Shown: positions 1 through 64,000 of the stretch, piece after piece | Position numbering within the stretch: the stretch's first letter is position 1 | How the letters are laid out: every line of letters starts with the position of its first letter | NCBI GenBank assembly: GCA_944322325.1 | Contig: CALUOQ010000006.1 | Location: 75,134 to 139,133 of the forward strand | DNA length: 64,000 nucleotides | From: an uncultured Alloprevotella sp. | GTDB taxonomy: Bacteria; Bacteroidota; Bacteroidia; Bacteroidales; Bacteroidaceae | Reading direction: 5' to 3' | The notes under the pieces: generated by a model | The model's input: only the letters and a program-made list of their open reading frames with translations | Told to the model about the DNA's origin: nothing | Databases searched by the model: none | Made by a program: the position numbers and the translations under genes

Positions 1-157
1 GACGAATCGTGTTTCGACGCGGTAGCCATCAGGGACACCGGAGCGCGGCCGACAAGTTCGACGACAAAGTTAAACAAAATCGGGGAATAAACAAATAGTT
101 ATGCGAAGGAAGTCATCGGATAACTCTGTTTTTAATCAACTATTCACCTTTTATTCA

Positions 158-691
158 CTATAACTGCACACCATACACCTCCCGACGCAATGTTTCCACC
201 ATGGAAGCGGTCACGCGACCGCGCGACTCCGACTGTGTGGTCATCAGACGCAGGACAAGCTCTTCGTCGCCCTCGCGGTAAGGCGGTTGACGGTAATCGT
301 AATCGCTCACGCAAAACCCGTGTTTCTCGTAGAAGCGAATGCGCCGCACGGCCTGCTCGGTCACGGGTGGTTCCACTTCGAGCAATATCGGCAAGTCGGT
401 CGCACTTTTCACGTGCTCTATGACTGCCCCGCCATATCCTTTACCACGGCAGGCGTCCGATATGGCAAAATGTTCGACATAGCGAAAAGCGGAAAAATCC
501 CAGTACGTGATAAATCCCGCAAAACCGGCCTCGTCGTACGCCGCCAGCACGTGAAAACGCGGTTCGCCGCACATCAGCCGCACAAGGTCGGACACGTCGC
601 GCCGTTCCTCAGCCGGAAAAGCCGAGAGGTAAAGGTCAAGCATACGCGGGTTGTCCGCAGTCTCAACGGTCAGGGTTGAAAATGTCAACAT
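158..691 (-). CDS. GNAT family N-acetyltransferase
   Basis: 177-aa ORF. 'FAISDACRGKGYGGAVIEHV' fits the GNAT acetyl-CoA motif A pattern (R/Q-x-x-G-x-G/A), and 'FYEKHGF' sits near the C-terminus. Substrate unknown. Confidence 0.8.
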   Translation of the reverse strand: MLTFSTLTVETADNPRMLDLYLSAFPAEERRDVSDLVRLMCGEPRFHVLAAYDEAGFAGFITYWDFSAFRYVEHFAISDACRGKGYGGAVIEHVKSATDLPILLEVEPPVTEQAVRRIRFYEKHGFCVSDYDYRQPPYREGDEELVLRLMTTQSESRGRVTASMVETLRREVYGVQL

Positions 692-719
692 GGTTACTCC
701 TTATATTATATGTAGCGCG

Positions 720-1322
720 TCAGACTTCCTCAACGCGCAGAAAATCGATTTTTTCGAGCCGGGCGCGCAAACCTGCCACAAGCGAGCGCCGAAGCCGCAG
801 CACCATACGGCAATCCATGCCGCTATAACCCTGCTCCAGCACGGCCGGCGCCATGTCCTTCACGACACGCATCACTTCGTTCAGCCCCGTGTAGGGAACG
901 GTCACTACGAGGGTGTCGTCCACCGTGCGTTCCACGTGTTCGGCCGCTTCGAGCGCCTCGCGCGCCGCGGTCTTGTACGCCACGGTCAGTCCGCCCGTCC
1001 CGAGCTTGATGCCGCCGAAATAGCGCACGACGACGACCAACACGTCCGTAAGTCCCAATGAATTGATTTGTCCCAGTATGGGTTTTCCCGCCGTCCCCGA
1101 CGGTTCACCGTTATCGTTACTCCGGAACAGCGTACGCTCCGGCCCGAGCATGTAGGCATAACACACGTGGCGGGCGTCATAGTACTCGCGCTGATAGCGG
1201 GCCAGCGCCTCCTTCACCTCCGCCTCGCTCGTCACGGGGAGGGCAAAAGCCAGAAATTTGCTTCGCTTCTCGGTATAAACGGCCGACGACGGGGCCGCAA
1301 GGGTCGTATAGGTATCGTCCAT
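720..1322 (-). CDS. YigZ / IMPACT-N (UPF0029) family protein
   Basis: ORF 720..1361. 'NDNGEPSGTAGKPIL' and 'VVVVRYFGGIKLGTGGL' are the family signatures as I recall them. Start placed at ATG 1322 (MDDTYTT) because a TAnnTTTG box lies inside the longer ORF. Confidence 0.8.
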   Translation of the reverse strand: MDDTYTTLAAPSSAVYTEKRSKFLAFALPVTSEAEVKEALARYQREYYDARHVCYAYMLGPERTLFRSNDNGEPSGTAGKPILGQINSLGLTDVLVVVVRYFGGIKLGTGGLTVAYKTAAREALEAAEHVERTVDDTLVVTVPYTGLNEVMRVVKDMAPAVLEQGYSGMDCRMVLRLRRSLVAGLRARLEKIDFLRVEEV

Positions 1323-1330
1323 GGCGACTG

Positions 1331-1338
1331 CAAAGATA
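1331..1338 (-). promoter_or_regulatory. Bacteroidetes-type -7 box TATCTTTG (yigZ-GNAT operon)
   Basis: The minus strand reads TATCTTTG, ending 8 nt before ATG 1322. This implies a very short or absent leader. Confidence 0.35.
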
Positions 1339-1449
1339 AGAAAAAGCCGCCGCCTGCGCACTACCGCACCAGCGTTTGACGCTCATGCGGGAGCAATAAA
1401 AAAATTCCGGACTGCCTTTCGGCAATCCGGAACAACCATTCAGCTTTCG

Positions 1450-1522
1450 TACGCCCTCAGGGGCTCGAACCCTGGACCCATTGATTAAGAGTCAATTGCT
1501 CTACCAACTGAGCTAAGGACGC
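1450..1522 (-). tRNA. tRNA-Lys (anticodon CTT)
   Basis: 73-nt cloverleaf read by hand on the minus strand: GCGTCCT-TA-GCTC-AGTTGGTA-GAGC-A-ATTGA-CTCTTAA-TCAAT-GGGTC-CAGGG-TTCGAGC-CCCTG-AGGGCGT-A. The anticodon and T stems pair perfectly. The acceptor stem has two G-U wobbles (1-72 and 4-69). No CCA is encoded. Confidence 0.85.
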
Positions 1523-1547
1523 TTGCTTTATCGCTGATTTGCGAGTG

Positions 1548-1555
1548 CAAAGGTA
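1548..1555 (-). promoter_or_regulatory. -7 box TACCTTTG upstream of tRNA-Lys
   Basis: The minus strand reads TACCTTTG about 25 nt upstream of the tRNA 5' end. Confidence 0.45.
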
Positions 1556-1654
1556 GGGCTTTCTTCGGAACCAGCAAAACTTTTCCCGACTTTTTCTTCA
1601 AAGTCTTGCGATTTTCGCGAATTTTCCCGTTTTTTGCAGGTGCCGTCCCGCGAA

Positions 1655-1745
1655 AAACAAGTACTACGATAGGAATTCCTGTCGCTGCGACAGAATTTTC
1701 TATCGCTGCGACAGGAAAAACGAACGCTGCGCTTCTACCGTTTTT
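1655..1745. repeat. Family-A intergenic palindromic element, copy A1
   Basis: 'caagtactacgataggaattcctgtcgctgcgacagaattttctatcgctgcgacaggaaaaac'. Shares the GTACTACGATAG / CTGTCGC-GCGACAG modules with eight other copies. Confidence 0.8.
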
Positions 1746-1846
1746 CCTGGATGGAGGAGGAATTTCGACAGCAATCCCATAAAAAAGCGACCGCTTCGAT
1801 CGGGAAGCGGTCGCTTGTAAATGATGTTTTCGTCGCGACAGGCGGT

Positions 1847-3181
1847 TTAGAGAATGCCCTGGGCCATCATGGCGCGGGCCACTTTCATGAAACCGGCGAC
1901 ATTGGCACCCTTGACGTAGTTCACATAACCGTCGTCCTGGCGGCCGAATTTCACGCACTGCTCGTGGATGTTCTGCATGATAGTGCGCAGACGGTTGTCC
2001 ACTTCCTCTGCCGTCCAGCTCAGCTTTTGCGCGTTCTGCGTCATTTCAAGACCCGAAACCGACACACCGCCGGCATTGGCGGCCTTACCCGGAGCATAGA
2101 GAATCTTGGCCTCGAGGAACGCATCGATTGCCTCAGGCGTTGAGGGCATATTGGCGCCTTCGCTGACGGCAATGCAGCCATTGGCGAGGAGCGTCTTGGC
2201 ATCGTCGCCGGTCAGTTCGTTTTGCGTGGCGCTCGGCATGGCGATATCGCACTTCTCGCCCCAAGGACGCGCACCGGCGACGTACTTCACGCCGTACTTC
2301 TCGGCATACTCGCGAATGCGGCCGCGGTACAGATTCTTCAGCTCCATGATGTAATCGAGCTTCTCGCGGTCGATGCCGTCGGGGTCGTAGATGTAACCGT
2401 CGGAGTCGGACATGGTCACAACCTTGGCGCCAAGCTCGATGAGCTTCTCCACCGTGTACTGCGCCACATTGCCCGAACCCGATACCGTTACGACTTTGCC
2501 TTTCAGCTCTATGCCGCGCGTCTTGAGCATTTCGAGCAGGAAATATACGTTACCGTAACCGGTTGCTTCGGGGCGGATGAGCGAACCACCGAACTCCAGT
2601 CCTTTTCCGGTCAGCGTACCCGTGTTTTCGCGGGCCAGCTTCTTGTACATTCCGTACATATAGCCGACCTCGCGGCCGCCGACACCGATGTCACCGGCGG
2701 GCACGTCTGTATCCGGACCGATGTGACGCCAGAGCTCGGTCATAAACGCCTGACAGAAGCGCATTATCTCAGCGTTCGACTTGCCGCGCGGGCTGAAGTC
2801 CGAACCGCCTTTTCCGCCACCCATAGGCAGCGTGGTGAGCGAGTTCTTGAACGTTTGTTCGAAGGCAAGGAACTTCAGAATGGACTGATTCACCGATGCA
2901 TGGAAACGGATGCCGCCCTTGTACGGACCGATGGCGTTGTTGTGTTGAATGCGGTAGCCCATGTTGGTCTGGACCTTACCCTTGTCGTCCACCCAAGTGA
3001 CGCGAAACGAAAAAATACGGTCGGGGATGCACAGACGTTCGATTAAATTTACTTTCTCGAACTCGGGGTGTTCGTTGTAAACGTCTTCGATAGTTTCCAG
3101 TACCTCCTGCACCGCCTGATGGTACTCGGGCTCGCCCGGGAAGCGGCGCTTCAGCGAATCTAAGACTTCTGCTGCTTTCAT
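1847..3181 (-). CDS. gdhA: NADP-specific glutamate dehydrogenase
   Basis: ORF 1847..3193. 'GPYKGGIRFH' and 'LPMGGGKGGSDF' are Glu/Leu/Phe/Val dehydrogenase signatures. Start set at ATG 3181 (MKAAEVLDSLKRRFP), which matches the usual Bacteroidales GdhA N-terminus. Confidence 0.95.
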   Translation of the reverse strand: MKAAEVLDSLKRRFPGEPEYHQAVQEVLETIEDVYNEHPEFEKVNLIERLCIPDRIFSFRVTWVDDKGKVQTNMGYRIQHNNAIGPYKGGIRFHASVNQSILKFLAFEQTFKNSLTTLPMGGGKGGSDFSPRGKSNAEIMRFCQAFMTELWRHIGPDTDVPAGDIGVGGREVGYMYGMYKKLARENTGTLTGKGLEFGGSLIRPEATGYGNVYFLLEMLKTRGIELKGKVVTVSGSGNVAQYTVEKLIELGAKVVTMSDSDGYIYDPDGIDREKLDYIMELKNLYRGRIREYAEKYGVKYVAGARPWGEKCDIAMPSATQNELTGDDAKTLLANGCIAVSEGANMPSTPEAIDAFLEAKILYAPGKAANAGGVSVSGLEMTQNAQKLSWTAEEVDNRLRTIMQNIHEQCVKFGRQDDGYVNYVKGANVAGFMKVARAMMAQGIL

Positions 3182-3225
3182 AAACGTTATCAATTAAAAG
3201 TTCTTATCTGTTTCAATTTCGACGG

Positions 3226-3233
3226 CAAAGGTA
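3226..3233 (-). promoter_or_regulatory. -7 box TACCTTTG upstream of gdhA
   Basis: The minus strand reads TTTGTATTACCTTTGCCG, 44 nt upstream of the ATG. The same 18-mer precedes purF. Confidence 0.5.
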
Positions 3234-3393
3234 ATACAAATCCGAGAAACTACGGAATTTTGAACCATAAAAACGAAGAAAACTTTCAAAACGACAGTTG
3301 AGGCCTGCATCCGGCTTCCCGTTTATCGCGAAAAAGCGGACGAATGCACACCTGCTGACCCACCATCCGCAACCTCAGTCTACGGATACGCAA

Positions 3394-3416
3394 GAGGGCA
3401 CGAGAACCGTGCCCTC
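3394..3416 (-). terminator. Hairpin downstream of the 3493..4095 gene
   Basis: 9-bp GC-rich stem gagggcacg / cgtgccctc with a 5-nt loop, about 80 nt after the stop. Only a weak U-tract follows. Confidence 0.4.
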
Positions 3417-3492
3417 AACTATGCCTTTCGCGCAGGACGCTGCGCAAGAATGCCTCCGGACCAAATTGGGAACACGGTCCGCTGCGCGCCGC

Positions 3493-4095
3493 CTAACGGT
3501 CGCTTCCTCCCAACTCACTGGCGCGGATGCCCAAGGCGTTCATGAGCGAATATCCCAAAAGTTCCTCCGTGTAACCGCGTGCGGGATGCGGCGTCATCGT
3601 CAGCAGGGTGACTTCCTTCCCTTCCGAGGCACCGGCCAGACTGCGGCGCACCCTCTCGCCGTATGCTTCCTCGTCGGGTACGAGGATGAGGCGCTTCACT
3701 CCCGAAGCGCCGAGCAGCGCCTCGAGCGACTGCACGTAGAAATCGGCCGGCGAAACAATATCCTCGACGGCAAACGAGGCCAGCGCAAATTCGCCCAGGT
3801 TGTCCCGGAAGGCCTGGCCGTTGAGGTCGCGTTCAAAATGAGCCGGCATGAAGTTCTCAAGCGCCAGCCGCTCTTTCGCATGGAGGAATATAGCCTGAAT
3901 CTCTCCTTTTCCCTCATCCGCGGGGCGCACTCCGCCGTCCAAGGCCAGGCAGTCCAGCCAGCGGGGCAAGTCGGCCGCCGGAATACGTCGCTCCAACATC
4001 CGCTCGAAGTTGACGATGAGATCAAAGGCGACGCGGTCGGCATAATCGGCGTCGACCAGGATGACCGTTTCGCTCCACTCGTTATTTCCGTTCAT
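3493..4095 (-). CDS. Conserved hypothetical protein (no recognisable domain)
   Basis: ORF 3493..4227. Start set at ATG 4095 (MNGNNEWSETVILVDADY) because the upstream gene ends at 4107. Coding-like composition. Confidence 0.55.
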   Translation of the reverse strand: MNGNNEWSETVILVDADYADRVAFDLIVNFERMLERRIPAADLPRWLDCLALDGGVRPADEGKGEIQAIFLHAKERLALENFMPAHFERDLNGQAFRDNLGEFALASFAVEDIVSPADFYVQSLEALLGASGVKRLILVPDEEAYGERVRRSLAGASEGKEVTLLTMTPHPARGYTEELLGYSLMNALGIRASELGGSDR

Positions 4096-4106
4096 AGGAT
4101 ATGAAT

Positions 4107-4994
4107 TTATTTCCAAAGACTTAATCCGACTTTGCTCCACAATCGTTTCATGGAGGCGTACGGCACGATGGCCAACGGCTGGCCGGCTGCGTACGGGGCT
4201 ATCTCGTAGGCGTCGTACTGCACGCACAGACCGTCCTCGAGCAGTCCGGGATTTCCTTTCGGCAGGGGGAACGACGTGCGGCTGTAGGAATCTGTTATCT
4301 GAAGGCGCTCACTCAAGGCCGCGAAGCCGACCACGCCAAAATAATCCTCCAGCCCGTCCACGACCAAAGTGCTGAATTTCGTCTGCTGGCGGGGTTCGAT
4401 GAGGTCGCGCCAGCTGACAAGATGACCGTCGCTCTTGCGGAACGTCGCATATTCACGATACTGCACCCCATGGGCGCCACCGCTGTACGCATAAGTTTCG
4501 GCCCGGAACGTGACGAAGCGCTTCGTTTCGTAAACGCGCGTCAGGGTCATGTCGAAAGCGTAGTTGAAACGGTGGTCAAGGGTGTCGCGCCGCGTCTCGC
4601 GGACCAGCTGCGTGATTTCGTCGCGCCCGCGGTCCATATATGCCTTGCGAAAATAAGTGCTCACCTCGTCGCCCGAAATCAGCGGTCCGTCGGGCTCGAT
4701 GCCCGTCTGTCCGGTCAGCAACGCCAGCCACCAGGCCCGAACCGGATCGGCCAGTTTTTCTTCGGCCGCCGGAAGCTGCACATTCAGCGTAAACTCCAGT
4801 AAATGTTTCTTCTTGACCAGTTTCTGTTCGTGCGCGCTGACGGAGTCTATCGCAATGGGGCTCCAGCTGACCGATGCGGCCGGAACACTTTCGGCCACAG
4901 AATTTTCGTTTCCCGCCACGTACGGATTCACCGCCGGGCTGGCCAGGCACCACAGGCAGGCACCTGCGCTTATCCAAAACTTCAGTTTTCTCAT
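4107..4994 (-). CDS. Secreted DUF3298/DUF4163-like protein
   Basis: 295 aa with an N-terminal signal peptide (MRKLKFWISAGACLWCLASPA). 'YAYSGGAHGVQYREYATF' is the GGAHG motif I associate with DUF3298 (RsiV/PdaC-type) domains. Confidence 0.65.
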   Translation of the reverse strand: MRKLKFWISAGACLWCLASPAVNPYVAGNENSVAESVPAASVSWSPIAIDSVSAHEQKLVKKKHLLEFTLNVQLPAAEEKLADPVRAWWLALLTGQTGIEPDGPLISGDEVSTYFRKAYMDRGRDEITQLVRETRRDTLDHRFNYAFDMTLTRVYETKRFVTFRAETYAYSGGAHGVQYREYATFRKSDGHLVSWRDLIEPRQQTKFSTLVVDGLEDYFGVVGFAALSERLQITDSYSRTSFPLPKGNPGLLEDGLCVQYDAYEIAPYAAGQPLAIVPYASMKRLWSKVGLSLWK

Positions 4995-5331
4995 CTTTTT
5001 ACCTATATAATAATGTCTGTCAGCAAACGGCCAAGTACTGTCGCCTTAGCACGGTTTCCGCGGGCAAAGATACGATTAATAATGACAACGGGCAATTGGC
5101 CGCTGACTATTGTCAGCACTTTGCCAACCCTCCCGACCTCTCGCCGGACTTTCAGCCGGAATACCTCAGTCTTAAAATTGAGTCCCCACGCACCGGCCCG
5201 CTTCACGGCAACTGCCTTCAAAAGGCAAGGCGCCGCCTTCTCCCGAAGACCGCGCCCGCTTTTACTAACACCTATTTGAAAATTTGCGATGAAGTGGCTT
5301 GCTGTTTTGCGCAAGTCCACCCTCACTTCCG

Positions 5332-5339
5332 CAAAGGTA
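5332..5339 (-). promoter_or_regulatory. Orphan -7 box TACCTTTG about 340 nt upstream of the nearest start codon
   Basis: The minus strand reads TACCTTTG. No credible ORF lies between it and ATG 4994. See finding on 4995..5340. Confidence 0.35.
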
Positions 5340-5416
5340 CGACTTTTTTGGGAATAAGGCATCGGAAAGCAAAAAAATTATTTCCTTCCTCACGCTTGTT
5401 CCAGTGGAGCGGCCGG

Positions 5417-7468
5417 CTAATGCCCTTTTTCGTCGAGCAAGCGCTGTAGGCGCAACATCTCGTCACGGAATTGGGCAGCCTGCACGAAGTCGAGTTTCTT
5501 CGCGGCGTCCTGCATGAGCCGGCGCGTCCGTTCGATGGATTTTTCGAGCTGCGCGGGCGTCATGTAGCTGAGCACGGGGTCGGCGGCCATCGTCGCCGCG
5601 GCCGTTTCTTCGACCGGCGCGTAGGCCTTGGGCGCAGCGGACGGGGTTTTGGACGCCGCGGCCTTGGCGGTTTCGACCAGGACGCCCCGTCCCAGCTCCT
5701 TGCGGATTTGTTGGGGCGTAATGCCGTGCGCCTCGTTGTAGTGCAGCTGCTTTTCGCGCCGCCGGTTGGTCTCGTCAATAGTCTGCCGCATGGAGTCCGT
5801 GACGCGGTCGGCGTACATGATGACGCGCCCGTTGACGTTACGGGCGGCGCGTCCGGCCGTCTGCGTAAGCGAGCGGTGAGAGCGCAGGAAGCCCTCCTTG
5901 TCCGCGTCGAGGATGGCGACGAGCGAGACCTCGGGCAGGTCGAGTCCCTCGCGCAGCAGGTTGACCCCGACGAGGACGTCGTACGTCCCGGCGCGCAGGT
6001 CCTCCATGATGCGGACGCGGTCTATCGTGTCGACGTCGCTGTGGATATACGCAGTCGCCACGCCCTTGTCGAGCAGGTAGGCGGTCAGTTCCTCCGCCAT
6101 CCGCTTGGTCAGCGTCGTGACCAGCGTGCGCTCACCCCGCTCGATGCGCTGGCGGATTTCCTCCATAAGGTCGTCGATTTGGTGCAGGCTGGGGCGCACC
6201 TCGATGACCGGGTCGAGCAGTCCGGTGGGGCGGATGACCTGCTCGACCACTATACCTCCGCTTTGCTGGAGCTCGTAGTCGGCGGGCGTGGCGCTGACAT
6301 AGATGACCTGCCGGGCCATCTGCTGAAACTCCTCGAACTTCAGCGGACGGTTGTCGAGGGCCGCGGGCAGGCGGAAGCCGTACTGGACGAGCGCCTCCTT
6401 GCGCGAGCGGTCGCCACCGTACATGGCCGCGATTTGCGGCACGCTGACGTGGCTCTCGTCGATGACCATCAGGAAATCGTCGGGGAAGAAATCGAGCAGG
6501 CAGTAAGGCCGCTCGCCCGCCTGCCGGCCGTCGAAGTATCGGGAGTAGTTCTCGATGCCACTACAGTGCCCCAGCTCGCGAATCATCTCCATGTCGTACG
6601 TCACACGTTCGTGCAAGCGGTTCGCCTCTAGCTCCTTGCCCATCTCGCGGAAGCAGGCCTCCTGCCGTGCAAGGTCGTCCTCAATCTGATAGATGGCCTG
6701 GAGCTGCGTGTCCTTGGAGGTGAGAAAAAGGTTGGCGGGATAGATTTTATACTCGTCGAACGAGGCGATACGCGCGCCGCTCAGGGCGTCGACTTCCTCT
6801 ATGGTGTCGACCTCATCGTCCCAGAACGAAACGCGCAGAATGTCGTCCGCATAAGCCAGATAGACGTCCACCGTGTCGCCCTTTACCCTGAACTCGCCGG
6901 ACTTAGGCGCCACGTCGTTGCGCACGTAGAGGCTGTCCACCAGGCGGCGGAGCAGCGCGTTGCGGTCCAGGGTCGTGCCGCACTTCAGGCTGATGACGTT
7001 TTCGTAGAAAGCGCCCGGGTTGCCCATACCGTAGATGCACGACACGGACGATACGACAATCACGTCGCGCCGCCCCGACAGGAGGGCCGACGTGGCGGCC
7101 AGGCGGAGTTTGTCTATCTCTTCGTTGATGGCCAGGTCCTTCTCGATGTACGTGTCGGTGGAGGCAATGTAGGCCTCGGGCTGGTAGTAGTCGTAGTAGG
7201 AAACATAGTACTCCACCGCGTTGTCGGGAAAAAAATGCTTGAACTCGCCGTAAAGCTGGGCCGCCAGCGTCTTGTTGTGGCTCAGCACGAGGGTCGGCTT
7301 GTTCACGTTGGCCACGACGTTGGCGATAGTGAACGTCTTGCCCGACCCCGTGACGCCGAGCAGCGTCTGGGCGGGCTCGCCCGCCAGCACGCCGTCCGTG
7401 AGTTGGCGGATGGCCTCGGGCTGATCGCCCGTAGGGGCGTATTCGGAAGTCAGCTTGAACGTATTCAT
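5417..7468 (-). CDS. uvrB: Excinuclease ABC subunit B
   Basis: ORF 5417..7486. 'FKLTSEYAPTGDQPEAIRQL', the Walker A motif 'GVTGSGKTFT' and a C-terminal UVR domain 'AAQFRDEMLRLQ' are present. Start at ATG 7468 (MNTFKL). Confidence 0.95.
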   Translation of the reverse strand: MNTFKLTSEYAPTGDQPEAIRQLTDGVLAGEPAQTLLGVTGSGKTFTIANVVANVNKPTLVLSHNKTLAAQLYGEFKHFFPDNAVEYYVSYYDYYQPEAYIASTDTYIEKDLAINEEIDKLRLAATSALLSGRRDVIVVSSVSCIYGMGNPGAFYENVISLKCGTTLDRNALLRRLVDSLYVRNDVAPKSGEFRVKGDTVDVYLAYADDILRVSFWDDEVDTIEEVDALSGARIASFDEYKIYPANLFLTSKDTQLQAIYQIEDDLARQEACFREMGKELEANRLHERVTYDMEMIRELGHCSGIENYSRYFDGRQAGERPYCLLDFFPDDFLMVIDESHVSVPQIAAMYGGDRSRKEALVQYGFRLPAALDNRPLKFEEFQQMARQVIYVSATPADYELQQSGGIVVEQVIRPTGLLDPVIEVRPSLHQIDDLMEEIRQRIERGERTLVTTLTKRMAEELTAYLLDKGVATAYIHSDVDTIDRVRIMEDLRAGTYDVLVGVNLLREGLDLPEVSLVAILDADKEGFLRSHRSLTQTAGRAARNVNGRVIMYADRVTDSMRQTIDETNRRREKQLHYNEAHGITPQQIRKELGRGVLVETAKAAASKTPSAAPKAYAPVEETAAATMAADPVLSYMTPAQLEKSIERTRRLMQDAAKKLDFVQAAQFRDEMLRLQRLLDEKGH

Positions 7469-7473
7469 GGGAG

Positions 7474-7481
7474 CAAAATTA
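7474..7481 (-). promoter_or_regulatory. -7 box TAATTTTG abutting the uvrB start codon
   Basis: The minus strand reads TAATTTTGctcccATG. The box ends 5 nt before the ATG. Confidence 0.3.
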
Positions 7482-7608
7482 CACATCTTTGACCATACGC
7501 CACGCCCGGCCGGCCGGCTAATTGCCGATTCCGTCCCGGTATGCGTTAAAAAGGCGTGCGTCGCTTGGCGCTTTTTGCGGAGTTCGCTACTTTTGTATCG
7601 GCAAGCCC

Positions 7609-7716
7609 GGAAATCCTGTCGGCGACCTGGGAAATCCTATCGCTACGATAGAAATTCCTATCGCTGCGACAGAAATTTCTATCGTAGTACTTGTAAAACC
7701 CTGTCGCAGTACTCGA
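7609..7716. repeat. Family-A element, copy A2
   Basis: 'cctatcgctacgatagaaattcctatcgctgcgacagaaatttctatcgtagtacttgtaaaaccctgtcgcagtac', in the divergent uvrB/fucosidase intergenic region. Confidence 0.8.
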
Positions 7717-7783
7717 AAACGGGAAGCCCCTCCTGCCCGCCCCGACCCTACACGACAAACCGACAAATGCTATCCTGAACCTG

Positions 7784-10246
7784 ATGAAACGCTTGCTTAT
7801 CACGGCCCTCCTGGCGCTCGGGCTCGCCGCCGGCACCCGGGCCGAAATCATCCAGCCCGGCGACCGTCCCAACCGCACCCAGCAGCTCATGCAGCAGCGC
7901 GGCTACGGCATGTTCATCCACTTCGGCGTCAACACCTTCGACGAGAAGGAATGGTCCGACGGCACCATTCCCGCCAGCCGGTACAACCCGACGCATCTCG
8001 ACTGCGACCAGTGGGTGCGCGTGGCCCGCGATGCCGGCTTCCGCTACGTCCTGCTCGTCACGAAGCACCACGACGGTTTCTGCCTTTGGGACAGCAAACT
8101 GACGGACTACGACGTGGCTTCGTCGCCCGTCAGGACCGACGTCGTGGGCGCCGTGGCTGCCGCCTGCCGCAAGTACGGCCTCGGCCTGGCTTTCTACTAT
8201 TCGCTCTGGGACCGCCACGAGCCCCGCTACCGCGACAAGGACTTCGGCAAGTACATTGATTATATGTGCGGCCAGCTGACCGAGCTGCTCACGCAGTACG
8301 GCGACGTCTGCGAAGTCTGGCTCGACGGCGGCTGGGACCGCAAGCCTGCCGACTGGCAGCTCGACCGCGTCTACCGGCTCATCAAGAAGCACCAGCCCTA
8401 CTGCGCCGTGAGTGTGAACCACACCATCGAGACACAGCCGGGCAGCCGCAAGTTCGCCCACCCCGACGACATGACCGAGGACAACAAGTTCTACTTCCAG
8501 TACTTCCCTTGCGATTTTCGCCTGTGGGACCCTAAAATCGCCCATCCCGACGACAAGAAGCAGTATCTCCACGAGGGAAAATCCTACTACCTGCCCTTCG
8601 AGCACACCCTCTGCATCAGCAAGCGCTGGAGCTGGTTCGCGAAAAAGCAGATGGAGCCTGCGCGCGACCTCGACGAGCTCGAGGAACTCTTCTACCGCTG
8701 CACGGCCGGCGGCAACACCCTCGTGGTCAACCTGCCGCCCGACCAGACAGGCCGCATCCGCGAGCACGAAGCCAACACCGTCATCGCGCTGCGCCAACGC
8801 CTGGGTTTGGAATACGGCAAACCCCTCCCGACGGGCGGAACAACCCTTTCGAAGGGCGCGGATGTAACGGCAAGCTCTACATTCTCGCCGGAGCACGACG
8901 CGGCCAAAGCCGTGGACGGCGGCATGGAAACGCGCTGGGCTTCGCGCGACACGCTGCCCACGCTCACCGTCGACCTCGGCGCGCCCAAGACTTTCAACAG
9001 AATTGCCATCTTCGAGTATATGGACACCCGCGACGGCGGCAACGGATTCACCAACTACCGCACAAACCGCATCCAGCAGTACACCGTCGACGTGCAGCAG
9101 GATGGCGAATGGCGCACGGTGTACTACGGCGACGCGCCGATGGGCGACTGCAAGTCCATCCGCCTCCCGCAGTCTGTCACGGCACGGCAAGTCCGCCTCC
9201 GCGTGCTCGAAGCCACCGCTCCCCCGTCGGTCTACGAGTTTAACGTTATTGACGGCGCCACGGCCGACCCGCTGCTGCCGCACCCCTCCACCCTCCCGTC
9301 CGACGACCAGCGAGCCCAGATAGCCCGGAAGTACGGCATGTTCATTCACTTCGGCATCAACACGTTCCACAACGAGGAGTGGACCGACGGGAGCAAGCCT
9401 GCATCCAGCTACGCCCCCGAGCGCATCGACGCCGAGCAGTGGGTGAAAGCGGCCAAGGCCGCCGGCATGAAGTACGTCATCCTTACGGCCAAGCACCACG
9501 ACGGCTTCTGTCTGTGGGACAGTCGCTATACCGACTACGACGTTGCCAGTTCGCCCAACCCCGCCAATGTCGTCGAGGAGGTCGCCAAGGCGTGCCGGAA
9601 GCACGGCGTCGGACTGGGCCTCTACTACTCGTTGTGGGACCGGAAGGTCAACGCTAACGTCGAGGACGTCGCCGCCGACTCCGCGTACAACGACTACATG
9701 CTCCATCAGCTCGACGAGCTGATGGACATCACCCGCCCGTACGGCCCGCTCGTCGAGTTCTGGTTCGATGGCGGATGGGTGAAACCCAACGACCGATGGC
9801 CTGTCGAAGACATCTACCGCACCATCAAGCGGCGCGAGCCCCACTGTCAGGTGGGCGTTAATTGGACCATCGGCCACCCCGACAATGACGACAAGCACCC
9901 CGTACTGCCCGCCGACCAACGAGCCGGATACCCCATCCGCTACTTCCCGAGCGACTTCCGCCTGGGCGACCCCTACCTCCCCGCCGACAATGACCCCAAG
10001 GTCTTCGTCCACGACGGCCGCACCTACTACATGCCGTGGGAATCCACCGTGTGTCTCAGCAAACGCTGGTTCTATCACACCGATGACCACGAATACAAAT
10101 CCGTGGAGGAACTGGCGAAACTCTACCGGCAGGCCACGAAGAACGACAACATCCTTATCCTCAACTGTCCGCCGGGGCGCGACGGCCGCCTGCGGAAAGC
10201 GGACATCAAACTGCTGAAGTCACTACGCCAAGCGCTGAACTTGTAA
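7784..10246 (+). CDS. Secreted double alpha-L-fucosidase (GH29 - F5/8 type C/CBM32-like - GH29)
   Basis: 820 aa with a signal peptide. There are two GH29-type modules, each with 'YGMFIHFG.NTF', 'KHHDGFCLWDS' and 'DYDVASSP' (approx 7870..8800 and 9290..10246). They are separated by a discoidin-like module ('AVDGGMETRWAS', approx 8830..9230). Confidence 0.85.
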   Translation: MKRLLITALLALGLAAGTRAEIIQPGDRPNRTQQLMQQRGYGMFIHFGVNTFDEKEWSDGTIPASRYNPTHLDCDQWVRVARDAGFRYVLLVTKHHDGFCLWDSKLTDYDVASSPVRTDVVGAVAAACRKYGLGLAFYYSLWDRHEPRYRDKDFGKYIDYMCGQLTELLTQYGDVCEVWLDGGWDRKPADWQLDRVYRLIKKHQPYCAVSVNHTIETQPGSRKFAHPDDMTEDNKFYFQYFPCDFRLWDPKIAHPDDKKQYLHEGKSYYLPFEHTLCISKRWSWFAKKQMEPARDLDELEELFYRCTAGGNTLVVNLPPDQTGRIREHEANTVIALRQRLGLEYGKPLPTGGTTLSKGADVTASSTFSPEHDAAKAVDGGMETRWASRDTLPTLTVDLGAPKTFNRIAIFEYMDTRDGGNGFTNYRTNRIQQYTVDVQQDGEWRTVYYGDAPMGDCKSIRLPQSVTARQVRLRVLEATAPPSVYEFNVIDGATADPLLPHPSTLPSDDQRAQIARKYGMFIHFGINTFHNEEWTDGSKPASSYAPERIDAEQWVKAAKAAGMKYVILTAKHHDGFCLWDSRYTDYDVASSPNPANVVEEVAKACRKHGVGLGLYYSLWDRKVNANVEDVAADSAYNDYMLHQLDELMDITRPYGPLVEFWFDGGWVKPNDRWPVEDIYRTIKRREPHCQVGVNWTIGHPDNDDKHPVLPADQRAGYPIRYFPSDFRLGDPYLPADNDPKVFVHDGRTYYMPWESTVCLSKRWFYHTDDHEYKSVEELAKLYRQATKNDNILILNCPPGRDGRLRKADIKLLKSLRQALNL

Positions 10247-10304
10247 GTCCGCACGAACACGCAAGTTTACGCCCAACCGGGGTCGCCGTTCCGGGCGAAA
10301 GGCT

Positions 10305-10312
10305 TATCTTTG
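10305..10312 (+). promoter_or_regulatory. -7 box TATCTTTG
   Basis: 41 nt upstream of ATG 10353. Confidence 0.4.
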
Positions 10313-10352
10313 TGCCGGCAGTACGTCAACACGCTGCACTTAATTCCGACTT

Positions 10353-11213
10353 ATGAAACGACCTCTCCTACCCTGCCTCGCGCTGGGCCTGCTCCTCGCC
10401 GCGGTGCCCTCCGCAGCCGAAGCCCAAGTGCTGGAACAAGTAGTCAACTTTTCCGGCGACCTCGAGACTGAAATGATTTTTCCCCTCAGCCACGACGGCC
10501 GTTTGTGGGACCTGAAAGGAAAAGTGAAGAAAGTGACCATCGACGCCGGCGACGGCCAGACGACGACCTTGGAGTTCGACGAGAACGGGCGCCTGCTCCG
10601 CAACGGCGAGCAGACCTACCGCTACGACGCCGACGGGCTCCTCGTCGAGTGTTTGCAGGACCAGCCGGACGCCTTCGGCACCGTCACGAGGCGGCATCGC
10701 TACGCCTACGACTACGACGAGAACGGGCGCCTCACCCGGCGCCGCTATACGGCCTACGAACAGACCGACGGCGACTGGAAGCCCTACGGCGAAACCGACG
10801 TCCACACCTACACCTACACGCCGGGCGGCGATCTGGCCACCGTGAAGTGCCCCACCCTCGCGACAGCCGACTACGCCTACACCGGGGGCTACCTGACCAA
10901 GGCCGGCAGCAAGCGCTACAAGTGGGACACCGCCGCCGGGCAGCTTCAGGCCTACGCCGGACTGGAGGACGGCATCGACGGCGTGCAGCTCGTCACCGGC
11001 GCAGTGGCCTACAACGACCGCGGATTCATCGCCCGCCGCGTAAAGACACTACAGGCCGTCGACCCCGCCACCCATCGCCCCGCGGGCGAAAAGTTCACCG
11101 TCACGACGGACTACCGCTACGCCGTCGACGAACAGGGCAACTGGACCCAGGTGAACTACTCGCTCGAAGGCGTCGACTACAGCATACGCCGCGCCATCGA
11201 GTACTACCCCTGA
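10353..11213 (+). CDS. Secreted hypothetical protein with YD/RHS-like dipeptide repeats
   Basis: 286 aa with a signal peptide (MKRPLLPCLALGLLLAAVPSAAEAQ). Repeated 'YRYDADGLL', 'YAYDYDENGRLT' and 'YTYTPGGDL' motifs resemble YD repeats. Confidence 0.55.
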   Translation: MKRPLLPCLALGLLLAAVPSAAEAQVLEQVVNFSGDLETEMIFPLSHDGRLWDLKGKVKKVTIDAGDGQTTTLEFDENGRLLRNGEQTYRYDADGLLVECLQDQPDAFGTVTRRHRYAYDYDENGRLTRRRYTAYEQTDGDWKPYGETDVHTYTYTPGGDLATVKCPTLATADYAYTGGYLTKAGSKRYKWDTAAGQLQAYAGLEDGIDGVQLVTGAVAYNDRGFIARRVKTLQAVDPATHRPAGEKFTVTTDYRYAVDEQGNWTQVNYSLEGVDYSIRRAIEYYP

Positions 11214-11232
11214 CGCGGCTTACGCAGGCACA

Positions 11233-11291
11233 GCTACGCAAAAGACTCCGGGAACGGCCATCGGCGTTGTTCCCGGAGTCTTTTGCGTAGC
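11233..11291. terminator. Bidirectional terminator hairpin between convergent genes
   Basis: Perfect 23-bp inverted repeat gctacgcaaaagactccgggaac / gttcccggagtcttttgcgtagc with a 13-nt loop. A/T runs inside the arms give a U-tract on both strands. Confidence 0.65.
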
Positions 11292-11307
11292 TACATGCCC
11301 CCGAATC

Positions 11308-12663
11308 TCAGAGATACTGATGGAAAAGGGCGACCGCCTCGATGCCGCGACGGAAGATGTCGAGACGGAAGTTCTCGTTGGGCGAATGGATGGCGTCGCT
11401 CTCAAGACCGAAGCCCATGAGCACAGTCTTCACGCCCAGTTCGCGCTCGAAGTCGCTGATGATAAGTATGCTGCCGCCGCGCCGCACGCCGAGGGGCTTG
11501 CGCCCGAACGCCTCGGCAAAGGCCCGCTCGGCAGCGCGGTAGGCCGGCAAGGTCAGGGGGCAGACATAGCCCTCGCCACCATGCAGGGGCGTGACCTCGA
11601 CCTGCACGCTGGGCGGCGCGACGCGGCGGAGGTAGTCGGCAAAAAGGCGCGATATTTTCTCGTGGTCCTGATGAGGCACGAGCCGGCACGACACCTTGGC
11701 CCACGCCCGCGACGGGATGACCGTCTTGGCGCCCTCGCCGGTGTAGCCGCCCCAGATGCCGCACACGTCGAACGACGGCCGGCAACTATTGCGTTCCAGC
11801 GTCGAGTAACCGCGCTCGCCCTCGAGCTCACGCACGCCGATGGCCGCCTTGTAGGCAGCCTCGTCGAAGGGAATGGCGGCCACCATGGCGCGCTCCTCGG
11901 GCGAGATGTCCTCCACGTCGTCGTAGAACCCCGGCACGGCGATGCGTCCGTCGGCGTCGGTCACGCCGGCCAGCAGGCGACACAGCACGTTGATAGGGTT
12001 GGCCACGGCGCCGCCGAAATGTCCCGAGTGGAGATCGCGGTTGGGCCCGGTGACACACACTTCCCAATAAGCCAGACCGCGCAGGCCCGTAGTGAGCGAC
12101 GGCAGGTCGGCACCGAGCATACTCGTGTCGGACACCAGAATGACGTCCGCCCGCAGCAATTCGCGGTGCGCGCGCAGGAAGGCGTTCAAACTGGGGGAGC
12201 CAATCTCTTCCTCACCCTCGAAGATGAATTTCACGTTGTGGCGCAAGCGGCCCTCGCGAACGAGGTACTCGAAAGCCTTGACCTGAATGAGCGCCTGCCC
12301 CTTGTCGTCGTCGGCCCCGCGGCCCCAGACGCGACCGTCGGCCACGGTGAGCGTAAACGGCGGCGTACGCCACAGCTCGAGCGGCTCGGGCGGCATGACG
12401 TCGTAGTGCGCGTAGACCAGCACCGTAGGCGCCGAGGCGTCGACACGCTTCTCCGCGTAGACCAAGGGGTTACCCGCCGAGGGCATCACGCGCGCCTCGT
12501 CGGCCCCGGCGGCCAGCAGCAAGTCGCGCCAATGCGCGGCGCAACGGTCGATGTCGGCCCGGTGCTCGGGCTGGGCGCTGACGCTGGGAATGCGGACGAG
12601 GCCGGCCCACTCGTCCAGAAAGCGCGACTCGTTCGCGCGGATATACTCCTTTATTTCCATCAC
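11308..12663 (-). CDS. M20 family metallopeptidase (dipeptidase-like)
   Basis: 451 aa. 'VLVYAHYDVMP', 'GRGADDDKG' and 'FEGEEEIGS' are M20/M25/M40 metal-ligand motifs. Confidence 0.85.
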   Translation of the reverse strand: MMEIKEYIRANESRFLDEWAGLVRIPSVSAQPEHRADIDRCAAHWRDLLLAAGADEARVMPSAGNPLVYAEKRVDASAPTVLVYAHYDVMPPEPLELWRTPPFTLTVADGRVWGRGADDDKGQALIQVKAFEYLVREGRLRHNVKFIFEGEEEIGSPSLNAFLRAHRELLRADVILVSDTSMLGADLPSLTTGLRGLAYWEVCVTGPNRDLHSGHFGGAVANPINVLCRLLAGVTDADGRIAVPGFYDDVEDISPEERAMVAAIPFDEAAYKAAIGVRELEGERGYSTLERNSCRPSFDVCGIWGGYTGEGAKTVIPSRAWAKVSCRLVPHQDHEKISRLFADYLRRVAPPSVQVEVTPLHGGEGYVCPLTLPAYRAAERAFAEAFGRKPLGVRRGGSILIISDFERELGVKTVLMGFGLESDAIHSPNENFRLDIFRRGIEAVALFHQYL

Positions 12664-12786
12664 TTAGTTTTTAGGATTCCACATGACGGCTGGCCCTCCG
12701 CACCCGGCGGTAAGGGCTTCCGCCCGCAATGTTACGAATTTCCCGCCACACGGCCAAGACAGTCAGGCGCGGCGAGGGGACGAACG

Positions 12787-12846
12787 AACGCTACGCCCGT
12801 TTTTCCTGTCGTAGTACTTGTAAAAACGGACGTAGCACTTGTTCGC
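12787..12846. repeat. Family-A element, copy A3 (short)
   Basis: 'ttttcctgtcgtagtacttgtaaaaacggacgtagcacttgtt'. Confidence 0.7.
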
Positions 12847-12883
12847 CCGGTCGCGGCACCTGTGTTCCCACGGCAAGCGACCG

Positions 12884-14839
12884 TCACCCCTCGCGCTCCA
12901 GTTTGACCAAAAGGCCGCCACCCGAAAGCAGACGGACCGGCCACTTCTTGCCACCCCTTACCTTGTCGGTACGCACGACGATATGCCTGCGGTCATCGCC
13001 GTCGTCGGTGGCCACCGTCGCGCGGTAGCGCCCGCTGGGAAGGAAGTCAAGCGTCAGCTCGCCGTCGTAGGGCGACTCGCCGTTCATCACGGTGAGATAC
13101 CACACGTCGCCCTTACGGCGGGCCAAGGCCGCCAGCCGACCGATGCGGCTTTCGGGCAGCACGCGCGTCTCGTCCCACGTCACGGGCACCTCCTCGATGA
13201 ATTGCCGCCCCGGGCAGGCGAGCATGTCCTCCATGTCGGCTGCGAATATCAGCATCGGCGAAGTGAACATGTAGATACTGGCCAACTGGTGGGCAAAGGT
13301 GACCGAGGGCGGACAGAAGGCGCGGAAGTTGAGCGGCGTGTAGTCCGCCGGACCGGCCAGCCAGCGCGTGAAGGGCAGCACGGTGTTGTGGTAAGGCCAA
13401 GGCGGGCCGGGCGCCCAACTGTCCTCGCCGCCGACACTCTCAAGTCCGCGCACGGCCTCCTTGGCCAGCAGGTTGGGGTAAGTGAAGCTGTCGCCCGTGG
13501 GCTTGTTCACCCCGTGAAAGATGACCATCAGGCGGTTGCGGGCCGCCTCGCGCAGGATTTCCTCCATCAGGTCCACCGTGTAGGCGTTCTCGGTGTGGAA
13601 GAAGTCCACCTTCAGTCCCTTGACGCCTATCTCGGCACACTTTTTCATGAAAGCGCGGCGCTCGCCGGCCTCCTGAAGCCCGATGTCATCCTTGTTGCCA
13701 TAGCGGGGCGACGACGGGCGCCAGACCCAGATGTCCACGCCCCGGGCGCGGGCATAATCAACCAGCTCTTTCAGAAAATCCCACTTCGACTTCCCGGCGG
13801 CGTCGGGCTCCGTTCGGGGCCACAGTTCCCAGCCGTCGTCGACCACGACGGACTGCAAGCCCAGTTCGGCAGCACCGTCGACATAACGCTTGTGGTTGGC
13901 CACGCTCAGGCGGTTGTCCCCCTCGACCAGCCAAGTGAACACGGATCGTCCGGGCCGTATCCAGTCCGTCTGTGCGCCCTGAGGGAAAAGCTCAGGGTCG
14001 GGCTTGTCGGCCACCTGGGCAATGATGCGGTTATTCACCAGCCCGTCCAGGTCGTCCGCCAGCATCAACACGCGCCACGGCGTCACAATCTCGCTGCTGC
14101 CGGGACGCGGCGAAGCCATCCAGGGCAGGCTGCGCACGACGGAGTGCTGATAGGGGCCGGCGGGGATGCCCGTGCTCGTCCCCGCAAGGACGTGCCCCTC
14201 GTTCTCGACGTAGCCGAACTGCACCCGCCCGCCGGGCTGGCCGAACAGCACAGCGCCATGGTAGTGGCGCAGGTTGGCCTCGGTCAGCGCGGCATAGCTG
14301 CCGTCGGGCAGCCGGAACGTGGCCGGAGGCGCCAGCAGCTCGCCGGCAATGTCGCCTACGGCGCGGTCCTGATAGGCCTGTACCCAACCGTACTGGAAAG
14401 GCCCGCTGGCATACCACACGTGCGTCCCGACCGGAAAAGTAAAGGAAGTCTGCTCATCGTACACGCACCGCGGACCGGCGGACGGTATGCGGTAGCGCAG
14501 CGCCACGCCGTCGTCGAACTCGCGGACATCGATATAATAGGCCAACGTATCGTCCCGCTCCACGGCATACGTCGTCGCAAAATTCCGATAACCGTCGTTG
14601 TCCGCCATCAAGGTTCGGGCTTCTTCCCGCACCTTGCACTCCGTTCCCAGCAGGACGTGGTCCACGTTGAGTCCTACGGGCGAAGCCTCCACAACTACCT
14701 TATCATGATATTGCACTTCGAGGCAGAGTTGCCCCCTTACTTCACGCAAATCCAGCTTAGCGTGCTGTGCTACGAGCTGAACCGAACAGGAAAGAAGTCC
14801 CGTCCATACCCAAAATCTCACTTTGCTTATCCCACTCAT
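12884..14839 (-). CDS. Glycoside hydrolase, GH97-like
   Basis: 651 aa with a signal peptide. 'VVVDDGWE', 'GVKGLKVDFFH' and 'MVIFHGVNKPTGDSFTYPNLLAKEAVRGLE' resemble the GH97 (SusB-like) catalytic barrel as I remember it. Specificity not callable. Confidence 0.7.
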   Translation of the reverse strand: MSGISKVRFWVWTGLLSCSVQLVAQHAKLDLREVRGQLCLEVQYHDKVVVEASPVGLNVDHVLLGTECKVREEARTLMADNDGYRNFATTYAVERDDTLAYYIDVREFDDGVALRYRIPSAGPRCVYDEQTSFTFPVGTHVWYASGPFQYGWVQAYQDRAVGDIAGELLAPPATFRLPDGSYAALTEANLRHYHGAVLFGQPGGRVQFGYVENEGHVLAGTSTGIPAGPYQHSVVRSLPWMASPRPGSSEIVTPWRVLMLADDLDGLVNNRIIAQVADKPDPELFPQGAQTDWIRPGRSVFTWLVEGDNRLSVANHKRYVDGAAELGLQSVVVDDGWELWPRTEPDAAGKSKWDFLKELVDYARARGVDIWVWRPSSPRYGNKDDIGLQEAGERRAFMKKCAEIGVKGLKVDFFHTENAYTVDLMEEILREAARNRLMVIFHGVNKPTGDSFTYPNLLAKEAVRGLESVGGEDSWAPGPPWPYHNTVLPFTRWLAGPADYTPLNFRAFCPPSVTFAHQLASIYMFTSPMLIFAADMEDMLACPGRQFIEEVPVTWDETRVLPESRIGRLAALARRKGDVWYLTVMNGESPYDGELTLDFLPSGRYRATVATDDGDDRRHIVVRTDKVRGGKKWPVRLLSGGGLLVKLEREG

Positions 14840-15070
14840 TGCTTTAACAGTTTATTATACGACTATCAGCCACACGCTCCGCCCTGCCACTCAATCCGGA
14901 CAGTCTGCATCCGCATCTACAGAAAAAGCGTGCGACACGCAGCAAAGGTAACTATTTTTGTAGGATTCACTGTCTGGAAGTGCAAGAAAAGCAAAATGAC
15001 ACACGCGCAGGCGCACCGCATCGACAAGAGCGAATCCGCTCATCCTCCTTCCACCGCAAAGAAAACAGAC

Positions 15071-15170
15071 GACTACGTCCGAAATCACAAGTACTACGAT
15101 AGAAATTTCTGTCGCAGCGACAGGAATTTCTATCGTAGTACTTGTAAAAACCATCGTAGTACTTGTTTCG
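15071..15170. repeat. Family-A element, copy A4
   Basis: 'cacaagtactacgatagaaatttctgtcgcagcgacaggaatttctatcgtagtacttgtaaaaaccatcgtagtacttgtt', in the divergent GH97/pfp intergenic region. Confidence 0.8.
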
Positions 15171-15375
15171 CGGGAAGCGGCGCCGTAAGGTCCGCCCGAA
15201 GTTACATGAACTTTTCCCGCCGCGATAGGCCCGACGGAGCGCCGCCCAGGAAAAGCGCCGACCGACCCGGAAACGAAAGGCTGTACACCGCAATTTTCCA
15301 CCTCCGGGACAGAAAATACGAAGCCGGCCGCAGAAATTTCTGGGACTACACGGGTGTTTTCTTGGGGAAATGGGC

Positions 15376-15383
15376 TAATTTTG
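15376..15383 (+). promoter_or_regulatory. -7 box TAATTTTG upstream of pfp
   Basis: 33 nt upstream of ATG 15417. Confidence 0.5.
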
Positions 15384-15416
15384 CAGACGGATTTAACTTA
15401 CACAAATCAAGTAGAT

Positions 15417-17057
15417 ATGAAAAAAAGTGCTTTGCAGATCGCAAGAGCCGCTTACCAGCCCAAACTGCCCCAGGGACTGCGCGGTAACGTGACTATCAAA
15501 GAAGGTGCTCCGACCCAGAGCGTAGCCGACCAGGAAGAGATCAAAAAACTTTTCCCGAACACGTACGGCATGCCCTTGGTGGAATTTGTTCCCAGCACCG
15601 AGAAGCGTGAATACGCCCCTATGAACATGGGCGTCATCCTCTCCGGTGGTCAGGCCCCGGGCGGACATAACGTCATCTGCGGTCTTTTCGACGAACTGAA
15701 AAAGCAGAACCCGGCCAACCGCCTCTACGGCTTCATCCTGGGCCCCGGCGGACTCGTGGACCACAAGTATATGGAACTGACAGCGGACATTATCGACGAA
15801 TACCGCAACACGGGCGGATTTGACATGATCGGCTCGGGACGCACGAAGCTCGAAACGAAAGAACAGTTCGAGAGCGGACTCGAGATTATCCGCGAGCTGG
15901 GCATCAAGGCCCTCGTTATCATCGGCGGCGACGACTCCAACACCAACGCCTGCGTGCTGGCTGAATACTACGCCGCACAGAACTACGGCGTGCAGGTCAT
16001 CGGCTGCCCGAAAACCATCGACGGCGACCTGAAAAACGACCAAATCGAAACGAGCTTCGGCTTCGACACGGCTTGCAAGACGTACGCCGAAGTCATCGGC
16101 AACATACAGCGCGACGCCAACTCGGCGCGCAAGTACTGGCACTTCATCAAGCTGATGGGTCGCTCGGCGTCGCACATCGCCCTTGAGTGCGCCCTGCAAT
16201 GCCAGCCCAACGTCTGCATCATCAGCGAGGAGGTAGAGGCCAAGAACCAGACGCTCGACGACATCGTGACGTACATCGCCGGTGTCGTGGCACAGCGCGC
16301 CGCCGACGGCAACAACTTCGGCACCGTGCTTATCCCCGAGGGACTCATCGAGTTCATCCCCGCCATGAAGAAACTCATCGCCGAGCTCAACGACCTGCTC
16401 GCTACGCCCGAGGCCGCCAAGGTCAGCGCCGATGAGCAGCGCGCATGGGTCATCGGCAAACTCAGCAAGGAGAACGCCGCCATCTACGAGTCGCTGCCCG
16501 AAGGCGTGGCTAAGCAGCTCACGATGGAGCGCGACCCGCACGGAAATGTCCAAGTGTCGCTCATCGAGACCGAAAAGCTGCTTTCCGAAATGGTTGCCAA
16601 GAAACTGGCCGACTGGAAGGCTGAGGGCAAGTACACCGGCAAGTTTGCCGCCCAGCACCACTTCTTCGGTTACGAAGGCCGCTGCGCTGCGCCGTCGAAC
16701 TACGACGCCGACTATTGCTACGCCCTCGGAACGAGTGCAGCACAGCTCGTGGCCAACGGGAAGACGGGCTACATGGCCATCGTCAAGAACACGACAGCTC
16801 CTGCCGCCGAGTGGGTGGCCGGCGGCGTGCCCATCACGATGATGATGAACATGGAACGTCGTCACGGCGAAATGAAACCGGTCATCAAGAAAGCCCTCGT
16901 CAAACTCGACGGCGCGCCGTTCAAGACGTTTGCCGCTCACCGCGACGAGTGGGCCAAGGACACGTGCTTCGTTTACCCCGGCCCGATTCAGTACTTCGGT
17001 CCGACGGAAGTGTGCGACCAGTGCACCGCAACACTGAAGCTCGAACAGGGAAAATAA
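15417..17057 (+). CDS. pfp: Diphosphate--fructose-6-phosphate 1-phosphotransferase (PPi-PFK)
   Basis: ORF 15354..17057. '[10 protein letters not shown]', '[11 protein letters not shown]' and 'PKTIDGDL' are present, and the about 547-aa length is typical of long PPi-dependent PFKs. Start at ATG 15417 (MKKSALQI), downstream of the -7 box. Confidence 0.92.
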
Positions 17058-17083
17058 TCGCCCCCGTTCGCAACATAAACATA

Positions 17084-17119
17084 CGGGTGGGTCGGGTTAA
17101 AGTCTGACCCACCCGTTTT
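17084..17119 (+). terminator. Rho-independent terminator after pfp
   Basis: 10-bp stem cgggtgggtc / gacccacccg with an 11-nt loop, followed by TTTTG. Confidence 0.7.
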
Positions 17120-17148
17120 GTAACGCTCATCAGTCCTACCGTCCAGCC

Positions 17149-18009
17149 GTGACCCACCGACAAACAACGCCCTCAACCCGACCCTCACCGCGCCGACCGA
17201 CCTCGCGGCGGAAACGCAAATCGCAGAAGCACTGGATTGTGCGCCTGCCGGCGTGGTCGTTGTGGGTGGGCGGACTGCTTGTCGCGGCGATCTATGCAGC
17301 AGTGTTCTACCACTTCTTCGTCGACCCCTACACCTTCCGCTGGCAGGCCATCTACGGCGACGCCACATATCCCGACGGCTACTCGATACAGGGCATAGAT
17401 ATCAGTCATCACCAGGGCCACATCGACTGGGACCTGTTGCGCAACGCGCAGATTAACCACAACCCCGTGCGCTTCGTCATCATCAAAGCTACGGAAGGGC
17501 GCAGCCACCTCGACGAAAACTTCAACGACAACTTCTACGAAGCGCGGGAGAACGGCTTCATCCGGGGGGCGTACCACTTCTTCTCGCCGTCGGTCCCGGC
17601 ACGCGAACAGGCGGAATACTTCCTGAAGCAGGTACACTTGGAGGACGGCGACCTGCCCCCCGTGCTCGACATCGAGGACGGCGGCGACCTGACGGCGGCA
17701 CAAATCAAGCAGGCAGCACTGACGTGGCTGCGTACGGTAGAGAAGGAATACGGCGTCAAACCGATCATCTACACGTACTATAAATTCAAAACAGAGTACC
17801 TGAGCGACAAGGAGTTCGACGACTACCCCTACTGGATTGCCCACTACTACGTGCGGGAGCTGAAGTACGCCGGGGAGTGGAAGTTCTGGCAACACACGGA
17901 CCGGGGACGCCTGCCGGGCATCAAGGGCTTCGTCGACTTCAACATCTACAACGGTTCGATGTACGACCTGCAACGCCTGACTATCGGCGGACGGAACAAC
18001 AACGAGTAA
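17149..18009 (+). CDS. GH25 muramidase (lysozyme) with N-terminal membrane anchor
   Basis: 286 aa. 'IQGIDISHHQGHIDW', 'IIKATEG' and 'GAYHFF' are GH25 signatures, and a basic N-terminus plus TM helix (WSLWVGGLLVAAIYAAVFYHFF) precede them. There is no in-frame ATG before the TM, so a GTG start at 17149 is assumed. Confidence 0.8.
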   Translation: MTHRQTTPSTRPSPRRPTSRRKRKSQKHWIVRLPAWSLWVGGLLVAAIYAAVFYHFFVDPYTFRWQAIYGDATYPDGYSIQGIDISHHQGHIDWDLLRNAQINHNPVRFVIIKATEGRSHLDENFNDNFYEARENGFIRGAYHFFSPSVPAREQAEYFLKQVHLEDGDLPPVLDIEDGGDLTAAQIKQAALTWLRTVEKEYGVKPIIYTYYKFKTEYLSDKEFDDYPYWIAHYYVRELKYAGEWKFWQHTDRGRLPGIKGFVDFNIYNGSMYDLQRLTIGGRNNNE

Positions 18010-18020
18010 GCCACGACCAC

Positions 18021-18067
18021 AAGCGAAAGACAGCTGGCAAGGAGACCTTGCCAGCTGTCTTTCGCTT
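18021..18067. terminator. Bidirectional terminator hairpin (GH25 / OmpA convergent pair)
   Basis: Perfect 22-bp stem aagcgaaagacagctggcaagg / ccttgccagctgtctttcgctt with a 3-nt loop. Confidence 0.7.
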
Positions 18068-18086
18068 TATGAAATGCCGAATAGTC

Positions 18087-19274
18087 TTATTTTTCCAAGG
18101 TGATAATGGCCCGCCGGTTGTACGAATAGGGCGAAAGCGTAGCGACTCCGCCGCCCGCCACGGTGCGGATACGTTCGCGACCGACGCCCATCTTCACCAG
18201 CTCGTCGGCCACCGCCTCGGCCCGCTCGCGGCTCAACTCCAGGTTACGTTCAGCCGAACCCGTCCGGCTGTCTGCATAGCCCGTCACGACGACAGTCAGG
18301 TTCTGCGCTTTGGCAAACTCGGCCAAGGCTTTGAGGTTGACCAGCTCGCGGCGCGAAACAAGCTGTGCACTCCCCAAATTGAAAAAGACGGATTGCGGCA
18401 CGTATTGCGTGCGGGTAACGGTATCGGCCGAAGCCGGTTCTGCGGGCTCCTCCGTCGGTTCCTGTCCTTCGCCGGCCAGCGCGGCCAAGCGCATGTTCTC
18501 TTCCTGTTGCTCGCGCAAGGATTCGTTGAGCGCATTCATCTGCTCGCGGTTCATCTCCATCAGCAAGTCGATGTTGGGCGACTTCTCCCAGCCCGTTTTC
18601 TTGCCCAGCCGGTAGGTCAGGCCCAGCGAGAAATGGAGCGACTTGTCCCAATGGCGCATACGGAACGCCTCGGGGTTGGCAAAGGCGATGCCGTCGAAAT
18701 CGGCTGGAGCCAACATGGCGGACACATCGAAGTACACCGAAAAATGGCGGCTGAGGCGCCACGTATTCTGGATGCCCAAATTATAAGAGACGGTATTGAC
18801 GTTGTACGAAAAGTTACGGGCGAATCCAATGCCGGCGTAGGGGATGAAATTCCATACGCGCCGCTCGTTGTAACCGTAGAGCAGGTTTGACAGATTGAAC
18901 ATCACGTCCTCATGAATGTTCATGTAGCGATACGTATCGCTGACGTCGCGCCACGTGGCCTGCTTCCCCCACAATCCTTGAAACTGCGTGCGCAGCCCGA
19001 TGCCGGGTGTGAACCACTTGCCAATACCCAACTCAAAACCGAAAGAGTTGCGCTCCTTACTGAAAGGGTTGCCCGACAGCGCACTCTCCTCCTGAGAGGA
19101 ATAGGCAGCCCGGTTGAGCACACCGGCGGAGACGTACCAATTGCTCCAGAACGAGCGCGTCGACACGCTGTGCTTGGAACCGGGAACTTCCATACCGAAC
19201 GAGTCGTCGAACTCTTGCGCAGAAAGGGTAGCGGCTGTCACCGCAAAAAGCAGAACAAGGCAAAACCTATTCAT
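18087..19274 (-). CDS. OmpA family outer-membrane protein (beta-barrel + coiled coil + OmpA_C)
   Basis: ORF 18087..20027, with the real start at ATG 19274 (MNRFCLVLLFAVTAATLSAQ signal peptide). The C-terminus 'VVVTGYADSRTGSAERNLELSRERAEAVADELV' is the OmpA-like peptidoglycan-binding motif. Confidence 0.8.
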   Translation of the reverse strand: MNRFCLVLLFAVTAATLSAQEFDDSFGMEVPGSKHSVSTRSFWSNWYVSAGVLNRAAYSSQEESALSGNPFSKERNSFGFELGIGKWFTPGIGLRTQFQGLWGKQATWRDVSDTYRYMNIHEDVMFNLSNLLYGYNERRVWNFIPYAGIGFARNFSYNVNTVSYNLGIQNTWRLSRHFSVYFDVSAMLAPADFDGIAFANPEAFRMRHWDKSLHFSLGLTYRLGKKTGWEKSPNIDLLMEMNREQMNALNESLREQQEENMRLAALAGEGQEPTEEPAEPASADTVTRTQYVPQSVFFNLGSAQLVSRRELVNLKALAEFAKAQNLTVVVTGYADSRTGSAERNLELSRERAEAVADELVKMGVGRERIRTVAGGGVATLSPYSYNRRAIITLEK

Positions 19275-19450
19275 CGTTAAAGCTGTTTTTATAAGGTGCG
19301 ACATTAAAACGCACAAATATAACGATTTAATTTGGGATAAGCGCCATATATCCGACTTCAAGCGCCCAAAGAGCAAACACGGACTACATTTCAGGGAGAA
19401 ATCGGCCTCATTGCGACGCACGATGCCGACCCGATAACGACGGACGCGGT

Positions 19451-21316
19451 TCAGTCGAAAAGTTTCTCTATCTTCTCCTGCAAAAGGATAACGAGCGTCG
19501 GTTTGCCGTCCGGCGTATAATTGGGCGTCGCGCAGGCAAACAGCTTTTCGATAAGGGCCTCCATTTCCTTGGCGTCGAGCGCCTGACCGACGGGGAGCGC
19601 CACACGCCGTGCCAGCGCGAAAGCGATGGCGTGATAAATGTCCGAACCGACTTCGGCGGCTTTCGTCTCGGCGGCGTCCAACATATCCTGAAGCAGGGCG
19701 GTCGGATTGAGGCCTTCCGTACCGGCCGGCACACCATTGATTGCGTAGCTGCCACCGCCCAGCGGCGAAAGATCGAATCCCACAACGACGAGGTCGTCGC
19801 TGATGCGCTCCAGCAAACTTACTTGCGACAGGGAAAGTTGTATGGTCTGCGGGAAGAGCACGCCCTGCGACAGTCCGTGGCGCTGCTCCAGCTGGCGTCG
19901 GTACGTCTCGTAGAGCACGCGCACGTGGGCCCGATGCTGATCGACCAACATCAGTCCGGATTTTACGGCTATCAGAATATAGCGCCCTTTGTACTGAAAA
20001 AATTCGGAAAAAGCGCTCTTCTCCCACTCGGCCTGTTCCGCCTGCGACAAGTGGGTATAAAGCGTCTGTTCCTCCTCGGATGGCTCGACGGTCTCACTGC
20101 CGCTCGCTGCTTCACTGCGAGTCAGGGCGTCGTACACAGTCCGCCAATCGTCGGAACGTGCCGGCAGACGACCGGCACCATAACTCCCGCCGCCTGAAGC
20201 ACGGAACGGATTGAACGAACGGTCGATGTGCAAGGATGGTGGAGCGATGTCCTTGTTGTCCTGAAAAGCAGGAATGTCCGGCCGGTTGGCAGTGTCGAAA
20301 TCGATGGTCGGCTGGGCATTGTAACGGCCCAAAGCCTCACGCACAGCAGCCAGTATGATTTGCCAGATTTCGTGGTCGTCTTCAAATTTTATCTCCGTCT
20401 TCGTAGGATGTATGTTGACGTCGATGCGCGAGGGGTCCACCGTCAGACGGATGAAATAAGGCACTGTTTCGTTCTCGGGTATCAAACGCTCAAAGGCCGA
20501 CTGCACCGCTTTGGCGAAATAGGGATGGCGCATGAAACGGTCGTTGACAAAGAAAAACTGCTGGGCGCCCTTCTTGCGCGCACTCTCGGGCGAACCGACA
20601 TAACCGCTCAGCTTCACCAGACTGGTGTCGACTTGGACGGGGATAAGGGACTGGTCCAGCTTCCGACCAAAGACGCCAAGAATCCGCTGCTTGAACTTGC
20701 CGGCCGGAAGGTTGAGCAAGCACACATCGTTGCTGTACAGCTGCATCGCCACGTCGGGATGGGCCAGCGCCAGGCGCTCGAACTCGGTCGAGATGTTACC
20801 CAACTCCGTCTGATTGGACTTCAGGAATTTACGGCGTGCCGGAACGTTGAAAAAAAGGTTCTTCACCAAGAAATTGGCACCGACCGGGCAAGCCACGGGG
20901 TCCTGGCCCGTTATTTTCGAGCCCTCGATGGTCAGGCACACGCCTAACTCCTCATCTGCCGTACGCGTCCGCAGTTCGACCTGGGCCACCGCCACGATAG
21001 ACGGAAGCGCCTCACCGCGGAATCCCATGGTATGCAGGGCATACAGGTCGGCGACTTCGCGGATTTTTGAGGTGGCATGGCGTTCGAAAGCCAAGCGCGC
21101 GTCGGTCTCGGACATGCCTTGACCGTTATCAACGACTTGGATACTGGTTTTGCCGGCATCGACCACGTAGACCTGCACCGACGTGGCACCGGCGTCGACT
21201 GCGTTCTCAACCAGTTCCTTTACCACAGAGGCCGGCCGCTGTATGACCTCGCCGGCTGCGATTTGGTTCGCCACGGCGTCCGGTAACAAATGTATGATGC
21301 CCCCTGTCTTACTCAC
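19451..21316 (-). CDS. mutL: DNA mismatch repair protein MutL
   Basis: ORF 19451..21403. '[34 protein letters not shown]' is the GHKL ATPase N-terminus. Start assigned to GTG 21316 ([12 protein letters not shown]), which overlaps the upstream stop as GTGA. Confidence 0.92.
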
Positions 21317-22971
21317 TTTTTCGGCCCTTTCTTCAATGTCTGCAAGGGCGCCGTGCGGCGTATCTCGGCTTTCAGTTCGGTGCCGGCGGCCTTCGGCCGC
21401 CACTCGAACAAGTCGAACTTATCACGCGGACGGATGTAGTCGAACCAAGCAAAGTTCTCCAGTCGCAAGGCGTCCTGCGGGATAATCGAAACGTCGTAGA
21501 AAGTACCCGTTGCGGCAGGAGTCCATATCCGCTTCAACTGCCGCTGCTCCATGAACATCCGCAACTGTGTTGTTTCGGTATAGTTCAAGCCGACCATCAC
21601 GCTGTCGTCGTCGAGCGGGAAGTAAATGACGTGAACATTACCGTCGGCCATGTTTTCATAAATCTCGCCATCCTTGAAAAAAGCTTTCATAAGGCGGCCG
21701 TTAACCTGGTTGTAGTAAATACTGTCGTAGTGCTCCACCAGCAGGGCCTGCCGCTCGACGCACACACTGTCGATGGTGGAATCATTCGTAAAGACGAAAA
21801 TTTCCTCACCGAGCAACTGCTGGTTCTTGTTCCATACGATAGGGTCGCGGTACATAGCCATCCGTTTGATGCCCGAGTTATATACCAACGAGTCGCATAC
21901 CGCCTGCACGTCGGACCGGTAGGCGCGGACATGGAAATAGCCATGAAGCACCCGGTAGACGGAGTCCGTGTCCATATTATAAGTGTACAGCCGTAGCGTA
22001 TCAGCATGGACAAACAGTGTGTCGGCGACGTTGGAATAATCCTTGAGCAGGGCGCTGTCCGTGGCGTAGGCTTGCCCTGTCAGCTCGTTGTACTGACAGT
22101 ACTCGCCGGTGAGCATGTTGCTGTTGGCCCTGTCGTCGTAAATCACATTGCCGAAAGCCTGCATCAGCCCCGTGTCCTTGTTATAGCGCAGGCTGTCGCC
22201 CACCATACGCCGACCGGCCTTGTTGGCTACTACGGAGCGGTCAAACAGCCGGACGTCCTCTGTGTCCGTATTATAGAAGCCATGCTCCGTGTAAATGTTG
22301 TTCTCGTCGTCCTTGATGTTGGAGGGGCCGAGCGCCTCGGCCCACTTGGTCTGCATGTCGTAGTGGAGCGTATCCGACGTCAGCACGAACTTCGGATTGT
22401 CGAGGCGCACGCTGTAATTGAAGAAGGACTTCTTCGTATTCAGGTCGTACTCGCCCCACTCGGACGTCAGCGTGTTGTCGCCATCGACGAGCCGGCCGCC
22501 CTCGAAGAAGTAACCGATGTTATACAGGCGGTCGTAGTTGAGACTGTCGGTATAGAGGGTCGATTGACGGTGCTTCATGACGACATTCCGCCGCACCTGC
22601 GCCAACTGTGCATTACCGTCGTAGTAAAGGTAATCGCCGTCGAGCGAAAGCGTGTCACCTTGAAGCATACGCACATGACCGAACGCCTCAAGCGAGTTCG
22701 TCGTCTGGAAGAAATAGGCGCTGTCGCAGTACATCGTGATGCCGTCGTGGAAAAGCTGGACATTGCCAATGAGTATCTGCGCGTCGGGGTTCAGGAACTG
22801 GTTATGCCGCAGCGTATCACTGTGAATAAGCTCCACCTGTTCGCTCGACGCCTTGCGGGGACGCTCGTCGTCGGGAAGGGAAAGGGCCGCAGTCTGGGCT
22901 AGAAAGAAAAGGATGCCAGCCCACAGCCACAGCCTCGCCATTCTTCGCACTGCACCTCCTGCGCGTCTCAT
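21313..22971 (-). CDS. OstA/LptD-N-like organic solvent tolerance family protein
   Basis: ORF 21313..23001. Repeated OstA-like beta-jellyroll segments are present ('[23 protein letters not shown]', '[20 protein letters not shown]'). Start ATG 22971 overlaps the upstream stop as ATGA. Confidence 0.65.
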
Positions 22972-24323
22972 TTCACCCATCCGGAATACTTGAAGCCGCA
23001 AGTTTTCAACTCGGGGTTAATGCGTACGTACGTGGTCTTCAGTTTGTCTTTAATCCACTGTTCCACCTTTTCCTCGCGGCGTTTCCCAAGCACGTACTCC
23101 TTAAGTAGCTGGAAATCCTCCTGTAGGTTGGCGACATGGCGGTCAATGCGGCTTTTCACCTTGACTATGGCACAAACTTCCTGACCGTTGTCACGATGCA
23201 TCAGGAAAGCCCGCGAGACTTGCCCCACTTCGAGCGTATCGACCACCTTGGCCACGTCCTGCGGCAAGTCCTGCATCTCGAAACGCGACGTCCGGCTTCC
23301 CATCTCGCTGTTGACGTTGACCATGATACCGTGGTTGTTCCGCGTATCCTTGTCGTCGGAGATAAAGGTGGCTCCGTCTTCGAACGTAAACGTGCCGTCC
23401 TTGATGGCGGTGGCTATCGAGTCGAGGCGGTCAATGCAGACGTCGATTTCCTTTTGCGGGACTTCGGGCTTCAAGAGTATGTGCCGCACATTGACTTTGT
23501 CGCCCTGCCTTCCGATGAGCTGAATGATGTGGTAGCCGTATTCACTCTTTACGATCTTCGACACTTTCTTAGGGTCTGTCAGGCTGAAGGCCACGTTGGC
23601 AAAGGCCGGGTCCAGCGCCGTACGGTTCATGTAGCCGAGCTCGCCGCCATTGCGGGCACTGCCGTCCTGCGAGTAAAGCATGGCGAGGGTCGAAAACTCC
23701 GATTCCCCGCTATTGACGCGGCGTGCGTATTCACGAAGCAGGCCCTCTACCCGCTCCACCTCGGCGCGGGGCACTTCGGGCGTCTGCGTAATGATTTGCA
23801 CCTCTACCTGCGTCGGCACGGTCGGCAGGCTGTCCTCGGGCACGTGCTTGAAGTATTCGCGCACCTCGGCGGGGGTTACTTTGAGGTTACCGACCAGTTT
23901 TTCCTGCATATTGCGCATACGCAGTCCGTTGCGTATCGGTTCTTTCCACGACTCCCGCAGCTGGCGCATGGTCTTCTTTGTGAACTGCTCGATGCGCTCT
24001 TTCGACCCGAAGTTCTGGAGATAGAGATTCTCGCGGTTATTTACTTCGGCGATAACCTCGGTCTCCGAAACCTCGATGCTGTCGATGTCGGCCTGATGGA
24101 GGAACAACTTTTGCACGGCAATCATCTCCGCGATATTACAAAAGGAACTCTCGTCCACCTGTTGCCCACTCAACTCCGCATTGAGGCGTTCGGCCTCCAC
24201 GTCGGAGCGAAGGATGGGGTCGTCGCCGACGAGCCAAATCACCTCGTCGACGGTGTTGTTCTGTCCCCAAGCGGACAGTGCGCACAAGGCCACCCCCAAA
24301 GCGGCCAATCGCTTGATTCTCAT
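22968..24323 (-). CDS. SurA-like peptidyl-prolyl isomerase (parvulin type)
   Basis: 451 aa with a signal peptide. The parvulin core 'VRHILLKP' ... 'SEYGYHIIQL' follows a SurA-N-like helical N-terminus. Confidence 0.8.
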   Translation of the reverse strand: MRIKRLAALGVALCALSAWGQNNTVDEVIWLVGDDPILRSDVEAERLNAELSGQQVDESSFCNIAEMIAVQKLFLHQADIDSIEVSETEVIAEVNNRENLYLQNFGSKERIEQFTKKTMRQLRESWKEPIRNGLRMRNMQEKLVGNLKVTPAEVREYFKHVPEDSLPTVPTQVEVQIITQTPEVPRAEVERVEGLLREYARRVNSGESEFSTLAMLYSQDGSARNGGELGYMNRTALDPAFANVAFSLTDPKKVSKIVKSEYGYHIIQLIGRQGDKVNVRHILLKPEVPQKEIDVCIDRLDSIATAIKDGTFTFEDGATFISDDKDTRNNHGIMVNVNSEMGSRTSRFEMQDLPQDVAKVVDTLEVGQVSRAFLMHRDNGQEVCAIVKVKSRIDRHVANLQEDFQLLKEYVLGKRREEKVEQWIKDKLKTTYVRINPELKTCGFKYSGWVK

Positions 24324-25759
24324 TACTTGTGATTATTAACCGTTTTCAACACGTCCTCGTTTATTTCCACGGGGTACTTCCGGCGAAGACTTTCCACCCA
24401 CTCTTTTTCGAGCTGGTCCTGGTAATCGGAAAGCACCGACGTGCGCACGTCCTTGTAGCTCTTGGGACGTTTCATTTTCTCACCGACCACGTTTACGTAC
24501 GGGTACTCCACAGGGCGGCGCACTTTATCGCCTTTGAACACCAGCTCGTCGACATATTTGTTGTCGCCTTCCTTATAATACTCGGGCACGAAGACTTTCA
24601 CGTTGCGCACCGAGTCTGTGTTGAAAGCCGAATCGACGGCCGCTTCCCACGACGCGTCCGTGATTTCCCCGAGCAATCGGGCTACCGGTTCCAGCAGATC
24701 TTCGCGTTTCGTGTAGTACAGGAAACCCTTGAAGCGCGGGCCGTCCCACCGATACTGCTTTTTGTGTTTCTTGAAATACTTCTCGAGTCCCACGGTGTCA
24801 GCCGCAGCTACGTCCCACACGGTCCGTTTGCTGATTTCGTACAGCAAGAGACCGTCGTGGTACTCCTTTACGAGGAATTTCAAGTCCGGATCGACTTCCG
24901 CCCCGGCGTTCAGCACGCTGTCCAGTATGGCTTCGCGCGTCAGACGCCCTCCTGAACGGGCTATCATCTGCTGGATAGCGTGCTCGCCGGCTTTCTCTTC
25001 GATGCCGCGCTTCTTCAGCACGGTGAAGAGCCCCGCACGCAATTCTTCGTAGGGACTGAACGGCTTGCGATCGGCCATATATATAATATGGTATCCGACG
25101 GGAGAAAGAAACGGAGCGGACATCTCGCCTTTTTTCAAGGAGTAGGCCACGTCCTCGAACTCCTTCACGGTAGAGTTAGGCCCAAGCCACGGAAGCAGAC
25201 CGCCCTCCTTGGCCGAACCGACGTCTTCAGAGTTCGTCTTAGCCAAGTCGGCAAACACGGCGCCGTTTTTCAGCAGGCCGTAAAGTGAGTCTATTTTAGC
25301 TTTCTTGGCGTTCTTCATTTCCTCCGAAGCGTTCTGCGGCAGGCGCAGGAAGATATGTGCCGGCCGGATCATATCCGCGCCGTTCATGCGCGCCACGGTG
25401 CGGTCGTACATGGCCCGCGCCACGGAGTCGATGTACATCGTGTCCTGCAACAGGGGCGTCAACTGCATGTCGCGGTACGTATGATACTCCTTCCGGAACG
25501 ACGCCAACGTGTCGAGCTGCGCCTCGAGCGCCGCCTCGACCTTCAGTTGGTAATTGACGAACATGTCGACATACTCGTCGACGCTTTTCTCCTCCACGCC
25601 ACCCTCGACGTCGCTGTTCTTGTTGTAGGCGTACTCAAACTCGCCGCGGGTGATGTTTTTCCCGTTGATTTTCATCAGGACGGGGTCGTCCTTGCTCTCC
25701 TCGGCAACAAGGGGACTGCCGAGGAGAAGCAGGGCGAACATTCCTATGACTTTCTTCAT
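24323..25759 (-). CDS. PpiC/parvulin-type peptidyl-prolyl isomerase
   Basis: ORF 24323..25771. Has a signal peptide (MKKVIGMFALLLLGSPLVA), then 'PAHIFLRL' and 'SPVGYHIIYM'. Its stop overlaps the next start as TAATG. Confidence 0.75.
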   Translation of the reverse strand: MKKVIGMFALLLLGSPLVAEESKDDPVLMKINGKNITRGEFEYAYNKNSDVEGGVEEKSVDEYVDMFVNYQLKVEAALEAQLDTLASFRKEYHTYRDMQLTPLLQDTMYIDSVARAMYDRTVARMNGADMIRPAHIFLRLPQNASEEMKNAKKAKIDSLYGLLKNGAVFADLAKTNSEDVGSAKEGGLLPWLGPNSTVKEFEDVAYSLKKGEMSAPFLSPVGYHIIYMADRKPFSPYEELRAGLFTVLKKRGIEEKAGEHAIQQMIARSGGRLTREAILDSVLNAGAEVDPDLKFLVKEYHDGLLLYEISKRTVWDVAAADTVGLEKYFKKHKKQYRWDGPRFKGFLYYTKREDLLEPVARLLGEITDASWEAAVDSAFNTDSVRNVKVFVPEYYKEGDNKYVDELVFKGDKVRRPVEYPYVNVVGEKMKRPKSYKDVRTSVLSDYQDQLEKEWVESLRRKYPVEINEDVLKTVNNHK

Positions 25760-25800
25760 GCCAACTGTCAACAGTCTATTGTCATTTGTCTATTACCATC

Positions 25801-27279
25801 CTACTCCGGGCGGCTATAGTTGGGCGCCTCGCTCGTGATGGTAATGTCGTGCGGGTGGCTCTCGAGCACGCCGGCATTGGTGATGCGCGTGAACTTCGCG
25901 CCGTGGAGGGCTTCAATCGTGGCGGCGCCACAATAGCCCATACCCGAGCGCAGACCGCCGACCAGCTGGTAGATAACCTCCTGCACGGAGCCTTTGTAGG
26001 GCACGCGCCCGGCGATGCCTTCGGGCACGAGTTTCTTCACGTCCTCCACCGTCGACTGGAAGTAGCGGTCCTTCGACCCGTTCTCCATGGCCTCGAGCGA
26101 GCCCATGCCGCGGTAGGTCTTGAACTTACGTCCGTTGAAGATGATCGTTTCGCCCGGCGACTCCTCCGTACCGGCCACGAGCGAACCGATCATGACGCTG
26201 TGACCGCCGGCGGCCAGCGCCTTCACGATGTCGCCCGAGTAGCGCAGTCCGCCGTCGGCAATCAGGGGCACACCCGTCCCCTCGAGCGCGCAGGCCACGT
26301 CGTAGACGGCCGACAGCTGCGGCACGCCCACGCCGGCCACGATGCGGGTCGTACAGATGGAGCCCGGTCCGATGCCCACCTTGATGGCGTCGGCTCCGGC
26401 CTCGACCAACATCTTGGCCGCCGCGCCGGTGGCCACGTTGCCCACGACAATGTCCACACCCGTGAAGCTTGCCTTGGCTTCCTGCAACTTTTCGATGACA
26501 AACTTGGAGTGGCCGTGTGCTGTGTCGATGACTATGGCGTCGGCTCCGGCGTTAATCAGCGTCTCCATGCGCTCCAAGGTGTCCTTCGTCACCCCGACGC
26601 CGGCCGCCACGCGCAGGCGGCCCTTGCTGTCCTTGCAGGCCATAGGCTTGTCTTTCGCCTTGGTAATGTCCTTATACGTAATGAGCCCCACGAGGTGACC
26701 GGTCTTGTCGACCACGGGGAGCTTCTCGATTTTATTTTCCTGGAGTATCTGTGAAGCGGCGGCAAGGTCCGTCTGCTGCGTCGTCGTCACGAGATTTTCG
26801 CTCGTCATCACTTCGTCAATCAGTTTGTCCAGGTTGCGCTCGAAACGCAGGTCGCGGTTCGTCACGATGCCGACCAGAATGCCGCTATCGTCGACCACGG
26901 GAATACCGCCAATGTGGTACTCACGCATCAGGGCCAGGGCGTCGCGCACGGTCTTGCCGCGCTGAATGGTGACGGGGTCGTAAATCATGCCGTTCTCGGC
27001 GCGCTTCACGATGGCCACCTGGCGGGCCTGTTCCTCGACAGGCATATTCTTGTGTATCACACCGATACCTCCCTCGCGGGCAATGGCGATGGCCATGGGC
27101 GCCTCGGTGACGGTGTCCATCGCGGCGGTGACAAAAGGAATCTTAAGCTCGATGTGGCGCGAGAAGCGGGTCGTCAGGTCGACCGTACGGGGTAAAACTT
27201 CAGAATAAGCAGGAACGAGGAGGACGTCGTCGTAAGTCAGTCCGTCCATTACGATTTTGTCAGCAATAAATGAGGTCAT
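25801..27279 (-). CDS. guaB: IMP dehydrogenase
   Basis: 492 aa. Has the catalytic loop '[11 protein letters not shown]', a tandem CBS insert, and '[11 protein letters not shown]'. Confidence 0.95.
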
Positions 27280-27301
27280 GAGGTAGAAATTTTATTGCAC
27301 G

Positions 27302-27309
27302 CAAATTTA
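27302..27309 (-). promoter_or_regulatory. -7 box TAAATTTG upstream of guaB
   Basis: 23 nt upstream of ATG 27279. Confidence 0.5.
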
Positions 27310-27480
27310 CGGCTTTTCCGCCACATGCGGGCACACCGTTCCCTATTTTTTCTCGCTTAGCCCGAATTACACCTCCGCTGGCCGCACGCTTGTCCCGCCA
27401 GCCGCCCCACCCTTTCGTCCGTTCCCGGCGGAAGGCGGGGCGCCCCTAAAAAGCGAACCAAAGCGGGGCGGAAAACAAAT

Positions 27481-27580
27481 GTAGTCCCCGTAAAAACTAT
27501 CGCTACGATAGAATTTACGGGGACTACGATAGAAATTTCTGGGACTACACTTGTAAAAACGGGGACTACACTTGTAAAAT
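27481..27580. repeat. Family-A element, 'GGGGACTAC' subfamily, copy A5 (left direct repeat of paralog module)
   Basis: 'tccccgtaaaaactatcgctacgatagaatttacggggactacgatagaaatttctgggactacacttgtaaaaacggggactacacttgtaaaat'. 93/96 identical to copy A6. Confidence 0.85.
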
Positions 27581-27722
27581 CAATGACAATGAGAGCCTAC
27601 GTCAGGCGCCGGAATAGCTGTCTGCCACGCCCCGGACGCCACAGGGCCGAACGCCTGGCCTCCTACGCACGCCCGATTACTTATCCGCATGTGCCTCCTC
27701 CCACATTTTCTCCGTCAGCGCG

Positions 27723-28796
27723 CTAATCCTTGGCCAGCTTCCGGGCCGCAAGAAGCTGGGCGTATCCGTCGGCAATGTAGTCACGGAAACGCCAGCCGTT
27801 GCTCAGGCGGCGCACCTGCATATACCGGCCAGGAAAGACCCGCCCGTCCGCCGTGTAGAGCGGCTCGAGGGCATAAGGCGGCAGGCCGTGCAGGAAACGG
27901 CGCAGCTCGTCGAGGTAGCGCCGGTCCGCAGCCGGGTCGACGGTGTTTTCCTCCGTGCGGGGGATGTACGCTTCCGTATGCAGCAGGACAAAGTCCAGCC
28001 GCCCCTCGGCGTCGATGGTCAGCAGCAGGTCGTACACCCGCGGCTTGCCCCGCAGCGTGGTGTCGACGGTGCAGGCCTGCGAAGCGTCGTGACTCAACAG
28101 CGTCATGGACAGGGGCAGTTCCATGGCCCAATCGCCGTCGAAGTGCATCTGATGACTAAAGGCGCACGACCAATAATAGGAGTTAATGCGGTCCGTGACG
28201 ACGGGATCGACAAGCCTACCGTCCTTCACCGCCTGCACGTGGCGCCCATGCCCCACCACGAAACCGAAGTAAGGCATGGCGTCGCTCACGCGGACAAACG
28301 TACCGCTGAGCCAGCGCGCCGGAACGACGCGCCGCTGCGAAAGGCCGACTTTGTCCACACTGACACCCAGCGCGCGGTCGGCCTCGGCCCAAGCGGCCGT
28401 ATCGCGAACGTCAGTCCCGCGACGATAGAGGTCCGTGAGGCAAACGAAAATGGTGTCGTGGATGTTCAGCGTCGCCCACTCTGCCACGAGCGGCCTGCCG
28501 GAAAACAAGGACTCGCCGGCGAGGATGCTTGTGGGAAACACCGTTCCGCGATGCAGCGACTGGTCGTAGTCCGACAACCGGGGCTTTGGCTGCGTCCCGG
28601 CCTTGACGGCCTTGTAACTCTCGACCATCTCGTCCACACTCACGGTGTCCGGGCGGAGATAGTCGGCGTAAACGGCGGGGATTTCACCCCGCGGGTGAAC
28701 ACTGCGGCGCGGCTGGGCCGATAAGAGCTGGCAGGAAAGGAGGGCCAGCGCAACGGATAAAATGGGTTTCATGGCTTTCATTATTTCGAGGTTCAT
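27723..28796 (-). CDS. Secreted hypothetical protein, paralog A
   Basis: ORF 27723..28874. The signal peptide ends '...LLSAQ'. About 60% identical by eye to the adjacent paralog B. The start is uncertain (ATG 28796, 28781 or 28772). Confidence 0.6.
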   Translation of the reverse strand: MNLEIMKAMKPILSVALALLSCQLLSAQPRRSVHPRGEIPAVYADYLRPDTVSVDEMVESYKAVKAGTQPKPRLSDYDQSLHRGTVFPTSILAGESLFSGRPLVAEWATLNIHDTIFVCLTDLYRRGTDVRDTAAWAEADRALGVSVDKVGLSQRRVVPARWLSGTFVRVSDAMPYFGFVVGHGRHVQAVKDGRLVDPVVTDRINSYYWSCAFSHQMHFDGDWAMELPLSMTLLSHDASQACTVDTTLRGKPRVYDLLLTIDAEGRLDFVLLHTEAYIPRTEENTVDPAADRRYLDELRRFLHGLPPYALEPLYTADGRVFPGRYMQVRRLSNGWRFRDYIADGYAQLLAARKLAKD

Positions 28797-28864
28797 AACT
28801 GTTTTTATCTTGTCACTTCTGTCTTGGCCTGGCCGCATTTCGGCAAACGCGGCCAGGCGGTGCG

Positions 28865-29920
28865 TCACGGCCAAAGCCCTGCCCGTCTTTGTTCCTCGCG
28901 CTTCCGGTCAATGAGGTATTGGTTATACGAATTCTCCAAGTAGTCCGTGATTTTCCATTCGTCGAGACTGCGCAAAGCTCGCACGTAGCGACCGGGAAAT
29001 ACCCGCCCGTCTGCCGTGTACAGCGGTTCGAGCGCATAAGGTGGCAGAGTACGCAGGATCTGACGCAGCCCGTCAACGCAACGTTGGTCCAATGCAGGGT
29101 CGGCGTTCCGGCCGTCGGCATGTAGCAGAACGACGTCCATCCGCCCTTCAGTGTCGATGGTCAACAGCAGGTCGAACCACCGCGCATTTTTCCAAAGCGC
29201 CGAATCGACGGGAGTTGCTTGCGTGACGTCGTGGCTCAGCAATATCATGGCCAAATCGACGTTGTCCGTCCATTCGGGATTGACGGCGTCACGATAAGAA
29301 GCGGCTTCCGCCGTATAATAAGCACGGTATGTGTCACTGACACACGGCCGCTCCCAACGACCGTCGCGCACGCTCTGCACCACGCGGCTACGCCCTACCA
29401 CAAAACCGAAATAAGGCAACGCGTCGCTGACGCGGACAAACGTACCGTTCAGCCAGCGCGCCGGAACGACGCGCCGCTGCGAAAGACCGGGCTCGTCCAC
29501 ACTGACGCCCAGCGCGCGGTCGGCCTCGGCCCAAGCGGCCGTATCGCGTTCGAAAGTTCCCCGGCGATAAAGCTCCGTGAGGCAAATGAGGTTGACACTG
29601 TCCAAACTAAGATTCGCCCATTCCGCCACGAGAGGCCTGCCGACAAACAAGGGCTGGCCGGCGAGGAGGCTCTCGGAAAACACCGTCCGCCCGGCCATCG
29701 AGCCATCGTAATCGGTCACCTTTAACTGTGGCTTCGTCCCGGCCTTGACGGCCTTGTAACTATCGACCATCTCGTCCACACTCACGGTGTCCGGGCGAAG
29801 ATAACCGGTGTAAACAGCGGGAATCTCACCCCGCGGGAAAACGCTACGGTGCGACTGGGCCGATAAGAACTGGCTGGAAAAAATAAGGACCAAAAAGAAA
29901 ACAATACGTCGCATAGTCAT
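28865..29920 (-). CDS. Secreted hypothetical protein, paralog B
   Basis: ORF 28865..29968. The start moves to ATG 29920 or 29914 (MTMRRIVFFLVLIFSSQFLSAQ) because a -7 box overlaps the first ATG. Confidence 0.6.
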   Translation of the reverse strand: MTMRRIVFFLVLIFSSQFLSAQSHRSVFPRGEIPAVYTGYLRPDTVSVDEMVDSYKAVKAGTKPQLKVTDYDGSMAGRTVFSESLLAGQPLFVGRPLVAEWANLSLDSVNLICLTELYRRGTFERDTAAWAEADRALGVSVDEPGLSQRRVVPARWLNGTFVRVSDALPYFGFVVGRSRVVQSVRDGRWERPCVSDTYRAYYTAEAASYRDAVNPEWTDNVDLAMILLSHDVTQATPVDSALWKNARWFDLLLTIDTEGRMDVVLLHADGRNADPALDQRCVDGLRQILRTLPPYALEPLYTADGRVFPGRYVRALRSLDEWKITDYLENSYNQYLIDRKREEQRRAGLWP

Positions 29921-29965
29921 GGTATTTAAGGGGGCAGCATCTTGCCCGTTCAACATTACTTTTTG

Positions 29966-29973
29966 CAAAAGTA
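29966..29973 (-). promoter_or_regulatory. -7 box TACTTTTG upstream of paralog B
   Basis: 45 nt upstream of ATG 29920. Confidence 0.45.
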
Positions 29974-30080
29974 GAGGTTAATTTTTGATTTCTCCCCCCC
30001 CGATTAAAAAAACGAAAACTGCGAGATAAATAATGTTAACTACGATGGGCACAAGCGAAACTGCACCCATAAATTCAAGC

Positions 30081-30180
30081 GTAATCCCCGTAAAAACTAT
30101 CGCTGCGATAGAATTTACGGGGACTACGATAGAAATTTCTGGGACTACACTTGTAAAAACGGGGACTACACCCGTAAAAT
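30081..30180. repeat. Family-A element, 'GGGGACTAC' subfamily, copy A6 (right direct repeat)
   Basis: Same 96-nt sequence as A5 with 3 mismatches, in the same orientation, offset exactly 2600 bp (27485 vs 30085). Confidence 0.85.
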
Positions 30181-30203
30181 GCGGCATCTGTGCAGATGCG
30201 GCG

Positions 30204-30689
30204 TCAGGCGTTTTCTGCGGGCGCCTCGAGCTTGAAGCGGATACGGAAGCTGTGTTTCTCCTCGTCCCAGTTGGTGCCGAGGAGCACGAAGCGGCCTATC
30301 TGGCGCGTATGGCTGACGTGGAGGCCGGCGCAGGGGCAGACGTCGTAGTCGCCGATGCGCACGAGGCGCAGCGTGTCGCTGACGTCGTCGGGAAGACGGT
30401 CGAGGCGGACGCCTTCGGGCACTTGGTCGGCCGTGACGTACTCGACCGTGACGGGCAGGTCGGCGTCGACGAGGCGGTTCATCTCGTTGACAACGTAGGC
30501 CAGTTCGCCCTCCGTGAGCGGCGCAGCGAGGTCGTAGCTTATCTTGCTCTTCCGGCGCTCGATGTGTGCGTTGCGCGAACGCTCGCACCCGAAGGTTTTC
30601 ACCATAAGGGCGTTGAGCAGGTGCTCGGCCGTGTGCATGGGCGGATACTCCTGCTTGTTGTGCGCGTTGAGCTGAGGTTCTTGTTCCAT
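30204..30689 (-). CDS. Free-standing AlaX-like tRNA editing domain protein (tRNA_SAD)
   Basis: ORF 30204..30788, start at ATG 30689 (MEQEPQL). The 'HTAEHLL' (HxxxH) and 'CPCAGLHV' (CxxxH) zinc motifs match the Ala/Thr-tRNA synthetase second additional domain. Confidence 0.75.
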   Translation of the reverse strand: MEQEPQLNAHNKQEYPPMHTAEHLLNALMVKTFGCERSRNAHIERRKSKISYDLAAPLTEGELAYVVNEMNRLVDADLPVTVEYVTADQVPEGVRLDRLPDDVSDTLRLVRIGDYDVCPCAGLHVSHTRQIGRFVLLGTNWDEEKHSFRIRFKLEAPAENA

Positions 30690-30702
30690 GAAGCGAGCGG
30701 AT

Positions 30703-30768
30703 TGCAATTGACGGTTGACAATGAACAATGGACAGTTATTCAATTGCTCATTGTCAAGCGTCAATTGA
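30703..30768. repeat. CAATTGACA-rich element (family D)
   Basis: 'caattgacggttgacaatgaacaatggacagttattcaattgctcattgtcaagcgtcaattg', containing a 10-bp inverted repeat TTGACAATGA / TCATTGTCAA. Confidence 0.6.
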
Positions 30769-30771
30769 AAA

Positions 30772-32532
30772 TCAGGACTTCGTTTCAACTTTCAGACAAA
30801 GCTCGTCAAGCTGTCCGGGCTCGAGGACGGAAGGCGCATCGAGCATGACGTCGCGCCCGGAGTTGTTCTTGGGGAACGCTATACAGTCGCGGATGGAATC
30901 GAGGCCGGCAAAGAGCGACACCCAGCGGTCGAGGCCGTAAGCCAGACCGCCATGGGGCGGCGCACCGTACTTGAAAGCATTCATGAGGAAGCCGAACTGG
31001 GCCTGAGCGCGCTCGGGGGTGAAACCGAGTATCTTGAAGATTTTGGCCTGTAGCTGGCTGTCGTGGATACGGATACTGCCGCCGCCGACTTCCACGCCGT
31101 TGCACACCATGTCGTAAGCGTTGGCACGAACGCGGGCTGGGTCGGTGTCGAGCAGGGGGATGTCCTCGGGTTTGGGCGAGGTGAAGGGATGGTGCATGGC
31201 CATGAGGCGCTGCTCTTCGTCGCTCCACTCGAACATGGGGAAGTCGACCACCCAAAGCAGGGCAAACTTGTTCTTGTCGCGCAGGCCCAAGCGATTTCCC
31301 ATCTCAAGGCGCAGCTCGCACAGCTGCTTGCGGGCACGCTGCGTGTCAGGACCGGAAATAATCAGGATAAGGTCGCCGGGCTTGGCGTTCATCGCCTCTT
31401 TCAGGCGGGCCAGCACTTCGGGGCTGTAGAACTTGTCGACAGAACTCTTGACGCTGCCGTCCTCCCCGACGCGGGCATAGACGAGGCCTTTGGCGCCGAT
31501 TTGCGGACTCTTCACGAAGTCGGTGAGCTGGTCGAGCTGCTTGCGGGTATAGCTGGCACAGCCTTCGGCACAGATACCGCCGATGTACTTGGCCTCATTG
31601 AAGACGGCAAAATCGCCAGTGCCCTTCAAGACGTCCATAAGCTCGACGAACTCCATGCCGAAGCGCATGTCGGGTTTGTCGGAACCGAAGCGGCGCATGG
31701 CTTCGTCCCACGACAGGCGGAGGAACGGCGTGGGCAGGTCGCAGCCCCGTATGGTCTTGAACAGGTAGACTGCCATCTCTTCGAAGAGCGTAATGATGTC
31801 GTTTTGCTCGACAAAGCTCATCTCGCAGTCGATTTGGGTAAATTCCGGTTGTCGGTCGGCGCGCAAATCTTCGTCGCGGAAACATTTTGCGATCTGGAAG
31901 TAACGGTCCACGCCGGCTACCATCAGGAGCTGCTTGAGCGTCTGCGGACTTTGGGGCAGGGCGTAGAACTGGCCGGGGTTCATGCGCGACGGCACGACAA
32001 AGTCGCGCGCTCCCTCAGGCGTCGAGCCGACGAGGATGGGCGTTTCGATTTCGAGGAATCCCTTGCTGTCGAGGAAGCGGCGCACTTCGAGGCAGACGCG
32101 GTGACGCAACTCGAGGTTGGCGCGCACACACTGGCGGCGCAGGTCGAGGTAGCGATACTTCATGCGCAGGTCGTCGCCGCCGTCGGTGTGGTCCTCAATG
32201 GTGAACGGGGGCACTTCGGAAGCGTTGAGCACGGTTAACGCCGTGACGACGATCTCAATGTCGCCCGTCGGGAGTTGGGGATTTTTGTTATAGCGCTCGC
32301 TGACGGTGCCCGTCACCTGTACGACGTACTCGCGGCCGAGCTTATTGGCGCGTTCGCACAACTCCGCTTGCTTGGCCTCGTCGAAGACCAGCTGCGTGAT
32401 GCCGTAGCGGTCGCGCAGATCGATGAACGTCATTCCGCCCATCTTGCGCAGGCGTTGCACCCACCCGGCCAGCGTCACTTCGCTGCCGACGTCACTCAGG
32501 CGCAATTCGCCGCATGTTTTGGTTCTGTACAT
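30772..32532 (-). CDS. aspS: Aspartate--tRNA ligase
   Basis: 586 aa. Has an OB-fold N-terminus '[26 protein letters not shown]', the class II motifs '[18 protein letters not shown]' and 'GGGSIRIH', and a bacterial GAD insert. Confidence 0.95.
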
Positions 32533-32593
32533 ACTCTATTCGTTTTTGCGTGGACTACGGGGCGCGAAAAAGCAACTGTGCCCCAGTTTCCAT

Positions 32594-32630
32594 CGTCAAC
32601 TGTCAATTATCAATTATCAACTGTCAATTG
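32594..32630. repeat. CAATTGACA-rich element (family D)
   Basis: 'cgtcaactgtcaattatcaattatcaactgtcaattg'. It starts at the carB stop codon, and the TGA lies inside CAATTG. Confidence 0.6.
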
Positions 32631-35600
32631 TCCCCCGTGCCGTACTCCTGCCAACTCTTGATGTCGAGGTCGTCGGGAGCTACGGTACAGAAAGCGTAAA
32701 TGAACGCGCTGGCCAAACGGGCATTCGTGATGAGCGGAATGTTCAGGTCGATGGCTGCGCGGCGAATCTTGTATCCGTTGTCGAGCTCACCGGCCGTCAG
32801 GTCTTTCGGTACGTTGACAACCATGTCTATCTTGCGTTCGTGAAGCATGGTAAGGGCCTGCGGCTGTCCGTCTTCGCTGGGCCAGTAGACCAGTTCGTTG
32901 GGAATGCCGTTCTCCGTGAGATAACGGCTTGTTCCGCCCGTGGCGTAAAGCTGGTAGCCATGGTCGACGAGCATTTTGGCGGCTTCGAGCATCTCAGCTT
33001 TCTGTTTGGCTGCTCCGGTGGAGAGGAGAATGTTCTTGGCCGGGATACGCTGCCCCACGGAGAGCATACTCTTCAACAAGGCTGTGCGGGAGTCCTCGCC
33101 GAGGCAGCCCACCTCGCCCGTAGAGGCCATGTCGACGCCCAAAACGGGGTCGGCCTTTTGCAGACGGTTGAAGGAGAACTGACTGGCTTTAATGCCGACG
33201 TAATCGAGGTCGAAGAGGCTCTTGGCGGGCTTTTCGACAGGCAGACCGAGCATAATGCGCGTAGCGATTTCGATAAGGTTTATCTTCAGTACCTTGCTGA
33301 CGAAGGGGAAGCTGCGCGACGCCCGGAGGTTGCACTCAATGACTTTGATGTCGTTCTCGCGGGCCAGGAACTGAATGTTGAACGGACCGCTAATCTGAAG
33401 CTCGCGGGCGATTTTCTTGGAAATCTTCTTGATGCGACGGACGGTTTCGACGTACAGTTTCTGGGGCGGGAACTGAATGGTGGCGTCGCCCGAGTGGACA
33501 CCGGCAAACTCAATGTGCTCACTGATGGCGTAGGCGATGATTTCGCCGTTACGCGCCACGGCGTCAAGCTCGACCTCCTTGGCATGTTCGAGGAAGCGGC
33601 TGACCACGACGGGGTGCTTCTTCGACACATTGGCGGCCAGCTTGAGGAAACGTTCCAGCTCCTCCTGATTGGAGCAGACATTCATCGCCGCACCGGAGAG
33701 CACGTACGACGGACGTACGAGGACGGGAAATCCGACCTTGTCGATAAACGCGTTGATGTCTTCCATGCTGGTGAGCGCACTCCACTCCGGCTGGTCCACC
33801 CCTATACGTCCCAACATCTCGGAGAACTTCTCGCGGTCCTCAGCGTTGTCGATGTGCTGAGCAGACGTACCGAGAATGGGCACGTGCTGCTCGTCCAGAC
33901 GCATGGCCAGGTTATTCGGGATTTGTCCGCCCGTCGAGACAATGACGCCGTACGGACACTCCAAGTCGAGAATATCCATTACGCGCTCGAAAGTCAGCTC
34001 GTCGAAGTACAGACGGTCACACATGTCGTAATCCGTGGAGACCGTCTCAGGATTGTAGTTAATCATCACGCTCCGATAGCCCTCCTTGCGAATCGTATTC
34101 AAGGCCTGGACGCCGCACCAGTCGAACTCGACGGAGCTGCCGATGCGATAGGCTCCCGAACCGAGCACGACGACGGAACGCTTGTCGTGCTCATATTTAA
34201 TATCGTGGGCGACGCCGCTGTACGTCAGGTACAGATAATTTGTCTGCGCCGGGTATTCGGCGGCAAGCGTATCGATTTGCTTCACGTAAGGCACGATGCC
34301 GGCCTGCTTGCGCCGGTTGCGGATAATCAGGATGGCTTTCTCGATGTCCATCTCCTTCTCCAGCCCCAACGCGCGGGCTATCTGGAAGTCGGTAAAACCT
34401 TGCTGCTTGGCCTTCAAGAGGAGGGCGTTGTCCAGCACGTTGACGCTGGAGCAAGCGTGGAGGGCCTTGTCGGTCTCACAGATATTGTGGAGTTTTTGAA
34501 GGAACCACTTGTCAATCTTTGTCAGCTCATGGATTTGGTCGATGGTATAGCCCTGCTCCATGGCCTTGGCGATGACGAAAATGCGCTTGTCGGTAGGCTC
34601 TTGAAGGGCTTCGTCAACATTTTCTATCTTAAGTTCCTTGTTGTCTACATAACCGTGCATTCCTTGGCCAATCATGCGGAGGCCTTTTTGGATTACCTCC
34701 TCGAACGTGCGGCCTATGGCCATGACTTCGCCGACCGACTTCATGCTCGATCCCAGCTCGCGGTCCACGCCGCGGAACTTACCCAGATCCCAGCGTGGTA
34801 TCTTGCAGACTACGTAGTCGAGCGCCGGCTCGAAGAAAGCACTTGTGGTTTTCGTCACGGAGTTCTTCAGGTCGAACAAGCCGTACCCCAAACCGAGCTT
34901 TGCGGCTACGAAGGCCAACGGGTAGCCCGTGGCTTTCGAGGCCAGCGCCGACGAACGGCTCAGGCGGGCGTTCACCTCAATGACGCGGTAGTCCTCGGAA
35001 TTCGGGTCGAAGGCATACTGCACGTTACACTCACCGACAATGCCGACGTGGCGCACAATGCGGATACTCAACTCGCGCAGTTTGTGGTACTCGCTGTTCG
35101 TCAGGGTTTGCGAAGGGGCGATGACGATACTCTCACCGGTGTGGATGCCGAGCGGGTCGAAGTTCTCCATGTTACAAACCGTGATGCAGTTGTCAAAACG
35201 GTCGCGGACGACTTCATACTCAATCTCTTTCCATCCCTTAAGGCTCTTTTCGACAAGCACCTGCGGGGAGAAAGAAAACGCTTTCTCGGCCAGCCGAATC
35301 AGTTCCTGCTCGTTGTTGCAGAATCCGGAGCCCAGACCGCCCAGCGCATAAGCCGCACGGATAATGATGGGGTACCCCAGCGCCTGGGCCGCTTTGCACG
35401 CTTGTTCGATGTTCTCGCAAGCCTCGCTCTTGATAGTCTTCACGTCGATTTCGTGTAGTTTCTCGACGAAGAGTTCGCGGTCCTCGGTATCCATGATGGC
35501 TTGTACGGGCGTGCCGAGCACTTGCAGGTCGTACTTCTTCAGTATGCCGCTCTTGTACAGCTCCACGCCGCAGTTCAAAGCCGTCTGGCCGCCGAACGCC

Positions 35601-35860
35601 AACATGATACCGTCGGGACGCTCCTTGGCGATGACTTTTTCCACGAAGAAGGGCGTAACCGGAAGGAAGTAGATTTGGTCAGCAACGCCCTCGCTCGTCT
35701 GCACCGTGGCGATGTTCGGATTGATGAGAATAGTCCGGATGCCTTCTTCCTTTAAGGCTTTCAACGCTTGCGAACCGGAATAATCAAACTCCCCGGCCTC
35801 GCCGATTTTCAGCGCGCCGGAACCTAACAACAGGACTTTTCGTATTTTGTTTTCTTTCAT
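32624..35860 (-). CDS. carB: Carbamoyl-phosphate synthase large subunit
   Basis: 1078 aa with duplicated ATP-grasp halves and a C-terminal MGS-like domain. The N-terminus is 'KVLLLGSGALKIGEAGEFDYSGSQA'. Confidence 0.95.
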   Translation of the reverse strand: MKENKIRKVLLLGSGALKIGEAGEFDYSGSQALKALKEEGIRTILINPNIATVQTSEGVADQIYFLPVTPFFVEKVIAKERPDGIMLAFGGQTALNCGVELYKSGILKKYDLQVLGTPVQAIMDTEDRELFVEKLHEIDVKTIKSEACENIEQACKAAQALGYPIIIRAAYALGGLGSGFCNNEQELIRLAEKAFSFSPQVLVEKSLKGWKEIEYEVVRDRFDNCITVCNMENFDPLGIHTGESIVIAPSQTLTNSEYHKLRELSIRIVRHVGIVGECNVQYAFDPNSEDYRVIEVNARLSRSSALASKATGYPLAFVAAKLGLGYGLFDLKNSVTKTTSAFFEPALDYVVCKIPRWDLGKFRGVDRELGSSMKSVGEVMAIGRTFEEVIQKGLRMIGQGMHGYVDNKELKIENVDEALQEPTDKRIFVIAKAMEQGYTIDQIHELTKIDKWFLQKLHNICETDKALHACSSVNVLDNALLLKAKQQGFTDFQIARALGLEKEMDIEKAILIIRNRRKQAGIVPYVKQIDTLAAEYPAQTNYLYLTYSGVAHDIKYEHDKRSVVVLGSGAYRIGSSVEFDWCGVQALNTIRKEGYRSVMINYNPETVSTDYDMCDRLYFDELTFERVMDILDLECPYGVIVSTGGQIPNNLAMRLDEQHVPILGTSAQHIDNAEDREKFSEMLGRIGVDQPEWSALTSMEDINAFIDKVGFPVLVRPSYVLSGAAMNVCSNQEELERFLKLAANVSKKHPVVVSRFLEHAKEVELDAVARNGEIIAYAISEHIEFAGVHSGDATIQFPPQKLYVETVRRIKKISKKIARELQISGPFNIQFLARENDIKVIECNLRASRSFPFVSKVLKINLIEIATRIMLGLPVEKPAKSLFDLDYVGIKASQFSFNRLQKADPVLGVDMASTGEVGCLGEDSRTALLKSMLSVGQRIPAKNILLSTGAAKQKAEMLEAAKMLVDHGYQLYATGGTSRYLTENGIPNELVYWPSEDGQPQALTMLHERKIDMVVNVPKDLTAGELDNGYKIRRAAIDLNIPLITNARLASAFIYAFCTVAPDDLDIKSWQEYGTGDN

Positions 35861-35913
35861 CGTGAGCTTGTATTTGCGTAGGATTTGATGTGGGAAAAAG
35901 TTAGATTTTCCGA

Positions 35914-36990
35914 TTAGAGTAACTTCACAAAATCATCGAAGAGGAACTCGGTATCCACCGGGCCGCTGCACGCTTCAGGATGGAACTGGGCGCTGAACCA
36001 AGGGTTGACCTTGTGACGCACACCTTCGTTCGAGCCGTCATTCATGTTAATGAAATAGGGTTCCCACTCGGCGGGTAGCGTCGTGTTGTCTACGGCGTAA
36101 CCGTGGTTCTGGCTCGTGATGAAGCACTTCGTTGTCCCCACCATTCTCACCGGCTGATTGTGACTGCGGTGGCCGTACTTCAGCTTGTAGATACGTGCTC
36201 CCGCAGCTTTCGAGAGCAGCTGGTTGCCCATGCAAATGCCCATGCAGGGACGCACAACGGGGTTGTCGAGAAATTTCCTGATGTTCTCCACCGCATCGAC
36301 GCACGTGTCGGGGTCGCCGGGGCCGTTGGCGAGGAACAGACCGTCGAACTCCAGCTGATTGAAGTCGTAGTTCCAAGGCACGCGGATTACCTCCACGTTT
36401 CGCTTGATAAGACAACGGATAATGTTGTTCTTGACGCCGCAATCCACGAGCACGACTTTCTTTGGCGCACCCTCATTATATTTAATAATGTCTTTGCACG
36501 AAACCTGTGCCACGTAGTTCACACCGCTGTACTGCGCCTCGGGAATGTTGTCCGGTTCGTCGTCGAACACGATCTTGCCCATCATGACGCCGTGCTCGCG
36601 GAGTACTTTGGTCAGCTCGCGCGTGTCGATTCCCGTGATGCCCGGTACGCCTTCGCGCTTCAGCCAGTCGGCCAGACTCTCGCAGGCATTCCAATGGCTG
36701 TATTCGCTACTATAATCACTCACGATGATGGCAGAAGCATAAATCCGGTCGCTCTCCATGAAAGTGGCGATACCGTCGGGCTCGACAGTGAAGGGAGGAA
36801 CCCCATAGTTGCCGACGAGCGGATAAGTAAGGACCATCAGCTGACCGGCGTAGGAGGGGTCGGTCAGACTCTCGGGGTAACCCGTCATGGCCGTATTGAA
36901 CACCACTTCGCCCGCTACGGGCGCTTCATAACCGAAGGAGGTTCCGTGAAAGCGGCTCCCGTCATCCAAAATTAAAGTAACGTTTCTCAT
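35914..36990 (-). CDS. carA: Carbamoyl-phosphate synthase small (glutaminase) subunit
   Basis: 358 aa. Has the GATase-1 nucleophile elbow 'GICMGNQLL' and a CPSase small-chain N-domain. Confidence 0.95.
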   Translation of the reverse strand: MRNVTLILDDGSRFHGTSFGYEAPVAGEVVFNTAMTGYPESLTDPSYAGQLMVLTYPLVGNYGVPPFTVEPDGIATFMESDRIYASAIIVSDYSSEYSHWNACESLADWLKREGVPGITGIDTRELTKVLREHGVMMGKIVFDDEPDNIPEAQYSGVNYVAQVSCKDIIKYNEGAPKKVVLVDCGVKNNIIRCLIKRNVEVIRVPWNYDFNQLEFDGLFLANGPGDPDTCVDAVENIRKFLDNPVVRPCMGICMGNQLLSKAAGARIYKLKYGHRSHNQPVRMVGTTKCFITSQNHGYAVDNTTLPAEWEPYFINMNDGSNEGVRHKVNPWFSAQFHPEACSGPVDTEFLFDDFVKLL

Positions 36991-37068
36991 TTCTTGCGTA
37001 TTGTTTCCTCTCGCACCGTCCGACTAATTTTTTACTCGCTGGCTTGAAGAGCTTAGTATGTGAGTTAT

Positions 37069-38961
37069 TCAATTTCCTTGCTTCAGAAAAACCTGTTCGA
37101 TGTAGTCGATAAACGCTTGGTTGACTTTCTTGTTTCCACCTGGCGTCGGATATGTGCCGCTGAAGTACCAGTCTCCGGGATGATTCGGGCAGGCCCGGTG
37201 AAGCCCCTCGAGCGACTGGTAAACGATACGTACCTCAGCCTGAATCTCGGCCGGACGCAACATGACCGCCATCTTGCGGGAAATGTCCTCTTGGGTGAAG
37301 GGGTCGTAAATAGCCGTCACGTAGTTGACGATTTCCTCCTTCGGCTTGTCCTGTTGTGCCTTACACTTTTCGTAGATGTCCATGACGTATTTCCGCTCGC
37401 CCCGATCCTTGAGCAGCTCGATGGCGGCCTTGAAAGCGATGAACTCGTTCATCTGCGCCATGTCTATGCCGTAATAGTCGGGGAAGCGCACCTGCGGCGA
37501 CGACGATACGATGACGATACGTTTCGGGTGCAGGCGGTCAAGGATGCGGATGATGCTTTCGCGCAACGTCGTTCCGCGTACGATACTGTCGTCAATGATG
37601 ACGAGGTTGTCCGTGAACGGCCGAAGGCTTTGGTACGTAATGTCGTACACGTGCGCCGCCAGGTCGTTCCGGCTGTTTCCCTCTGCAATGAAAGTCCGCA
37701 TCTTGATGTCCTTCCATGCCACCTTCTCCGCGCGGATCTTGCGACTCAGGATGCGCTGTAGCTCCTCGTCGCTCGCATTGCCCTGCAACTCCTTGATGGC
37801 CGCTATTTTCTGCTTGTTCAGGTAGCTGTCGAAACCCGAGAGCATACCGTAGAAAGCCGCCTCGGCCGTATTGGGGATAAAGGAGAAGACCGTGTTGTCC
37901 AGGTCGCCGTCGATGGCGTCAAGGATAGCCGGGACCAGCAGCCGGCCCAGCTCCTTGCGTTCCCGGTAAATGTCGCAGTCGCTTCCGCGGCTGAAGTAAA
38001 CGCGCTCGAAGGAGCAGGCCGCATATTTCTTAGGCTCGATAATTTGCTCAAGGCGGATTTCGCCCCGTTTGTCGACGAAGATGGCCTCGCCGGGACGGAG
38101 TTCGTGCACCGTGTCGGCCTCGACGTCGAGCGTAGTCTGAATCACGGGGCGCTCGGAGGCCAGGACCATGATTTCGTCGTCCTTGTACCAGAAGGCCGGA
38201 CGTATGCCCCACGGGTCGCGCATGGCCATCGTCTCGCCGCTGCCCGTGATGCCGCAGAGCACATAACCGCCGTCCCATATCGGGGCCGACGTACGCAACA
38301 CGTTGGCCAGGTTGATGTGGTCCTCGATGTACAGGGTGATGTCCGTACCCGTCAGTCCCTGCCCCACGGCCTCCTGAAAGAGGCGCTCACTCTCCCGGTC
38401 CAGCCGATGACCGATTTGCTCGAGCATGATGTAAGTGTCCGAGTACATGCGGGGATGCTGGCCGCTGGCCGCTATACTCCCGAATATCTCGTCGACGTTG
38501 GTCATGTTGAAATTGGCGCAGATGCACAGGTTTTTGGCCCGCCAGTTGTTACGCCGAAGGAAAGGATGGACATAAGAAAGGCCACTCTTCCCTGTCGTAG
38601 AATAGCGAAGGTGGCCCATATAGATTTCGCCGGCAAAGGGGATATGGCGCTCAGCATACGCCGCGTCCTCCAGCTGCTCCTTCGGATAGTCCCGGAAACG
38701 CCCGTGGACGTTGGCGAATATCTCCTGGATAGCGCCCGAACCGAGCGCCCGCTCTCTGAACATGTATTCCTCTCCCGGAGCCGCTGCCATCTTTACACAA
38801 GCCAGTCCGGCCCCTTCCTGTCCTCGGTTGTGCTGCTTCTCCATCATCAGGTAGAGCTTGTTCAGACCATACAACCAGGTACCGTATTTTTCCTGATAGT
38901 AGCTCATGGGCTTCAACAGCCGCACCACGGCTACTCCGCATTCATGTTTTAATGGTTCCAT
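37069..38961 (-). CDS. purF: Amidophosphoribosyltransferase (long Bacteroidetes form)
   Basis: ORF 37069..39270. The real start is ATG 38961 (MEPLKHECGVAVV, Ntn Cys shortly after the start). The PRT motif 'VIIDDSIVRGTT' is present. The ORF's N-terminal extension runs through repeat A7 and a -7 box. Confidence 0.9.
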   Translation of the reverse strand: MEPLKHECGVAVVRLLKPMSYYQEKYGTWLYGLNKLYLMMEKQHNRGQEGAGLACVKMAAAPGEEYMFRERALGSGAIQEIFANVHGRFRDYPKEQLEDAAYAERHIPFAGEIYMGHLRYSTTGKSGLSYVHPFLRRNNWRAKNLCICANFNMTNVDEIFGSIAASGQHPRMYSDTYIMLEQIGHRLDRESERLFQEAVGQGLTGTDITLYIEDHINLANVLRTSAPIWDGGYVLCGITGSGETMAMRDPWGIRPAFWYKDDEIMVLASERPVIQTTLDVEADTVHELRPGEAIFVDKRGEIRLEQIIEPKKYAACSFERVYFSRGSDCDIYRERKELGRLLVPAILDAIDGDLDNTVFSFIPNTAEAAFYGMLSGFDSYLNKQKIAAIKELQGNASDEELQRILSRKIRAEKVAWKDIKMRTFIAEGNSRNDLAAHVYDITYQSLRPFTDNLVIIDDSIVRGTTLRESIIRILDRLHPKRIVIVSSSPQVRFPDYYGIDMAQMNEFIAFKAAIELLKDRGERKYVMDIYEKCKAQQDKPKEEIVNYVTAIYDPFTQEDISRKMAVMLRPAEIQAEVRIVYQSLEGLHRACPNHPGDWYFSGTYPTPGGNKKVNQAFIDYIEQVFLKQGN

Positions 38962-38982
38962 CCTTGTCAGCCGATTTAGCGG

Positions 38983-38990
38983 CAAAGGTA
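38983..38990 (-). promoter_or_regulatory. -7 box TACCTTTG upstream of purF
   Basis: The minus strand reads TTTGTATTACCTTTGCCG, the same 18-mer as at gdhA. It lies 21 nt upstream of ATG 38961. Confidence 0.5.
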
Positions 38991-39090
38991 ATACAAAAAA
39001 GCGAAATTCCGGGCGAATCGCCCAACTATGATTGAAACTTCGCAAAAGGCGGGAATTTATGCGCCCTTTTTCCTTGTCCCCACAACCGCA

Positions 39091-39187
39091 GTCCCCGGAA
39101 ACAACAAGTACTACGACAGAAAATCCTATCGTAGTCCCAGAAATTTCTGTCGTAGTACTTGTAAAAATGGACGTAGTCACGTAAAAG
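39091..39187. repeat. Family-A element, copy A7
   Basis: 'caagtactacgacagaaaatcctatcgtagtcccagaaatttctgtcgtagtacttgtaaaaatggacgtagtcacgtaaaa'. Confidence 0.8.
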
Positions 39188-39416
39188 CGCGCCAAAGACA
39201 AGTCCAATTCCCCGACTACCGGCGAAACTCCAATCGCCGGTATCCTTACTTTAAGCGACAGTGGAGACATATATAAATAAAGGTGTGGCCCGACGCCCGC
39301 CTATGCCATTCAAGCCACAGCAAAAGCCGTCGGTCCTATGCCACCCCGAGGCGGCGCTCAAAACTTTGTCAGGACGAAATTCGGCAGTCGGGCACGGCCA
39401 TGTCGCGGCTTTGTCG

Positions 39417-39424
39417 TAAATTTG
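39417..39424 (+). promoter_or_regulatory. -7 box TAAATTTG
   Basis: 34 nt upstream of ATG 39459. Confidence 0.45.
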
Positions 39425-39458
39425 CACGGAGACTTTTCATATAATCACAAACAGAAAG

Positions 39459-40178
39459 ATGAAAAAGACTAAACTTTCCGTATTCACTCTCTGCGCCGCG
39501 CTGGTGCTGAGTGGATGTAGCAGCATGAACAACAAGACTAAGGGCGGCCTCATCGGCACCGGTTCGGGCGCCGCCTTGGGTAGCATCATCGGCGGCTTGG
39601 CCGGCAAGGGCAAGGGCGCCGCTATCGGAGCTGCCGTAGGTGCTGCTGTCGGCGCAGGCGCCGGCGTGCTCATCGGAAACCGCATGGACAAGGCCAAGGC
39701 TGCCGCCGAGGAAATCGAAAGCGCCCAGGTAGAGACCGTAACGGACAACAACGGACTTCAGGCCGTGAAGGTGACGTTCGACTCGGGCATCCTCTTTGCC
39801 ACGGGCGACGCGACCCTCAGCACGTCGGCCAAGGCCGCACTGAGCAAGTTTGCCGCCAACGTCCTGAGCAAGAACACCGATATGGACGTGGCTATCCAGG
39901 GCTACACCGACAACCAGGGCTGGAAGAACTCCACCGCCGAGCAGAGCCGCCAGAAGAACATCGACCTCTCGCAGGTGCGCGCCCAGAGCGTGCAAAGCTA
40001 CCTGCTGAGCTGCGGCGTGGCTTCCTCGCAAATCAAATCCGTCGAAGGACTGGGCGAAGCCAACCCTGTAGCGTCCAACGACACCAAGGAGGGACAGCAA
40101 CAGAACCGCCGCGTAGAGGTTTATCTGTACGCCAGCCAGGCCATGATTGAGGCCGCAGAAAACGGCACACTGAAATAA
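39459..40178 (+). CDS. OmpA family lipoprotein with glycine-zipper segment
   Basis: 239 aa. Has a lipobox 'LVLSGC', a Gly-zipper 'GGLIGTGSGAALGSIIGGLAGKGKGAAIGAAVGAAVGAGAGVLIG', and the OmpA_C motif 'AIQGYTDNQG...NRRVEVYL'. Confidence 0.8.
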   Translation: MKKTKLSVFTLCAALVLSGCSSMNNKTKGGLIGTGSGAALGSIIGGLAGKGKGAAIGAAVGAAVGAGAGVLIGNRMDKAKAAAEEIESAQVETVTDNNGLQAVKVTFDSGILFATGDATLSTSAKAALSKFAANVLSKNTDMDVAIQGYTDNQGWKNSTAEQSRQKNIDLSQVRAQSVQSYLLSCGVASSQIKSVEGLGEANPVASNDTKEGQQQNRRVEVYLYASQAMIEAAENGTLK

Positions 40179-40192
40179 CTGGCCATCGAAGC

Positions 40193-40236
40193 ACAAGGCG
40201 AGGGGTGAGCGGACGTCCGTTCACCCCTCGCCTTGT
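40193..40236. terminator. Bidirectional terminator hairpin (OmpA / GH25 convergent pair)
   Basis: Perfect 16-bp stem acaaggcgaggggtga / tcacccctcgccttgt with a 12-nt loop. Confidence 0.65.
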
Positions 40237-40257
40237 TTCATGTTGCAGGAGGCCGGA

Positions 40258-41076
40258 TCAATGCAACAGGATGTCGCCCAGATGGTAGCCGTTCATCAGC
40301 CGGCTGCGGTCCACGTTGCCCTCGATACCCGTGACGCGCCCCTTGGCGGTGTATTGCCAGATGACGTAATCCTTCCCGTCGTTCAACGTGGGTTCATCCT
40401 CGCGATAGCGGGCAATCATCCACTTGCAGTCGGGGAAAAGACCGACCAAGTGACGATTATAAAAGTTGTGGAACGTATAGAGCAAGGGCTTCTTCCCATA
40501 AACCTCGGTCACCTTCGCAATAAAACTGCGCAAGTCGTTCACGAACTTCTCGCGCGAACAGCTGCCGCGGTGCTCGATGTCGATGATGGGGAGCAAATCC
40601 TGCTCGCCGGGCTTCACGGTGGACGTAAGGTTCTCGAGCTGCTCCTGCCAGTCGGTGCCCGGCCGATAGAAGTGGTAGCTGCCCACTTTCAGTCCTACGC
40701 GCCGCGCCTCAGCCAGGTTGCGCGCATACGTGTCGTCGACGAGCGTGGCCCCCTCGGTCGCTTTCAGGTAGGCGTACGATATGTTTTCGCCTGCAGCCAC
40801 GGCGTCCCAGTCAATCGAACCCTGATAGTGAGACACGTCGATGCCCTCCTTGCTGGCCCAAGCGTAGTCGTGCGAAACACCCGGATGCTCCGCCGCAGCC
40901 ATAAGGGGCGCATGGCGTCCCGGCTTGGCGGCCATCGCGTCCGGCTCGCGCTGGGCAATCAGCACCAGGTCGTACCGCTTCCTATCCCTGTCGCGCTTGC
41001 GCGCATGACTCAAGGCGGGAAAACACATCATCCCCGCCAACAGACCTATCGCCAGACGGCGTGCCGTTATTTTCAT
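40258..41076 (-). CDS. GH25 muramidase (lysozyme), secreted
   Basis: 272 aa with a signal peptide. 'GIDVSHYQGSIDW', 'AYLKATEG' and 'GSYHFY' are GH25 signatures. Confidence 0.85.
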   Translation of the reverse strand: MKITARRLAIGLLAGMMCFPALSHARKRDRDRKRYDLVLIAQREPDAMAAKPGRHAPLMAAAEHPGVSHDYAWASKEGIDVSHYQGSIDWDAVAAGENISYAYLKATEGATLVDDTYARNLAEARRVGLKVGSYHFYRPGTDWQEQLENLTSTVKPGEQDLLPIIDIEHRGSCSREKFVNDLRSFIAKVTEVYGKKPLLYTFHNFYNRHLVGLFPDCKWMIARYREDEPTLNDGKDYVIWQYTAKGRVTGIEGNVDRSRLMNGYHLGDILLH

Positions 41077-41304
41077 TAAGATAATCTAATTCAACGTAGT
41101 GCTTGCAAACTTACGGATTCCCTTACAAACTACGAAGGATTATATATTAATAATCATCAATAAACCTGCGCTCCCTTCCCTGCGACGCCATAAATTCCGC
41201 GAAAGCCTGCCGCGTATCGCCCGCCCTTGTCGTCTTTACAAACTTTATCACAGAAAAAAGTACTTTTTCGATACAATAATTTTGTTCGTTTCCCGATAAA
41301 ACAG

Positions 41305-41312
41305 TACCTTTG
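41305..41312 (+). promoter_or_regulatory. -7 box TACCTTTG
   Basis: It overlaps the first (TTG) codon of ORF 41310..41663, which pushes the start to ATG 41325. Confidence 0.4.
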
Positions 41313-41324
41313 CGAAAAGTAACG

Positions 41325-41663
41325 ATGCCAGCTATGTCTATTACGACCATACATAAAGTTCTTCTTGCCTCGCTGCTTTCGCTGATGGGGAGCGGAATGG
41401 TCACGATTTCTGCTACCTCCGAGACGGGTGCGGAAGCCATAATGGACGCCCTGCCTGCCAAGGAAATCCGCATCACCAAGAGTGGCCTGAACATCCGCGT
41501 GCAAAACGCGGGAGGTCAGACGCTGGAAATCTTCAACATTACGGGGAAACGGATTTCGACCTGCAAAATCGACAGCAACGACAAGACCGTCACGCTCAAT
41601 CAGGGCGAGCGTTGCTACATCCTCAGGATTAATAAATTCGTCCGCAAAATTTCCGTGCCCTGA
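41325..41663 (+). CDS. Small secreted hypothetical protein with T9SS-CTD-like tail
   Basis: About 112 aa with a signal peptide 'ITTIHKVLLASLLSLMGSGMVTISA'. The C-terminal 'LEIFNITGKRISTCKIDSNDKTVTLNQGERCYILRI' resembles Por secretion-tail beta strands. This is a weak call. Confidence 0.4.
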   Translation: MPAMSITTIHKVLLASLLSLMGSGMVTISATSETGAEAIMDALPAKEIRITKSGLNIRVQNAGGQTLEIFNITGKRISTCKIDSNDKTVTLNQGERCYILRINKFVRKISVP

Positions 41664-41751
41664 CAGGCACACGGCTCGCCCTGCTGCCCACGCACGCTCC
41701 ATAAACGCGGCGTCACGTAAAACCATATAACTTCCGTCCCTTATTTCCCTT

Positions 41752-42300
41752 ATGCCAAAGCTCAGCGACGCCGACTTGCTACAGCGACTGCAAGACGCCA
41801 CGACGCGCCGCGAGGCTTTCGAATTGATGGTCAGGCGGTACACGCGTCCCCTCTACCAGCAAATACGCCGCATGGGGCTGACGCACGACGACACCGACGA
41901 CCTGCTGCAAAATACCTTTATGAAAGCCTGGACGGGGCTTGACTCCTTTCGGGGCGAAGCCAAGCTCTCGACGTGGCTCTACCGGATTGCAATCAACGAG
42001 AGCCTTACTTTTTTGAGCAAGAACAAGGCCGTGGCCTCCTTGGACGACGCCGACGCCGCCCATAGCGCCGAGAGCATCGAGGGCGACCGCTACTTCGACG
42101 CCGACCGCACCGCCCGACTCTTCCAGGCGGCCCTCGCCACCTTGCCCGACAAGCAACGCCTCGTATTCAACCTGAAGTACTTCGACGAAATGAAGTACGA
42201 GGACATGGAAACCCTGCTGGGCACAAGCGTAGGCGCCCTGAAAGCCTCTTACCACATTGCCGTTAAAAAAATCGAAGCTTTTTTTAACGAGCACGATTAA
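41752..42300 (+). CDS. ECF-type RNA polymerase sigma-70 factor
   Basis: 182 aa. Region 2 is 'DDTDDLLQNTFMKAWTGLDSFRGEAKLSTWLYRIAINESL' and region 4 is 'LPDKQRLVFNLKYFDEMKYEDMETLLGTSVGALKASYHIAVKKI'. Confidence 0.85.
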   Translation: MPKLSDADLLQRLQDATTRREAFELMVRRYTRPLYQQIRRMGLTHDDTDDLLQNTFMKAWTGLDSFRGEAKLSTWLYRIAINESLTFLSKNKAVASLDDADAAHSAESIEGDRYFDADRTARLFQAALATLPDKQRLVFNLKYFDEMKYEDMETLLGTSVGALKASYHIAVKKIEAFFNEHD

Positions 42301-42356
42301 ACCAAACAAAAATTCGGCAGTCACACTCATAGAACCACATAGAGAGGAAATTCGTC

Positions 42357-42752
42357 ATGAAACAGAAGTTCGACATCCGCACACTGGAGAAATCCAAACT
42401 GGAGGCGTCTTTCAACCCTCCCGATAACTACGTCGACAACTTCACGACGCGATTGATGCAACAGATTCCGGCGGAGGCAGTCCAACCGGGGGCGTCGTCC
42501 CCCGTAAGTCCCCGTCGCCGGCTCTATCTTCGCCTCAAGGTCGGCCTCGGCGTAGCAGCCGTCATGGGCGGCGTGGCGTTCTGCCTGTTCGCCGGGCTCC
42601 GCCACCACACGCCGGCAACCCAGCCGCAAATGTCCGCCCAGACCGCGGCAGCCCCATCCAGCAGCTACAACGAGAACTACTTCGACGAAGTCTACACCTA
42701 CGCCATGCTGGACGACTACGACGTTTATGATTACCTCGCAGAGGATTATTAA
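42357..42752 (+). CDS. Putative anti-sigma/membrane protein
   Basis: 131 aa with a single TM helix (LKVGLGVAAVMGGVAFCLFAGL), immediately downstream of the ECF sigma gene. Function is inferred from position only. Confidence 0.4.
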   Translation: MKQKFDIRTLEKSKLEASFNPPDNYVDNFTTRLMQQIPAEAVQPGASSPVSPRRRLYLRLKVGLGVAAVMGGVAFCLFAGLRHHTPATQPQMSAQTAAAPSSSYNENYFDEVYTYAMLDDYDVYDYLAEDY

Positions 42753-42759
42753 TTTTCGC

Positions 42760-43227
42760 ATGAAAGCACTCCCCCTCTTTTTCTTTGCCGCAATGTGGCT
42801 TGTCAGCCCGAGCGTGCAAGCCGACGAACAGCAAAAAGCACCGCGCACCACCCAAGGCCGCATGTTCTCACCACAGCAGTTCAAGCGGGCGCAGGAAGAC
42901 TTCATCACCCGCGAGGCCGGCATCACGCCCTTGGAGGCCACGCAGTTTTTCCCCCTGTTTCAGGAGCTGAAAAGCCAGCAACGCGCGCTCAACAAGCAGA
43001 TGCGCGAATGTACCCGCCGTTCGCGCGCAGTCGGCCTTACGGAGGAAGAGGCAGAAAGCCTGCTGGGCAAACTGGACGAACTGAACCAGAAAAAATTGAA
43101 GCTGGAAAGCGATTTTCACCAGAAGAGCCGAAAAATTATCGGAGCGCGCAAAATGCTGAAGGTTATCTCAGCCGAGCGCCGCTTTGACCGGCAAATTCTG
43201 CACAAAATGATGGATAGAAAAAAGTAA
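42760..43227 (+). CDS. Periplasmic Spy/CpxP-like (LTXXQ-type) helical protein
   Basis: ORF 42727..43227, start at ATG 42760 (MKALPLFFFAAMWLVSPSVQA signal peptide). Helical and charge-rich, with 'FFPLFQELKSQQRAL'. The family call is tentative. Confidence 0.45.
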   Translation: MKALPLFFFAAMWLVSPSVQADEQQKAPRTTQGRMFSPQQFKRAQEDFITREAGITPLEATQFFPLFQELKSQQRALNKQMRECTRRSRAVGLTEEEAESLLGKLDELNQKKLKLESDFHQKSRKIIGARKMLKVISAERRFDRQILHKMMDRKK

Positions 43228-43263
43228 GTCAGGGCAACCCGCTCGTGGCTCAAAACAAACGAC

Positions 43264-43307
43264 AGTGCGGCAACGCGAAACCCCATCGGCGCTGCCGCAC
43301 TTTTTTT
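43264..43307 (+). terminator. Rho-independent terminator
   Basis: Stem agtgcggca / tgccgcact followed by TTTTTTT. Confidence 0.7.
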
Positions 43308-43342
43308 ATCTGCTCTCCTTCCGGCCGGCCGCCTGCCCCGGC

Positions 43343-44260
43343 TCATTTTTTCGGTTCCACGTGAATGTTTATCAGCGTATTTTGTCCCAAAACCTCGCGA
43401 AGTTTTTTCTCGATCGCCGTTGCCGTCTCGTGGGCTTGCCTCAGGGGCATGTCGCCGTCCATCCGCACGTGCATCTCCAGCGAAACGTAACTGCCGATGC
43501 GCCGCGTGCGCAGATGGTGGGGCTCGCTGACTTCCGGAAAGGAGAGCACGGTTTCCTCAATCCGTCGCTCCACGTCGTCGGGCAGCGACTCGTCCAGCAG
43601 CTCGCCGACACAGGGCCCCAGCAGCTGTATGGAAGTTTTCATGATGAAAAAGCTGACCACCACGGCGGCTATGGGGTCGAGCACGCGCCAGCTTTCGCCC
43701 AGCAGTATGGCTCCGCCGATACCGACGGCCGTCCCGATGGACGAAAACGCGTCACTCCTGTGGTGCCATGCGTTAGCGACGACGGCCTGCGACTGCGTGC
43801 GGCGCCCCACAATCACAGTGTACTGATAAAGCAGCTCCTTGGAAACGATGGACACAACAGCGGCAATCAGGGCCACCATGCCGGGCTCTTCCAGCGGCTC
43901 ACCGTGCAGCACGCCCACGATAGCCGACGCGCCGTTCCAGAATATACCGAAGCCTACGAAAAGCAGCAACAAGCCGATGATGGCCGTCGCCAGTGTTTCG
44001 TATTTGCCGTGCCCGTAATCATGGTCCTTGTCCTCGGGTTTTCCGGATATGCGCACGAACACGATGACCACAATGTCCGTCGCAAAATCCGACAAGGAAT
44101 GGACGGCATCGGCAAGCATGGCCGCGCTGTTCCCTACGAAACCGGCCACGAACTTAAAGACAAGCAACAGCAGGTTGACGATACTGCCTGCCAGTGTAAC
44201 CCTGAAAATGCGGCGCTCGCGCGAAGGGTCGGGCGTCGTACGACTTACATTTTCCATCAT
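43343..44260 (-). CDS. Cation diffusion facilitator (CDF) family transporter
   Basis: 305 aa with six TM helices. 'SAAMLADAVHSLSDF' and 'NAWHHRSDAFSS' are the CDF metal-site motifs. A C-terminal cytoplasmic domain is present. Confidence 0.9.
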   Translation of the reverse strand: MMENVSRTTPDPSRERRIFRVTLAGSIVNLLLLVFKFVAGFVGNSAAMLADAVHSLSDFATDIVVIVFVRISGKPEDKDHDYGHGKYETLATAIIGLLLLFVGFGIFWNGASAIVGVLHGEPLEEPGMVALIAAVVSIVSKELLYQYTVIVGRRTQSQAVVANAWHHRSDAFSSIGTAVGIGGAILLGESWRVLDPIAAVVVSFFIMKTSIQLLGPCVGELLDESLPDDVERRIEETVLSFPEVSEPHHLRTRRIGSYVSLEMHVRMDGDMPLRQAHETATAIEKKLREVLGQNTLINIHVEPKK

Positions 44261-44286
44261 TTCTGCACTTCAGCCTAAATACGCTG

Positions 44287-44294
44287 CAAAAGTA
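44287..44294 (-). promoter_or_regulatory. -7 box TACTTTTG upstream of the CDF gene
   Basis: 26 nt upstream of ATG 44260. Confidence 0.45.
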
Positions 44295-44351
44295 ACAAGA
44301 AAAGTCCGCACACGGCCAGACCGAAGCGCCGATTCCGTCCGTCGCGGCCGA

Positions 44352-46970
44352 TTATTTGCCGCCGGCCCGTCCGTTCTGCGCAATCAGCGCGCGCACCGCC
44401 CCGTTGAACGCCGTCGCTCCCTCGAGCTGCTCCAGTGTCAGGTGCATACGGTACCGCCAGAAGTGGTGCGGGTTGGCCGGTTCGTTGATTTGCTCCGACT
44501 CGGGATGCGGGTTCCGCAGGTTTTCATCCATGGCCAGCCAGTCCTGCCACGCCAGCAGGCACAACATCGAGGGGCTTTGCAGATGACGCTCCACCACCCA
44601 GCGGCAGCCGGCCGCGTCGAGCTCGGCGGGTGGCTCCCCACTCCGTCCCATCACGTTGTTCCAGTACGCTTGGGCTGCGTCGCGCTGTTGCGCCCACCAC
44701 AGGCGCAGGGGCGGCATGTCGTGCGTGGCGATGGTCGCCACGGAGAGGTAGGGATTACGCGCCGGGTCGCCGAACTGCACGTAGGGTTCCTTGGGCATAC
44801 GCTGAATCTCCAGCGAAAGGATTTCCAGCTGCTCCAGCACGCCCTTCACCGAGGCCGGCACCATACCCAGGTCCTCCGCGCAGGCCAACATCCGCGCACT
44901 GCCGACGACGGCCGGCAGTTTCTTCATCGCCTCATCGCGCCAGAAGGCGTTGTGGCGGTGGTAGAAGAAATCGTCGTAAAGCCGGTCGAACGCACGGCGC
45001 TGCCCGTCGTCGAGACTGCGGTAAGCCCGGGTCGACTGTGCCGCTACGCGAGGATGATACGCGTCCGCCCGATCGCCGTCGGGAAGGAACAGCACGTCGG
45101 CCACCGCCTCCATCAGGGCGTCGCGCAGTGTGTCGTCGGTCACGGCCTCGGCTATGGCCCGCTGCGTCGACCACTCCGGCCGCAGGGTCCAGCCCTCCGG
45201 CGTCTCCTCGAAGTACGTCTCCATCGTCTCCCGGCCAAACCGCCGGTCCAGGAAGTCACGCCCGAAACACGGCCGCGCATGTCGTTCCGCCACAAAGCGG
45301 AACCCGCCGTCCGCCATCTCCTCGCGCGTCAGCGGCAGCGCCGGTCGGAAATGTCCCAGCACGCCGTAGACGGCATGAGTCGGTATCTCCCAGATACGGA
45401 AGAAGCCCAGCACGTGGTCGATGCGGTAAGCGTCGAAATAGTCGGCCATGCCCCTCAACCGCGCCTGCCACCAGGCGTAGCCCTCGCGGCCCATCGCCTC
45501 CCAGTCGTAAGTCGGGAAGCCCCAGTTCTGCCCGTTGACGGCAAAGGCGTCGGGCGGCGCGCCGGCCTGTCCGTCGAAATGGAACAGCCGGCCGTCCACC
45601 CACGCCGGAACGCTGCACCGGCAAACGCCTATCGGGATGTCGCCCTTCAGCATCACGCCGAGACGCCTCGCCTCGCGGTGGGCCGCACTCATCTGTCGGT
45701 GGAGTTCGAACTGCAGATACAGGTAGAAGTCCACTTCGTGGCGGAAGCCGTCCTCACGAAGCCGCCGGTCGTCGAGGCGCGCCGCGTCGTACCGGCTCCA
45801 CTTGCCCCACCGGGCAAAGTCGGCCGTGCCCTGCTCGTCCCTGAGACAGCAGAAATAGGCATACGGCAGGAGCCACGACCGGCGGGCGGCGAAATAGGCC
45901 AAGAACTCAGCCGAACGCATCGTCGCCTCACCCCGTCGCTCGAAACAATATCGCGCGAAGGCCATTTTCTGCTGCATCACGGCCTCGTAGTCCACGGCGT
46001 CGAGGGCGTTGAGCCGGCGGCGATCCGCCTCGTTCGCGGCGTACTCATCCGCCAAGTCCGGTTCGGCCAAGGCCTCAAGGTCCAGATAGAGTGGATGGAG
46101 AGCGAAGACGGAAATGCCGCTGTAGGGGTAGGAGTCGCGCCAGGTGTGCGAACTTGTCGTGTCGTTAATCGGGAGCACCTGCACGGCCCGCATCCCCACG
46201 CTGGCCGCCCAGCGGACCATGCGCGTCAGGTCGGTAAAGTCGCCTACGCCCCAGCTCCGCTCGCTGCGCAGCGAGAACACGGGAATGACCACGCCCGCCA
46301 GCCGAGGCAGTTCGCCGCCGGGTCCGGCCCACAGGTCGTCGAGGCGGACAGGACCGGCCGCCACCTCGACGCGACGGTTGTCCCGGTTTTCCCAAACCAG
46401 CGAACCGTCAGGTCGGACACGCACGTATTTATATTCCACGCATCCGGCCGAAGCGGGAACGGGCACCTCCGTATACCAACGGTTACCCCCCAAGGGACTG
46501 AGACGGCGTACGCCGCCCAGCTGCCAGTCGCCCAGTTCCGCCACCGAGCCGAGCAGGCCCCAGGTCTCGCCCACAGGCAGGTCGGGCGCAGACAGACAGA
46601 ACTGTACCCCGACCAGTGGCGGCAGGGCCAGCTCCGTCGCCCGGCCCGGCAGGCGGTCCAGCACGCCCGGCACACGACCGTCAGCCCAACTGTCCGCCAG
46701 CCGGAACGAGCCATCGCCGCCTGGCAGGGTCGCCGAGTGGCTCACGCCGCGCTCAAAGGCAACAACCGCACCCTCGCGCATCACGCCGTAACGGTACGTC
46801 AGCCGACCGTGCCCTTGCAGGCACAGCCCGGCTTGCCAGTGATGGCCGTCGCCGGTCGACAAGGGCAATCGGCCGGTTACGCCCGGTCCGTCCCCGTCAA
46901 TCCATTCATAATCCAGAAAAACACACTCGCCCCAACGGGTGCGATAGTCTATGCTAAAATCTATCCTCAT
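44352..46970 (-). CDS. malQ: 4-alpha-glucanotransferase (GH77) with N-terminal CBM20-like starch-binding modules
   Basis: ORF 44352..47009, with the start at ATG 46970 (MRIDFSIDYRTRWGE) downstream of a -7 box. GH77 motifs 'YRIDHVLGFFRIW', 'GDIPIGV' and 'ACAEDLGMVP' are present. Confidence 0.85.
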   Translation of the reverse strand: MRIDFSIDYRTRWGECVFLDYEWIDGDGPGVTGRLPLSTGDGHHWQAGLCLQGHGRLTYRYGVMREGAVVAFERGVSHSATLPGGDGSFRLADSWADGRVPGVLDRLPGRATELALPPLVGVQFCLSAPDLPVGETWGLLGSVAELGDWQLGGVRRLSPLGGNRWYTEVPVPASAGCVEYKYVRVRPDGSLVWENRDNRRVEVAAGPVRLDDLWAGPGGELPRLAGVVIPVFSLRSERSWGVGDFTDLTRMVRWAASVGMRAVQVLPINDTTSSHTWRDSYPYSGISVFALHPLYLDLEALAEPDLADEYAANEADRRRLNALDAVDYEAVMQQKMAFARYCFERRGEATMRSAEFLAYFAARRSWLLPYAYFCCLRDEQGTADFARWGKWSRYDAARLDDRRLREDGFRHEVDFYLYLQFELHRQMSAAHREARRLGVMLKGDIPIGVCRCSVPAWVDGRLFHFDGQAGAPPDAFAVNGQNWGFPTYDWEAMGREGYAWWQARLRGMADYFDAYRIDHVLGFFRIWEIPTHAVYGVLGHFRPALPLTREEMADGGFRFVAERHARPCFGRDFLDRRFGRETMETYFEETPEGWTLRPEWSTQRAIAEAVTDDTLRDALMEAVADVLFLPDGDRADAYHPRVAAQSTRAYRSLDDGQRRAFDRLYDDFFYHRHNAFWRDEAMKKLPAVVGSARMLACAEDLGMVPASVKGVLEQLEILSLEIQRMPKEPYVQFGDPARNPYLSVATIATHDMPPLRLWWAQQRDAAQAYWNNVMGRSGEPPAELDAAGCRWVVERHLQSPSMLCLLAWQDWLAMDENLRNPHPESEQINEPANPHHFWRYRMHLTLEQLEGATAFNGAVRALIAQNGRAGGK

Positions 46971-47006
46971 ACTGCGATAATCGTTAAAACTGCGGCTCTG
47001 CGGCCG

Positions 47007-47014
47007 CAAATCTA
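47007..47014 (-). promoter_or_regulatory. -7 box TAGATTTG upstream of malQ
   Basis: 36 nt upstream of ATG 46970. It overlaps the first ATG of the longer ORF. Confidence 0.4.
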
Positions 47015-47370
47015 CCTAAAATAACGAAGAATCGGCGAAAAAAACGCGACTTCCTTGCTCGCTTTTGAAATTAGCCGTATATTTGCCCTTAGAAAAAGGC
47101 TGTATCGGTTCGATCGGGGGTCTCATCAATAATATCTGAATACCGAGAAAGCTACTCCGCTCAATGGCGGGCCGACACGACGCAGTCGGGGTCGGATTAC
47201 AGAGAACGGAGAGGCACTCAAATCTTACTTTATCTCGGAGTTCCATCACATCGCCGGTACAGCCTCTTTTCTTTTTTTTCGCCCGGCCCTGCCTGCCGCA
47301 TTCTTCCTTCCGTTTTCTGAATCCCGTCTGCTGCCCGACCGCATAGCATCCGTCTTTCGCGTAAATACGT

Positions 47371-48170
47371 ACAGCTTTTGCGCCACGCGTCGCCCTGCCC
47401 TCGCGCTCCCTGAAACCGAACCCACGTAGGGGCGCGCCGACAGGCACGCCCGCGAAACCGATTTCGTCCGAACCAGCCCGGCACCCGTGCGATGTGTGCG
47501 CCGGGCGGGCGTGCCTGTCGGCGCGCCCCTACCTGCCTCGCGGCCACCGCGTCATGCGCCGCCCTGCCTTCGCGCTCCTTGAAACCGAACCCACGTAGGG
47601 GCGCGCCGACAGGCGCGCCCGCGTACTCGACTTCGTCCGGACCAGACCGGAACCCGTGCGACGTATGCGCCAACCGGGCGTGCCTGTCGGCGCGCCCCTA
47701 CCTGCCTCACGGTCTTTGCGCCATGCGCCGCACGGACCTCGATTTTACAAGTACTACGATAGAAATTCCTATCGTAGTCTTAGGATTTTCTATCGTAGTA
47801 CTTGTTCTGTACGGGAACTACACTTGTTATTCCTGCGACGGAACCCACGTAGGGGCACGCCGACAGGCACGCCCGCGAAACCGATTTCGTCCGAACCAGC
47901 CCGGCACCCGCGCGACGTATGCGCCAACCGGGCGTGCCTGACGGCGCGCCCCTACCTGCCTCGCGGCCACGGAGTCACGCGCCGCCCTGCCTTCGCGCTC
48001 CTTGAAACCGAACCCACGTAGGGGCGCGCCGACAGGCACGCCCGCGAAGCCGACTTCGTCCGAACCAGCCCGGCACCCGCGCGACGTATGCGCCAACCGG
48101 GCGTGCCTGTCGGCGCGCCCCTACCTGCCTTGCGGCTTCAACGTCCTCATGGCTGCGGCGGCGCGCCATG
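47371..48170. repeat. Tandem array of four GC-rich 107-nt hairpin units (family B)
   Basis: The hairpins lie at 47426..47532, 47595..47701, 47849..47955 and 48018..48124. Each has 27-nt arms GTAGGGGCGCGCCGACAGGCACGCCCG / CGGGCGTGCCTGTCGGCGCGCCCCTAC (0-2 mismatches) around a conserved 53-nt loop. The linkers are conserved as well. The period is 169 bp, and 254 bp where A8 is inserted. Confidence 0.85.
47741..47830. repeat. Family-A element, copy A8, nested inside the family-B array
   Basis: 'ttttacaagtactacgatagaaattcctatcgtagtcttaggattttctatcgtagtacttgttctgtacgggaactacacttgtt'. Confidence 0.8.
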
Positions 48171-48199
48171 CAAACACACAGCGGCCTGCGCTTAGCGCC

Positions 48200-48757
48200 C
48201 TACTGCCAGTACTTGCAGTCCAGCTCGAGGAACACGGAAGTATAGGGCAAGAGCAAGCTCGTCTTGACGATGACCACGTTGAACGTGCGGCTCACGCTGT
48301 CCAGCCGGTTAATCAGGTCCTCGTGCCGCACGGCCTTCACGTCCCAGCCCTTCAGCAACTTGGCCGTCTCGGCCTTGTACGCCTCAATGCCCGGGCAGTT
48401 TGCGTCAGTCAGGTCCTGTAATTCCAGGTCCTGATACACGTGGGGCCTCACGTGCGGGCTGTCATTCACGGCTTTAACGAGGTGAGCCATGACGTCGGCG
48501 TATGGGCCGTCGGCATACAGCGTCGTGATGCCCTCCCGCGCCTGTAGGGGATAGGCCATGTCCGTCACGACGATCCAGTTCCGGTGCCCGAGCAGGGGCA
48601 GCAGTTCTTCGAGTTTCGTTTTCCAGTCTTTCATGTTGGATGTGCTTTGTTCTGCTTGCGGATGGTTGCCTGGCTCGGCGCCTCCGCCCTGACAGGCCGT
48701 GAGGGCGCCCAAGGCGAACGCCATTCCCGCGCAGATGGGTTTAACGTGAAGTTTCAT
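48200..48757 (-). CDS. RbsD/FucU-like (sugar mutarotase family) lipoprotein
   Basis: 185 aa. Has a lipobox 'GALTAC'. 'LLPLLGHRNWIVVTDMAYP' aligns by eye with the 'L.E.GHGDEIVI.DA.FP' motif of FucU/RbsD. The C-terminal 'VVIVKTS...PYTSVFL' resembles the family end. Confidence 0.55.
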   Translation of the reverse strand: MKLHVKPICAGMAFALGALTACQGGGAEPGNHPQAEQSTSNMKDWKTKLEELLPLLGHRNWIVVTDMAYPLQAREGITTLYADGPYADVMAHLVKAVNDSPHVRPHVYQDLELQDLTDANCPGIEAYKAETAKLLKGWDVKAVRHEDLINRLDSVSRTFNVVIVKTSLLLPYTSVFLELDCKYWQ

Positions 48758-48792
48758 TTTAAGTTTTAGCGTAGAGATGAATAATTACAGAG

Positions 48793-48800
48793 CAAAGGTA
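48793..48800 (-). promoter_or_regulatory. -7 box TACCTTTG upstream of the RbsD/FucU-like gene
   Basis: 35 nt upstream of ATG 48757. Confidence 0.45.
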
Positions 48801-48807
48801 CGAATTT

Positions 48808-49746
48808 CTACTCAGGTTCCACCTCCATGGATGGCACCCATTGGCGGCGGAAGTCCTCGGGCCACTGGTGCGTCTCGCGCTGAAAGAAGCGCCTGAAATA
48901 GTTCACGTCCGGTAAACCCAACTCGCGCACAATTTCAAGAATAGGCCTATCCGAATAAGCCAGCATCTGCTTCGCCTTAAGTATATACCAATCATGCATC
49001 ACCTGTAGCGGCGTCACGCCGGCCACGTCGCTTGTGACTCGTTGCAGCTTTCGCATGGACAGTCCCAGCATCTCGGCGTAATCATTTACTTTAAGCGCCT
49101 CCTTGTAGTGCTGCTCCAGCAATTGCTGAAAGCGGTAAAACGTGTGCAGTTGTTTTTGACTTTGAGACTTCTGGCTGTCCGGCCAAACACAGTGCCGCCT
49201 GAAAAACACGAAAAGCAGCGTGAGGTGAGCCGCCAGGCAGTCCCAATGCGCATCCAGGAACTTGCCCGTCGTCTGTTCCCGCCCGATGCGGTCCAACAAG
49301 TCGCGCAGTTCGTCCTCGGCCTCGGGCGGCACGTCGCAGTAGGGTACACGCCGGTAACGGTTGAACAGGCCGAATTCAAAATCCTCGGCCAGCTGCGCGT
49401 TGACTAAGGGCAGCGCGTCGCGCCCCAACAGCAGGCTGACGCCCGCCTCGCCACACATATTATTATAAGCGTGCATCTGGTCGGCCGAAAGGAAGAATAC
49501 GCGGCCCGGGCGTACCTCATGCGGCTCGAAGTCGACGATGTGCGTCCCCCGGCCGGCGGTGAACCACAACACGGAGTGGAACCCGTGCGAGTGCACCGTT
49601 TCCTTCATCTTCGGATGGACAACCGCCGCCTCGTCGAAGGCCGCCACGTCGCAATAGAACGGGCTTCCCGACCCGTCGTTCAGCTCGTAATGCAACCGTT
49701 CTGCCCCGTCCACTTTTCGGATCGTTCTTTCGTAACAATGGTTCAT
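48808..49746 (-). CDS. AraC family transcriptional regulator (cupin N-domain + HTH_18)
   Basis: 312 aa. The C-terminal double HTH includes 'VNDYAEMLGLSMRKLQRVTSDVAGVTPLQVMHDWYILKAKQML' and 'ILEIVRELGLPDVNYFRRFFQRETH'. Confidence 0.85.
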   Translation of the reverse strand: MNHCYERTIRKVDGAERLHYELNDGSGSPFYCDVAAFDEAAVVHPKMKETVHSHGFHSVLWFTAGRGTHIVDFEPHEVRPGRVFFLSADQMHAYNNMCGEAGVSLLLGRDALPLVNAQLAEDFEFGLFNRYRRVPYCDVPPEAEDELRDLLDRIGREQTTGKFLDAHWDCLAAHLTLLFVFFRRHCVWPDSQKSQSQKQLHTFYRFQQLLEQHYKEALKVNDYAEMLGLSMRKLQRVTSDVAGVTPLQVMHDWYILKAKQMLAYSDRPILEIVRELGLPDVNYFRRFFQRETHQWPEDFRRQWVPSMEVEPE

Positions 49747-49763
49747 GGCTTCCGTTTTGCCCG

Positions 49764-49771
49764 CAAAAGTA
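49764..49771 (-). promoter_or_regulatory. -7 box TACTTTTG upstream of the AraC gene
   Basis: 17 nt upstream of ATG 49746. It shares the divergent intergenic region with the cassette promoter. Confidence 0.4.
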
Positions 49772-49878
49772 GGGGAAATCTCCGAAACGACGAGGGAAAA
49801 CCGTCCCTCACCTGCATTTTGTCCGAAAATTACGGAAATCTGTCGCGTTTTTACTTGGCGAATGCAGGCATCGCCCCC

Positions 49879-49886
49879 TAAATTTG
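49879..49886 (+). promoter_or_regulatory. -7 box TAAATTTG upstream of the glycosyltransferase/rSAM/peptide cassette
   Basis: 32 nt upstream of ATG 49919. It is the only such box I see before 53964 on this strand. Confidence 0.45.
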
Positions 49887-49918
49887 CAAGCGAAGAAACA
49901 AACTAAAAATCAACAGTC

Positions 49919-52321
49919 ATGCCCACCTCGCCCGCCATATCCGTCTGCATGTCGATGTACAACGCCGCACCCTACCTGCGCGAGTGCATCGACAGTGTGC
50001 TGGCCCAGACGTTAGCGGACTTCGAGTTCATCATCGTCGACGACGGGTCGGAGGACGACAGCGCGACGATCGTGGCCTCGTATGCCGACCCGCGCATCCG
50101 GCTGATACGGGGCGATCACGACTACGTGGCCTCGCTCAACCGCTCGCTCGACGAGGCGCGGGGCCGCTACGTCGCCCGCATGGACGCCGACGACGTGATG
50201 CACCCCGAGCGCCTGGCGCGGCAGTTCGCCTATATGGAGGCGCACCCCGACGTCGACCTGACGGGTGGTCGCATGACGGCCTTTCGCGACGACATCGGCA
50301 CCCCGCTGTTCGAGCTCTACGTCCGCGAGGGGCGCCTCGACCTGGCCGACCTGCTCGACGGCTGCTGCATCTGCCACCCCACGGTGATGGTGCGCACCGA
50401 GCGCCTCAACGCGCCGGCCCGGCTGCGCTATCGCAAAGAGTGGGTCTACGCCGAGGACTACGACCTGTGGGTCGAGATGCTCGGCCACGGCCTGCGCCTC
50501 GTCAACCTGCCCGACATCATGGCCTACTACCGCCTCCACTCCGGCCAGATCACCGCCTGCCGCCGCGACGAGCAGGGCGAGAAGTCAGGCGCCATACGCG
50601 AACGCGCCCTGCGGCTTATCGGCCAGCTGACGGACGAAGCCTTCACCGAGGAGGCCGACGTGCCCGCCTCCACCAGGCGGCTGACCGTCGTCATGCCCTT
50701 CCTGAACGAAGGCGAGGAGGTCGGCCGCACCGTGCGCAGCATCCGCCAGACGGCGGGCGACTCGGTCGACATCCTCGTCCTCAACGACGATTCCGACGAC
50801 GGCTACGACTACGAGGCCGACCTGGCCGGACTCGGCGTCACCTACCTGCACAACCGCCACCGTCTCGGCGCCGCCTTAGCCAAGGAGCGCGGCGCCCGGC
50901 TGGCCCGGACGCCTTATTTTATGTTGCTCGACGCCCACATGCGTTTCTACGAGCCGGGCTGGGCCGACTACGTGGCCGACGAGCTCGACCGCGACTCCCA
51001 GCGCCTCCTCTGTAGCAAGTCCATCTCGCTGCAAAAGGACGAGCAGGGCCACGTCGCACCGGCCCCCGACACCTGCTCGCCGCAGGGCGCCTACCTGATG
51101 TTCCTCTCGCAAAAGAACGTCCCTGCCATCGACTGGAACAACTACGAGGAACGCCTGCCCACCTGTGCCGAAAACCAGATTCCCTGCGTGCTCGGTGCCG
51201 GCTATGCCACCTCCAAGACTTACTGGCAAAAGATTCGCGGCCTCCAGGGCCTCGTCCATTACGGCTGCGAGGAGGCTTACATCAGCATCAAGGCCTGGAA
51301 GGAGGGCGGGGGCTGCTACCTACTGCCCCGGCTGGCCATCGGGCACATCTACCGCAAGGCTTTCCCTTACAAGGTCCACTCCTTCCTTTACCTGTATAAC
51401 TACCTCGCCATCAGCGAGCTGCTTTTCCCCACGTCCGAGCGGTACTTCGCCAAGGCCGTGGCGTGGCAGCTGAACAAGAAAGCCCTCCACACGACGCTGG
51501 AGTTCATGGACACACGCCGCGAGCTGAACCAGGAACTGAAAGCCTGCTACCGCACCCTCCGCCGGCACGACTTCGCCTACGTCAAGCGCCTGAACGAAAT
51601 TTGCCGCAAGGTGGCCCAGCGCGTCAACCGCATCTCCGACGACGAGGCGGCACAGGCCATGGACTTCCTGACCGAGCGCCGCCAGACCCTCGGCGGCATC
51701 GGCTTGTTCGACGGCCTGGCGGGCGCCCTCATCGCCACCCTGCTGTACGTCGAGGCCGGCCACGAGACGCAGGAGAGCCTCGCCGCGGAACTGTGGGAGC
51801 GCCTCTCGTCCCAGCTGTCGCAGCCCCACAACCTCTCGTTCCGCTCGGGGCTGACCGGCGTCGGCTGGGCGCTGATTTACGCCGCCTCCCACGGGCTCAT
51901 AGAGGACAGCATCGACGCGGAGCTCGCCCTGATCGACCGGCAGGTGGCCACGCTCAGCCTGCGGCGCTGCGACGATCTGTCGTTCCTCGACGGGCTGGGC
52001 GGCATCTACGCCTACGTCACGGCGCGCCTCGGCTACGACCGGCGGCGCGGCCTGCCCGAGGCGACGTTCGCGCCCGGTTTCCTCGAGGAGATGGACGCCG
52101 AGGCACGCCGCGTGCTGACCGACTCCGACGACTGGCGCACGAAAAATTTCGCCGGACAGTTCACCGAGCGCCACGCCGACGACTGGGAAATCCTCGCCCC
52201 GGAGTTTCCCGAAATCGTCGAACTGCCCGACTACCTGCCCAACGACGTAGGCAAATGGCAGCTCACGCTGCCGGGCATCGTCGGCTCGGTCATCAACAAA
52301 CTCATCAACGAATTCCATTAA
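49919..52321 (+). CDS. Tandem GT-A glycosyltransferase fused to a LanC-like helical-repeat C-terminal domain
   Basis: 800 aa.
- Module 1 (residues about 6-230) is a classic GT2 ('ISVCMSMYNAAPYLRECIDSVLAQT', 'IIVDDGSED', DxD 'RMDADD').
- Module 2 (about 255-485) has 'VVMPFLNEGEEVGRTVRSI', a DxH at 'LLDAHMRF' (50930..50938) and 'GCEEAYISIKAWKEGGGCYLLPRLAIGHIYRK', which resembles the polypeptide-GalNAc-transferase (GT27) catalytic core.
- Residues about 590-705 carry three 'G(L/I)xxG(L/G)xG' repeats reminiscent of LanC, without obvious Zn ligands. Confidence 0.8.
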   Translation: MPTSPAISVCMSMYNAAPYLRECIDSVLAQTLADFEFIIVDDGSEDDSATIVASYADPRIRLIRGDHDYVASLNRSLDEARGRYVARMDADDVMHPERLARQFAYMEAHPDVDLTGGRMTAFRDDIGTPLFELYVREGRLDLADLLDGCCICHPTVMVRTERLNAPARLRYRKEWVYAEDYDLWVEMLGHGLRLVNLPDIMAYYRLHSGQITACRRDEQGEKSGAIRERALRLIGQLTDEAFTEEADVPASTRRLTVVMPFLNEGEEVGRTVRSIRQTAGDSVDILVLNDDSDDGYDYEADLAGLGVTYLHNRHRLGAALAKERGARLARTPYFMLLDAHMRFYEPGWADYVADELDRDSQRLLCSKSISLQKDEQGHVAPAPDTCSPQGAYLMFLSQKNVPAIDWNNYEERLPTCAENQIPCVLGAGYATSKTYWQKIRGLQGLVHYGCEEAYISIKAWKEGGGCYLLPRLAIGHIYRKAFPYKVHSFLYLYNYLAISELLFPTSERYFAKAVAWQLNKKALHTTLEFMDTRRELNQELKACYRTLRRHDFAYVKRLNEICRKVAQRVNRISDDEAAQAMDFLTERRQTLGGIGLFDGLAGALIATLLYVEAGHETQESLAAELWERLSSQLSQPHNLSFRSGLTGVGWALIYAASHGLIEDSIDAELALIDRQVATLSLRRCDDLSFLDGLGGIYAYVTARLGYDRRRGLPEATFAPGFLEEMDAEARRVLTDSDDWRTKNFAGQFTERHADDWEILAPEFPEIVELPDYLPNDVGKWQLTLPGIVGSVINKLINEFH

Positions 52322-52328
52322 ACTACCT

Positions 52329-53638
52329 ATGAAGAAAAGTCTCTACAACTTCCTGTTTCTTTGCGAGGGCGACTGGGTCTTGTTCAACCTCGCCACCGAG
52401 GAGATGAGCCTCCTCGACGCCAAGGTGAAGCAAATCTACGAGGAAAACGACATGGAGGGTATCCGCAGGCTCCACCCGGACTTCTACACCTTTCTGACGG
52501 AGAAGCGCTTCGCCGTACCCGACGACGAGGACGAAGCCGCCGCCTGCATCGCCCGCTGGGACCGCGAGGACAACGACCCGACCACTTTCTCGCTCACCGT
52601 TAACCCTACGCTCGACTGCAACATGCGCTGCTGGTACTGCTACGAGCGCCACCACACGGACCGCACCATGAGCGCCGAGGTGGCCGCAAGCGTATTCAAG
52701 TTCGTGGAAAGGAAGCTGGCCGAGCCCGAACTGAAGCACTTCAACCTCGCCTTCTTTGGCGGCGAGCCTTTAGTGGAGTTCCAGTCGGTGGTCAAGCCGC
52801 TGGTGGACCACACCTGCGCCGTGGCCGACCGGTTGGGCAAGGAGGTCGGCCTCAGCTTCACGACGAACGGCTACCTGCTCACGCCCGACGTGCTGCAATA
52901 CCTCGCCGACACGGGGTGCCACGTCAATTTCCAAATCACGCTCGACGGCAACCAGCGCCTCCACGACCGCACACGCCACCTCGCCGACGGCTCCGGCAGC
53001 TACGCCCGTATACTCGACAACTGCCACAACCTGCTGGCGCAGCCCCGGACGAGCCTGACGCTCCGCTGCAACTATACGCAGATGAACGCAGCGACGTTCA
53101 TGGACCTCGTCCGCGACCTGCCGGACCACGGCATCACCCCGAGCGAAGCGCTCCACATCGACTTCCAGCGCGTATGCAGGACCGCGGGAACAACAAGGAG
53201 GTCGACGAGCAAATCCACCGCGTACAGCTGGTCCTCCAGCGCGACGGCTATTCCACCTCGGACGTATGGACTTTCCATAAATACCGCTGCTACGCCGAGC
53301 GCAATAACCATATTGTCGTCAACTACGACGGTAACCTGTTCCACTGCACGGCGCGCGACTTCACCCCCACCGCTGCCGAGGGCGAACTCGACGCCGAAGG
53401 GCACCTTCAGCCCAACGAGAAGTCGGCCAAGCGCGCCCAGGCCAAGTGGGACAACGACGCCTGTCGCGCCTGCACAGTCTATCCCCTCTGCGGCGGCCTT
53501 TGCAGCCAGCAAAAACTTGAGCACCTCGGCGTAAGGGGCTGCATCGCCGGACGCGACGAGAAGGCGAAACGCGAAATCGCCGAACAGCGATTGCTACAAC
53601 TGATAGAGATGGCTAAAAAACAGCCCAAACACAATTAA
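52329..53638 (+). pseudogene. Radical SAM/SPASM peptide maturase, reading frame broken near 53150..53176
   Basis: Frame 1 (52329..) gives an N-terminal extension of about 95 aa, then 'CNMRCWYCY' (CxxxCxxC, 52617..52640) and a TIM-barrel-like sequence up to 'EALHIDFQRV'. After that it degenerates into S/T/A/P/R-rich text. The +2 frame (in ORF 52916..53638) picks up 'MQDRGNNKEVDEQI...CYAERNNHIVVNYDGNLFHCTARDF...ACRACTVYPLCGGLCSQQ', the SPASM signature CX2CX5CX3C (53462..53506). Joined, the two parts make about 436 aa. Confidence 0.8.
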
Positions 53639-53661
53639 TCACTTCTTAAAAACAAACAACT

Positions 53662-53913
53662 ATGAGATTAAAGAAAAATCTATCTCAGCTTGTGGAGTCC
53701 AACTTTACTCCACTCAGTACGGACAAGGAAGGCCTTCTGCGCGGAGGCTTCGGAGCAATGACATTCGACGCAGCTGCTCATGTCGCTGCCCGTTCTAATT
53801 ATCTTTTTTGCAATAATGACAATTGCAATGACGGGTGCTCAAATGATTGCAATAAGTCTTGTGCTCCTCCTTCAAAGTCTGGGGAATCCGCCGCACTTTT
53901 CCAAGGATTTTAA
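53662..53913 (+). CDS. RiPP precursor-like peptide: Gly-Gly leader + CXXX-repeat Cys/Asn/Asp-rich core
   Basis: 83 aa: MRLKKNLSQLVESNFTPLSTDKEGLLRGG | FGAMTFDAAAHVAARSNYLFCNNDNCNDGCSNDCNKSCAPPSKSGESAALFQGF. It starts 23 nt after the maturase stop. Cys residues sit at 50, 55, 59, 63 and 67. The gene is visibly AT-richer than its surroundings. Confidence 0.7.
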   Translation: MRLKKNLSQLVESNFTPLSTDKEGLLRGGFGAMTFDAAAHVAARSNYLFCNNDNCNDGCSNDCNKSCAPPSKSGESAALFQGF

Positions 53914-53927
53914 GCGGTAACTGAACG

Positions 53928-53964
53928 AAGTCCGTATACCCGCAATGAGGTATGCGGACTTTTA
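53928..53964 (+). terminator. Hairpin (terminator/attenuator) directly after the precursor gene
   Basis: 11-bp stem aagtccgtata / tatgcggactt (one G-U pair) with a 12-nt loop, followed by TTAG. The U-tract is weak, so partial read-through into the OMP gene is plausible. Confidence 0.45.
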
Positions 53965-54003
53965 GTGCTCCATTGCCCACAGCGATCTGAAAACTATCCA
54001 CCT

Positions 54004-56949
54004 ATGAAAAAAATTCTAACCCTCCTTCTTGCCCTGTTATCCCTACCTTTGGCCCTTTCGGCACAGAAGTGCTGGATTGAGTTCCGCGTGTACGAAGAAA
54101 TCACCGGTAAAGAAATCGAGGCCCCGCACTTCACCCTTATTTACGAAGACTCCATTGAGGTTCCCGCCGAGTACAAGTTGCAGGAGGCCACCTATGTTAA
54201 TTCGCCTAAGACTTACCGTGCACATACTTTGGTGTTCGACTATCGCAAGGGGAAGTACACGCTTCGCGTCGAAAAGGAGGGTTATGAATCGGGGAGCAAG
54301 GATTTTCGCGTCGTCTCGCGACGCCTCACGGGCTTTGGCCTCGGTACCATCTTGCTGAAGAAGCGGCGCCACGTCGAGCTGGGCGAGGCCACCGTGCGGG
54401 CCACCCACATCAAGATGGTGATGCGCGGCGACACCGTCGTCTACGACGCGGCGGCCTTCGACCTGGCCGAGGGGTCGATGCTCGACGCCTTGGTGGAGCA
54501 GCTGCCGGGCGTGGAGCTGAAAGACGGGCAGATACGGGTCAACGGAAAGTTTATCGAGAGCCTCCTGCTGAACGGCGAGGATTTCTTCGCGGGCAATCCG
54601 AAGGTCGCCCTGGAGAACCTGCCGGCCTACACGGTGAAGCAAATCAAAGTGTATGACCGCGCCGAGCGCGACGCCTACCTCAAGCCGAAAGGGGCGGACG
54701 GCAAGGTCATCGGCGCCGACGAGCACATGGTGATGGACGTGCAGCTGAAGAAGGCCTACGCTACGGGATGGATGGGCAACGTCGAGGGCGGATACGGCCT
54801 GCCCGACGACCGCTATCTCGGCCGGGCCTTCGGTCTGGGCTATAGGGACAAGGCGCGCTTCTCGGTCTTTGCCAACCTGAACAACATCAAGAACACGCAA
54901 ATCGGGCGCAGCAGCGGCCAGTGGAGCGGGGGCTGGCCGCAGGACGGCGAGCTCGACGTGAAGATGAGCGGGGCGGACTACTACTTCAGCCGCGGCCGGG
55001 CGTGGGTGGCCGGCGACGTGCTGATCACCCACGAGGAGCCCAAGGTGGAGCAGAAGCAGAGCGCCGTCTCCTTCTTCAACTCGGGCGACGTCTACGAGCG
55101 GCTGCACAGCGTCAGCCGGGAGCGCAAGTTCCACCTCATCACGGCACACCAGTTGCGCTTCACGGACGACAATTTCTATTTCCAGGTAATACCGCGGCTG
55201 GACTACCTGCACAACGACGTCAGCCGCCTGAGCCGCGCCGCGCAGTTCACCGCCAACCCCACCGAGGCCTACCGTATGGAGTCGCTCGACTCCCTCTTCG
55301 CCCTCGGCGGACTGCGCTCGCCCTTCGCCGTCAGCCTGCTCAACCGCACCGGGCAGATGCAGGAAGGCCCCGAAAGCTGGATTATCGCCGGCATCAACGC
55401 CAGCGCGACCATCAGCATCCCCCACCTGAACGACAACGTTAAACTCTACGCGGACGGCGAGTACCGCCGCGACACCGAACGCCCGCTCACGACGTGGAGC
55501 CGCGCCTTCGGGCCGCAAAGCACGGCAGGCAGCACGGCGCAAAACGTCCTCCAGAACAAGGACTACGACGCGCGGCAATACCACGTCAAGGCCGGAGCGA
55601 GCTATACCTACTGGTGCGTCCCCTACCGCGAACACGACACCCACGCCTTCATCGCGCAACCGAAGTTCGACTACGCCCGCGACCACCACGACCGCGCGAA
55701 CACCCTGTGGCAGTTAGAGGAAAGCCTGACCGACGCCGCGGCGGGCCAGGGCGTCGTCCTGCCCTCGACGATCGACCCCGCCCGGCTGGCCCTCGACCTC
55801 AACAATTCCTATCACTCCGCGCTGGCCCAGGACGACTATGCGCCGGGCGTGGAGCTGGACTACCAGTTCCTGCCCGAAGAGGGTGACCTTCTGAGGGACT
55901 ACACCGTATCGCTCGACCTGACGCAACACCTGCGCCGCGAACGTCTCGACTACGAGCGCGACGGCCTCGACACGACCGTGACGCGCTGGTCGGGCTCGCT
56001 GGAGCCCACCGTCGGGCTGGAATACCGCGACAAGCACCCCGAGACGCCCACCCGCCTGACCCTGACCTACGGCTACAGCCAGGCAATGCCGAGCCTCTAC
56101 TACCAGCTCGGCACGGTCGACGACAGCGACCCGGCCAACGTCTACGTCAACAACCCGGGCCTGCGCCGGGCCTCCACCCACAACGCCAGCCTGGAGTTCA
56201 CCCGCTTCTGGCAGGCCACGCACCGCAACCTGAGCGTCAACGCCAACTTCAGCCACACCAACCGTGCCGTGGCCCAGGCGCGCCACTACGACCGCCAGAC
56301 GGGCGTCAGCACCTGGGTGCCCGAGAACATCGACGGCAACTGGAACACCGACGCCGCGGTGCAGTTCACGCTGCCCTTTGGCCGCGACGAGGCCTTCCAG
56401 TTCCAGACGGCCACGACCGGCGCCTTCGTCCACTCGGTGGACTACGCCACCGACACCGAGGAACTGACGCGCAGCGTCGTGGACAACCTGCGGCTCGGCG
56501 AACGGCTCGGCCTGACCTACCGCGTCAACAAGCACACCTTCGGTCTCAAGGGCAGCCTGGCCTGGCTGCGCAGCCGCTCGGAGCGCGCCAATTTCGACGA
56601 CATCTCCGCCTTCGACGTCACGGCGGGCGCCAACGTATTGCTCAACCTGCCCCAGGAGTGGCAAATAGGCACCGACATGACCCTGTACTGCCGACGCGGA
56701 TACAGCGACGCGACGCTCAACACGACGGACTGGGTGTGGAACGCCTCGCTCAGCAAGTCCCTGCTCGACGGCAAGCTGTCGCTGAAACTCGACGCCGTGG
56801 ACATACTCGGCCAAATCAGCAACGTGCAGCACACGGTCAACGCGCAGGGACGCACCGAAACCTGGACGAACGCCGTGCGCAACTACGCCATGCTCCACGT
56901 CACCTACCGTTTCCACATCCTCCCCAAGAAAAAAGCCGCCGACAACTGA
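54004..56949 (+). CDS. Outer-membrane beta-barrel family protein (CarboxypepD_reg-like N-domain + plug-like segment + large barrel)
   Basis: ORF 53965..56949, start at ATG 54004 (MKKILTLLLALLSLPLALSAQ). 'GDTVVYDAAAFDLAEGSMLDALVEQLPGVELKDGQIRVNGKFIESLLLNGEDFF' is the TonB-receptor-plug-like motif of the Bacteroidetes 'OMP_b-brl_3'-type family as I recall it. The C-terminus has the aromatic strand 'LHVTYRFHI'. Confidence 0.7.
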   Translation: MKKILTLLLALLSLPLALSAQKCWIEFRVYEEITGKEIEAPHFTLIYEDSIEVPAEYKLQEATYVNSPKTYRAHTLVFDYRKGKYTLRVEKEGYESGSKDFRVVSRRLTGFGLGTILLKKRRHVELGEATVRATHIKMVMRGDTVVYDAAAFDLAEGSMLDALVEQLPGVELKDGQIRVNGKFIESLLLNGEDFFAGNPKVALENLPAYTVKQIKVYDRAERDAYLKPKGADGKVIGADEHMVMDVQLKKAYATGWMGNVEGGYGLPDDRYLGRAFGLGYRDKARFSVFANLNNIKNTQIGRSSGQWSGGWPQDGELDVKMSGADYYFSRGRAWVAGDVLITHEEPKVEQKQSAVSFFNSGDVYERLHSVSRERKFHLITAHQLRFTDDNFYFQVIPRLDYLHNDVSRLSRAAQFTANPTEAYRMESLDSLFALGGLRSPFAVSLLNRTGQMQEGPESWIIAGINASATISIPHLNDNVKLYADGEYRRDTERPLTTWSRAFGPQSTAGSTAQNVLQNKDYDARQYHVKAGASYTYWCVPYREHDTHAFIAQPKFDYARDHHDRANTLWQLEESLTDAAAGQGVVLPSTIDPARLALDLNNSYHSALAQDDYAPGVELDYQFLPEEGDLLRDYTVSLDLTQHLRRERLDYERDGLDTTVTRWSGSLEPTVGLEYRDKHPETPTRLTLTYGYSQAMPSLYYQLGTVDDSDPANVYVNNPGLRRASTHNASLEFTRFWQATHRNLSVNANFSHTNRAVAQARHYDRQTGVSTWVPENIDGNWNTDAAVQFTLPFGRDEAFQFQTATTGAFVHSVDYATDTEELTRSVVDNLRLGERLGLTYRVNKHTFGLKGSLAWLRSRSERANFDDISAFDVTAGANVLLNLPQEWQIGTDMTLYCRRGYSDATLNTTDWVWNASLSKSLLDGKLSLKLDAVDILGQISNVQHTVNAQGRTETWTNAVRNYAMLHVTYRFHILPKKKAADN

Positions 56950-56977
56950 CGGACGAACGGCCGCAGCGCCCGCCGCG

Positions 56978-57038
56978 AACAAGTACTACGACAGTTTTTC
57001 CTATCGCTGCGATAGGAAAAACTGTCGTAGTACTTGTT
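56978..57038. repeat. Family-A element, copy A9: perfect 61-nt palindrome
   Basis: aacaagtactacgacagtttttcctatcgc-t-gcgataggaaaaactgtcgtagtacttgtt. The 30-nt arms have zero mismatches. It begins 29 nt after the OMP stop codon. Confidence 0.9.
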
Positions 57039-57044
57039 TGGACC

Positions 57045-57140
57045 GATGGGGCTGATGGAGCCAATGGGAGTAATGAGGCCAACGAGTAATCGCCCGCCAC
57101 CCATAAGTCCCATTACTCCCATTGGCCCCATCAGCCCATC
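57045..57140. repeat. 'PIGPI'-type long hairpin (family C)
   Basis: The left arm gatggggctgatggagccaatgggagtaatg and right arm cattactcccattggccccatcagcccatc are near-perfect inverted repeats about 35 nt apart. Confidence 0.75.
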
Positions 57141-57188
57141 CCCTTCATTTCCCGCTGCGCCGGCACGGCCCATGTCGCCGACAATCCG

Positions 57189-57196
57189 TATTTTTG
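57189..57196 (+). promoter_or_regulatory. -7 box TATTTTTG
   Basis: 17 nt upstream of ATG 57214. Confidence 0.45.
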
Positions 57197-57213
57197 CGCT
57201 GAATTTTCCTACC

Positions 57214-57915
57214 ATGTCCTCCGCTGGATTCGATTTCAAGCAGTTTCGCGTGGCGCACGACCGCTGCGCCATGAAAGTGGGCACCGACGGCGTGCTGCTC
57301 GGTGCCTGGGCCGACGTGGCGGGGGCGCGCCGCGTGCTCGACATCGGCTGCGGCTCGGGGCTCATCGCCCTGATGGTGGCGCAGCGCACGGCGGCCCGCA
57401 TCGTGGGCGTAGAGATCGACGCCGCAGCCGCCGCGCAAGCCGCCGAAAACGCAGCCGCCTCGCCCTGGGCCGGGCGCATCGACATCGTGCATGCCGACCT
57501 GACGGACTTCGCTCCGGCGGAACGGTTCGACCACGTAGTGACCAACCCACCCTTCTTCGACGAGGACCTGCTGCCGCCCGACGCGGCGCGTGCCCGGGCC
57601 CGCCACACGTCGGGCCTCACCTTTGCCCGTCTGCTGCGCGAGGCGAGCCGCCTGCTGGCGCCCGGCGGCCGGCTACACACCGTCCTGCCCGCGTCAGCCT
57701 ACGACCACTTCGCTTACTACGCCTGGGAACAGCGTCTCTACCCCTACCGCCGCACGGACGTCGTCACGCGCCGGGGCAAACCCGTGCGCCGCGTGCTGCT
57801 CAGCTTCGAGCAGGGCCGCGAGGGCCCCGTCCGCCACGACGAACTGGTGCTCTGCGAGCGGGGCGGCGAGCGTACGGCCGACTACCGCCGGCTCACCGAC
57901 ACCTTCTACCGCTGA
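57214..57915 (+). CDS. tRNA (adenine-N6)-methyltransferase, YfiC/TrmN6-like
   Basis: ORF 57034..57915, with the real start at ATG 57214 (MSSAGFDFKQFRVAHDRCAMKVGTDGVLLGAW). Has the SAM motif 'VLDIGCGSGLIAL' and the N6-MTase motif 'VVTNPPFF'. Confidence 0.8.
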   Translation: MSSAGFDFKQFRVAHDRCAMKVGTDGVLLGAWADVAGARRVLDIGCGSGLIALMVAQRTAARIVGVEIDAAAAAQAAENAAASPWAGRIDIVHADLTDFAPAERFDHVVTNPPFFDEDLLPPDAARARARHTSGLTFARLLREASRLLAPGGRLHTVLPASAYDHFAYYAWEQRLYPYRRTDVVTRRGKPVRRVLLSFEQGREGPVRHDELVLCERGGERTADYRRLTDTFYR

Positions 57916-57935
57916 GCGAGGCCGCATTTTTTTCG

Positions 57936-57943
57936 TACCTTTG
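57936..57943 (+). promoter_or_regulatory. -7 box TACCTTTG
   Basis: 23 nt upstream of ATG 57967. Confidence 0.45.
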
Positions 57944-57966
57944 CGGACACATTCCGACCGACACCG

Positions 57967-58581
57967 ATGAAAATAATCGCCATTGCCTGCAACTACGCGG
58001 CACACAATAATTTGCCCGGCACTCCGTTTTTTACTTCGGAGGAGCCTGTCGTCTTCTCGCGCGCCGACTCGGCCCTGCTCAAGGACGGCAAACCGTTTTT
58101 CATCCCCGACTTCGCGGCCGACTGCCGCTGCCAGGCGGAACTCGTGGTGCGCCTCAGCCGGCTGGGCAAGAGCATTCCCGAACGCTTCGCCTACCGCTAC
58201 TACGACGCCGTCACCGTGGGCATAGGCTTCACGGCGGGCGCCCTGCTTGAACGCTGCCGCCGCGAGGGCCTGCCCTGGGAACTGGCCACCGGGTTCGACG
58301 GTGCGGCCGCCGTGGGGCGCTTTGCTCCGCTCGAGGGCCGCGACATGGCCGACCTCCGCTTCCGGCTGGAAGCCGACGGCACGGAAGTGCAGCGCGGATG
58401 GAGCGGCGACATGCGCTGGAGCGTCGACAGGCTCATCGCCTACGTCAGCCGTTTCTACACCGTGCGCCAAGGCGACCTCCTCTTCACCGGTACGCCCGTC
58501 GCCGCGGTGCCCGCACGCATCGGGACCCGGCTGGACGGTTTTCTGGACGGGGAGCGCCGGATTACGATAAAAGTGAAATAA
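57967..58581 (+). CDS. Fumarylacetoacetate hydrolase (FAH) family protein
   Basis: 204 aa. 'ACNYAAH', 'QAELVVRL' and 'GDLLFTGTP' are typical of the short FAH/2-keto-4-pentenoate hydratase-like family. Confidence 0.8.
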   Translation: MKIIAIACNYAAHNNLPGTPFFTSEEPVVFSRADSALLKDGKPFFIPDFAADCRCQAELVVRLSRLGKSIPERFAYRYYDAVTVGIGFTAGALLERCRREGLPWELATGFDGAAAVGRFAPLEGRDMADLRFRLEADGTEVQRGWSGDMRWSVDRLIAYVSRFYTVRQGDLLFTGTPVAAVPARIGTRLDGFLDGERRITIKVK

Positions 58582-58585
58582 ACGT

Positions 58586-61500
58586 GTGTCAATGAACCGA
58601 ATCATAGTCTCGTTGCTGCGCCGCGTGTGGCTGGCCGTCCTCGTTTGGCCGCTGGCTGCGCGGGGTGGCGACTTCGTCGACCTGCGGCCGGCCGACTACC
58701 CCGTGGGCGACGCGCTGCCCCGCTACACGACGGTCGTCCCGCTGGGGCGCGACTACGCAGCGGGCGGCTACACCGTGCGGGCTGACTATCCCGAATATGC
58801 CCCGCTGACCCCGGCGGAAACCAGACGCCTGCGCCGCGCAGGCATCACCCTGCCCGACACGCTGGAGGTCACCACGCGCCTCGGCGTCAGCCGCAAGGAA
58901 GGGCAGCTCGACGTGACGGTGCTGCCTTTCGTCGTGCGCGACGGACGGCCCATGCGCCTCGTGTCGTTCAAGCTGGCGGTCGAGCCGCGCAGCGCCGACC
59001 GCGCCCGCGCCCGGCGCACAGTCAGGTCCGCCGCCGACCGATGGGCAGACAGCTCGGTGCTGGCCGAAGGACGCTGGGTCAAGATTCGCGTCAGCGAGGA
59101 GGGTATTTACCAGCTCTCCGACGCCCAACTGTCGCAGATGGGCTTCGACCGCCCTGACCGCGTCCGCCTCTACGGTTACGGCGGCCGACCGCAACCCGAG
59201 ACGTTCGACTTCAGCTCGGCCGACTGCCCCCCCGACGACCTCGAGGAGGTGCCCCTCTACCGCCGCGAGGGCTCGCTCCTGTTCTTCGCCGAGGGCACGC
59301 AGCGCTGGACGCTGAGTGCGGGCCGCTGGACGCACACGAACAATCCCTACTCGGCCTATTCCTACTACTTCCTGACCGAGGGCGAGGCGACACCCGCCAC
59401 CCTACCGACACTCGACGCCCCCGCCAACAGCGGACAGACCGTTGCGCGCGTCACGGCCCATGCCGTCGTGGACAACGACGCCTACAGCTGGTTTCCCGGC
59501 GGCCGGCGCTTTTACGACAGCTACGACTTCGCGCAAGGCAACAGCCGCACGTTCAACGTCGCCACGCCGGGCGTCGTCGAAGGCGAGCAGGCCCGCGTAG
59601 CCGTACGCTTCTCCGCGCACTCGTCGACGGGCAGCGTGACCGTAGGCGTGGCGCTGGGCAACGCGACTGTCGGCACGCTCAACATCGCGCGCTCCGACGA
59701 ATCGGACCTAGCCCGCGAGACCGAATCGACTTTCACGACGACGGCACTCCGCGAGAGTAACGCCTTCCGCCTTACCACACCGACGGGCGTCCCGGCCCGC
59801 CTGGACTACATCCGCATCAGCTACGAACGGCAACTGACCGCCGGGAGCACGCCCCTTGTCTTTACGACCGCCACGTCGGGGCCGGTTACCTTCGAAATCA
59901 GCAACGCCGACACCCGGACGCGCGTATGGCGGATCGGGCAGGCCGGCGACCCCGTGGCCGAAGTGGCTGCGACGCTCGACGGCACCACGCTGCGCGCCCC
60001 CGTCAACCGGGGCGACCGGCGCTACGTGGTGTTCGACGCAACGGCCACCTACCCCGCCCCCACCGTCGTGGGCACCGTCGAGAACCAGAACCTCCACGCC
60101 GACCGCGACGTGGATATGGTGATCATCGTCCCGGCCAGCGGCACGCTGACGCAACCCGCCGAACGCCTCGCCGAAGCCCACCGCAGCGCACAGGGACTCA
60201 CCGTCAGGGTGGTCCGGGCCGACCAGATTTTCAACGAGTTCTCCTCCGGCACCCCCGACGCCAACGCCTATCGCCGCTACCTCAAGCTGCTGTACGACAG
60301 CAGCAGCGAGGGCCGCGAGCCGCGCTACCTGCTGCTCTTCGGCGACTGCTTGTGGGACAACCGCATGGTGACGCCGGAAAACCGGGGGAAGAACCCCGAC
60401 GACTACCTGCTGGCCTACGAGAGCGAAAACTCACTGAGCGAAATCGACTGCTACGTGACCGACGACTTCTTCGGTATGCTCGACGACGGCGAAGGCGCCA
60501 ACCTCCGAACGGAGAAAATGGACGTGGCCATCGGACGCTTCCCCTGCACCACCGAAAGCGACGCCCAGACACTCGTCAGCAAGGCTATCGCCTACCTGAA
60601 CAACGAGGCGGCAGGCCCGTGGCAGAACTTGCTCTACTTCCTGGCCGACGACGGCGACGGCAACCTGCACATGGAGGGCGCAAAGCGCGCCATGGACGCC
60701 ATCAGCGGACAGGCGGACGACTACGTCATACAGCCCGTGTTCTGGGACGCCTATCCCCGCGAGGTCACGTCGACGAGCCGCAGTTATCCCCAAGTCGAAG
60801 AACTGCTCCACACCGCCATGGCCGACGGCGCCTTAGTGATGAACTATACGGGGCACGGAGACCCGAACCGCGTGTCGCACGAAAATGTGCTCACCTTGGA
60901 GGATTTCCGGACGAACCGCACGACGGGACTGCCGCTCTGGGTGATGGCCTCGTGCGAGGTAACGCCCTACGACAACGGCGAGGACAACATGGGCCGCGCC
61001 GGCATACTCAATCCCGCCGGGGGCGGTATCGCGTTCATCTGCGCCTCCCGCACGGTCTACGCCAACCGCAACGAGGAACTCAACATGGCCCTTATGCCCG
61101 AACTCCTGGCACGCACGGCCGACGGACGGCAGCAGACCATGGGCGAAGCGCTGATGCACGCAAAAAACGCACTGGTCGAGTCGGGCGCGGACCAGACCTC
61201 GAACCGCATCAAGTACGCCCTGACGGGCGACCCCGCCCTGCCGCTCGCCACGCCGAGCGAGGGCATCGTCGTGGACAGTATCGACGGACGCCCCCTCGCT
61301 GACGGCGAAAAACTGACCTGGGCGGCGGGCAGCACGGTGCGCCTGAGCGGCCGCGTCGTGACCGACGGAGCCACGCCCATCGACGACTTCCGCGGCGTGG
61401 TCAGCGCCACCGTGTTCGACCGCGCCGAGACCGTGACGTGCCGCAACAACGACGGGTCGGCCGACGAGCCGTACGTGTTCACCCAGCGCAATAAGGTGAT

Positions 61501-62347
61501 TTTCGAAGGCAGCGACAGCGTGCGCAGCGGCCGATTCAGCCTCAAGTTCCAGGTACCGATGGACATCAGCTACTCCACCGACAACGGCCGCGTCGCCCTC
61601 TATGCCGTCAACGACAGCCACTCGCTCACCGCACACGGCGCCAACGAGCAGTTCTGCCTCGACGGTACGGCGCCGGGCCTCGTCGACGACACCGAGGGCC
61701 CCGACGTTTACGTCTACCTCAACCGGCCTGATTTCCCCGACGGCGGTCTAGTGGGCCCGACCCCTGTCTTTTTCGCCGAAATCACCGACTCGAGCGGCGT
61801 CAACACCACCGGCAACGGCGTGGGCCACGACTTGGAACTCAGCCTCAGCGGTACGGCCACCGGAAACTACGTGCTGAACAACTACTTCGCCTACGACTTG
61901 GGCAGCAGCACCCGCGGACGCGTCAGCTACGCCTTGCCCGAACTCGAGGAGGGCAGCTATCGCTTGCAGTTCCGCGCGTGGGACATCATGAACAACCCCA
62001 CGACCGTCAGCCTCAACTTCACGGTGGTGCGCGACCTGGCTCCGCAGCTTTCGGTCAGCGCCACCGACAACCCCGCGCGCACCTCGACGTCGTTCGTACT
62101 GACCTACGACCGGCCGGGCACGGCGGGCACGTTTACGGTCGAAGTGTTCGACCTCACGGGCCGCCGCCTGTGGACGCAGACCGCACAGACCACCTCGTCG
62201 ACCGGCAGTGTGACCATACCGTGGGACCTGACCGACACGGGCGGCGCGCCGATGAACGGCGGCGTCTACCTGTTCCGCGCGCGCCTCACCGCGGACGGCG
62301 CGACGACCGAAACGAAAGCCCAGAAAATGATTATCCTCAAACAATAA
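58586..62347 (+). CDS. porU: Type IX secretion system sortase PorU (C25-like peptidase)
   Basis: 1253 aa with a signal peptide. 'VDMVIIVPASGTLTQPAERLAEAHRSAQGLTVRVVRADQIFNEFSSGTPDANAYRRYLKLLYD' matches the gingipain/C25-like core of PorU. It is immediately followed by porV. The C-terminal beta-sandwich ends 'GVYLFRARL'. Confidence 0.85.
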   Translation: MSMNRIIVSLLRRVWLAVLVWPLAARGGDFVDLRPADYPVGDALPRYTTVVPLGRDYAAGGYTVRADYPEYAPLTPAETRRLRRAGITLPDTLEVTTRLGVSRKEGQLDVTVLPFVVRDGRPMRLVSFKLAVEPRSADRARARRTVRSAADRWADSSVLAEGRWVKIRVSEEGIYQLSDAQLSQMGFDRPDRVRLYGYGGRPQPETFDFSSADCPPDDLEEVPLYRREGSLLFFAEGTQRWTLSAGRWTHTNNPYSAYSYYFLTEGEATPATLPTLDAPANSGQTVARVTAHAVVDNDAYSWFPGGRRFYDSYDFAQGNSRTFNVATPGVVEGEQARVAVRFSAHSSTGSVTVGVALGNATVGTLNIARSDESDLARETESTFTTTALRESNAFRLTTPTGVPARLDYIRISYERQLTAGSTPLVFTTATSGPVTFEISNADTRTRVWRIGQAGDPVAEVAATLDGTTLRAPVNRGDRRYVVFDATATYPAPTVVGTVENQNLHADRDVDMVIIVPASGTLTQPAERLAEAHRSAQGLTVRVVRADQIFNEFSSGTPDANAYRRYLKLLYDSSSEGREPRYLLLFGDCLWDNRMVTPENRGKNPDDYLLAYESENSLSEIDCYVTDDFFGMLDDGEGANLRTEKMDVAIGRFPCTTESDAQTLVSKAIAYLNNEAAGPWQNLLYFLADDGDGNLHMEGAKRAMDAISGQADDYVIQPVFWDAYPREVTSTSRSYPQVEELLHTAMADGALVMNYTGHGDPNRVSHENVLTLEDFRTNRTTGLPLWVMASCEVTPYDNGEDNMGRAGILNPAGGGIAFICASRTVYANRNEELNMALMPELLARTADGRQQTMGEALMHAKNALVESGADQTSNRIKYALTGDPALPLATPSEGIVVDSIDGRPLADGEKLTWAAGSTVRLSGRVVTDGATPIDDFRGVVSATVFDRAETVTCRNNDGSADEPYVFTQRNKVIFEGSDSVRSGRFSLKFQVPMDISYSTDNGRVALYAVNDSHSLTAHGANEQFCLDGTAPGLVDDTEGPDVYVYLNRPDFPDGGLVGPTPVFFAEITDSSGVNTTGNGVGHDLELSLSGTATGNYVLNNYFAYDLGSSTRGRVSYALPELEEGSYRLQFRAWDIMNNPTTVSLNFTVVRDLAPQLSVSATDNPARTSTSFVLTYDRPGTAGTFTVEVFDLTGRRLWTQTAQTTSSTGSVTIPWDLTDTGGAPMNGGVYLFRARLTADGATTETKAQKMIILKQ

Positions 62348-62375
62348 AAACCGCCCCCGCGAGTTTATTAAGAGT

Positions 62376-63539
62376 ATGAAAGCAATTCGTGAAATCGCCC
62401 TGACCCTAGCCGGAGCCACCGTAGCGCTCAGCGCCGTCGCCGACGATAAGGAGGAGATGTTCAATCCGATTGTCACTTCCGTCATTTCGCAAAGCATCGC
62501 CCCCGACGCGCGGGCCGGCGGCCTCGGTGATGTCGGCGCGGCCACCGACCCCGACGTCAACTCCCAAGCCTGGAACCCGGCCAAGTATCCCTTTTGCATC
62601 AGCCGCGCCGGCGTGTCCATCGACTATACCCCCTGGCTCCGCTCCATCGTCAATGACATCGACCTGGCCTACCTTGTGGGCTACTATCGCCTCGGCGACT
62701 ATCAGGCCCTCAGCGCTTCAGTGCGCTACTTCTCCCTCGGTTCCGTCATGACCGACGACCCGAACATGACGGTCAAGCCCTATGAGATGGCCTTCGACGT
62801 TGCTTACTCGCGCATGCTGAGTGAGCGCTTCTCGGCCGCCGTCGCGCTGCGCTACATGTACTCCGACATGAGCGGACACTACGACGACCAGGTGACGGCC
62901 GGTTCGGCTTTTGCCGCCGACATCGCCTGTTACTACAACAACTACGTCATGATGGGCAACCGGGAGTGCCAGATTGCCTTCGGTGTAAACCTGAGCAACA
63001 TAGGCAGCAAGATCAATTACGGCGAGGACTACTCCTATTTTATCCCGACCAACCTTCGCATCGGCCTGAACTACATGATTCCGCTCAACGAGTACAACCG
63101 TATCTCCTTCTGCGCCGACATCAACAAACTGCTGGTGCCCTCGAAACCTCTACAGGAGGACAACGAGACCGACGAGGACTTCCAGGACCGCGTACAGCAG
63201 GAGTACTACGACGTATCGTCGATATCGGGCATATTCAAGAGCTTCGGCGATTCACCCAACGGCTTCAAGGGCGAACTGGAGGAAGTGCAGTGGAGCGTCG
63301 GCGCCGAATATACGTACAACGACAAGTTCACTGTGCGCGCCGGCTACCACCACGAGAGCGAGAGCCAAGGCAACCGCAAATACTTCACCTTTGGCGCGGG
63401 TTTCCGCATGAGCGTTTTCTCGATCGACGCGGGCTACGTGTGGTCCACGGCGGCGAGCAACCCGCTCGACCAGACGCTCCGCGTTTCCCTGGCGTTTGAC
63501 TTCGACGGCATCCGCGACCTGTTCCGCGGCCGTCGCTAA
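62376..63539 (+). CDS. porV: Type IX secretion system outer-membrane protein PorV (LptO)
   Basis: 387 aa. Has the N-terminal 'SIAPDARAGGLGDVGAATDPDVNSQAWNPAKYPF' PorV signature and a FadL-like barrel. Confidence 0.85.
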   Translation: MKAIREIALTLAGATVALSAVADDKEEMFNPIVTSVISQSIAPDARAGGLGDVGAATDPDVNSQAWNPAKYPFCISRAGVSIDYTPWLRSIVNDIDLAYLVGYYRLGDYQALSASVRYFSLGSVMTDDPNMTVKPYEMAFDVAYSRMLSERFSAAVALRYMYSDMSGHYDDQVTAGSAFAADIACYYNNYVMMGNRECQIAFGVNLSNIGSKINYGEDYSYFIPTNLRIGLNYMIPLNEYNRISFCADINKLLVPSKPLQEDNETDEDFQDRVQQEYYDVSSISGIFKSFGDSPNGFKGELEEVQWSVGAEYTYNDKFTVRAGYHHESESQGNRKYFTFGAGFRMSVFSIDAGYVWSTAASNPLDQTLRVSLAFDFDGIRDLFRGRR

Positions 63540-63566
63540 GCTGTCGTAACCCTAAAAGCAACGACC

Positions 63567-64000
63567 ATGAACATCAGAGTAGGCTTCGGAATAGACGTGC
63601 ACCGGCTCGTGCCGGGCCGCGCCCTGTGGCTCGGCGGCATCCGCCTGGAACACGAAACGGGACTGCTCGGCCACAGCGACGCCGACGTCCTCATCCACGC
63701 CATCTGCGACGCGCTGCTCGGCGCCGCCGCGCTGCGCGACATCGGCTACCACTTCCCCGACACGGGCGCCGAGTTCGAAAACATCGACAGCAAAGTACTG
63801 CTGCGCCGGACCGTTGCCCTGCTGGCCGACCACGGCTACGCGGTGGGCAACATCGACGCCACCGTCTGCGCCGAGCGCCCCAAGCTGAACCCGCACATCG
63901 AGCGGATGCGCGCCTGCCTGGCCGAGTGCATCGGCATCGGCGTCGACGACGTGTCGGTCAAGGCCACAACCACCGAACGCCTCGGTTACACCGGGCGCGA
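63567..64000 (+). CDS. ispF: 2-C-methyl-D-erythritol 2,4-cyclodiphosphate synthase (3' end outside window)
   Basis: Hand translation from ATG 63567 gives MNIRVGFGIDVHRLVPGRALWLGGIRLEHETGLLGHSDADVLIHAICDALLGAAALRDIGYHFPDT..., which contains the IspF Zn-site and signature motifs. The ORF runs off the window. Confidence 0.9.
   Translation, partial: MNIRVGFGIDVHRLVPGRALWLGGIRLEHETGLLGHSDADVLIHAICDALLGAAALRDIGYHFPDTGAEFENIDSKVLLRRTVALLADHGYAVGNIDATVCAERPKLNPHIERMRACLAECIGIGVDDVSVKATTTERLGYTGR

Follow-up and report, generated by a model that had tools for sequence, protein, structure and literature searches.

The window analyzed here is a stretch of 64,000 nucleotides of DNA from an uncultured Alloprevotella sp., in which genes for a multidomain fusion enzyme, a radical SAM (rSAM)/SPASM maturase, a small precursor peptide, and an outer-membrane protein (OMP) follow one another on the plus strand, divergent from a regulator gene. 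By position in the window, the features are as follows.

48808..49746, minus strand: divergent AraC-family regulator, 312 aa (Pfam HTH_18, HTH_AraC, AraC_binding)
49747..49918, no strand: divergent promoter region of 172 bp with two Bacteroidetes -7-type boxes
49919..52321, plus strand: fusion enzyme gene, 800 aa
49919..50638, plus strand: fusion domain 1, aa 1-240, SpsA/chondroitin-synthase-type GT2 (by Pfam Glycos_transf_2 and PDB matches)
50657..51433, plus strand: fusion domain 2, aa 247-505, GT27-like catalytic domain (by HMMER alignment to GalNAc-transferases)
51599..52321, plus strand: fusion domain 3, aa 561-800, LanC-like half alpha/alpha-toroid (by Pfam LANC_like and AlphaFold/Foldseek)
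52329..53638, plus strand: rSAM/SPASM maturase pseudogene, two overlapping ORFs (52329..53534 and 52916..53638), 436 aa after restoring one G
53662..53913, plus strand: precursor ORF, 83 aa
53928..53964, plus strand: stable hairpin followed by UUUU, directly 3' of the precursor gene
54004..56949, plus strand: OMP_b-brl_3 outer-membrane beta-barrel protein, 981 aa from its ATG, with a signal peptide (Pfam E = 1.5e-18)

The coordinates, gaps, boxes, and motifs given in the initial annotation were all found in the sequence, as were the divergent AraC regulator and the shared 172-bp intergenic region, in which the regulator has a -7 box of its own. Only 7 nt separate the fusion gene from the rSAM gene, and 23 nt lie between the rSAM gene and the precursor gene. 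The box TAAATTTG at 49879-49886 (plus strand) is located 33 nt upstream of the ATG of the fusion gene, and TACTTTTG at 49764-49771 (minus strand) precedes the AraC gene; the window contains 39 copies of TANNTTTG, versus 13.2 +/- 3.3 expected. The two -7-type boxes presumably act as promoters. The AraC neighbor is also kept in the close relatives L001 and L091, while a protein of about 590 aa with TPR repeats takes its place upstream of more distant cassettes.

Folding of positions 53905-53975 yields a structure of -25.5 kcal/mol (z = -4.0), and none of 200 shuffled sequences was as stable. A stable hairpin exists at the equivalent site 3' of the precursor gene in 49 of 62 related loci (median z = -4.8), where it presumably serves as an attenuator or transcript stabilizer. 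The cassette had been thought to end at this hairpin, which is not so: judging by gene order, the OMP_b-brl_3 gene that comes next belongs to the unit, being the next feature 3' of the precursor in 50 of 63 cases. For this protein, our search found no solved structural homolog.

The rSAM gene of the window is disrupted. One G has been lost after position 53176 from the TGG codon of Trp283, a residue that is invariant in 41 homologs. The same G is missing in L088, an assembly obtained independently from a different sample, whereas the codon is intact in L089 and in L001-L003, where it reads TGG. The frameshift seen in the initial annotation is thus a real, inherited mutation. Further lesions are found among relatives: L001 has a nonsense codon at Q420 of the fusion enzyme, L001 and L088 have a 771-bp deletion in common, and the 90% cluster of the fusion enzyme includes truncated members. 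The fusion enzyme, precursor, and OMP genes of the window are intact. A tblastn search found no C39-peptidase ABC transporter (PCAT) within the 64 kb; a cognate PCAT could be encoded elsewhere in the genome. Because of the 1-nt deletion in the rSAM gene, the lack of a PCAT nearby, and the lesions in sister strains, the locus is most likely nonfunctional, and the expectation that it would make a peptide fails in this genome, given that its rSAM gene is a pseudogene and that the locus is in decay. The dN/dS ratios of the cassette genes (0.10-0.27) are no higher than those of the flanking genes (0.04-0.35), which implies that the decay is recent or that parts of the cassette are still in use.

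The intact cassette is preserved in relatives. The cassette is of RiPP type, as originally supposed. Fusion enzyme, rSAM, and precursor are conserved together in about 55 of the 80 related Bacteroidota loci; hosts include Bacteroides fragilis, Phocaeicola coprophilus, Paraprevotella xylaniphila YIT 11841, and Prevotella spp. Species-representative genomes contain at least 566 maturase loci, the Ph. coprophilus precursor alone occurs in 624 blocks of the sequence collection, and Bacteroidales of human and animal guts commonly carry the cassette. The intact layout comprises (i) a three-domain enzyme (GT2, GT27-like, and LanC-like half-barrel), predicted to be cytoplasmic, (ii) a CteB-like rSAM/SPASM maturase with an RRE, (iii) at least one double-glycine precursor, each with a hairpin and its own OMP_b-brl_3 barrel, (iv) in some species, tailoring genes (GT14 Branch, GT11, and methyltransferases), (v) a C39-peptidase ABC exporter (PCAT), and (vi) a membrane protein of about 130 aa. 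A GT11 gene lies inside the B. fragilis cassette, a Branch/GT14 gene inside those of Paraprevotella and Phocaeicola, and FkbM methyltransferase genes inside three cassette loci. The earlier remark that leader peptidase and exporter are lacking therefore holds for the window copy but not for relatives, in which the OMP, the peptidase-containing exporter, and the small membrane protein are encoded directly downstream of the hairpin. We consider it likely that the copy in the window is a decaying version of a conserved Bacteroidales RiPP cassette that is chemically uncharacterized and whose products would arise by the thioether/O-glycan mechanism proposed below.

The repaired rSAM protein scores 47.2 bits against Pfam Radical_SAM (gathering score, 29.5). 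Its CxxxCxxC motif (C97/C101/C104) is invariant in 41 homologs, as is a seven-Cys SPASM motif, C321-x13-G-x4-C340...C379-x2-C382-x5-C388-x3-C392...C405, including G335. In the AlphaFold model (pLDDT 93), the N terminus forms three strands (7-12, 15-20, and 25-29) and three helices (31-39, 42-48, and 50-58), so that an RRE-like domain is modeled in the N-terminal extension in which an RRE had been suspected. CteB is the closest structure both by sequence (E = 6e-16) and by fold (Foldseek E = 3e-16, over the full length including the RRE-like N terminus). The best NCBIfam matches are all RiPP maturase families, and all stay below cutoff. With most of the protein aligned, the scores are 188 bits for TIGR04463 (rSAM_vs_C_rich; cutoff, 525), 164 bits for the geopeptide maturase TIGR04280 (cutoff, 400), and 144 bits for the CefB "Cys-every-fifth" maturase NF038107 (cutoff, 600); the PapB family, at 137 bits, is also among the top matches. 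These matches and the CteB-like fold agree with the original view of a peptide-maturase-type rSAM/SPASM enzyme. Because the scores are far below the cutoffs, the protein represents a sister family of TIGR04463, TIGR04280, and NF038107 and not a member of any of them, and its reaction could differ. No second rSAM-like gene (pseudo-rSAM partner) is present in the window cassette.

Two known systems were rejected as assignments, contrary to the matches forecast for them. For the CXXX-repeat-target system, the rSAM scores 70.8 bits against a TIGR04115 cutoff of 350; the window precursor does not match the precursor family TIGR04117, and one relative reaches 21.8 bits versus a cutoff of 50. For the GG-Bacteroidales rSAM system (TIGR04148/04149/04150), none of five precursors matches even at E <= 10, and the maturase family is absent from the 25 best rSAM matches.

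The 83-aa ORF has the GG leader and five-Cys core originally described. Its leader (M1-G29) ends in LLRGG, with the cleavage context EGLLRGG/F, and has the hallmarks of double-glycine leaders (GG, Leu at -4, and an acidic residue at -7); L26, G28, G29, and F30 are invariant in 25 aligned precursors. A leader HMM detected 84 related small ORFs adjoining homologous maturases, confirming that the small ORF is conserved beside them. The core Cys residues of the window precursor are at positions 50, 55, 59, 63, and 67, three of them in N-x-x-C, and form three literal C-x3-C repeats. The core is followed by a short Ser/Pro tail, with only three Ser and no Thr, and a hydrophobic end (ALFQGF). The precursor gene has 45% G+C, versus 61 to 66% for its neighbors. 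As judged from their sequences, precursors of the family share a double-glycine leader, a core of Asn-x-x-Cys repeats, a Ser/Thr/Pro-rich tail, and a hydrophobic C terminus. Near-identical relatives and relatives of 61 to 74% identity keep the leader and the tail, while the core varies.

Precursors of the family have 3 to 10 N-x-x-C motifs in tandem, and the most frequent Cys spacing is 5. Asn is found 3 residues upstream of Cys in 68% of cases (background, 13.7%), by far the strongest position-specific signal. N-x-x-C is the exact substrate motif of NxxcB, which makes a Cys-Asn beta-thioether there (PMC9389541). The rSAM would bind the precursor leader via its RRE and form thioether cross-links from core Cys residues; the Asn three residues upstream is the most probable acceptor, giving a beta-thioether as made by NxxcB. 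A different reading, to which we grant a minor share of probability, is that the enzyme makes other links (a sactionine alpha-thioether, a bond to another residue, or a C-C bond) and that Asn is kept for structure or for glycosylation. It draws on the position of the enzyme below every curated family cutoff, on the nature of its nearest structure, CteB, as a maker of Cys-Thr gamma-thioethers, and on the NNCxC motifs of several precursors, in which Asn is frequent at -1 and -2 as well. It has to contend with the dominance of Asn at -3, with the match to the NxxcB motif, and with the closest families, all of which are thioether-forming maturases of Cys-rich peptides.

The fusion enzyme matches Pfam Glycos_transf_2 with a whole-protein E value of 1.4e-48. 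PDB matches of domain 1 include chondroitin synthase (2z86/2z87; E = 6e-19) and streptococcal GalT1 (5hea; E = 3e-13), and its residues D41 D42, D89-x-D91-D92, and E179 D180 are invariant in 41 homologs. Domain 2 aligns over about 240 residues with GalNAc-T10, T2, T1, T4, T9, and T12 (HMMER; E = 1.6e-13), spanning the whole catalytic domain of animal polypeptide GalNAc-transferases. Three pairs of motifs stand opposite each other in this alignment: LLDAHMR and LDSHCE, YGCEEAYISIKAWKEGGG and WGGEQYEISFKVWMCGG, and IGHIYRKAFPYKV and VGHIYRKYVPYKV. The GT27 hallmarks (DxH, the Gal/GalNAc-T motif, and the third Mn-binding His) are all present and invariant in the family, D338, H340, E452, and H476 being conserved in all 41 homologs. 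Pfam finds no ricin-type lectin domain in the fusion enzyme, the C terminus being LanC-like instead, and inspection by eye revealed neither a signal peptide nor a membrane segment at the N terminus. Domain 2 is predicted to add the first sugar at Ser/Thr, and domain 1 is predicted to extend the glycan. Where the fusion enzyme is encoded in the locus, precursor tails have a median length of 24 aa and are 41% Ser/Thr/Pro, versus 10.5 aa and 26% where it is not.

The initial annotation had pictured a working cassette with CXXX-repeat-type rSAM cross-links, SunS/ThuS-like S-glycosylation of Cys, and a LanC-like domain acting on the peptide. The genes are indeed real, tightly packed, and conserved together, the window peptide does contain C-x3-C repeats, and the N-terminal GT2 domain has a marginal SunS match (E = 0.003, confined to aa 4-98). 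Nevertheless, we regard this picture as improbable. The rSAM gene bears an inherited frameshift, its product falls far short of TIGR04115, and the family-wide constant is N-x-x-C, not C-x3-C. Moreover, Cys residues consumed by thioethers are unavailable for sugars, and both the GT27-like domain and the Ser/Thr/Pro-rich tails argue for O-glycosylation of the precursor tail rather than S-glycosylation of Cys. The latter is unlikely because the SunS match is weak beside the GT27 alignment and motifs and because Ser/Thr/Pro-rich tails track the fusion enzyme.

A role of the fusion glycosyltransferase in polysaccharide synthesis or general protein glycosylation, with accidental adjacency, deserves very little credence. 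Its points of support are that the best NCBIfam matches of domain 1, all far short of cutoff, are transferases for exopolysaccharide and teichuronic acid and that public annotation reads only "glycosyltransferase." The fusion gene, however, adjoins the rSAM gene on the same strand in about 55 of 80 loci over several genera, at the 7-nt distance noted above in the window, and its presence tracks the composition of the precursor tails. We found no flippase, polymerase, or other polysaccharide genes in the window cassette or in the relatives' cassettes inspected, and the fusion enzyme is not housed in polysaccharide loci.

Domain 3 is a remote relative of LanC. Its LANC_like score (20.0 bits) is below the Pfam gathering score (23.2). 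In Foldseek searches of the PDB with the AlphaFold model (pLDDT 93), the top nine matches are all of the LanC type (E = 0.02-0.15; TMq, 0.34-0.43). At about 240 aa, the domain corresponds to roughly half a LanC barrel (TMt to LanCL1 and NisC, 0.26-0.29). G644, G647, G649, W650, D673, Y699, R703, and G789 are invariant; the Cys/Cys/His zinc ligands are missing, and the domain has no conserved Cys or His in 41 homologs. The LanC-like match forecast in the initial annotation is thus a remote one, with a subthreshold Pfam score and no zinc site. No partner dehydratase (LanB, LanM, or kinase/lyase) is encoded in the window cassette or in those of relatives, which, like the absent zinc ligands, speaks against the active LanC-like role originally envisaged. 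Domain 3 is predicted to bind the peptide without cyclizing it.

Peptide and OMP are paired one to one, and several loci carry duplicates of the pair as a module. The precursor C terminus is Phe in 33 of 61 cases and Leu or Ile in 18 of 61 (51 of 61 together), and no gene for a membrane-fusion protein was found in the relatives' cassettes inspected. Together with the mucin-like tails, these features would favor a glycopeptide that stays on the cell surface, where its cognate OMP would hold it or be inserted with it, over a secreted bacteriocin-like peptide; the hydrophobic aromatic C terminus of the peptide would then act as an OMP beta-signal or added strand. We hold this to be possible but doubtful: a PCAT and an OMP without a fusion protein are also present in Bacteroidales RiPP clusters in which they are taken as exporters (PMC10352776), and a hypervariable core behind a conserved leader is what secreted RiPPs typically show.

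For the proposed thioether/O-glycan pathway, the steps after cross-linking would be as follows. The GT27-like domain would place HexNAc on Ser/Thr of the Ser/Thr/Pro-rich tail, the GT2 domain would add a second sugar, and the LanC-like domain would hold the peptide. The PCAT would then cut after GG and export the peptide, and the paired OMP would handle the outer-membrane step. A bolder version, which we put forward as speculation more apt to fail than to hold, is that the products of gut Bacteroidales are ribosomal "mini-mucins," i.e., small thioether-knotted peptides with mucin-type O-glycans added to their Thr/Ser/Pro-rich tails in the cytoplasm. The bacterial relative of the animal polypeptide GalNAc-transferases would supply the first sugar, and in some species a core-2-type Branch enzyme (GT14) or an alpha-1,2-fucosyltransferase (GT11) would lengthen the glycan. 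Each peptide would go to, or pass through, the outer-membrane barrel paired with it, which would amount to host-glycan mimicry in the form of a RiPP.

If the predicted chemistry is true, the cassette would define a RiPP family that joins radical thioether cross-linking with multi-sugar O-glycosylation, and it would provide a bacterial relative, amenable to study, of the transferases that initiate mucin glycosylation in animals. The strict pairing of peptide and OMP is relevant to how modified peptides transit the outer membrane in Gram-negative bacteria, and the cassette could address whether such products are bacteriocins or surface/host-facing glycopeptides. The window chiefly shows the cassette being lost; because the cassette is present in cultured B. 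fragilis, Ph. coprophilus, and Pa. xylaniphila, it is directly testable there.

The initial annotation knew of no described RiPP class with this combination. However, BAGEL mining has already picked out rSAM, LanC, and glycosyltransferase together in B. fragilis and Parabacteroides distasonis (PMC10352776, PMC4922554), as rSAM, LanC, and GlyS "areas of interest" in Bacteroidales found by BAGEL4 (PMC10352776) and as a "putative glycocin" locus of B. fragilis 20793-3 (PMC4922554). The family is chemically uncharacterized and has been flagged by automated mining only. The BAGEL4 areas have the same domain combination and come from the same bacterial order, a likeness of domain content; their LanC-like sequences are likewise devoid of the zinc triad, and LanB is absent (PMC10352776). 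BGC3 of that study has a pseudo-rSAM partner and no PCAT, and the description there makes no mention of a relation to GT27, an NxxC core, mucin-like tails, or the pairing of peptide and OMP (PMC10352776). The B. fragilis ortholog of the fusion enzyme sits in an intact cassette.

Among characterized maturases, CteB (a ranthipeptide maturase with the substrate thermocellin CteA; PDB 5WGG/5WHY) forms Cys-Thr gamma-thioethers. CteB/CteA and PapB/freyrasin resemble the present system in the N-terminal RRE, CxxxCxxC core, seven-Cys SPASM domain, and Cys-rich precursor, and the name of CefB, "Cys-every-fifth," fits the Cys spacing of 5. CteB, however, is only 17 to 20% identical to the window rSAM, which is under every family cutoff, and the core motif here is N-x-x-C versus Cys-Thr or C-x3-D in the CteB/PapB systems. 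Furthermore, the host here is Gram negative, the cassette includes an OMP, and a glycosyltransferase accompanies the maturase. NxxcA/NxxcB of Streptococcus orisratti is alike by motif, Asn-x-x-Cys being its substrate motif and the dominant one here (PMC9389541). It has a single motif versus 3 to 10 in tandem, its host belongs to a different phylum, and it involves neither glycosylation nor an OMP.

Glycocins are disulfide-held helical hairpins with S- or O-linked single sugars. Sublancin (SunA/SunS/SunT) and glycocin F share with the cassette a cytoplasmic GT-A enzyme, a double-glycine-leader peptide, and C39 ABC export; they differ from it in that the cassette has an rSAM, a GT27-like domain, mucin-like tails, extra glycan-tailoring genes, and a different peptide architecture. 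The animal polypeptide GalNAc-transferases (CAZy GT27) start mucin-type O-glycosylation. Domain 2 resembles them in its whole catalytic domain, its three motifs, and its likely Thr/Ser/Pro-rich substrates, and some cassettes also carry genes for GT14 (core-2 branching type) and for GT11 (fucosyltransferase). Unlike the animal enzymes, it is bacterial and predicted to be cytoplasmic, shows no membrane anchor or ricin-type lectin domain, and is fused to GT2 and LanC-like domains.

All coordinates that the initial annotation gave for this locus are correct, and its promoter boxes and terminal hairpin are present as described. The cassette genes and the signals around them are as follows.

49764-49771, opposite strand: TACTTTTG box, in the 172-bp intergenic region between the AraC regulator and fusion enzyme genes
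49879: TAAATTTG box, in the same 172-bp region
49919-52321, + strand: fusion enzyme gene, 800 aa
52329..53534 and 52916..53638, + strand: radical SAM (rSAM) maturase gene in two overlapping frames, starting 7 nt past the fusion gene
53662..53913, + strand: small ORF (precursor), 83 aa, 23 nt past the rSAM gene
53928..53964: hairpin

The TANNTTTG motif occurs 39 times in the window, compared with 13.2 expected. Folding of the RNA at 53905-53975, which includes the hairpin, gave -25.5 kcal/mol (z = -4.0), and a stable hairpin lies directly 3' of the precursor gene in 49 of 62 loci. The window has a G+C content of 60%; the precursor gene (53662-53913) forms a sharp local dip of 45%, compared with 61-66% in the flanking cassette genes, probably as a result of its Asn/Lys/Ser-rich coding.

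Insertion of one base anywhere in 53160-53189 restores the rSAM gene to a 436-aa protein. Because Trp283 (motif RVWQD) is invariant in an alignment of 41 homologs, we place the lesion after position 53176, where one G of a TGG codon was lost. A programmed frameshift joining the two frames was ruled out, since the nearest relatives read an ordinary TGG at this site. Against NCBIfam, the repaired protein matched only peptide-maturase families, all far below their cut-offs: TIGR04463 (188 bits), the geopeptide maturase (164 bits), the “Cys-every-fifth” maturase CefB (144 bits), and PapB (137 bits). The CXXX-repeat maturase family, which the initial annotation expected as a match, scores 70.8 bits against a cut-off of 350, and that expectation is not upheld. 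The anaerobic sulfatase maturase family scores 66.5 against 349. The 41 homologs all have the three rSAM-cluster Cys residues and the complete seven-Cys SPASM motif. Among solved structures, the ranthipeptide maturase CteB is the nearest (sequence E = 6e-16). An AlphaFold model of an intact, 98%-identical homolog (pLDDT 93) aligns by fold with CteB over its full length (E = 3e-16), and its N terminus consists of three strands followed by three helices, the layout of a peptide-recognition domain (RRE). Judged from sequence and model, the predicted enzyme has the structural features of an rSAM/SPASM RiPP maturase.

The fusion enzyme is composed of three domains.

Residues 1-240: SpsA/chondroitin-synthase-type GT2
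Residues 247-505: GT27-like; the whole catalytic domain aligns with animal polypeptide GalNAc-transferases
Residues 561-800: Pfam LANC_like, below threshold (20.0 bits compared with 23.2)

The best match of domain 2 is GalNAc-T10 (E = 1.6e-13), and T2, T1, T4, T9, and T12 are also matched. The alignment takes in the DxH metal site, the Gal/GalNAc-T motif, and the third metal-binding His (IGHIYRKAFPYKV compared with VGHIYRKYVPYKV), and these catalytic residues are invariant among 41 family members. Thus, the GT27 catalytic signature is common to the fusion enzyme, whereas the lectin domain and the membrane anchor of GT27 enzymes are missing from it. A SunS-like S-glycosyltransferase acting on Cys residues, which the initial annotation had in mind, is unlikely; the match to SunS is limited to aa 4-98 with E = 0.003. 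For domain 3, the first nine PDB matches of a confident model (pLDDT 93) are all LanC-type domains, including ThurKC, CuvL, LanCL1/2, GCR2, LicM2, and NisC; these matches are weak (E = 0.02 to 0.15) and cover about half a barrel. The defining features of LanC cyclases are absent; no Cys or His residue is conserved in this domain among the 41 family members, and therefore the domain is not a cyclase. About 50 of the best 150 matches at 50% clustering represent the fusion family at full length. In many proteins of about 550 aa (P0378, P0379, P0388, P0391, and others), the GT27-like and LanC-like parts are all that is present, with no N-terminal GT2 domain. This two-domain unit may be the ancestral module, and it may be part of other Bacteroidales peptide systems.

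Starting from two seed sequences, a leader HMM retrieved 84 small ORFs. The precursors share four parts: a leader, a core of Cys/Asn repeats, a Ser/Thr/Pro-rich tail, and a hydrophobic C terminus. The leader follows the pattern ...P(L/A)xxxxEGxLxGG, with F directly after the two glycines, and an alignment of 25 sequences shows no variation at L26, G28, G29, or F30. In the core, Asn occupies position -3 relative to Cys in 68% of cases, compared with a background of 13.7%, and the commonest Cys spacing is 5. The tails often carry runs such as TTTTTTT or PTPTP, and of 61 peptides, 33 end in F and 18 in L or I. Tail composition is linked to the fusion enzyme: the median tail is 24 aa with 41% Ser/Thr/Pro where the fusion is present and 10.5 aa with 26% where it is absent. 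The window peptide fits the family pattern, with NxxC at three of its five Cys residues, APPSKSGES as its tail, and ALFQGF at the C terminus; in relatives that are 61-74% identical to it, leader and tail are kept and the core varies. No name, Pfam assignment, or NCBIfam assignment was found for the precursors, and an NCBIfam search with five of them (E <= 10) gave a single match, a compositional one of TIGR04117 to a CNxx-repeat relative. Membership in the CXXX-repeat and GG-Bacteroidales families was not borne out by HMM tests.

Among species-representative genomes, at least 566 loci with a relative of the maturase were found, and 80 were kept. In tblastn searches with the window proteins as queries, the three-domain fusion adjoins the maturase in about 55 of these 80. 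Loci with the fusion nearly always also have an OMP_b-brl_3 outer-membrane barrel (OMP) and a C39-peptidase ABC transporter (PCAT), and often a protein of about 130 aa; those of Flavobacteriia and Cytophagia have the maturase and transporter only. Hence, the three genes initially grouped together are indeed conserved as a unit, but in relatives the cassette is larger, extending to the OMP, PCAT, and ~130-aa genes. Gene calls give the common order fusion, rSAM, small ORF, OMP, PCAT, and ~130-aa protein in a Prevotella-like contig, in B. fragilis (L086; GT11 fucosyltransferase gene directly upstream, L086 9161-9973), and in Phocaeicola coprophilus (L090; Branch/GT14 gene between OMP and PCAT, L090 12298-13176). 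The Paraprevotella xylaniphila locus (L017) has a Branch (Core-2/I-branching, GT14) gene at L017 17759-19297 and an NAD-dependent epimerase. GT11 and GT14, found within some cassettes, are enzyme families used in the elaboration of animal mucin O-glycans. FkbM-type methyltransferases are present in three loci and a DUF3405-like protein in five, while a supposed extra GT2 gene upstream in L051 is a DDE transposase. The ~130-aa membrane protein has no Pfam match and a weak NCBIfam match to MAG1140; a sequence search of the PDB with the OMP found nothing. In seven loci (L019, L007, L026, L028, L059, L030, and L039), a TPR-containing protein of about 590 aa and a secreted protein of about 125 aa are encoded upstream of the fusion gene; the window has its AraC regulator where many cassettes have the TPR protein.

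In 50 of 63 cases, the gene directly after the precursor gene encodes an OMP. Two to four copies of the peptide-OMP pair lie within one cassette in L017, L019, L025, L007, L035, L059, and L079, and L059 carries two complete cassettes in tandem. These repeated pairs suggest that a cognate outer-membrane barrel is dedicated to each precursor.

Close relatives of the window also carry lesions. The missing rSAM base is common to the window and a 96%-identical contig from a different sample (L088); L001 to L003 are intact there and have a CAG-to-TAG nonsense mutation in codon 420 of the fusion gene. An identical 771-bp deletion, equivalent to window 53898-54668, is found in L001 to L003 and in L088, which come from different samples (L001 9560-9575; L088 about 3047-3055), and leaves the 3' end of the precursor gene fused to the OMP gene at codon ~230. 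In L088, the fusion gene is also disrupted upstream of codon ~334, and truncated fusion enzymes of 377-683 aa are among the members of the 90% cluster. Because strains that share the deletion differ in having the rSAM frameshift, the lesions form a mosaic across strains, suggesting intraspecific recombination. The L089 copy seemed to be a third, independently frameshifted one; its source is a long-read assembly with a fragmented GH77 gene next to the locus, and its frameshifts were therefore taken as sequencing errors. No PCAT-like gene was detected anywhere in the 64-kb window by tblastn, and in L001 unrelated housekeeping genes lie beyond the OMP. In the sister lineage L091, where the same AraC and lipoprotein genes flank the locus, the maturase is intact and the precursor is a canonical one with six Cys residues. 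Old decay under relaxed selection is unsupported, since the cassette genes show no elevation of dN/dS (0.10-0.27, equal to that of the flanking genes), and the lesions therefore appear recent. The simplest reading is that the window copy is a recent, pseudogene-bearing remnant of a cassette that is being lost in this species.

Outside the cassette, Rfam RF01693 (Bacteroidales-1 RNA, suggested to be 6S-like) has a full-length match at 47098-47270 on the + strand (110 bits; gathering score, 60), with a TATATTTG box at 47078, just 5' of it. This RNA, like the -7 boxes, assigns the window to Bacteroidales. Between a GH77 gene and a lipoprotein gene, at 47420-48130, a G+C-rich 30-nt unit (CACGTAGGGGCGCGCCGACAGGCACGCCCG) occurs about nine times, in alternating orientation and with spacers of ~53 nt, inside direct repeats of 169 and 423 nt; the cluster looks like a REP/BIME-type intergenic repeat array. 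Downstream of the cassette are ORFs of 1253 aa (58586-62347) and 387 aa (62376-63539); in the 98%-identical L001, they correspond to a gingipain-like Peptidase_C25 protein and to the type IX secretion protein PorV, respectively. Both are unrelated to the cassette.

From these genes we propose the following pathway. The leader would be bound by the RRE, and the rSAM enzyme would form thioethers from the Cys residues of the core, with the Asn at position -3 as the most probable partner; NxxcB forms a Cys-to-Asn thioether at its own NxxC motif (PMC9389541). O-Glycosylation of the tail would be begun by the GT27-like domain and lengthened by the GT2 domain, and in some species GT14, GT11, or methyltransferases may elaborate the glycan. 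The LanC-like half-barrel may serve as a peptide-binding module. PCAT would then cut after GG and export the peptide, the outer-membrane step being carried out by the cognate OMP.

Two papers based on BAGEL flag related domain combinations without product analysis: areas with rSAM, LanC, and GlyS in B. fragilis and Parabacteroides distasonis, in which the zinc triad is missing (PMC10352776), and a “putative glycocin” locus in one B. fragilis strain (PMC4922554). Bacteroidota were outside the coverage of a catalytic-site-profiling paper (PMC10288494). Apart from the two BAGEL-based mentions, our full-text searches found no description of the chemistry of the cassette, and none of the relation to GT27, the NxxC core, the pairing of peptide and OMP, or the mucin-like tails. 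Being widespread among gut Bacteroidales and testable in cultured strains, the family is of real interest. As the initial annotation proposed in part, its sequences point to a putative RiPP uniting radical cross-linking with glycosylation; judged by its genes, the predicted system resembles a hybrid of a ranthipeptide/NxxC-type thioether peptide and a glycocin.

Follow-up and report, generated by a model that had tools for sequence, protein, structure and literature searches.

A candidate RiPP O-glycosyltransferase with two GT-A domains and a truncated LanC-like domain in a conserved Bacteroidales cluster

Introduction

On which acceptor does an enzyme act that carries two glycosyltransferase (GT) domains and LanC-like repeats on one chain? 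Such an enzyme is encoded in the window analysed here, a 64-kb stretch of DNA, and the first-pass annotation proposed that it makes two sequential sugar transfers onto a peptide held by a degenerate LanC-like domain.

Overall structure of the enzyme

The ORF is an ATG-to-stop frame of 800 codons on the forward strand, a real gene with exactly the boundaries first given for it (Table 1). Purifying selection acts on the GT gene (dN/dS = 0.13 against a 96%-identical relative) and on the precursor gene (a single change in 252 nt, synonymous, compared with a relative whose overall divergence is 4%). The architecture recurs across Bacteroidales: there are 547 homologs; of the 120 best that were listed, most have lengths of ~790–850 aa, with 96–100% query coverage and 38–97% identity. 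Residue conservation in the two GT modules is read from an alignment of 48 homologs.

The full-length AlphaFold model is confident (pLDDT 93.6, pTM 0.91), and Pfam Glycos_transf_2 matches the protein twice (E 1.4e-48). In the model, the GT-A fold opens with a strand at residue 7, leaving no N-terminal membrane anchor; the enzyme is therefore probably cytoplasmic. Searches for a family match to the helical linker and to the C-terminal tail, in which G789 is invariant, returned none. All the motifs quoted by the first-pass annotation are present: MDADD (residues 88–92), FLNEGEEVGRTVRSI (261–275), LLDAHMRF (336–343), GCEEAYISIKAWKEGGGCYLLPRLAIGHIYRK (449–480), GLFDGLAGALI (595–605), SGLTGVGWALIY (643–654), and DGLGGIYAYV (691–700). 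Upstream of the gene, a TAnnTTTG motif is positioned to serve as a putative promoter; this pattern has 39 matches in the window versus 13.2 ± 3.3 expected.

Table 1 Features of the GT locus in the window.
Feature	Coordinates	Strand	Basis
AraC-family regulator, divergently transcribed	48808..49746	-	Pfam HTH_18 + AraC_binding
Bacteroidetes-type -7 promoter motif (putative) TAAATTTG, TAnnTTTG, 33 nt upstream of GT start codon	49879..49886	+	pattern search
Three-part glycosyltransferase, 800 aa: GT2 + GT27-like GT-A + truncated LanC-like domain	49919..52321	+	ORF, Pfam, AlphaFold, homologs, dN/dS
Module 1, residues ~1–240, inverting-type GT2 GT-A domain	49919..50638	+	Pfam PF00535 at residues 8–131
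Module 2, residues ~250–485, GT27-like GT-A domain	50666..51373	+	phmmer vs PDB, Foldseek
Helical linker, residues ~488–590, six predicted helices, from module 2 to LanC-like repeats	51380..51688	+	model secondary structure
Truncated LanC-like domain, residues ~595–750, three GxxG-type helical-hairpin repeats	51701..52168	+	Pfam, profile search, Foldseek
C-terminal tail, residues 751–800, mainly coil + final helix	52169..52318	+	model, alignment
Radical-SAM/SPASM peptide maturase gene, split	52329..53638	+	CNMRCWYCY motif, NCBIfam
Precursor peptide, 83 aa	53662..53913	+	ORF; homologous precursors in syntenic loci
Outer-membrane beta-barrel protein (OMP_b-brl_3)	53965..56949	+	Pfam PF14905, E 1.5e-18; syntenic in all related clusters
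20-bp perfect hairpin directly after OMP gene	56986..57030	.	terminator-like scan

The two glycosyltransferase modules

By its motifs, module 1 belongs to the common inverting type of GT2 domain, with DDGS at residues 41–44, DxDD at 89–92, and the ED catalytic-base motif at 179–180. Residues D41, D42, D89, D91, D92, E179, and D180 are invariant, and together with the Pfam match they bear out the initial description of a classic GT2 with a DxD motif. The closest solved relative is the GlcA-T domain of the K4CP chondroitin polymerase (6e-19), and other relatives are EpsE/TuaG-type enzymes. Module 1 thus resembles polysaccharide or glycan-elongating GT2s, a kinship expected of a second-sugar transferase.

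Module 2 is GT27-like by sequence. Its motifs are NE (263–264), DxH (338–340), YGCEE (with E452), and GH..R (H476 and R479); the DxH, the C-terminal His, and the WGGE-type Glu vary little or not at all among the homologs. A phmmer search with module 2 alone against PDB sequences returns ppGalNAc-Ts as its top 16 matches (best, T10 at 1.4e-13; range to 1e-5), in which the DxH, the WGGE-type Glu, and GH..RK are aligned with those of module 2, and Foldseek agrees, with ~40 ppGalNAc-T entries at E ~1e-15. These matches agree with the parallel to GT27 motifs drawn by the first-pass annotation. The substitution of DxH for DxD is specific to families GT27 and GT60, which both comprise polypeptide Ser/Thr O-transferases (PMC7185993). 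Identity to GT27 enzymes is ~20%, and the sequence does not reveal donor or acceptor. The first-pass annotation would have counted it against a peptide acceptor if the nearest characterised homologs of both modules acted on lipid-linked or polysaccharide acceptors; those of module 2 are the Ser/Thr-acting ppGalNAc-Ts, whereas module 1 lies nearer to the polysaccharide or glycan-elongating enzymes.

The C-terminal domain

The C-terminal domain is related to LanC cyclases. Pfam LANC_like aligns residues 595–703 with profile positions 6–116 of 350 (E 2.8e-4), a weak match of 20.0 bits that falls slightly under the 23.2-bit cut-off. A profile of the domain searched against PDB sequences finds NisC (residues 27–177, 4.8e-7), class III LanKC (5e-6), MadC (2e-5), and LicM2 (2e-4). 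In accordance, the top 12 Foldseek matches of the domain model (pLDDT 91) all have the LanC fold (the best with probability ~1; TM(query) ~0.38, 160–195 aligned columns), and there are no glycoside hydrolases among the top matches. Invariant residues are of the types Gly, Trp, Tyr, Ile, Asp, and Arg, and include G599, G644, G647, G649, W650, D673, G692/G694/G695, Y699, and R703.

The alignments indicate that the homology covers only the first ~3 LanC repeats, and that the half bearing the zinc site is absent altogether, not mutated; the domain therefore does not close into a toroid and is no cyclase. It has no zinc ligands, as the first reading had correctly noted: the few Cys and His of residues 560–800 (C562, C684; H615, H637, H658, H752, H800) are not conserved. 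Of the fold first proposed, true LanC homology stands, but a degenerate complete alpha/alpha toroid is rejected in favour of a truncated piece of ~three N-terminal repeats.

The half-domain is a recurrent partner of glycosyltransferases from several unrelated families. Its family comprises 4240 cluster representatives, either stand-alone or fused to GT2, GT27-like, GT4, GT7-like, and GT6+GT11 enzymes, and each of the three recoverable neighbourhoods of LanC-like fusion proteins encodes a GG-leader peptide. A shorter variant of 549–562 aa carries module 2 and the LanC-like domain without module 1. Genes for such variants adjoin C39-ABC exporters, with no radical SAM nearby, and the GG peptides beside them have cores that begin with Ser/Gly/Thr runs. 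These fusions and co-occurrences suggest that the domain may bind peptide. Adjacency of stand-alone LanC-like and GT genes was not counted as evidence, because many comparison loci were retrieved by GT-derived patterns and are biased.

The gene cluster

The GT belongs to a conserved cassette that also comprises a radical-SAM/SPASM enzyme, a GG-leader precursor, an outer-membrane barrel (OMP), a C39-ABC exporter, and a small membrane protein. The maturase, precursor, and OMP genes lie beside the GT in all ~25 distinct full-length loci, and the exporter and small membrane protein follow downstream wherever the sequence reaches, except in the lineage of the window. Gene order varies while the gene set stays together, and the synteny of radical SAM, precursor, OMP, and exporter spans Bacteroidales families and a conjugative element. 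Co-occurrence with capsule or LPS genes, which the first-pass annotation had named as evidence against a peptide acceptor, is not what is seen: ~25 of ~25 loci adjoin the maturase and GG-leader precursor genes instead. Areas of interest described as 'rSAM + LanC + GlyS' were reported by Fernandez-Cantos et al. 2023 with BAGEL4 in Bacteroidales, including B. fragilis and P. distasonis, with LanC-like proteins that lack the zinc motif (PMC10352776), and are probably the same kind of locus. That report gives gene combinations only, without the fusion protein, the GT27-like module, the LanC truncation, the Ser/Thr/Pro tract of the precursors, or the wider GT–LanC fusions. Our literature search found no paper characterising such a family or its product.

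The copy in the window looks partly decayed. The radical-SAM gene is split into frames 52329..53534 and 52916..53638 by a 1-nt deletion near 53175, placed by comparison with a related locus, L085 (GTATGGCAGG versus GTAT-GCAGG). The resulting 401-aa truncated product also occurs in 4 other assemblies, and the frameshift is fixed in this lineage. The best NCBIfam match of the radical-SAM enzyme is TIGR04463, and PapB, CefB, and SPASM also match, with the maturases under every curated family cut-off (147–185 versus 525 bits). The 64-kb window contains no C39-ABC exporter, and the Ser tract of the precursor is weak. Because the radical-SAM gene is frameshifted and the exporter is absent, the locus may have lost the ability to make the complete product. 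The OMP probably starts at the ATG at 54001, which opens a signal-peptide-like sequence (MKKILTLLLALLSLPLALSAQ); the hairpin behind the OMP gene is likely the end of the operon and is also a copy of a dispersed repeat. The AraC-family regulator is kept beside the cluster only in close relatives.

The precursor peptides

The precursors share a double-glycine leader (...PL...EGxL(R/K)GG), an NxxC-repeat core, a mucin-like Ser/Thr/Pro-rich tract, and a short hydrophobic C-terminus. In the window, the leader (residues 1–29) ends in LLRGG, and the core (residues 30–83) has the NxxC repeats NDNC, NDGC, and NKSC, followed by APPSKSGES and a hydrophobic end, ALFQGF. Asn occupies position -3 of 77 of 107 core Cys (15 ± 3.5 in shuffles), and NxxcB provides a precedent for Asn–Cys beta-thioethers (PMC9389541).

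The Ser/Thr/Pro tract tracks the presence of the GT. We compare 48 distinct precursors from GT-containing loci with 11 from related GT-less radical-SAM loci, scoring the maximum S+T+P in a Cys-free 10-residue window. The median is 7 with the GT and 3 without (Mann–Whitney p = 2.4e-6, not corrected for phylogeny and with a GT-less sample of 11). A C-terminal F, L, I, M, V, or W occurs in 43/48 GT-linked precursors and in 1/11 GT-less ones. In one GT-less cluster (L163), the leader is of the same type and a Lys-rich spacer replaces the tract. A few clusters have poor Ser/Thr tracts despite the GT (L021a, L015, L016, L017), and the window precursor follows the trend only weakly, with three Ser and no Thr in APPSKSGES (5/10).

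Proposed function

Because the gene sits in a conserved cluster for such a peptide, the 800-aa enzyme most likely glycosylates a small, exported, Cys-rich peptide whose Ser/Thr/Pro tail is mucin-like. We assign a probability of about 0.6 to the reading that it is a RiPP O-glycosyltransferase, a cytoplasmic tailoring enzyme with a LanC-derived docking domain. This reading is built on domain homologies, conserved catalytic residues, synteny, precursor anatomy, the GT–tract statistics, and the recurrent LanC-like/GT fusion. The first-pass proposal is thus partly supported, by the neighbourhood, the relatives of module 2, the tract link, and the GT fusions, and loses its full LanC toroid.

From this evidence we infer the following scheme for acceptor residues, sugars, and order of transfer. 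The radical-SAM/SPASM enzyme would cross-link the NxxC repeats via Asn–Cys thioethers, and the truncated LanC-like domain and helical linker would dock the precursor. Module 2, as a retaining GT27-type enzyme whose DxH and C-terminal His would bind Mn2+, may add the first HexNAc or hexose to Ser/Thr of the tract, and the inverting module 1 may add the second sugar onto the first. In complete clusters, the C39-peptidase ABC transporter would cleave after GG and export the product, which the outer-membrane barrel and small membrane protein would carry across the envelope.

Two other readings keep the peptide. In one, both modules act on it directly and independently, at different sites or residue types and with no disaccharide; for example, module 1 could S- or O-link Cys/Ser of the core in a glycocin-like manner, and module 2 could modify Thr/Ser of the tail. 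In favour of this, Cys, Ser, and Thr abound in the cores, module 1 weakly matches the S-glycosyltransferase SunS (E 3e-3), and module 2 with the LanC-like domain occurs alone, indicating that the first transfer can do without module 1. However, the strong relatives of module 1 elongate glycans, most core Cys lie in NxxC motifs and are better explained as thioether partners, and the compact two-GT-A model resembles bifunctional enzymes that act on a single chain, making independent action unlikely. In the other, which we regard as rather unlikely, the LanC-like half-domain binds the growing glycan or links the GT to a partner (the radical-SAM enzyme or exporter, or conceivably membrane machinery), and the GT domains recognise the peptide. 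Alpha/alpha folds are common in carbohydrate-active enzymes, Fernandez-Cantos et al. proposed that the LanC-like proteins of Bacteroidales clusters are perhaps nearer to endoglucanases (PMC10352776), the domain is also fused to GTs with a presumably late role (GT11, GT6, GT7-like) and not to initiators alone, and leaders differ among cluster types. Against this, the sequence homology is to LanC cyclases, not to glycoside hydrolases, and a GG-leader peptide is the one feature common to all contexts examined.

The remaining readings give the enzyme a different product. The two GT-A domains could alternate to make a repeating-disaccharide, glycosaminoglycan-like polymer, maybe peptide-primed as in a proteoglycan, and K4CP and PmHS2 do head the Foldseek matches of the full-length model (E 1e-18), with 530–570 columns aligned across both GT-A domains. 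The alignment rmsd is 19–25 Å, indicating that the resemblance lies only in the domain folds, not in how they are arranged; moreover, the DxH and C-terminal His of module 2 are a retaining polypeptide-transferase signature, not the inverting GT2 type of the polymerase domains, and the inspected neighbourhoods hold RiPP-type genes rather than kps-type capsule-export or UDP-sugar dehydrogenase genes. We consider a polymerase quite improbable. A cell-envelope glycan (capsule, LPS, or a precursor for general protein O-glycosylation), with the adjacent peptide gene a coincidence, is very improbable. It would fit the annotation of homologs as 'glycosyltransferase involved in cell wall biosynthesis' and the generic GT2 matches, which lead to EPS and teichuronic-acid enzymes, but all NCBIfam matches fall far under their cut-offs (e.g. 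EpsE, 126 versus 450 bits), the peptide-gene synteny holds across families and on the conjugative element, and precursor composition co-varies with the GT.

Comparison with known systems

Module 2 resembles the GT27 enzymes (human GalNAc-T2 and T10) that start mucin glycosylation in animals in its GT-A domain, its DxH and C-terminal His metal ligands, its Gal/GalNAc-T-type motif (YGCEE...W..GG...P....GH..RK), and, probably, its Ser/Thr-Pro-rich peptide acceptors. In contrast to them, it is bacterial, probably cytoplasmic, and joined on one chain to a GT2 and a LanC-like domain, and it lacks the ricin-type lectin domain, signal anchor, and Golgi-lumenal disulfide pattern. K4CP (E. coli K4 chondroitin polymerase) and PmHS2 (Pasteurella heparosan synthase), the best full-length fold matches, likewise have two GT-A domains on one chain, and module 1 has its nearest counterpart in the K4CP GlcA-T; they differ in domain arrangement (rmsd ~20 Å), in the DxH/GT27-like module 2, and in serving capsule synthesis where the context here is a peptide pathway.

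With LanC, LanKC, and LanM (Pfam PF05147), the enzyme shares homologous GxxG helical-hairpin repeats, but only the first ~3 of 7 (profile positions ~4–150 of 350), and it lacks the half that provides the Cys-Cys-His zinc site and the catalytic His. The cluster contains no dehydratase, so cyclase activity is impossible. SunS, ThuS, and GccA combine a GT-A domain with a C-terminal helical domain, modify a ribosomal peptide, and are followed by C39-ABC export. The SunS comparison made at first sight holds as an analogy of logic, not of ancestry, because sequence similarity to module 1 is negligible (~95 residues); the fold matches of the C-terminal domain do not include the SunS helical domain, and glycocin enzymes use a single inverting GT2 where the 800-aa enzyme has a retaining-type GT27-like domain and a GT2.

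No glycosylated ranthipeptide was found described in the literature searched. PapB, CefB, and TIGR04463 are relatives of the radical-SAM/SPASM enzyme encoded next to the GT, and the core repeats the NxxC motif that NxxcB cross-links. The clusters differ from those of the NxxcB/PapB ranthipeptides in the mucin-like tract of their peptides and in their GT, OMP, and exporter.

Sequence and fold of the GT

The three-part glycosyltransferase (GT) is encoded by an open reading frame that runs from ATG to stop, followed by a maturase gene, a precursor gene, and an outer-membrane protein (OMP) gene. All seven motifs quoted in the first-pass annotation are present, at residues 88–92, 261–275, 336–343, 449–480, 595–605, 643–654, and 691–700. 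In Pfam, Glycos_transf_2 (PF00535) matches two stretches of the GT, with an E-value of 1.4e-48 for the whole protein. There is no curated NCBIfam family for the GT, every match being far under its cut-off. A total of 547 homologs were found; the best 120 of these are mostly ~790–850 aa long, cover 96–100% of the query with 38–97% identity, and come from Prevotellaceae, Paraprevotella, Bacteroidaceae, and B. fragilis. This is a genuine gene under selection (dN/dS 0.13 against a 96%-identical relative).

The AlphaFold model of the full-length GT has a pLDDT of 93.6 and a pTM of 0.91. In module 1 the order of strands and helices is that of a GT-A fold. The DDGS motif, the DxD motif (D89-x-D91-D92), and the ED catalytic-base motif (E179-D180) are invariant among the 48 homologs over which invariance of GT residues was judged.

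Features of the locus and of its surroundings
Feature	Position	Strand	Remarks
Bacteroidales-1 RNA (suggested 6S-like)	47098-47270	+	Rfam; 110 bits, gathering score 60
REP/MITE-like array	47380-48135		between the 6S-like RNA and a 185-aa ORF
AraC regulator gene			divergent, upstream of GT
Bacteroidetes -7 promoter motif			33 nt 5' of GT start codon
GT	49919-52321	+	ORF call; 800 codons
GT module 1	residues ~1-240	+	standard GT2; best PF00535 stretch, residues 8-131
GT module 2	residues ~250-485	+	GT27-like GT-A domain
Radical-SAM/SPASM maturase gene	52329-53638	+	begins 7 nt past GT stop
Precursor ORF, 83 aa	53662-53913	+	23 nt past radical-SAM gene; MRLKKNLSQLVESNFTPLSTDKEGLLRGG / FGAMTFDAAAHVAARSNYLFCNNDNCNDGCSNDCNKSCAPPSKSGESAALFQGF
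Outer-membrane barrel, OMP_b-brl_3	53965-56949	+	Pfam
20-bp hairpin	56986-57030		directly after OMP gene
Peptidase_C25 (gingipain-family) protein, 1253 aa	58586-62347	+	downstream of cluster

Module 2 resembles polypeptide GalNAc-transferases

When module 2 alone is compared with all PDB sequences, the first 16 entries are polypeptide GalNAc-transferases (GalNAc-T10, 1.4e-13), and the alignments with these enzymes span the entire catalytic domain. Residues D338-x-H340 align with the DxH of GalNAc-T2 and GalNAc-T10, E452 aligns with the Glu of WGGE, and G475-H476..R479 aligns with GH..RK. D338-A-H340, E452, and H476 are invariant in the homologs, and R479 is nearly so. The conserved YGCEEAYISIKAW..GGG...P....GHIYRK is aligned with the GT27 Gal/GalNAc-T motif WGGEN.E.S.R.W.CGG...P.S.VGH..RK, from which it differs by a Tyr in place of Trp and GCEE in place of GGEN. 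In a survey of GT-A enzymes, DxH instead of DxD was specific to GT27 and GT60, both of which are polypeptide Ser/Thr O-transferases, and the C-terminal His of GT27 is a metal ligand (PMC7185993).

The GT has no N-terminal hydrophobic segment or type II membrane anchor, the GT-A fold of module 1 beginning at residue 7. Most GT27 members carry a ricin-type lectin domain at the C-terminus. Neither Pfam nor Foldseek matches a lectin domain in the GT, and residues 488–800 are all-helical with LanC-like repeats. With neither a lectin domain nor a membrane anchor, module 2 is like GT27 in the catalytic domain only. A literature match to ‘GT27 in B. fragilis’ turned out to be a cell-line catalogue number.

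The C-terminal domain is a fragment of LanC

The Pfam LANC_like profile aligns with GT residues 595–703 at positions 6–116 of 350 (E 2.8e-4; 20.0 bits against a cut-off of 23.2 bits), and a weak NCBIfam match falls at the beginning of the cyclase region in class III LanKC. Modelled alone, residues 515–800 form an all-helical domain (pLDDT 91.3). In a Foldseek search of the PDB with this model, the top 12 matches all have the LanC fold (ThurKC, MadC, CuvL, GCR2, LanCL1, NisC, LicM2, and LanCL2 among the names), with a probability of ~1 for the best matches, E-values of 0.02–0.24, and a TM(query) of ~0.38 over 160–195 columns only. A sequence profile of the domain matches NisC (4.8e-7, NisC residues 27–177), LanKC (5e-6), MadC (2e-5), and LicM2 (2e-4). 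The C-terminal domain is homologous to the first ~3 repeats of LanC.

A LanC cyclase is a seven-repeat α/α toroid with a Cys-Cys-His zinc site and a catalytic His. The region of LanC that bears the zinc site is missing altogether from the GT, and GT residues 560–800 contain no conserved Cys or His. No dehydratase partner (LanB, or the dehydratase part of LanM, LanKC, or LanL) is encoded among the window neighbours or in related loci. A full cyclase and a degenerate complete toroid are both ruled out, because the GT has no more than the ~3 N-terminal repeats, and the fragment cannot be a cyclase. The LanC-like repeats without a zinc triad proposed in the first-pass annotation are thus borne out; the α/α toroid proposed with them has to be replaced by a fragment.

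The GT belongs to a cassette of RiPP-type genes

The cassette was surveyed around six homologs, across species-representative genomes, and, with the radical SAM as the centre, across metagenomes. All three surveys show it with the same content: a GT of ~800 aa, a radical-SAM/SPASM protein of ~440 aa, a precursor of 65–125 aa, one to three OMPs of ~970 aa, a C39-peptidase ABC exporter of ~727 aa, and a small membrane protein of ~130–139 aa. It is retained in ~25 distinct loci and most of the 80 loci centred on a radical SAM, the kind of co-location seen for RiPP-tailoring enzymes. Three loci (L008, L009, and L013) have an altered order (GT, precursor, OMP, radical SAM, exporter) with the gene set intact. 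The radical-SAM maturases have CxxxCxxC and SPASM motifs and match the PapB family (E 2e-34 to 6e-39), in line with ranthipeptide maturases. Pfam and NCBIfam give nothing significant for the precursor or the small membrane protein.

Such clusters are common in host-associated Bacteroidales of the gut of humans and animals, among them B. fragilis, Bacteroides ovatus, Paraprevotella, and Prevotellaceae, and some are carried by conjugative elements. In loci L092 and L093, TraG/T4SS-coupling, topoisomerase, DUF3945, and helicase genes flank the cassette (9001–18789), indicating that it lies on a conjugative element there. The B. fragilis cluster (L001) has an additional GT11 fucosyltransferase-family gene (7161–7973) directly 5' of the GT gene; the GT there spans 8001–10409, the radical-SAM gene 10414–11733, and the precursor 11793–12101. 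In a Prevotellaceae MAG (L046, 3774–4079), a 102-residue GT remnant (residues 5–106, 74% identical) adjoins two OMP genes and an exporter gene, and looks like a deleted cluster.

Other assignments of the GT can be weighed against these data. With the full-length model, Foldseek ranks the glycosaminoglycan polymerases K4CP and PmHS2 first, with both modules aligned (rmsd 19–25 Å), followed by ~40 ppGalNAc-T structures (E ~1e-15), and the nearest solved relative of module 1 is the GlcA-transferase domain of the chondroitin polymerase K4CP (6e-19). Enzymes of the K4CP/PmHS2 type consist of two inverting GT2 domains with DxD and are encoded in capsule loci. The layout of two GT-A domains is the sole feature that the GT has in common with them; its module 2 is DxH-containing and GT27-like, and the neighbours in the inspected loci are RiPP-type genes, not capsule-export genes, which argues against a polymerase of this type. 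The inspected neighbourhoods are likewise not of capsule/LPS genes, and on this synteny a capsule/LPS glycosyltransferase is rejected.

The relationship to SunS, a glycocin glycosyltransferase, is limited to a match with module 1 at E 3e-3 over residues 4–98 only. The GT thus shows no relationship in sequence to the glycocin enzymes SunS, ThuS, and GccA or to their helical substrate-binding domain: the SunS match is negligible, and SunS does not appear among the C-terminal domain's fold matches. The GT is most likely a RiPP tailoring glycosyltransferase, with a probability of roughly 0.85.

The precursor peptides carry a Ser/Thr/Pro-rich tract

Precursors of GT-containing clusters are composed of four parts: a leader (...PL...EGxL(R/K)GG), a Cys/Asn-rich core, a Ser/Thr/Pro-rich tract, and a short hydrophobic end. 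Examples of the tract are TTTTTTTTTTK, PSTSPSPSPSPSP, APSASPTPAQTSPSTSPNPSTSPKPT, GPTTPTTPTIGPSGSPTPTVTT, and SSSSSSSSSDSNVGGGTTTSSPSSSSS. In 14 cores, an Asn precedes the core Cys at −3 in 77 of 107 cases, as compared with 15 ± 3.5 in shuffles. From the same NxxC motif, the radical-SAM enzyme NxxcB makes Asn–Cys β-thioethers (PMC9389541). Many of the NxxC repeats double as N-x-S/T/C sequons (window core, 53749–53910, and cores in loci L001–L161).

The tract was compared between 48 distinct precursors of GT-containing loci and 11 of related GT-less radical-SAM loci, a comparison that ignores phylogeny and in which the GT-less group is small. For the highest S+T+P count per 10-residue window free of Cys, the median is 7 with the GT (n = 48) versus 3 without it (n = 11; Mann–Whitney p = 2.4e-6, not phylogeny-corrected). 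The last residue is hydrophobic in 43 of 48 and 1 of 11, respectively. Locus L163 shares the leader type but has no GT, and a Lys-rich spacer takes the place of the tract. The window precursor, with APPSKSGES, lies at the low end of the trend.

The hydrophobic ends mostly have a terminal Phe (GFLF, FGLFGFF, SFVF, LLGF; ALFQGF at 53893–53910 of the window). They are reminiscent of the C-terminal β-signal of OMPs, and an OMP barrel is always encoded in the clusters. Several loci (L007, 4461–11945; L012; L115; L140; L122) have two or three paralogous precursors per cluster, with hypervariable cores and near-identical leaders; in L007 a separate OMP gene comes after each precursor.

The locus in the window lacks parts of the cassette

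The best NCBIfam match of the radical-SAM protein is TIGR04463, with PapB and CefB also matched, all under cut-off (TIGR04463, 147–185 versus 525 bits). Relative to the 96%-identical locus L085, a single nucleotide is deleted from its gene near 53175 (GTATGGCAGG to GTAT-GCAGG), which places the SPASM domain out of frame. The same truncated 401-aa product occurs in four independent assemblies with an identical GT, indicating that the deletion is real and that a sequencing error is an unlikely source. The indel of L085 is a different one, close to where the gene begins, and in locus L090 the radical-SAM protein is split into 189 and 252 aa. It thus seems that this gene has been disrupted repeatedly.

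No C39-ABC exporter is encoded beside the cluster or elsewhere in the 64-kb window. Between the OMP gene and the window end (56950–64000) there are a methyltransferase gene and housekeeping genes, with no ~130-aa membrane protein, unlike nearly all related clusters. In a 77%-identical relative (L094) the exporter is also apparently missing after the OMP gene, where the contig stops soon after. Against the 96%-identical relative, the two radical-SAM parts have a dN/dS of 0.14–0.22 and the OMP gene 0.20, and the precursor gene has a single synonymous change in its 252 nt. The window locus has either been disabled recently or works in a reduced form.

Upstream, the REP/MITE-like array comprises eight or more 30-nt GC-rich arms (CACGTAGGGGCGCGCCGACAGGCACGCCCG) that alternate in orientation, with a tandem period of 169 nt and a 300-nt direct repeat of 92% identity. 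A dispersed unit of ~21 nt (CTACGATAGAAATTCCTA-like) occurs at 7631, 27503, 30106, 39117, 47747–47805, and 56986–57030; at gene ends it often gives rise to long perfect hairpins, including the one directly 3' of the cluster OMP gene.

The LanC-like half-domain recurs on other glycosyltransferases

A profile of the LanC-like half-domain finds 4240 cluster representatives among 1.84 billion proteins, 1886 of them at E ≤ 1e-10. Besides the ~800-aa type of this window, proteins of ~550 aa combine module 2 with the LanC-like domain; they adjoin C39-ABC exporters with no radical SAM nearby, and the cores of their GG peptides begin with Ser/Gly/Thr runs. Stand-alone LanC-like proteins are 200–255 aa long, and four of five tested are above the Pfam cut-off (24.6–39.1 versus 23.2 bits), with the match confined to profile positions ~4–120. 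Pfam further identifies proteins of 606–670 aa with an N-terminal LanC-like domain fused to GT4 (GT-B fold), a single fusion to a GT7-like domain, and one protein (P0230) with GT6, GT11, and LanC-like domains.

Three fusions could be placed on contigs, and a GG-leader peptide is encoded in the neighbourhood of all three. One LanC-GT4 fusion neighbours a GT32-like gene and a C39-VKOR protein, and another neighbours GT2 and radical-SAM/SPASM genes. The LanC-GT7-like fusion (L177, 4455–11715) is accompanied by Fkp, sulfotransferase, and GT10, next to the GG peptide. Stand-alone LanC-like genes adjoin GT2 genes in L032, L033, L037, L055, and L064; because these loci were retrieved with GT-derived patterns, the adjacency is not counted as evidence.

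As the domain occurs on glycosyltransferases of differing fold and linkage, with a GG-leader peptide in every examinable neighbourhood, the simplest reading is that it docks the substrate, for which we see an even chance. It is improbable that the domain binds a glycan or a partner protein rather than docking the peptide.

A possible pathway and its relation to known systems

In the mechanism proposed here, the radical-SAM enzyme would cross-link the NxxC repeats, and the LanC-like domain and linker would dock the precursor. Module 2 would then initiate O-glycosylation at Ser/Thr of the tract, with retention, and module 1 would add a second, β-linked sugar. The exporter would cut the leader after GG, and the OMP would aid passage across the outer membrane. 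O-glycosylation of the tract by module 2 is probable; elongation of the first sugar by module 1 is plausible, at slightly less than even odds. That module 2 may transfer GalNAc from UDP-GalNAc to peptide Ser/Thr, with retention, as GT27 enzymes do, is supported indirectly by the Ser/Thr/Pro tract.

A broader proposal, doubtful when taken as a whole, is that in Bacteroidota the truncated LanC-derived domain is a general docking module, analogous to the RiPP-recognition element, which recruits at least five unrelated glycosyltransferase families (GT2, GT27-like, GT4, GT7-like, and GT6+GT11) to exported GG-leader peptides, and that the 800-aa GT assembles O-glycans of the mucin type on a peptide with NxxC cross-links, at its Ser/Thr/Pro tail, giving a new class of host-mucin-mimicking glycosylated RiPPs of gut and mouth. 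Under this proposal the 800-aa GT would, to our knowledge, be the first bacterial initiator of the ppGalNAc-T type. Host-like glycan enzymes are found alongside the LanC-like domain (GT11 in L001, GT6+GT11 in P0230, and Fkp/GT10/sulfotransferase in L177). Since some clusters encode GT11, GT6, GT10, a sulfotransferase, or Fkp, further extension in those clusters might turn the glycans into host-like epitopes of a fucosylated or blood-group-like kind.

The peptides predicted from these clusters are cross-linked and have a mucin-like, glycosylated tail, and in places they are encoded beside fucosyltransferase genes. Such products could serve microbe–microbe competition, act as lectin or phage decoys, or mimic the host. 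If the docking role is true, the half-domain is a new substrate-recruitment domain, and its 4240 representatives offer a direct genome-mining route to glycosylated peptides of Bacteroidota.

The cases of RiPP glycosylation known to us involve SunS-type GT2 or GT1-type enzymes. In the literature we find no report of a GT27-like retaining transferase acting on a bacterial ribosomal peptide, or of the reuse of part of LanC in a non-catalytic role. We also find no characterised member of the GT family there, its sole mention being a listing in a BAGEL4 survey (PMC10352776), where ‘rSAM + LanC + GlyS’ combinations are recorded for B. fragilis and P. distasonis and the lack of zinc ligands in LanC-like proteins is pointed out. 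That survey describes neither the fusion nor the GT27-like module, and says nothing of the truncation of LanC or the precursor tract. Peptide glycosylation, radical-SAM thioethers, and GG-leader export are already known; what is new is their combination, the type of transferase, and the reused LanC fragment.

Follow-up and report, generated by a model that had tools for sequence, protein, structure and literature searches.

The window, the whole 64-kb stretch of DNA analyzed here, contains a gene cassette in the order of a double GT2 glycosyltransferase (GT) with a LanC-like tail, a radical-SAM (rSAM)/SPASM enzyme, a short peptide, a hairpin, and a TonB-dependent-transporter-like outer-membrane protein (OMP). 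The peptide consists of 83 amino acids and is the translation of the open reading frame (ORF) at 53662–53913 on the plus strand. The features of the locus are as follows.

48808–49746, minus strand: gene of an AraC-family regulator (Pfam HTH_18/AraC_binding), divergent from the cassette.
49879–49886, plus strand: Bacteroidetes-type −7 promoter motif TAAATTTG, 33 nt 5′ of the GT start.
49919–52321, plus strand: gene of an 800-aa glycosyltransferase in three parts (Pfam Glycos_transf_2 twice and a weak LANC_like match).
52329–53638, plus strand: gene of an rSAM/SPASM peptide maturase, frameshifted (Pfam, NCBIfam, and alignment to the related loci L001 and L035).
53662–53748, plus strand: leader part of the peptide, residues 1–29, MRLKKNLSQLVESNFTPLSTDKEGLLRGG, with the double glycine at its end.
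53749–53808, plus strand: spacer, residues 30–49, a conserved FG after the GG and then FGAMTFDAAAHVAARSNYLF, variable and mainly hydrophobic.
53809–53862, plus strand: Cys/Asn core, residues 50–67, CNNDNCNDGCSNDCNKSC, inside the hypervariable stretch.
53863–53913, plus strand: tail, residues 68–83, and stop codon, APPSKSGESAALFQGF, Ser/Pro-containing, with the hydrophobic/aromatic C terminus typical of the family.
53929–53963, plus strand: stable hairpin (stem of 11–12 bp, loop of 8 nt) with TTTT behind it, located 16 nt past the stop codon.
54004–56949, plus strand: gene of a 981-aa OMP (Pfam OMP_b-brl_3, fold search, and synteny).

The first-pass annotation had described a precursor-like peptide with a double glycine at residues 28–29 and Cys at residues 50, 55, 59, 63, and 67. 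The translation of 53662–53913 matches that peptide exactly, the residue numbers are correct (C50–C67 correspond to DNA 53809–53862), and the TGCAAT repeat occurs three times as noted (C50N51, C55N56, and C63N64). The AT-rich island that it had estimated by eye was also borne out, since the GC content of the ORF is 45.2%, compared with 66.3% in the GT, 61.2% in the rSAM, and 63.7% in the OMP genes. The GC3 of the ORF is 0.405, against 0.73–0.91 in these three neighbors and 0.67–0.91 across the 41 other genes of the window. AT-rich gene starts were considered as the cause and rejected, as the first 83 codons of the 41 other genes have a mean GC3 of 0.73 (sd 0.095, minimum 0.458). Based on this distribution and on the 83-codon windows within genes, only 1 of 1510 of which had a GC3 of 0.405 or less, the low value of the ORF exceeds chance. 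AAT accounts for eight of its nine Asn codons, compared with 20% in the other genes. The close relative L001 also has the island (GC3 0.44 in the peptide and 0.86–0.91 in the flanks), and it is gone in the low-GC relatives L003 and L008, whose peptide genes and flanks alike have a GC3 of about 0.42. Amino acid composition, core alleles imported repeatedly from relatives of lower GC, and selection on the mRNA are candidate reasons why about 45% GC is kept in a genome with a GC3 of 0.9.

The ORF represents a gene that is both conserved and translated, and its leader, about 29 residues long and ending in GG, hardly varies. A profile search found the leader (..PLxxxxEGxLRGG|FG) in 64 representative clusters at 50% identity, and the xxGG[FY] pattern was matched by 71 of the 72 family sequences. 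The pN/pS of the leader is 0.2–0.4 at a pS of 0.5–0.84, and 9–14 of the 31 codons in the leader region differ synonymously; this conservation at the protein level under saturated synonymous change, together with the 64 clusters, indicates translation. The ORF is in frame and present in syntenic loci. The search for related GG-leader peptides beside rSAM genes, which had been suggested earlier, was productive, and the cassette recurs in Bacteroidales. The suggested check of whether the GG motif and the Cys register are conserved came out in favor of the former only: the six close homologs found align with hardly any change in the leader and with a variable core, in which C50, C63, and C67 are invariant and C55 and C59 are not.

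Across the family, the number and register of the Cys residues vary, and what is kept is a motif. The commonest Cys–Cys gaps are X4 (105), X1 (104), X3 (49), and X5 (47). Asn occupies position −3 of Cys at a frequency of 0.598, compared with 0.227 ± 0.019 in 500 within-core shuffles. The conserved unit is therefore an Asn three residues before a Cys (NxxC), not a fixed C-X3/4-C spacing; three of the five Cys residues of the window peptide have this Asn. The tails of the family have a median length of 25 aa with 44% Ser/Thr/Pro and end in Phe in 39 of 72 sequences, and that of the window peptide contains three Ser only. The nucleotide identity between L001 and the window drops to 50% in 53762–53893 and is 91–100% (~96%) elsewhere; between near-identical strains, hypervariability is confined to the core.

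The window peptide had no match in Pfam or NCBIfam (E ≤ 0.01 for the latter), seven relatives had none among the NCBIfam precursor models even at E ≤ 1, and the curated GG-leader models TIGR01847 and TIGR04149 matched neither it nor these relatives. Literature searches on the family itself returned only a BAGEL4 mining paper (PMC10352776) and general reviews, and none of the papers searched describes the precursor family. Looked up by exact sequence, the window peptide matched no gene call. An identical peptide is encoded in L035 next to an rSAM gene with an intact site, and it was left out by gene calling there. Because gene callers can skip the precursor, the family is probably under-annotated.

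The rSAM gene is read in one frame from 52329 to about 53175 and then shifts to the frame ending at 53638, owing to a 1-nt deletion at about 53175/53176, where the Trp codon TGG of RVWQD is one G short. Both frames align with the uninterrupted enzyme of L001 (q1–290 and q284–436), and the extra G is present in both L001 and L035 in the nucleotide alignment; the sequences of L025, L026, and L027 stop short of the site. The frameshift was overlooked in the earlier annotation. The CX3CX2C motif (CNMRCWYC) can be read in the gene, as can the Cys motifs of SPASM, and the domains Radical_SAM, Fer4_12, and SPASM (TIGR04085, 39.8 bits against a cut-off of 27) were matched. The best NCBIfam families were TIGR04463, geopeptide, CefB, and PapB. 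The scores of the intact L001 enzyme against the respective cut-offs were 186.6/525 bits for TIGR04463, 143.5/600 for CefB (NF038107), 133.3/340 for PapB (NF047865), and 68.1/350 for the CXXX-repeat family (TIGR04115), and the enzyme scored 56/300 against the GG-Bacteroidales system (TIGR04148–04150). It thus lies below the cut-off of every curated NCBIfam family and is a member of none, and with a best score of 187 against 525 bits its reaction could differ from theirs. The best solved structure was CteB (5wgg, E = 9e-16). Since the best NCBIfam matches and CteB are maturases of Cys peptides or thioethers, thioether formation is the most plausible chemistry. NxxcB forms a bond between the Cys sulfur and the Cβ of Asn at an NxxC motif (PMC9389541). 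The earlier idea of iterative Cys modification was accordingly retained in its thioether form, and the regular register on which it had been built gave way to the NxxC unit.

The GT comprises two GT-A domains, at about residues 4–210 (DDGS and DADD motifs) and 247–510 (DxH and a GHIYR-containing motif), and an all-helical, LanC-like C-terminal part (about 560–800); its AF2 model has a pLDDT of 94. In a phmmer search of the PDB, domain 1 resembled chondroitin synthase and domain 2 resembled ppGalNAc-T10/T2 (E = 7e-13 to 1e-9), and the fold of domain 2 also matched polypeptide GalNAc-transferases in Foldseek. Such transferases are marked by a metal motif, DxH, and by a Gal/GalNAc-T-like motif that closes with G-H-x-x-R. 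Both have counterparts here, D338-A-H340 and G475-H476-I-Y478-R, which show no or almost no variation across 64 GT homologs (475 were found at E ≤ 1e-20). The resemblance of the second domain suggests that the S/T/P-rich tail is O-glycosylated on Ser/Thr. S-Glycosylation of Cys, which the first-pass annotation had offered, is disfavored by the same GT evidence, and N-glycosylation at an N-x-C sequon was rejected because Asn at position −2 of Cys is not enriched (0.23 vs 0.23 expected). The LANC_like match covers only profile positions 6–117 of 350 with 20–23 bits. LanC proteins form an α/α-toroid of about 350 residues with Cys-Cys-His zinc ligands; residues 560–800 contain no invariant Cys or His across the 64 homologs, and no LanB dehydratase is encoded nearby. 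LanC cyclase activity was rejected on account of the missing zinc ligands.

The OMP is arranged as a signal peptide, an N-terminal β-sandwich domain, a TonB-box-like motif (LxEVTVxAT, a by-eye reading of the homolog consensus), a plug-like region, and a large β-barrel. In its AF2 model (pLDDT 82), the barrel is confident and the plug region (residues 122–240) is of low confidence. All of the top 50 Foldseek matches were TonB-dependent transporters, which have a 22-strand barrel, an N-terminal plug, and a TonB box; the Pfam Plug domain was undetected at E ≤ 5, and searching the PDB by sequence was uninformative. The OMP accompanies the peptide in every locus that extends far enough, and this TonB-dependent-transporter-like constant partner of the peptide was not noticed in the earlier annotation. 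Its pN/pS is 0.40, compared with 0.08–0.11 for the enzymes. Among three strains, residues 17–100 are 98.8% identical with the same core and 78.6% identical with a different core, whereas GT identity is equal; this co-variation of OMP and core could be plain linkage. To our knowledge, bacteriocin clusters seldom place a TonB-dependent-type importer beside an exported peptide; the barrel here may serve in import, export, immunity, or sensing.

The motif at 49879–49886 is likely the promoter of the operon. The pattern TAnnTTTG occurs 39 times in the window, compared with 13.2 expected, and 39 was reached in none of 100 shuffles. There is no −7 motif directly 5′ of the peptide gene, and a sigma-70-type promoter scan found nothing relevant. 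The AraC regulator is syntenic in L001 and L035, and a GerE/LuxR-type regulator is found there in other clades. The hairpin between the precursor and the OMP has a minimum free energy of −25.5 kcal/mol (z = −4.6), and its pairing is kept by compensatory changes in three close alleles. Hairpins of unrelated sequence are located at the same position in 11 distant loci. A terminator scan also flags it as terminator-like, and it is a candidate for an attenuating terminator or an mRNA-stabilizing 3′ end. Rfam gave no match in the cassette.

The cassette was found in Prevotella, Bacteroidaceae, and B. fragilis, the last of which adds a GT11 fucosyltransferase gene. Many related loci add a C39-peptidase ABC exporter (PCAT) and a membrane protein of about 130 aa; the PCAT (Peptidase_C39, ABC_membrane, and ABC_tran) is located downstream of the OMP in L014, L017, L019, L020, L021, L023, and L028–34, as is expected for a GG leader. 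The 64-kb window contains no PCAT, no such small membrane protein, and no second precursor. L018 has the GT, peptide, and OMP genes without an rSAM gene between them. Some copies of the cassette are on conjugative elements, as a relaxase and a T4SS coupling protein flank it in L033/L034.

Here, we propose that the ORF is probably the precursor gene of a GG-leader RiPP from an uncharacterized Bacteroidales family, in a modified-peptide operon with a predicted chemistry and an outer-membrane partner. The precursor-type reading made at the outset thus gains the conserved GG leader, the variable Cys-rich core, and the adjoining rSAM/SPASM and glycosyltransferase genes as its basis. All of the chemistry is deduced from homology and motifs. 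The leader would guide the modifying enzymes. The rSAM/SPASM enzyme may link the sulfur of every Cys with a carbon of the Asn at −3, in the manner of NxxcB, and serial linkage would give a string of small thioether rings. The ppGalNAc-transferase-like domain may add HexNAc to Ser/Thr of the tail, and the first GT domain would extend this sugar, with a fucosyltransferase step possibly added by the GT11 enzyme in B. fragilis. The C39 exporter would cleave after the GG and export the peptide, for which the barrel may be the cognate receptor or conduit; we favor recognition or re-uptake over export. The hypervariability of the core between near-identical strains points to strain-specific pairs of ligand and partner, with the peptide possibly being antagonistic, a private good, or a signal. 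The system in the window itself is reduced. Because of the rSAM deletion and the lack of an exporter within 64 kb, the window peptide may be unmodified, only glycosylated, or reliant on genes located elsewhere, unless the assembly is in error at the deleted base.

The last point bears on the view that the locus is a decaying remnant, in which the rSAM gene is a pseudogene, the exporter and small membrane protein are lost, and the ORF survives by recency of decay; we consider this possible, if rather doubtful. It would account for the 1-nt deletion and for the missing homologs of the PCAT and the ~130-aa protein within the window, and damage is also seen elsewhere: the 3′ part of the rSAM gene is fused to unrelated sequence in L025, whose peptide is 99% identical, the rSAM of L031 is split into two separate ORFs, and L017 and L021 hold fragments of GT and rSAM. 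The rSAM pN/pS of 0.08 between the window and L001, however, indicates strong constraint until very recently, and L035, with the identical peptide, has the G that is missing in the window. Single bases are also deleted in L035, at positions other than this one, which suggests that such indels are assembly errors in these data. Moreover, the PCAT-less four-gene form also occurs in the unrelated clade L002–L006 and may be a working variant with its exporter elsewhere. That the ORF is no gene, only a chance frame in an AT-rich intergenic spacer, can practically be dismissed. Its codon usage unlike all other genes of the window, its omission by gene callers in L035, and its lack of Pfam and NCBIfam matches would suit such a frame, but dozens of divergent loci carry it intact and in synteny, and the homolog alignment, the 64 clusters, and the leader pN/pS refute the idea.

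Other roles for the Cys residues are also conceivable. Metallothioneins carry CxC and CxxxC motifs, and CxC is among the two commonest Cys spacings of the family. A Cys/Asn core might bind a metal, with the peptide exported by the PCAT and the complex re-imported by the adjacent TonB-dependent-type transporter; core and receptor would then co-diversify, keeping the good private. The constant barrel partner with its TonB-box-like motif (by eye), its faster evolution than that of the enzymes, and the co-variation of its N-terminal domain with the core allele are compatible with this metallophore-like role, and RiPPs can be copper chelators (PMC10352776). We nevertheless regard it as unlikely, given that the nearest rSAM relatives use up Cys thiols for thioethers, which would weaken thiolate binding, that the cassette has an AraC-type regulator and no metal-responsive regulator or riboswitch (Rfam gave nothing), and that a glycosylated S/T/P tail has no obvious metal-binding role. 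Less probable still is a glycocin-like system, in which the GT would S-glycosylate Cys (or N-glycosylate Asn) and the repeat would mark sugar sites rather than cross-links. GT2 domains beside a GG-leader peptide, with a PCAT in relatives, do make up the glycocin parts list, and B. fragilis and P. distasonis both have areas that BAGEL4 labels "peptide S-glycosyltransferase + LanC + rSAM" (PMC10352776). Against this, no SunS/ThuS-type chain was present among 35 PDB sequence matches and the top 50 fold matches, and the peptide-acting GT relatives found are O-GalNAc transferases. The unenriched N-x-C and the absence of a nested C-X6-C disulfide hairpin (X6 makes up 14 of about 370 Cys–Cys gaps in the family) also speak against it, and an rSAM/SPASM enzyme of the Cys-thioether neighborhood is present and needs a substrate.

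Among the Gram-negative orders of the mammalian gut, Bacteroidales is the dominant one, and we know of few modified peptides from it. The GG-leader precursor family is widespread (64 precursor clusters and 475 GT homologs) and includes cultivable B. fragilis. Its occasional conjugative carriage and the core diversification between near-identical strains are the signature of a trait of between-strain interaction. If the proposed chemistry is true, radical-SAM stapling would be coupled to a cytoplasmic, mucin-type-like O-glycosylation of a peptide, and a secreted peptide would be tied to a TonB-dependent-type barrel. More tentatively, and with considerable reserve, the family might be a new class of RiPPs from Bacteroidales of the gut, carried in part on conjugative elements: serial Cys–Asn thioethers, a mucin-type-like O-glycan (by a bacterial ppGalNAc-transferase-like enzyme and a second GT, with a fucosyltransferase in B. 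fragilis), a PCAT translationally coupled to the TonB-type barrel, and a hypervariable core and barrel as strain-specific pairs, acting as a signal or good kept private or as a targeted toxin.

Among known systems, a similar genomic setting is that of the BAGEL4 mining study (PMC10352776), whose areas of interest in B. fragilis and P. distasonis are of the type "rSAM + LanC + GlyS". Compared by domain content, these areas have the same GT(+LanC-like) and rSAM composition, and a B. fragilis copy of the window cassette exists. The LanC-like proteins are also noted there to lack zinc ligands (PMC10352776), in agreement with the C-terminal GT domain of the present family, which has no conserved Cys/His. 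The curated clusters BGC3–5 of that study contain pseudo-rSAM genes, unlike the window cassette, and BGC3 and BGC5 have no PCAT; the precursor family, the NxxC unit, and the OMP partner are not described there (PMC10352776). The Cys-repeat systems defined by Haft in NCBIfam (TIGR04463, CefA/CefB, TIGR04115, and TIGR04148–04150) likewise pair a SPASM maturase and a short repeat-Cys peptide with a GG-type leader. TIGR04463 comprises rSAM enzymes next to very Cys-rich peptides, and the C-X4-C that is among the two commonest spacings here recalls the Cys at every fifth position of CefA/CefB (NF038107). The present system differs in having no pseudo-rSAM partner, no match to precursor models, and scores below the cut-offs.

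Glycocins of the sublancin type have an S-glycosyltransferase (SunS/ThuS) and two nested C-X6-C disulfides that form a helical hairpin. The GG-leader peptide, GT2-family glycosyltransferase, and, in relatives, C39-ABC exporter are shared with sublancin, glycocin F, and thurandacin, whereas the nested disulfide pairs are missing, the GT resembles O-GalNAc transferases and not SunS, and an rSAM enzyme and an outer-membrane barrel occur in a Gram-negative host. The precursor MbnA of methanobactin with MbnT, and pyoverdine, which co-diversifies with FpvA, are ligands with a cognate TonB-dependent receptor. As in these systems, a modified peptide lies beside a TonB-dependent-type receptor, with a variable ligand and a fast-evolving receptor; in contrast to methanobactin, the cassette has rSAM and GT instead of MbnBC, and metal regulation was not seen in it.

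In predicted chemistry, the family is like the ranthipeptides and other rSAM thioether RiPPs (PapB/freyrasin, CteB/thermocellin-SCIFF, and NxxcB), in which an rSAM/SPASM maturase adjoins a Cys-rich precursor. CteB is the best structure, the PapB, SCIFF, and CcpM family models all match the rSAM of the window family, and relatives of the window cassette have the GG leader and PCAT. The family differs from these RiPPs in its Gram-negative Bacteroidales host, in an rSAM enzyme under all curated cut-offs, and in a presumptive cross-link. Its precursor continues into a long tail that is rich in S/T/P and hydrophobic or aromatic at the end, and its cassette adds the double glycosyltransferase and the TonB-dependent-type OMP. 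The repeated short unit of the family, a Cys with an Asn at −3, equals the NxxC site of β-thioether formation by NxxcB.

The open reading frame at 53662–53913 is a translated, conserved precursor-type gene. It translates to MRLKKNLSQLVESNFTPLSTDKEGLLRGGFGAMTFDAAAHVAARSNYLFCNNDNCNDGCSNDCNKSCAPPSKSGESAALFQGF; as the first-pass annotation had claimed, the product carries Gly-Gly at residues 28–29 and five Cys at residues 50, 55, 59, 63, and 67 (DNA 53809–53862), and TGC-AAT occurs three times in the gene. Six homologs (46–99% identity) came from word-indexed searching of 5.8 billion proteins; a profile run against 1.84 billion representatives retrieved 64 clusters (E ≤ 1e-3), almost all 56–119 aa long. 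In the alignment of the six homologs, residues 1–31 are nearly invariant and the remainder is variable. Between divergent members, the leader shows pS of 0.5–0.84 and pN of 0.16–0.27, and 9–14 of its 31 codons have changed synonymously with the residue kept, indicating that the reading frame is under protein-level selection. Across 72 sequences, a leader of ~29 aa ends in ..P-L-x4-E-G-x-L-R-G-G, then F-G/A, and is followed by a variable spacer of about 10–20 residues, a Cys/Asn-rich core (median 5.5 Cys, range 0–12), and a tail rich in Ser, Thr, and Pro (median 25 aa, 44% S/T/P) with a hydrophobic C terminus, Phe being the last residue in 39 of 72. An ORF at 5599–5850 of strain L035 is identical to the window peptide, yet it is missing from the gene calls of the public collection; annotations probably underrepresent the precursors of this family.

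The regular Cys register proposed earlier is not fixed across the family, where the gaps between successive Cys spread over X1 (104), X4 (105), X3 (49), and X5 (47). Asn, in turn, occupies position −3 of 59.8% of Cys; when each Cys-rich segment was shuffled internally 500 times, the figure was 22.7 ± 1.9% and never exceeded 28.8%. The frequencies of Asn at −4, −2, and +1 to +3 are close to expectation. At least half of the Cys have Asn at −3 in 50 of 66 peptides; the window peptide has it for three of five (N52–C55, N56–C59, and N64–C67). The streptococcal rSAM enzyme NxxcB joins the Cys sulfur to the Asn β-carbon at an NxxC motif (PMC9389541).

The peptide gene is the third in an operon-like block of four, with a regulator gene divergent from it:

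48808–49746, AraC-type regulator, divergent from the block
49919–52321, double glycosyltransferase (GT), first in the block
52329–53638, radical-SAM/SPASM enzyme (rSAM), second
53662–53913, + strand, precursor peptide, third
54004–56949, outer-membrane barrel protein (OMP), fourth

A Bacteroidetes −7 promoter motif, enriched three-fold across the window, lies 33 nt upstream of the GT start, and none was found before the peptide gene. Conservation extends to the cassette, and relatives encode a GG-type exporter. The order GT–rSAM–peptide–OMP recurs on the metagenomic contigs with the peptide homologs P0003, P0005, and P0006, in Prevotella, Prevotellaceae, Bacteroidaceae, and Prevotellamassilia MAGs, and in a B. 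fragilis-type locus. A C39-peptidase ABC transporter (PCAT) lies downstream of OMP in L014, L017, L019–L021, L023, and L028–L034, often with overlapping OMP stop and PCAT start, and is followed by a protein of ~130–139 aa with an N-terminal membrane helix. The B. fragilis locus has a GT11 fucosyltransferase gene ahead of GT. The four-gene form lacking PCAT is also found in the L002–L006 clade, and the 64-kb window contains no PCAT, ~130-aa protein, GT11, or second precursor. In L033 and L034, the six-gene unit is the cargo of a conjugative element, flanked by genes for a relaxase, a T4SS coupling protein, a Toprim/topoisomerase, DUF3945, a helicase, and Abi_2:

19836–22403 in each of L033 and L034, and upstream 1–9400, conjugative-element setting of the cassette

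Every locus examined has a stable hairpin after the peptide stop codon; the sequences are unrelated, and among three close alleles the pairing is preserved by compensatory changes. Several loci depart from the standard layout. In L017 (8001–11318), peptide and OMP form an in-frame fusion, probably via a frameshift; L021 (3338–8315) has fragments of GT and rSAM plus two OMP genes; L015 (1–3441) runs from an OMP 3′ end through the peptide to a second OMP; and in L018 (5474–8321), peptide and OMP come directly after GT, an intervening rSAM gene being absent, and the peptide still has seven C-x-N-x-x-C-type repeats. L019, titled Eggerthellaceae bacterium, holds a full Bacteroidales-type cassette including the outer-membrane barrel in an actinobacterial MAG and is most likely a mis-binned contig. 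About 7 kb upstream of the cassette, the B. fragilis-type L028 (1–2408) has genes for a second OMP_b-brl_3 protein, an ECF sigma factor, and a FecR anti-sigma factor, which may be connected with the cassette.

The peptide core is hypervariable between strains. The window and its close relative L001 share 91–100% DNA identity over 48063–56890 except at the core (53762–53893), which is 50% identical with indels; the 300 nt after the core are 81–82% identical. The pN/pS values are 0.11 for GT, 0.08 for rSAM, and 0.40 for OMP. The third strain, L035, has an 83-aa peptide identical to that of the window, and OMP residues 17–100 are 98.8% identical to the window in L035 and 78.6% in L001, with the GTs equally distant (96.6 and 97.9%). 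This pattern fits co-variation of a ligand and its partner; linkage would explain it just as simply, given that three strains are compared and the DNA is adjacent.

Computation bears out the impression that the ORF is richer in AT than its flanks: its GC content is 45.2% against 61–66% in GT, rSAM, and OMP, and its GC3 is 0.405 against 0.73–0.91. An AT-rich beginning common to genes of this genome was ruled out as the cause by comparing first 83 codons, for which the other 41 window genes have a mean GC3 of 0.73 (sd 0.095, minimum 0.458). Of 1510 stretches of 83 codons taken inside genes, a single one has a GC3 as low as that of the peptide gene. AAT makes up eight of nine Asn codons in the ORF against 20% elsewhere, and GC3 is highest in the leader (0.52), followed by the core (0.44) and then by spacer and tail (0.30–0.31). 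Peptide genes across the family have 35–49% GC regardless of host GC (40–63%), and thus form a compositional island in a genome with GC3 of 0.9. Amino acid composition accounts for part of the island; it does not explain the choice of codons. If the core had repeatedly been exchanged for alleles from relatives of lower GC, this would be in keeping with both its hypervariability and the copies on conjugative elements.

The window rSAM must be read in two frames because one G is missing from the TGG of '...DFQRVWQDRG...' at about 53175/6; L001 and L035 have the G at this site. Since L035 has single-base deletions of its own (equivalents of 52352 and 54007, an A-run) and the rSAM of L031 is split, an assembly error is as likely as a real mutation. 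L025 (1–270) encodes a 99%-identical peptide, and there the 3′ part of rSAM is joined to unrelated sequence bearing, on the opposite strand, LHNHPS, a RadC/JAMM-like motif by eye; the junction is either a second maturase disruption or a chimeric scaffold.

The rSAM enzyme has CX3CX2C and the complete SPASM Cys pattern, and its closest solved structure is the thioether-forming CteB. The best models for the intact L001 enzyme were TIGR04463 (187 bits), geopeptide maturase (162), CefB 'Cys-every-fifth' (143), and PapB (133), all far under their cut-offs. The GT model is confident (pLDDT 94) and resembles two-domain GT-A polymerases overall, its second domain being similar to polypeptide GalNAc-transferases in sequence (E 7e-13 to 1e-9) and fold. 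In 64 homologs, this domain has an invariant or nearly invariant DxH and '...GGGCxLLPxxxIGHIYR', which we take to be the ppGalNAc-T metal-binding DxH and the Gal/GalNAc-T motif. The C-terminal helical domain gave a weak partial LanC-like match; a lanthionine cyclase was rejected on the lack of conserved Cys or His in the 64 homologs, and our guess is that it binds the peptide. In the model of OMP (Pfam OMP_b-brl_3), an N-terminal β-sandwich is joined by a plug-like segment of low confidence and a large barrel; the top 50 fold matches of the protein are all TonB-dependent transporters.

Other features of the window are as follows:

47098–47270, + strand, Bacteroidales-1 (6S-like) RNA (Rfam, 110 bits)
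57046–57915, methyltransferase, between the cassette and the PorU-like/PorV genes
57967–58581, 204-aa ORF, likewise between them
58592–62347 and 62376–63539, Peptidase C25 (PorU-like) and PorV type IX secretion genes, downstream of the cassette
56981–57035, 47749–47803, 39106–39160, 15089–15164, and also 1659, 7679, and 12806, palindromic repeats

TAnnTTTG lies at 47078–47085, just upstream of the RNA, whose presence argues for the window being of Bacteroidales origin. The type IX secretion genes have no evident link to the cassette. The intergenic palindromes are assembled from inverted pairs of AAGTACTACGA(T/C)AG and form ~20-bp stems (12 motif matches against 0.01 expected). One copy lies directly 3′ of the OMP stop and another left of the L001-shared block; the end of the L035 contig falls within the right-hand copy. 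A GC-rich 30-nt repeat, CACGTAGGGGCGCGCCGACAGGCACGCCCG, occurs at 47423–48127 in eight copies of alternating orientation within a 300-nt direct duplication (47409–47708 and 47832–48131), and the array sits at the left end of L001 synteny (~48000–48063). Long ORFs called there look like repeat artefacts.

Here, we propose that rSAM would staple the core by thioethers at NxxC, that the second GT domain would start O-HexNAc on the tail and the first extend it, with fucose probably added in B. fragilis, and that cleavage would follow GG. The barrel may be the cognate receptor or conduit. Recognition or uptake is favored because of the TonB-dependent-transporter fold and a TonB-box-like motif; the translational coupling of OMP to PCAT makes an export role possible as well. 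As for its role, the peptide could be antagonistic, could serve as a signal, or could be a private good, for example a metallophore.

The rSAM falls outside every curated family tested, the precursors match no model, and no description of the leader or cassette was found in the literature searched. A BAGEL4 survey of Bacteroidales reported 'rSAM + LanC + GlyS' areas in B. fragilis and P. distasonis (PMC10352776), which may include this cassette; the clusters analyzed in detail there have pseudo-rSAM genes, whereas this cassette is without them. The cassette would work like the ranthipeptide and NxxC-type rSAM RiPPs, combined with a putative glycosylation resembling that of glycocins.
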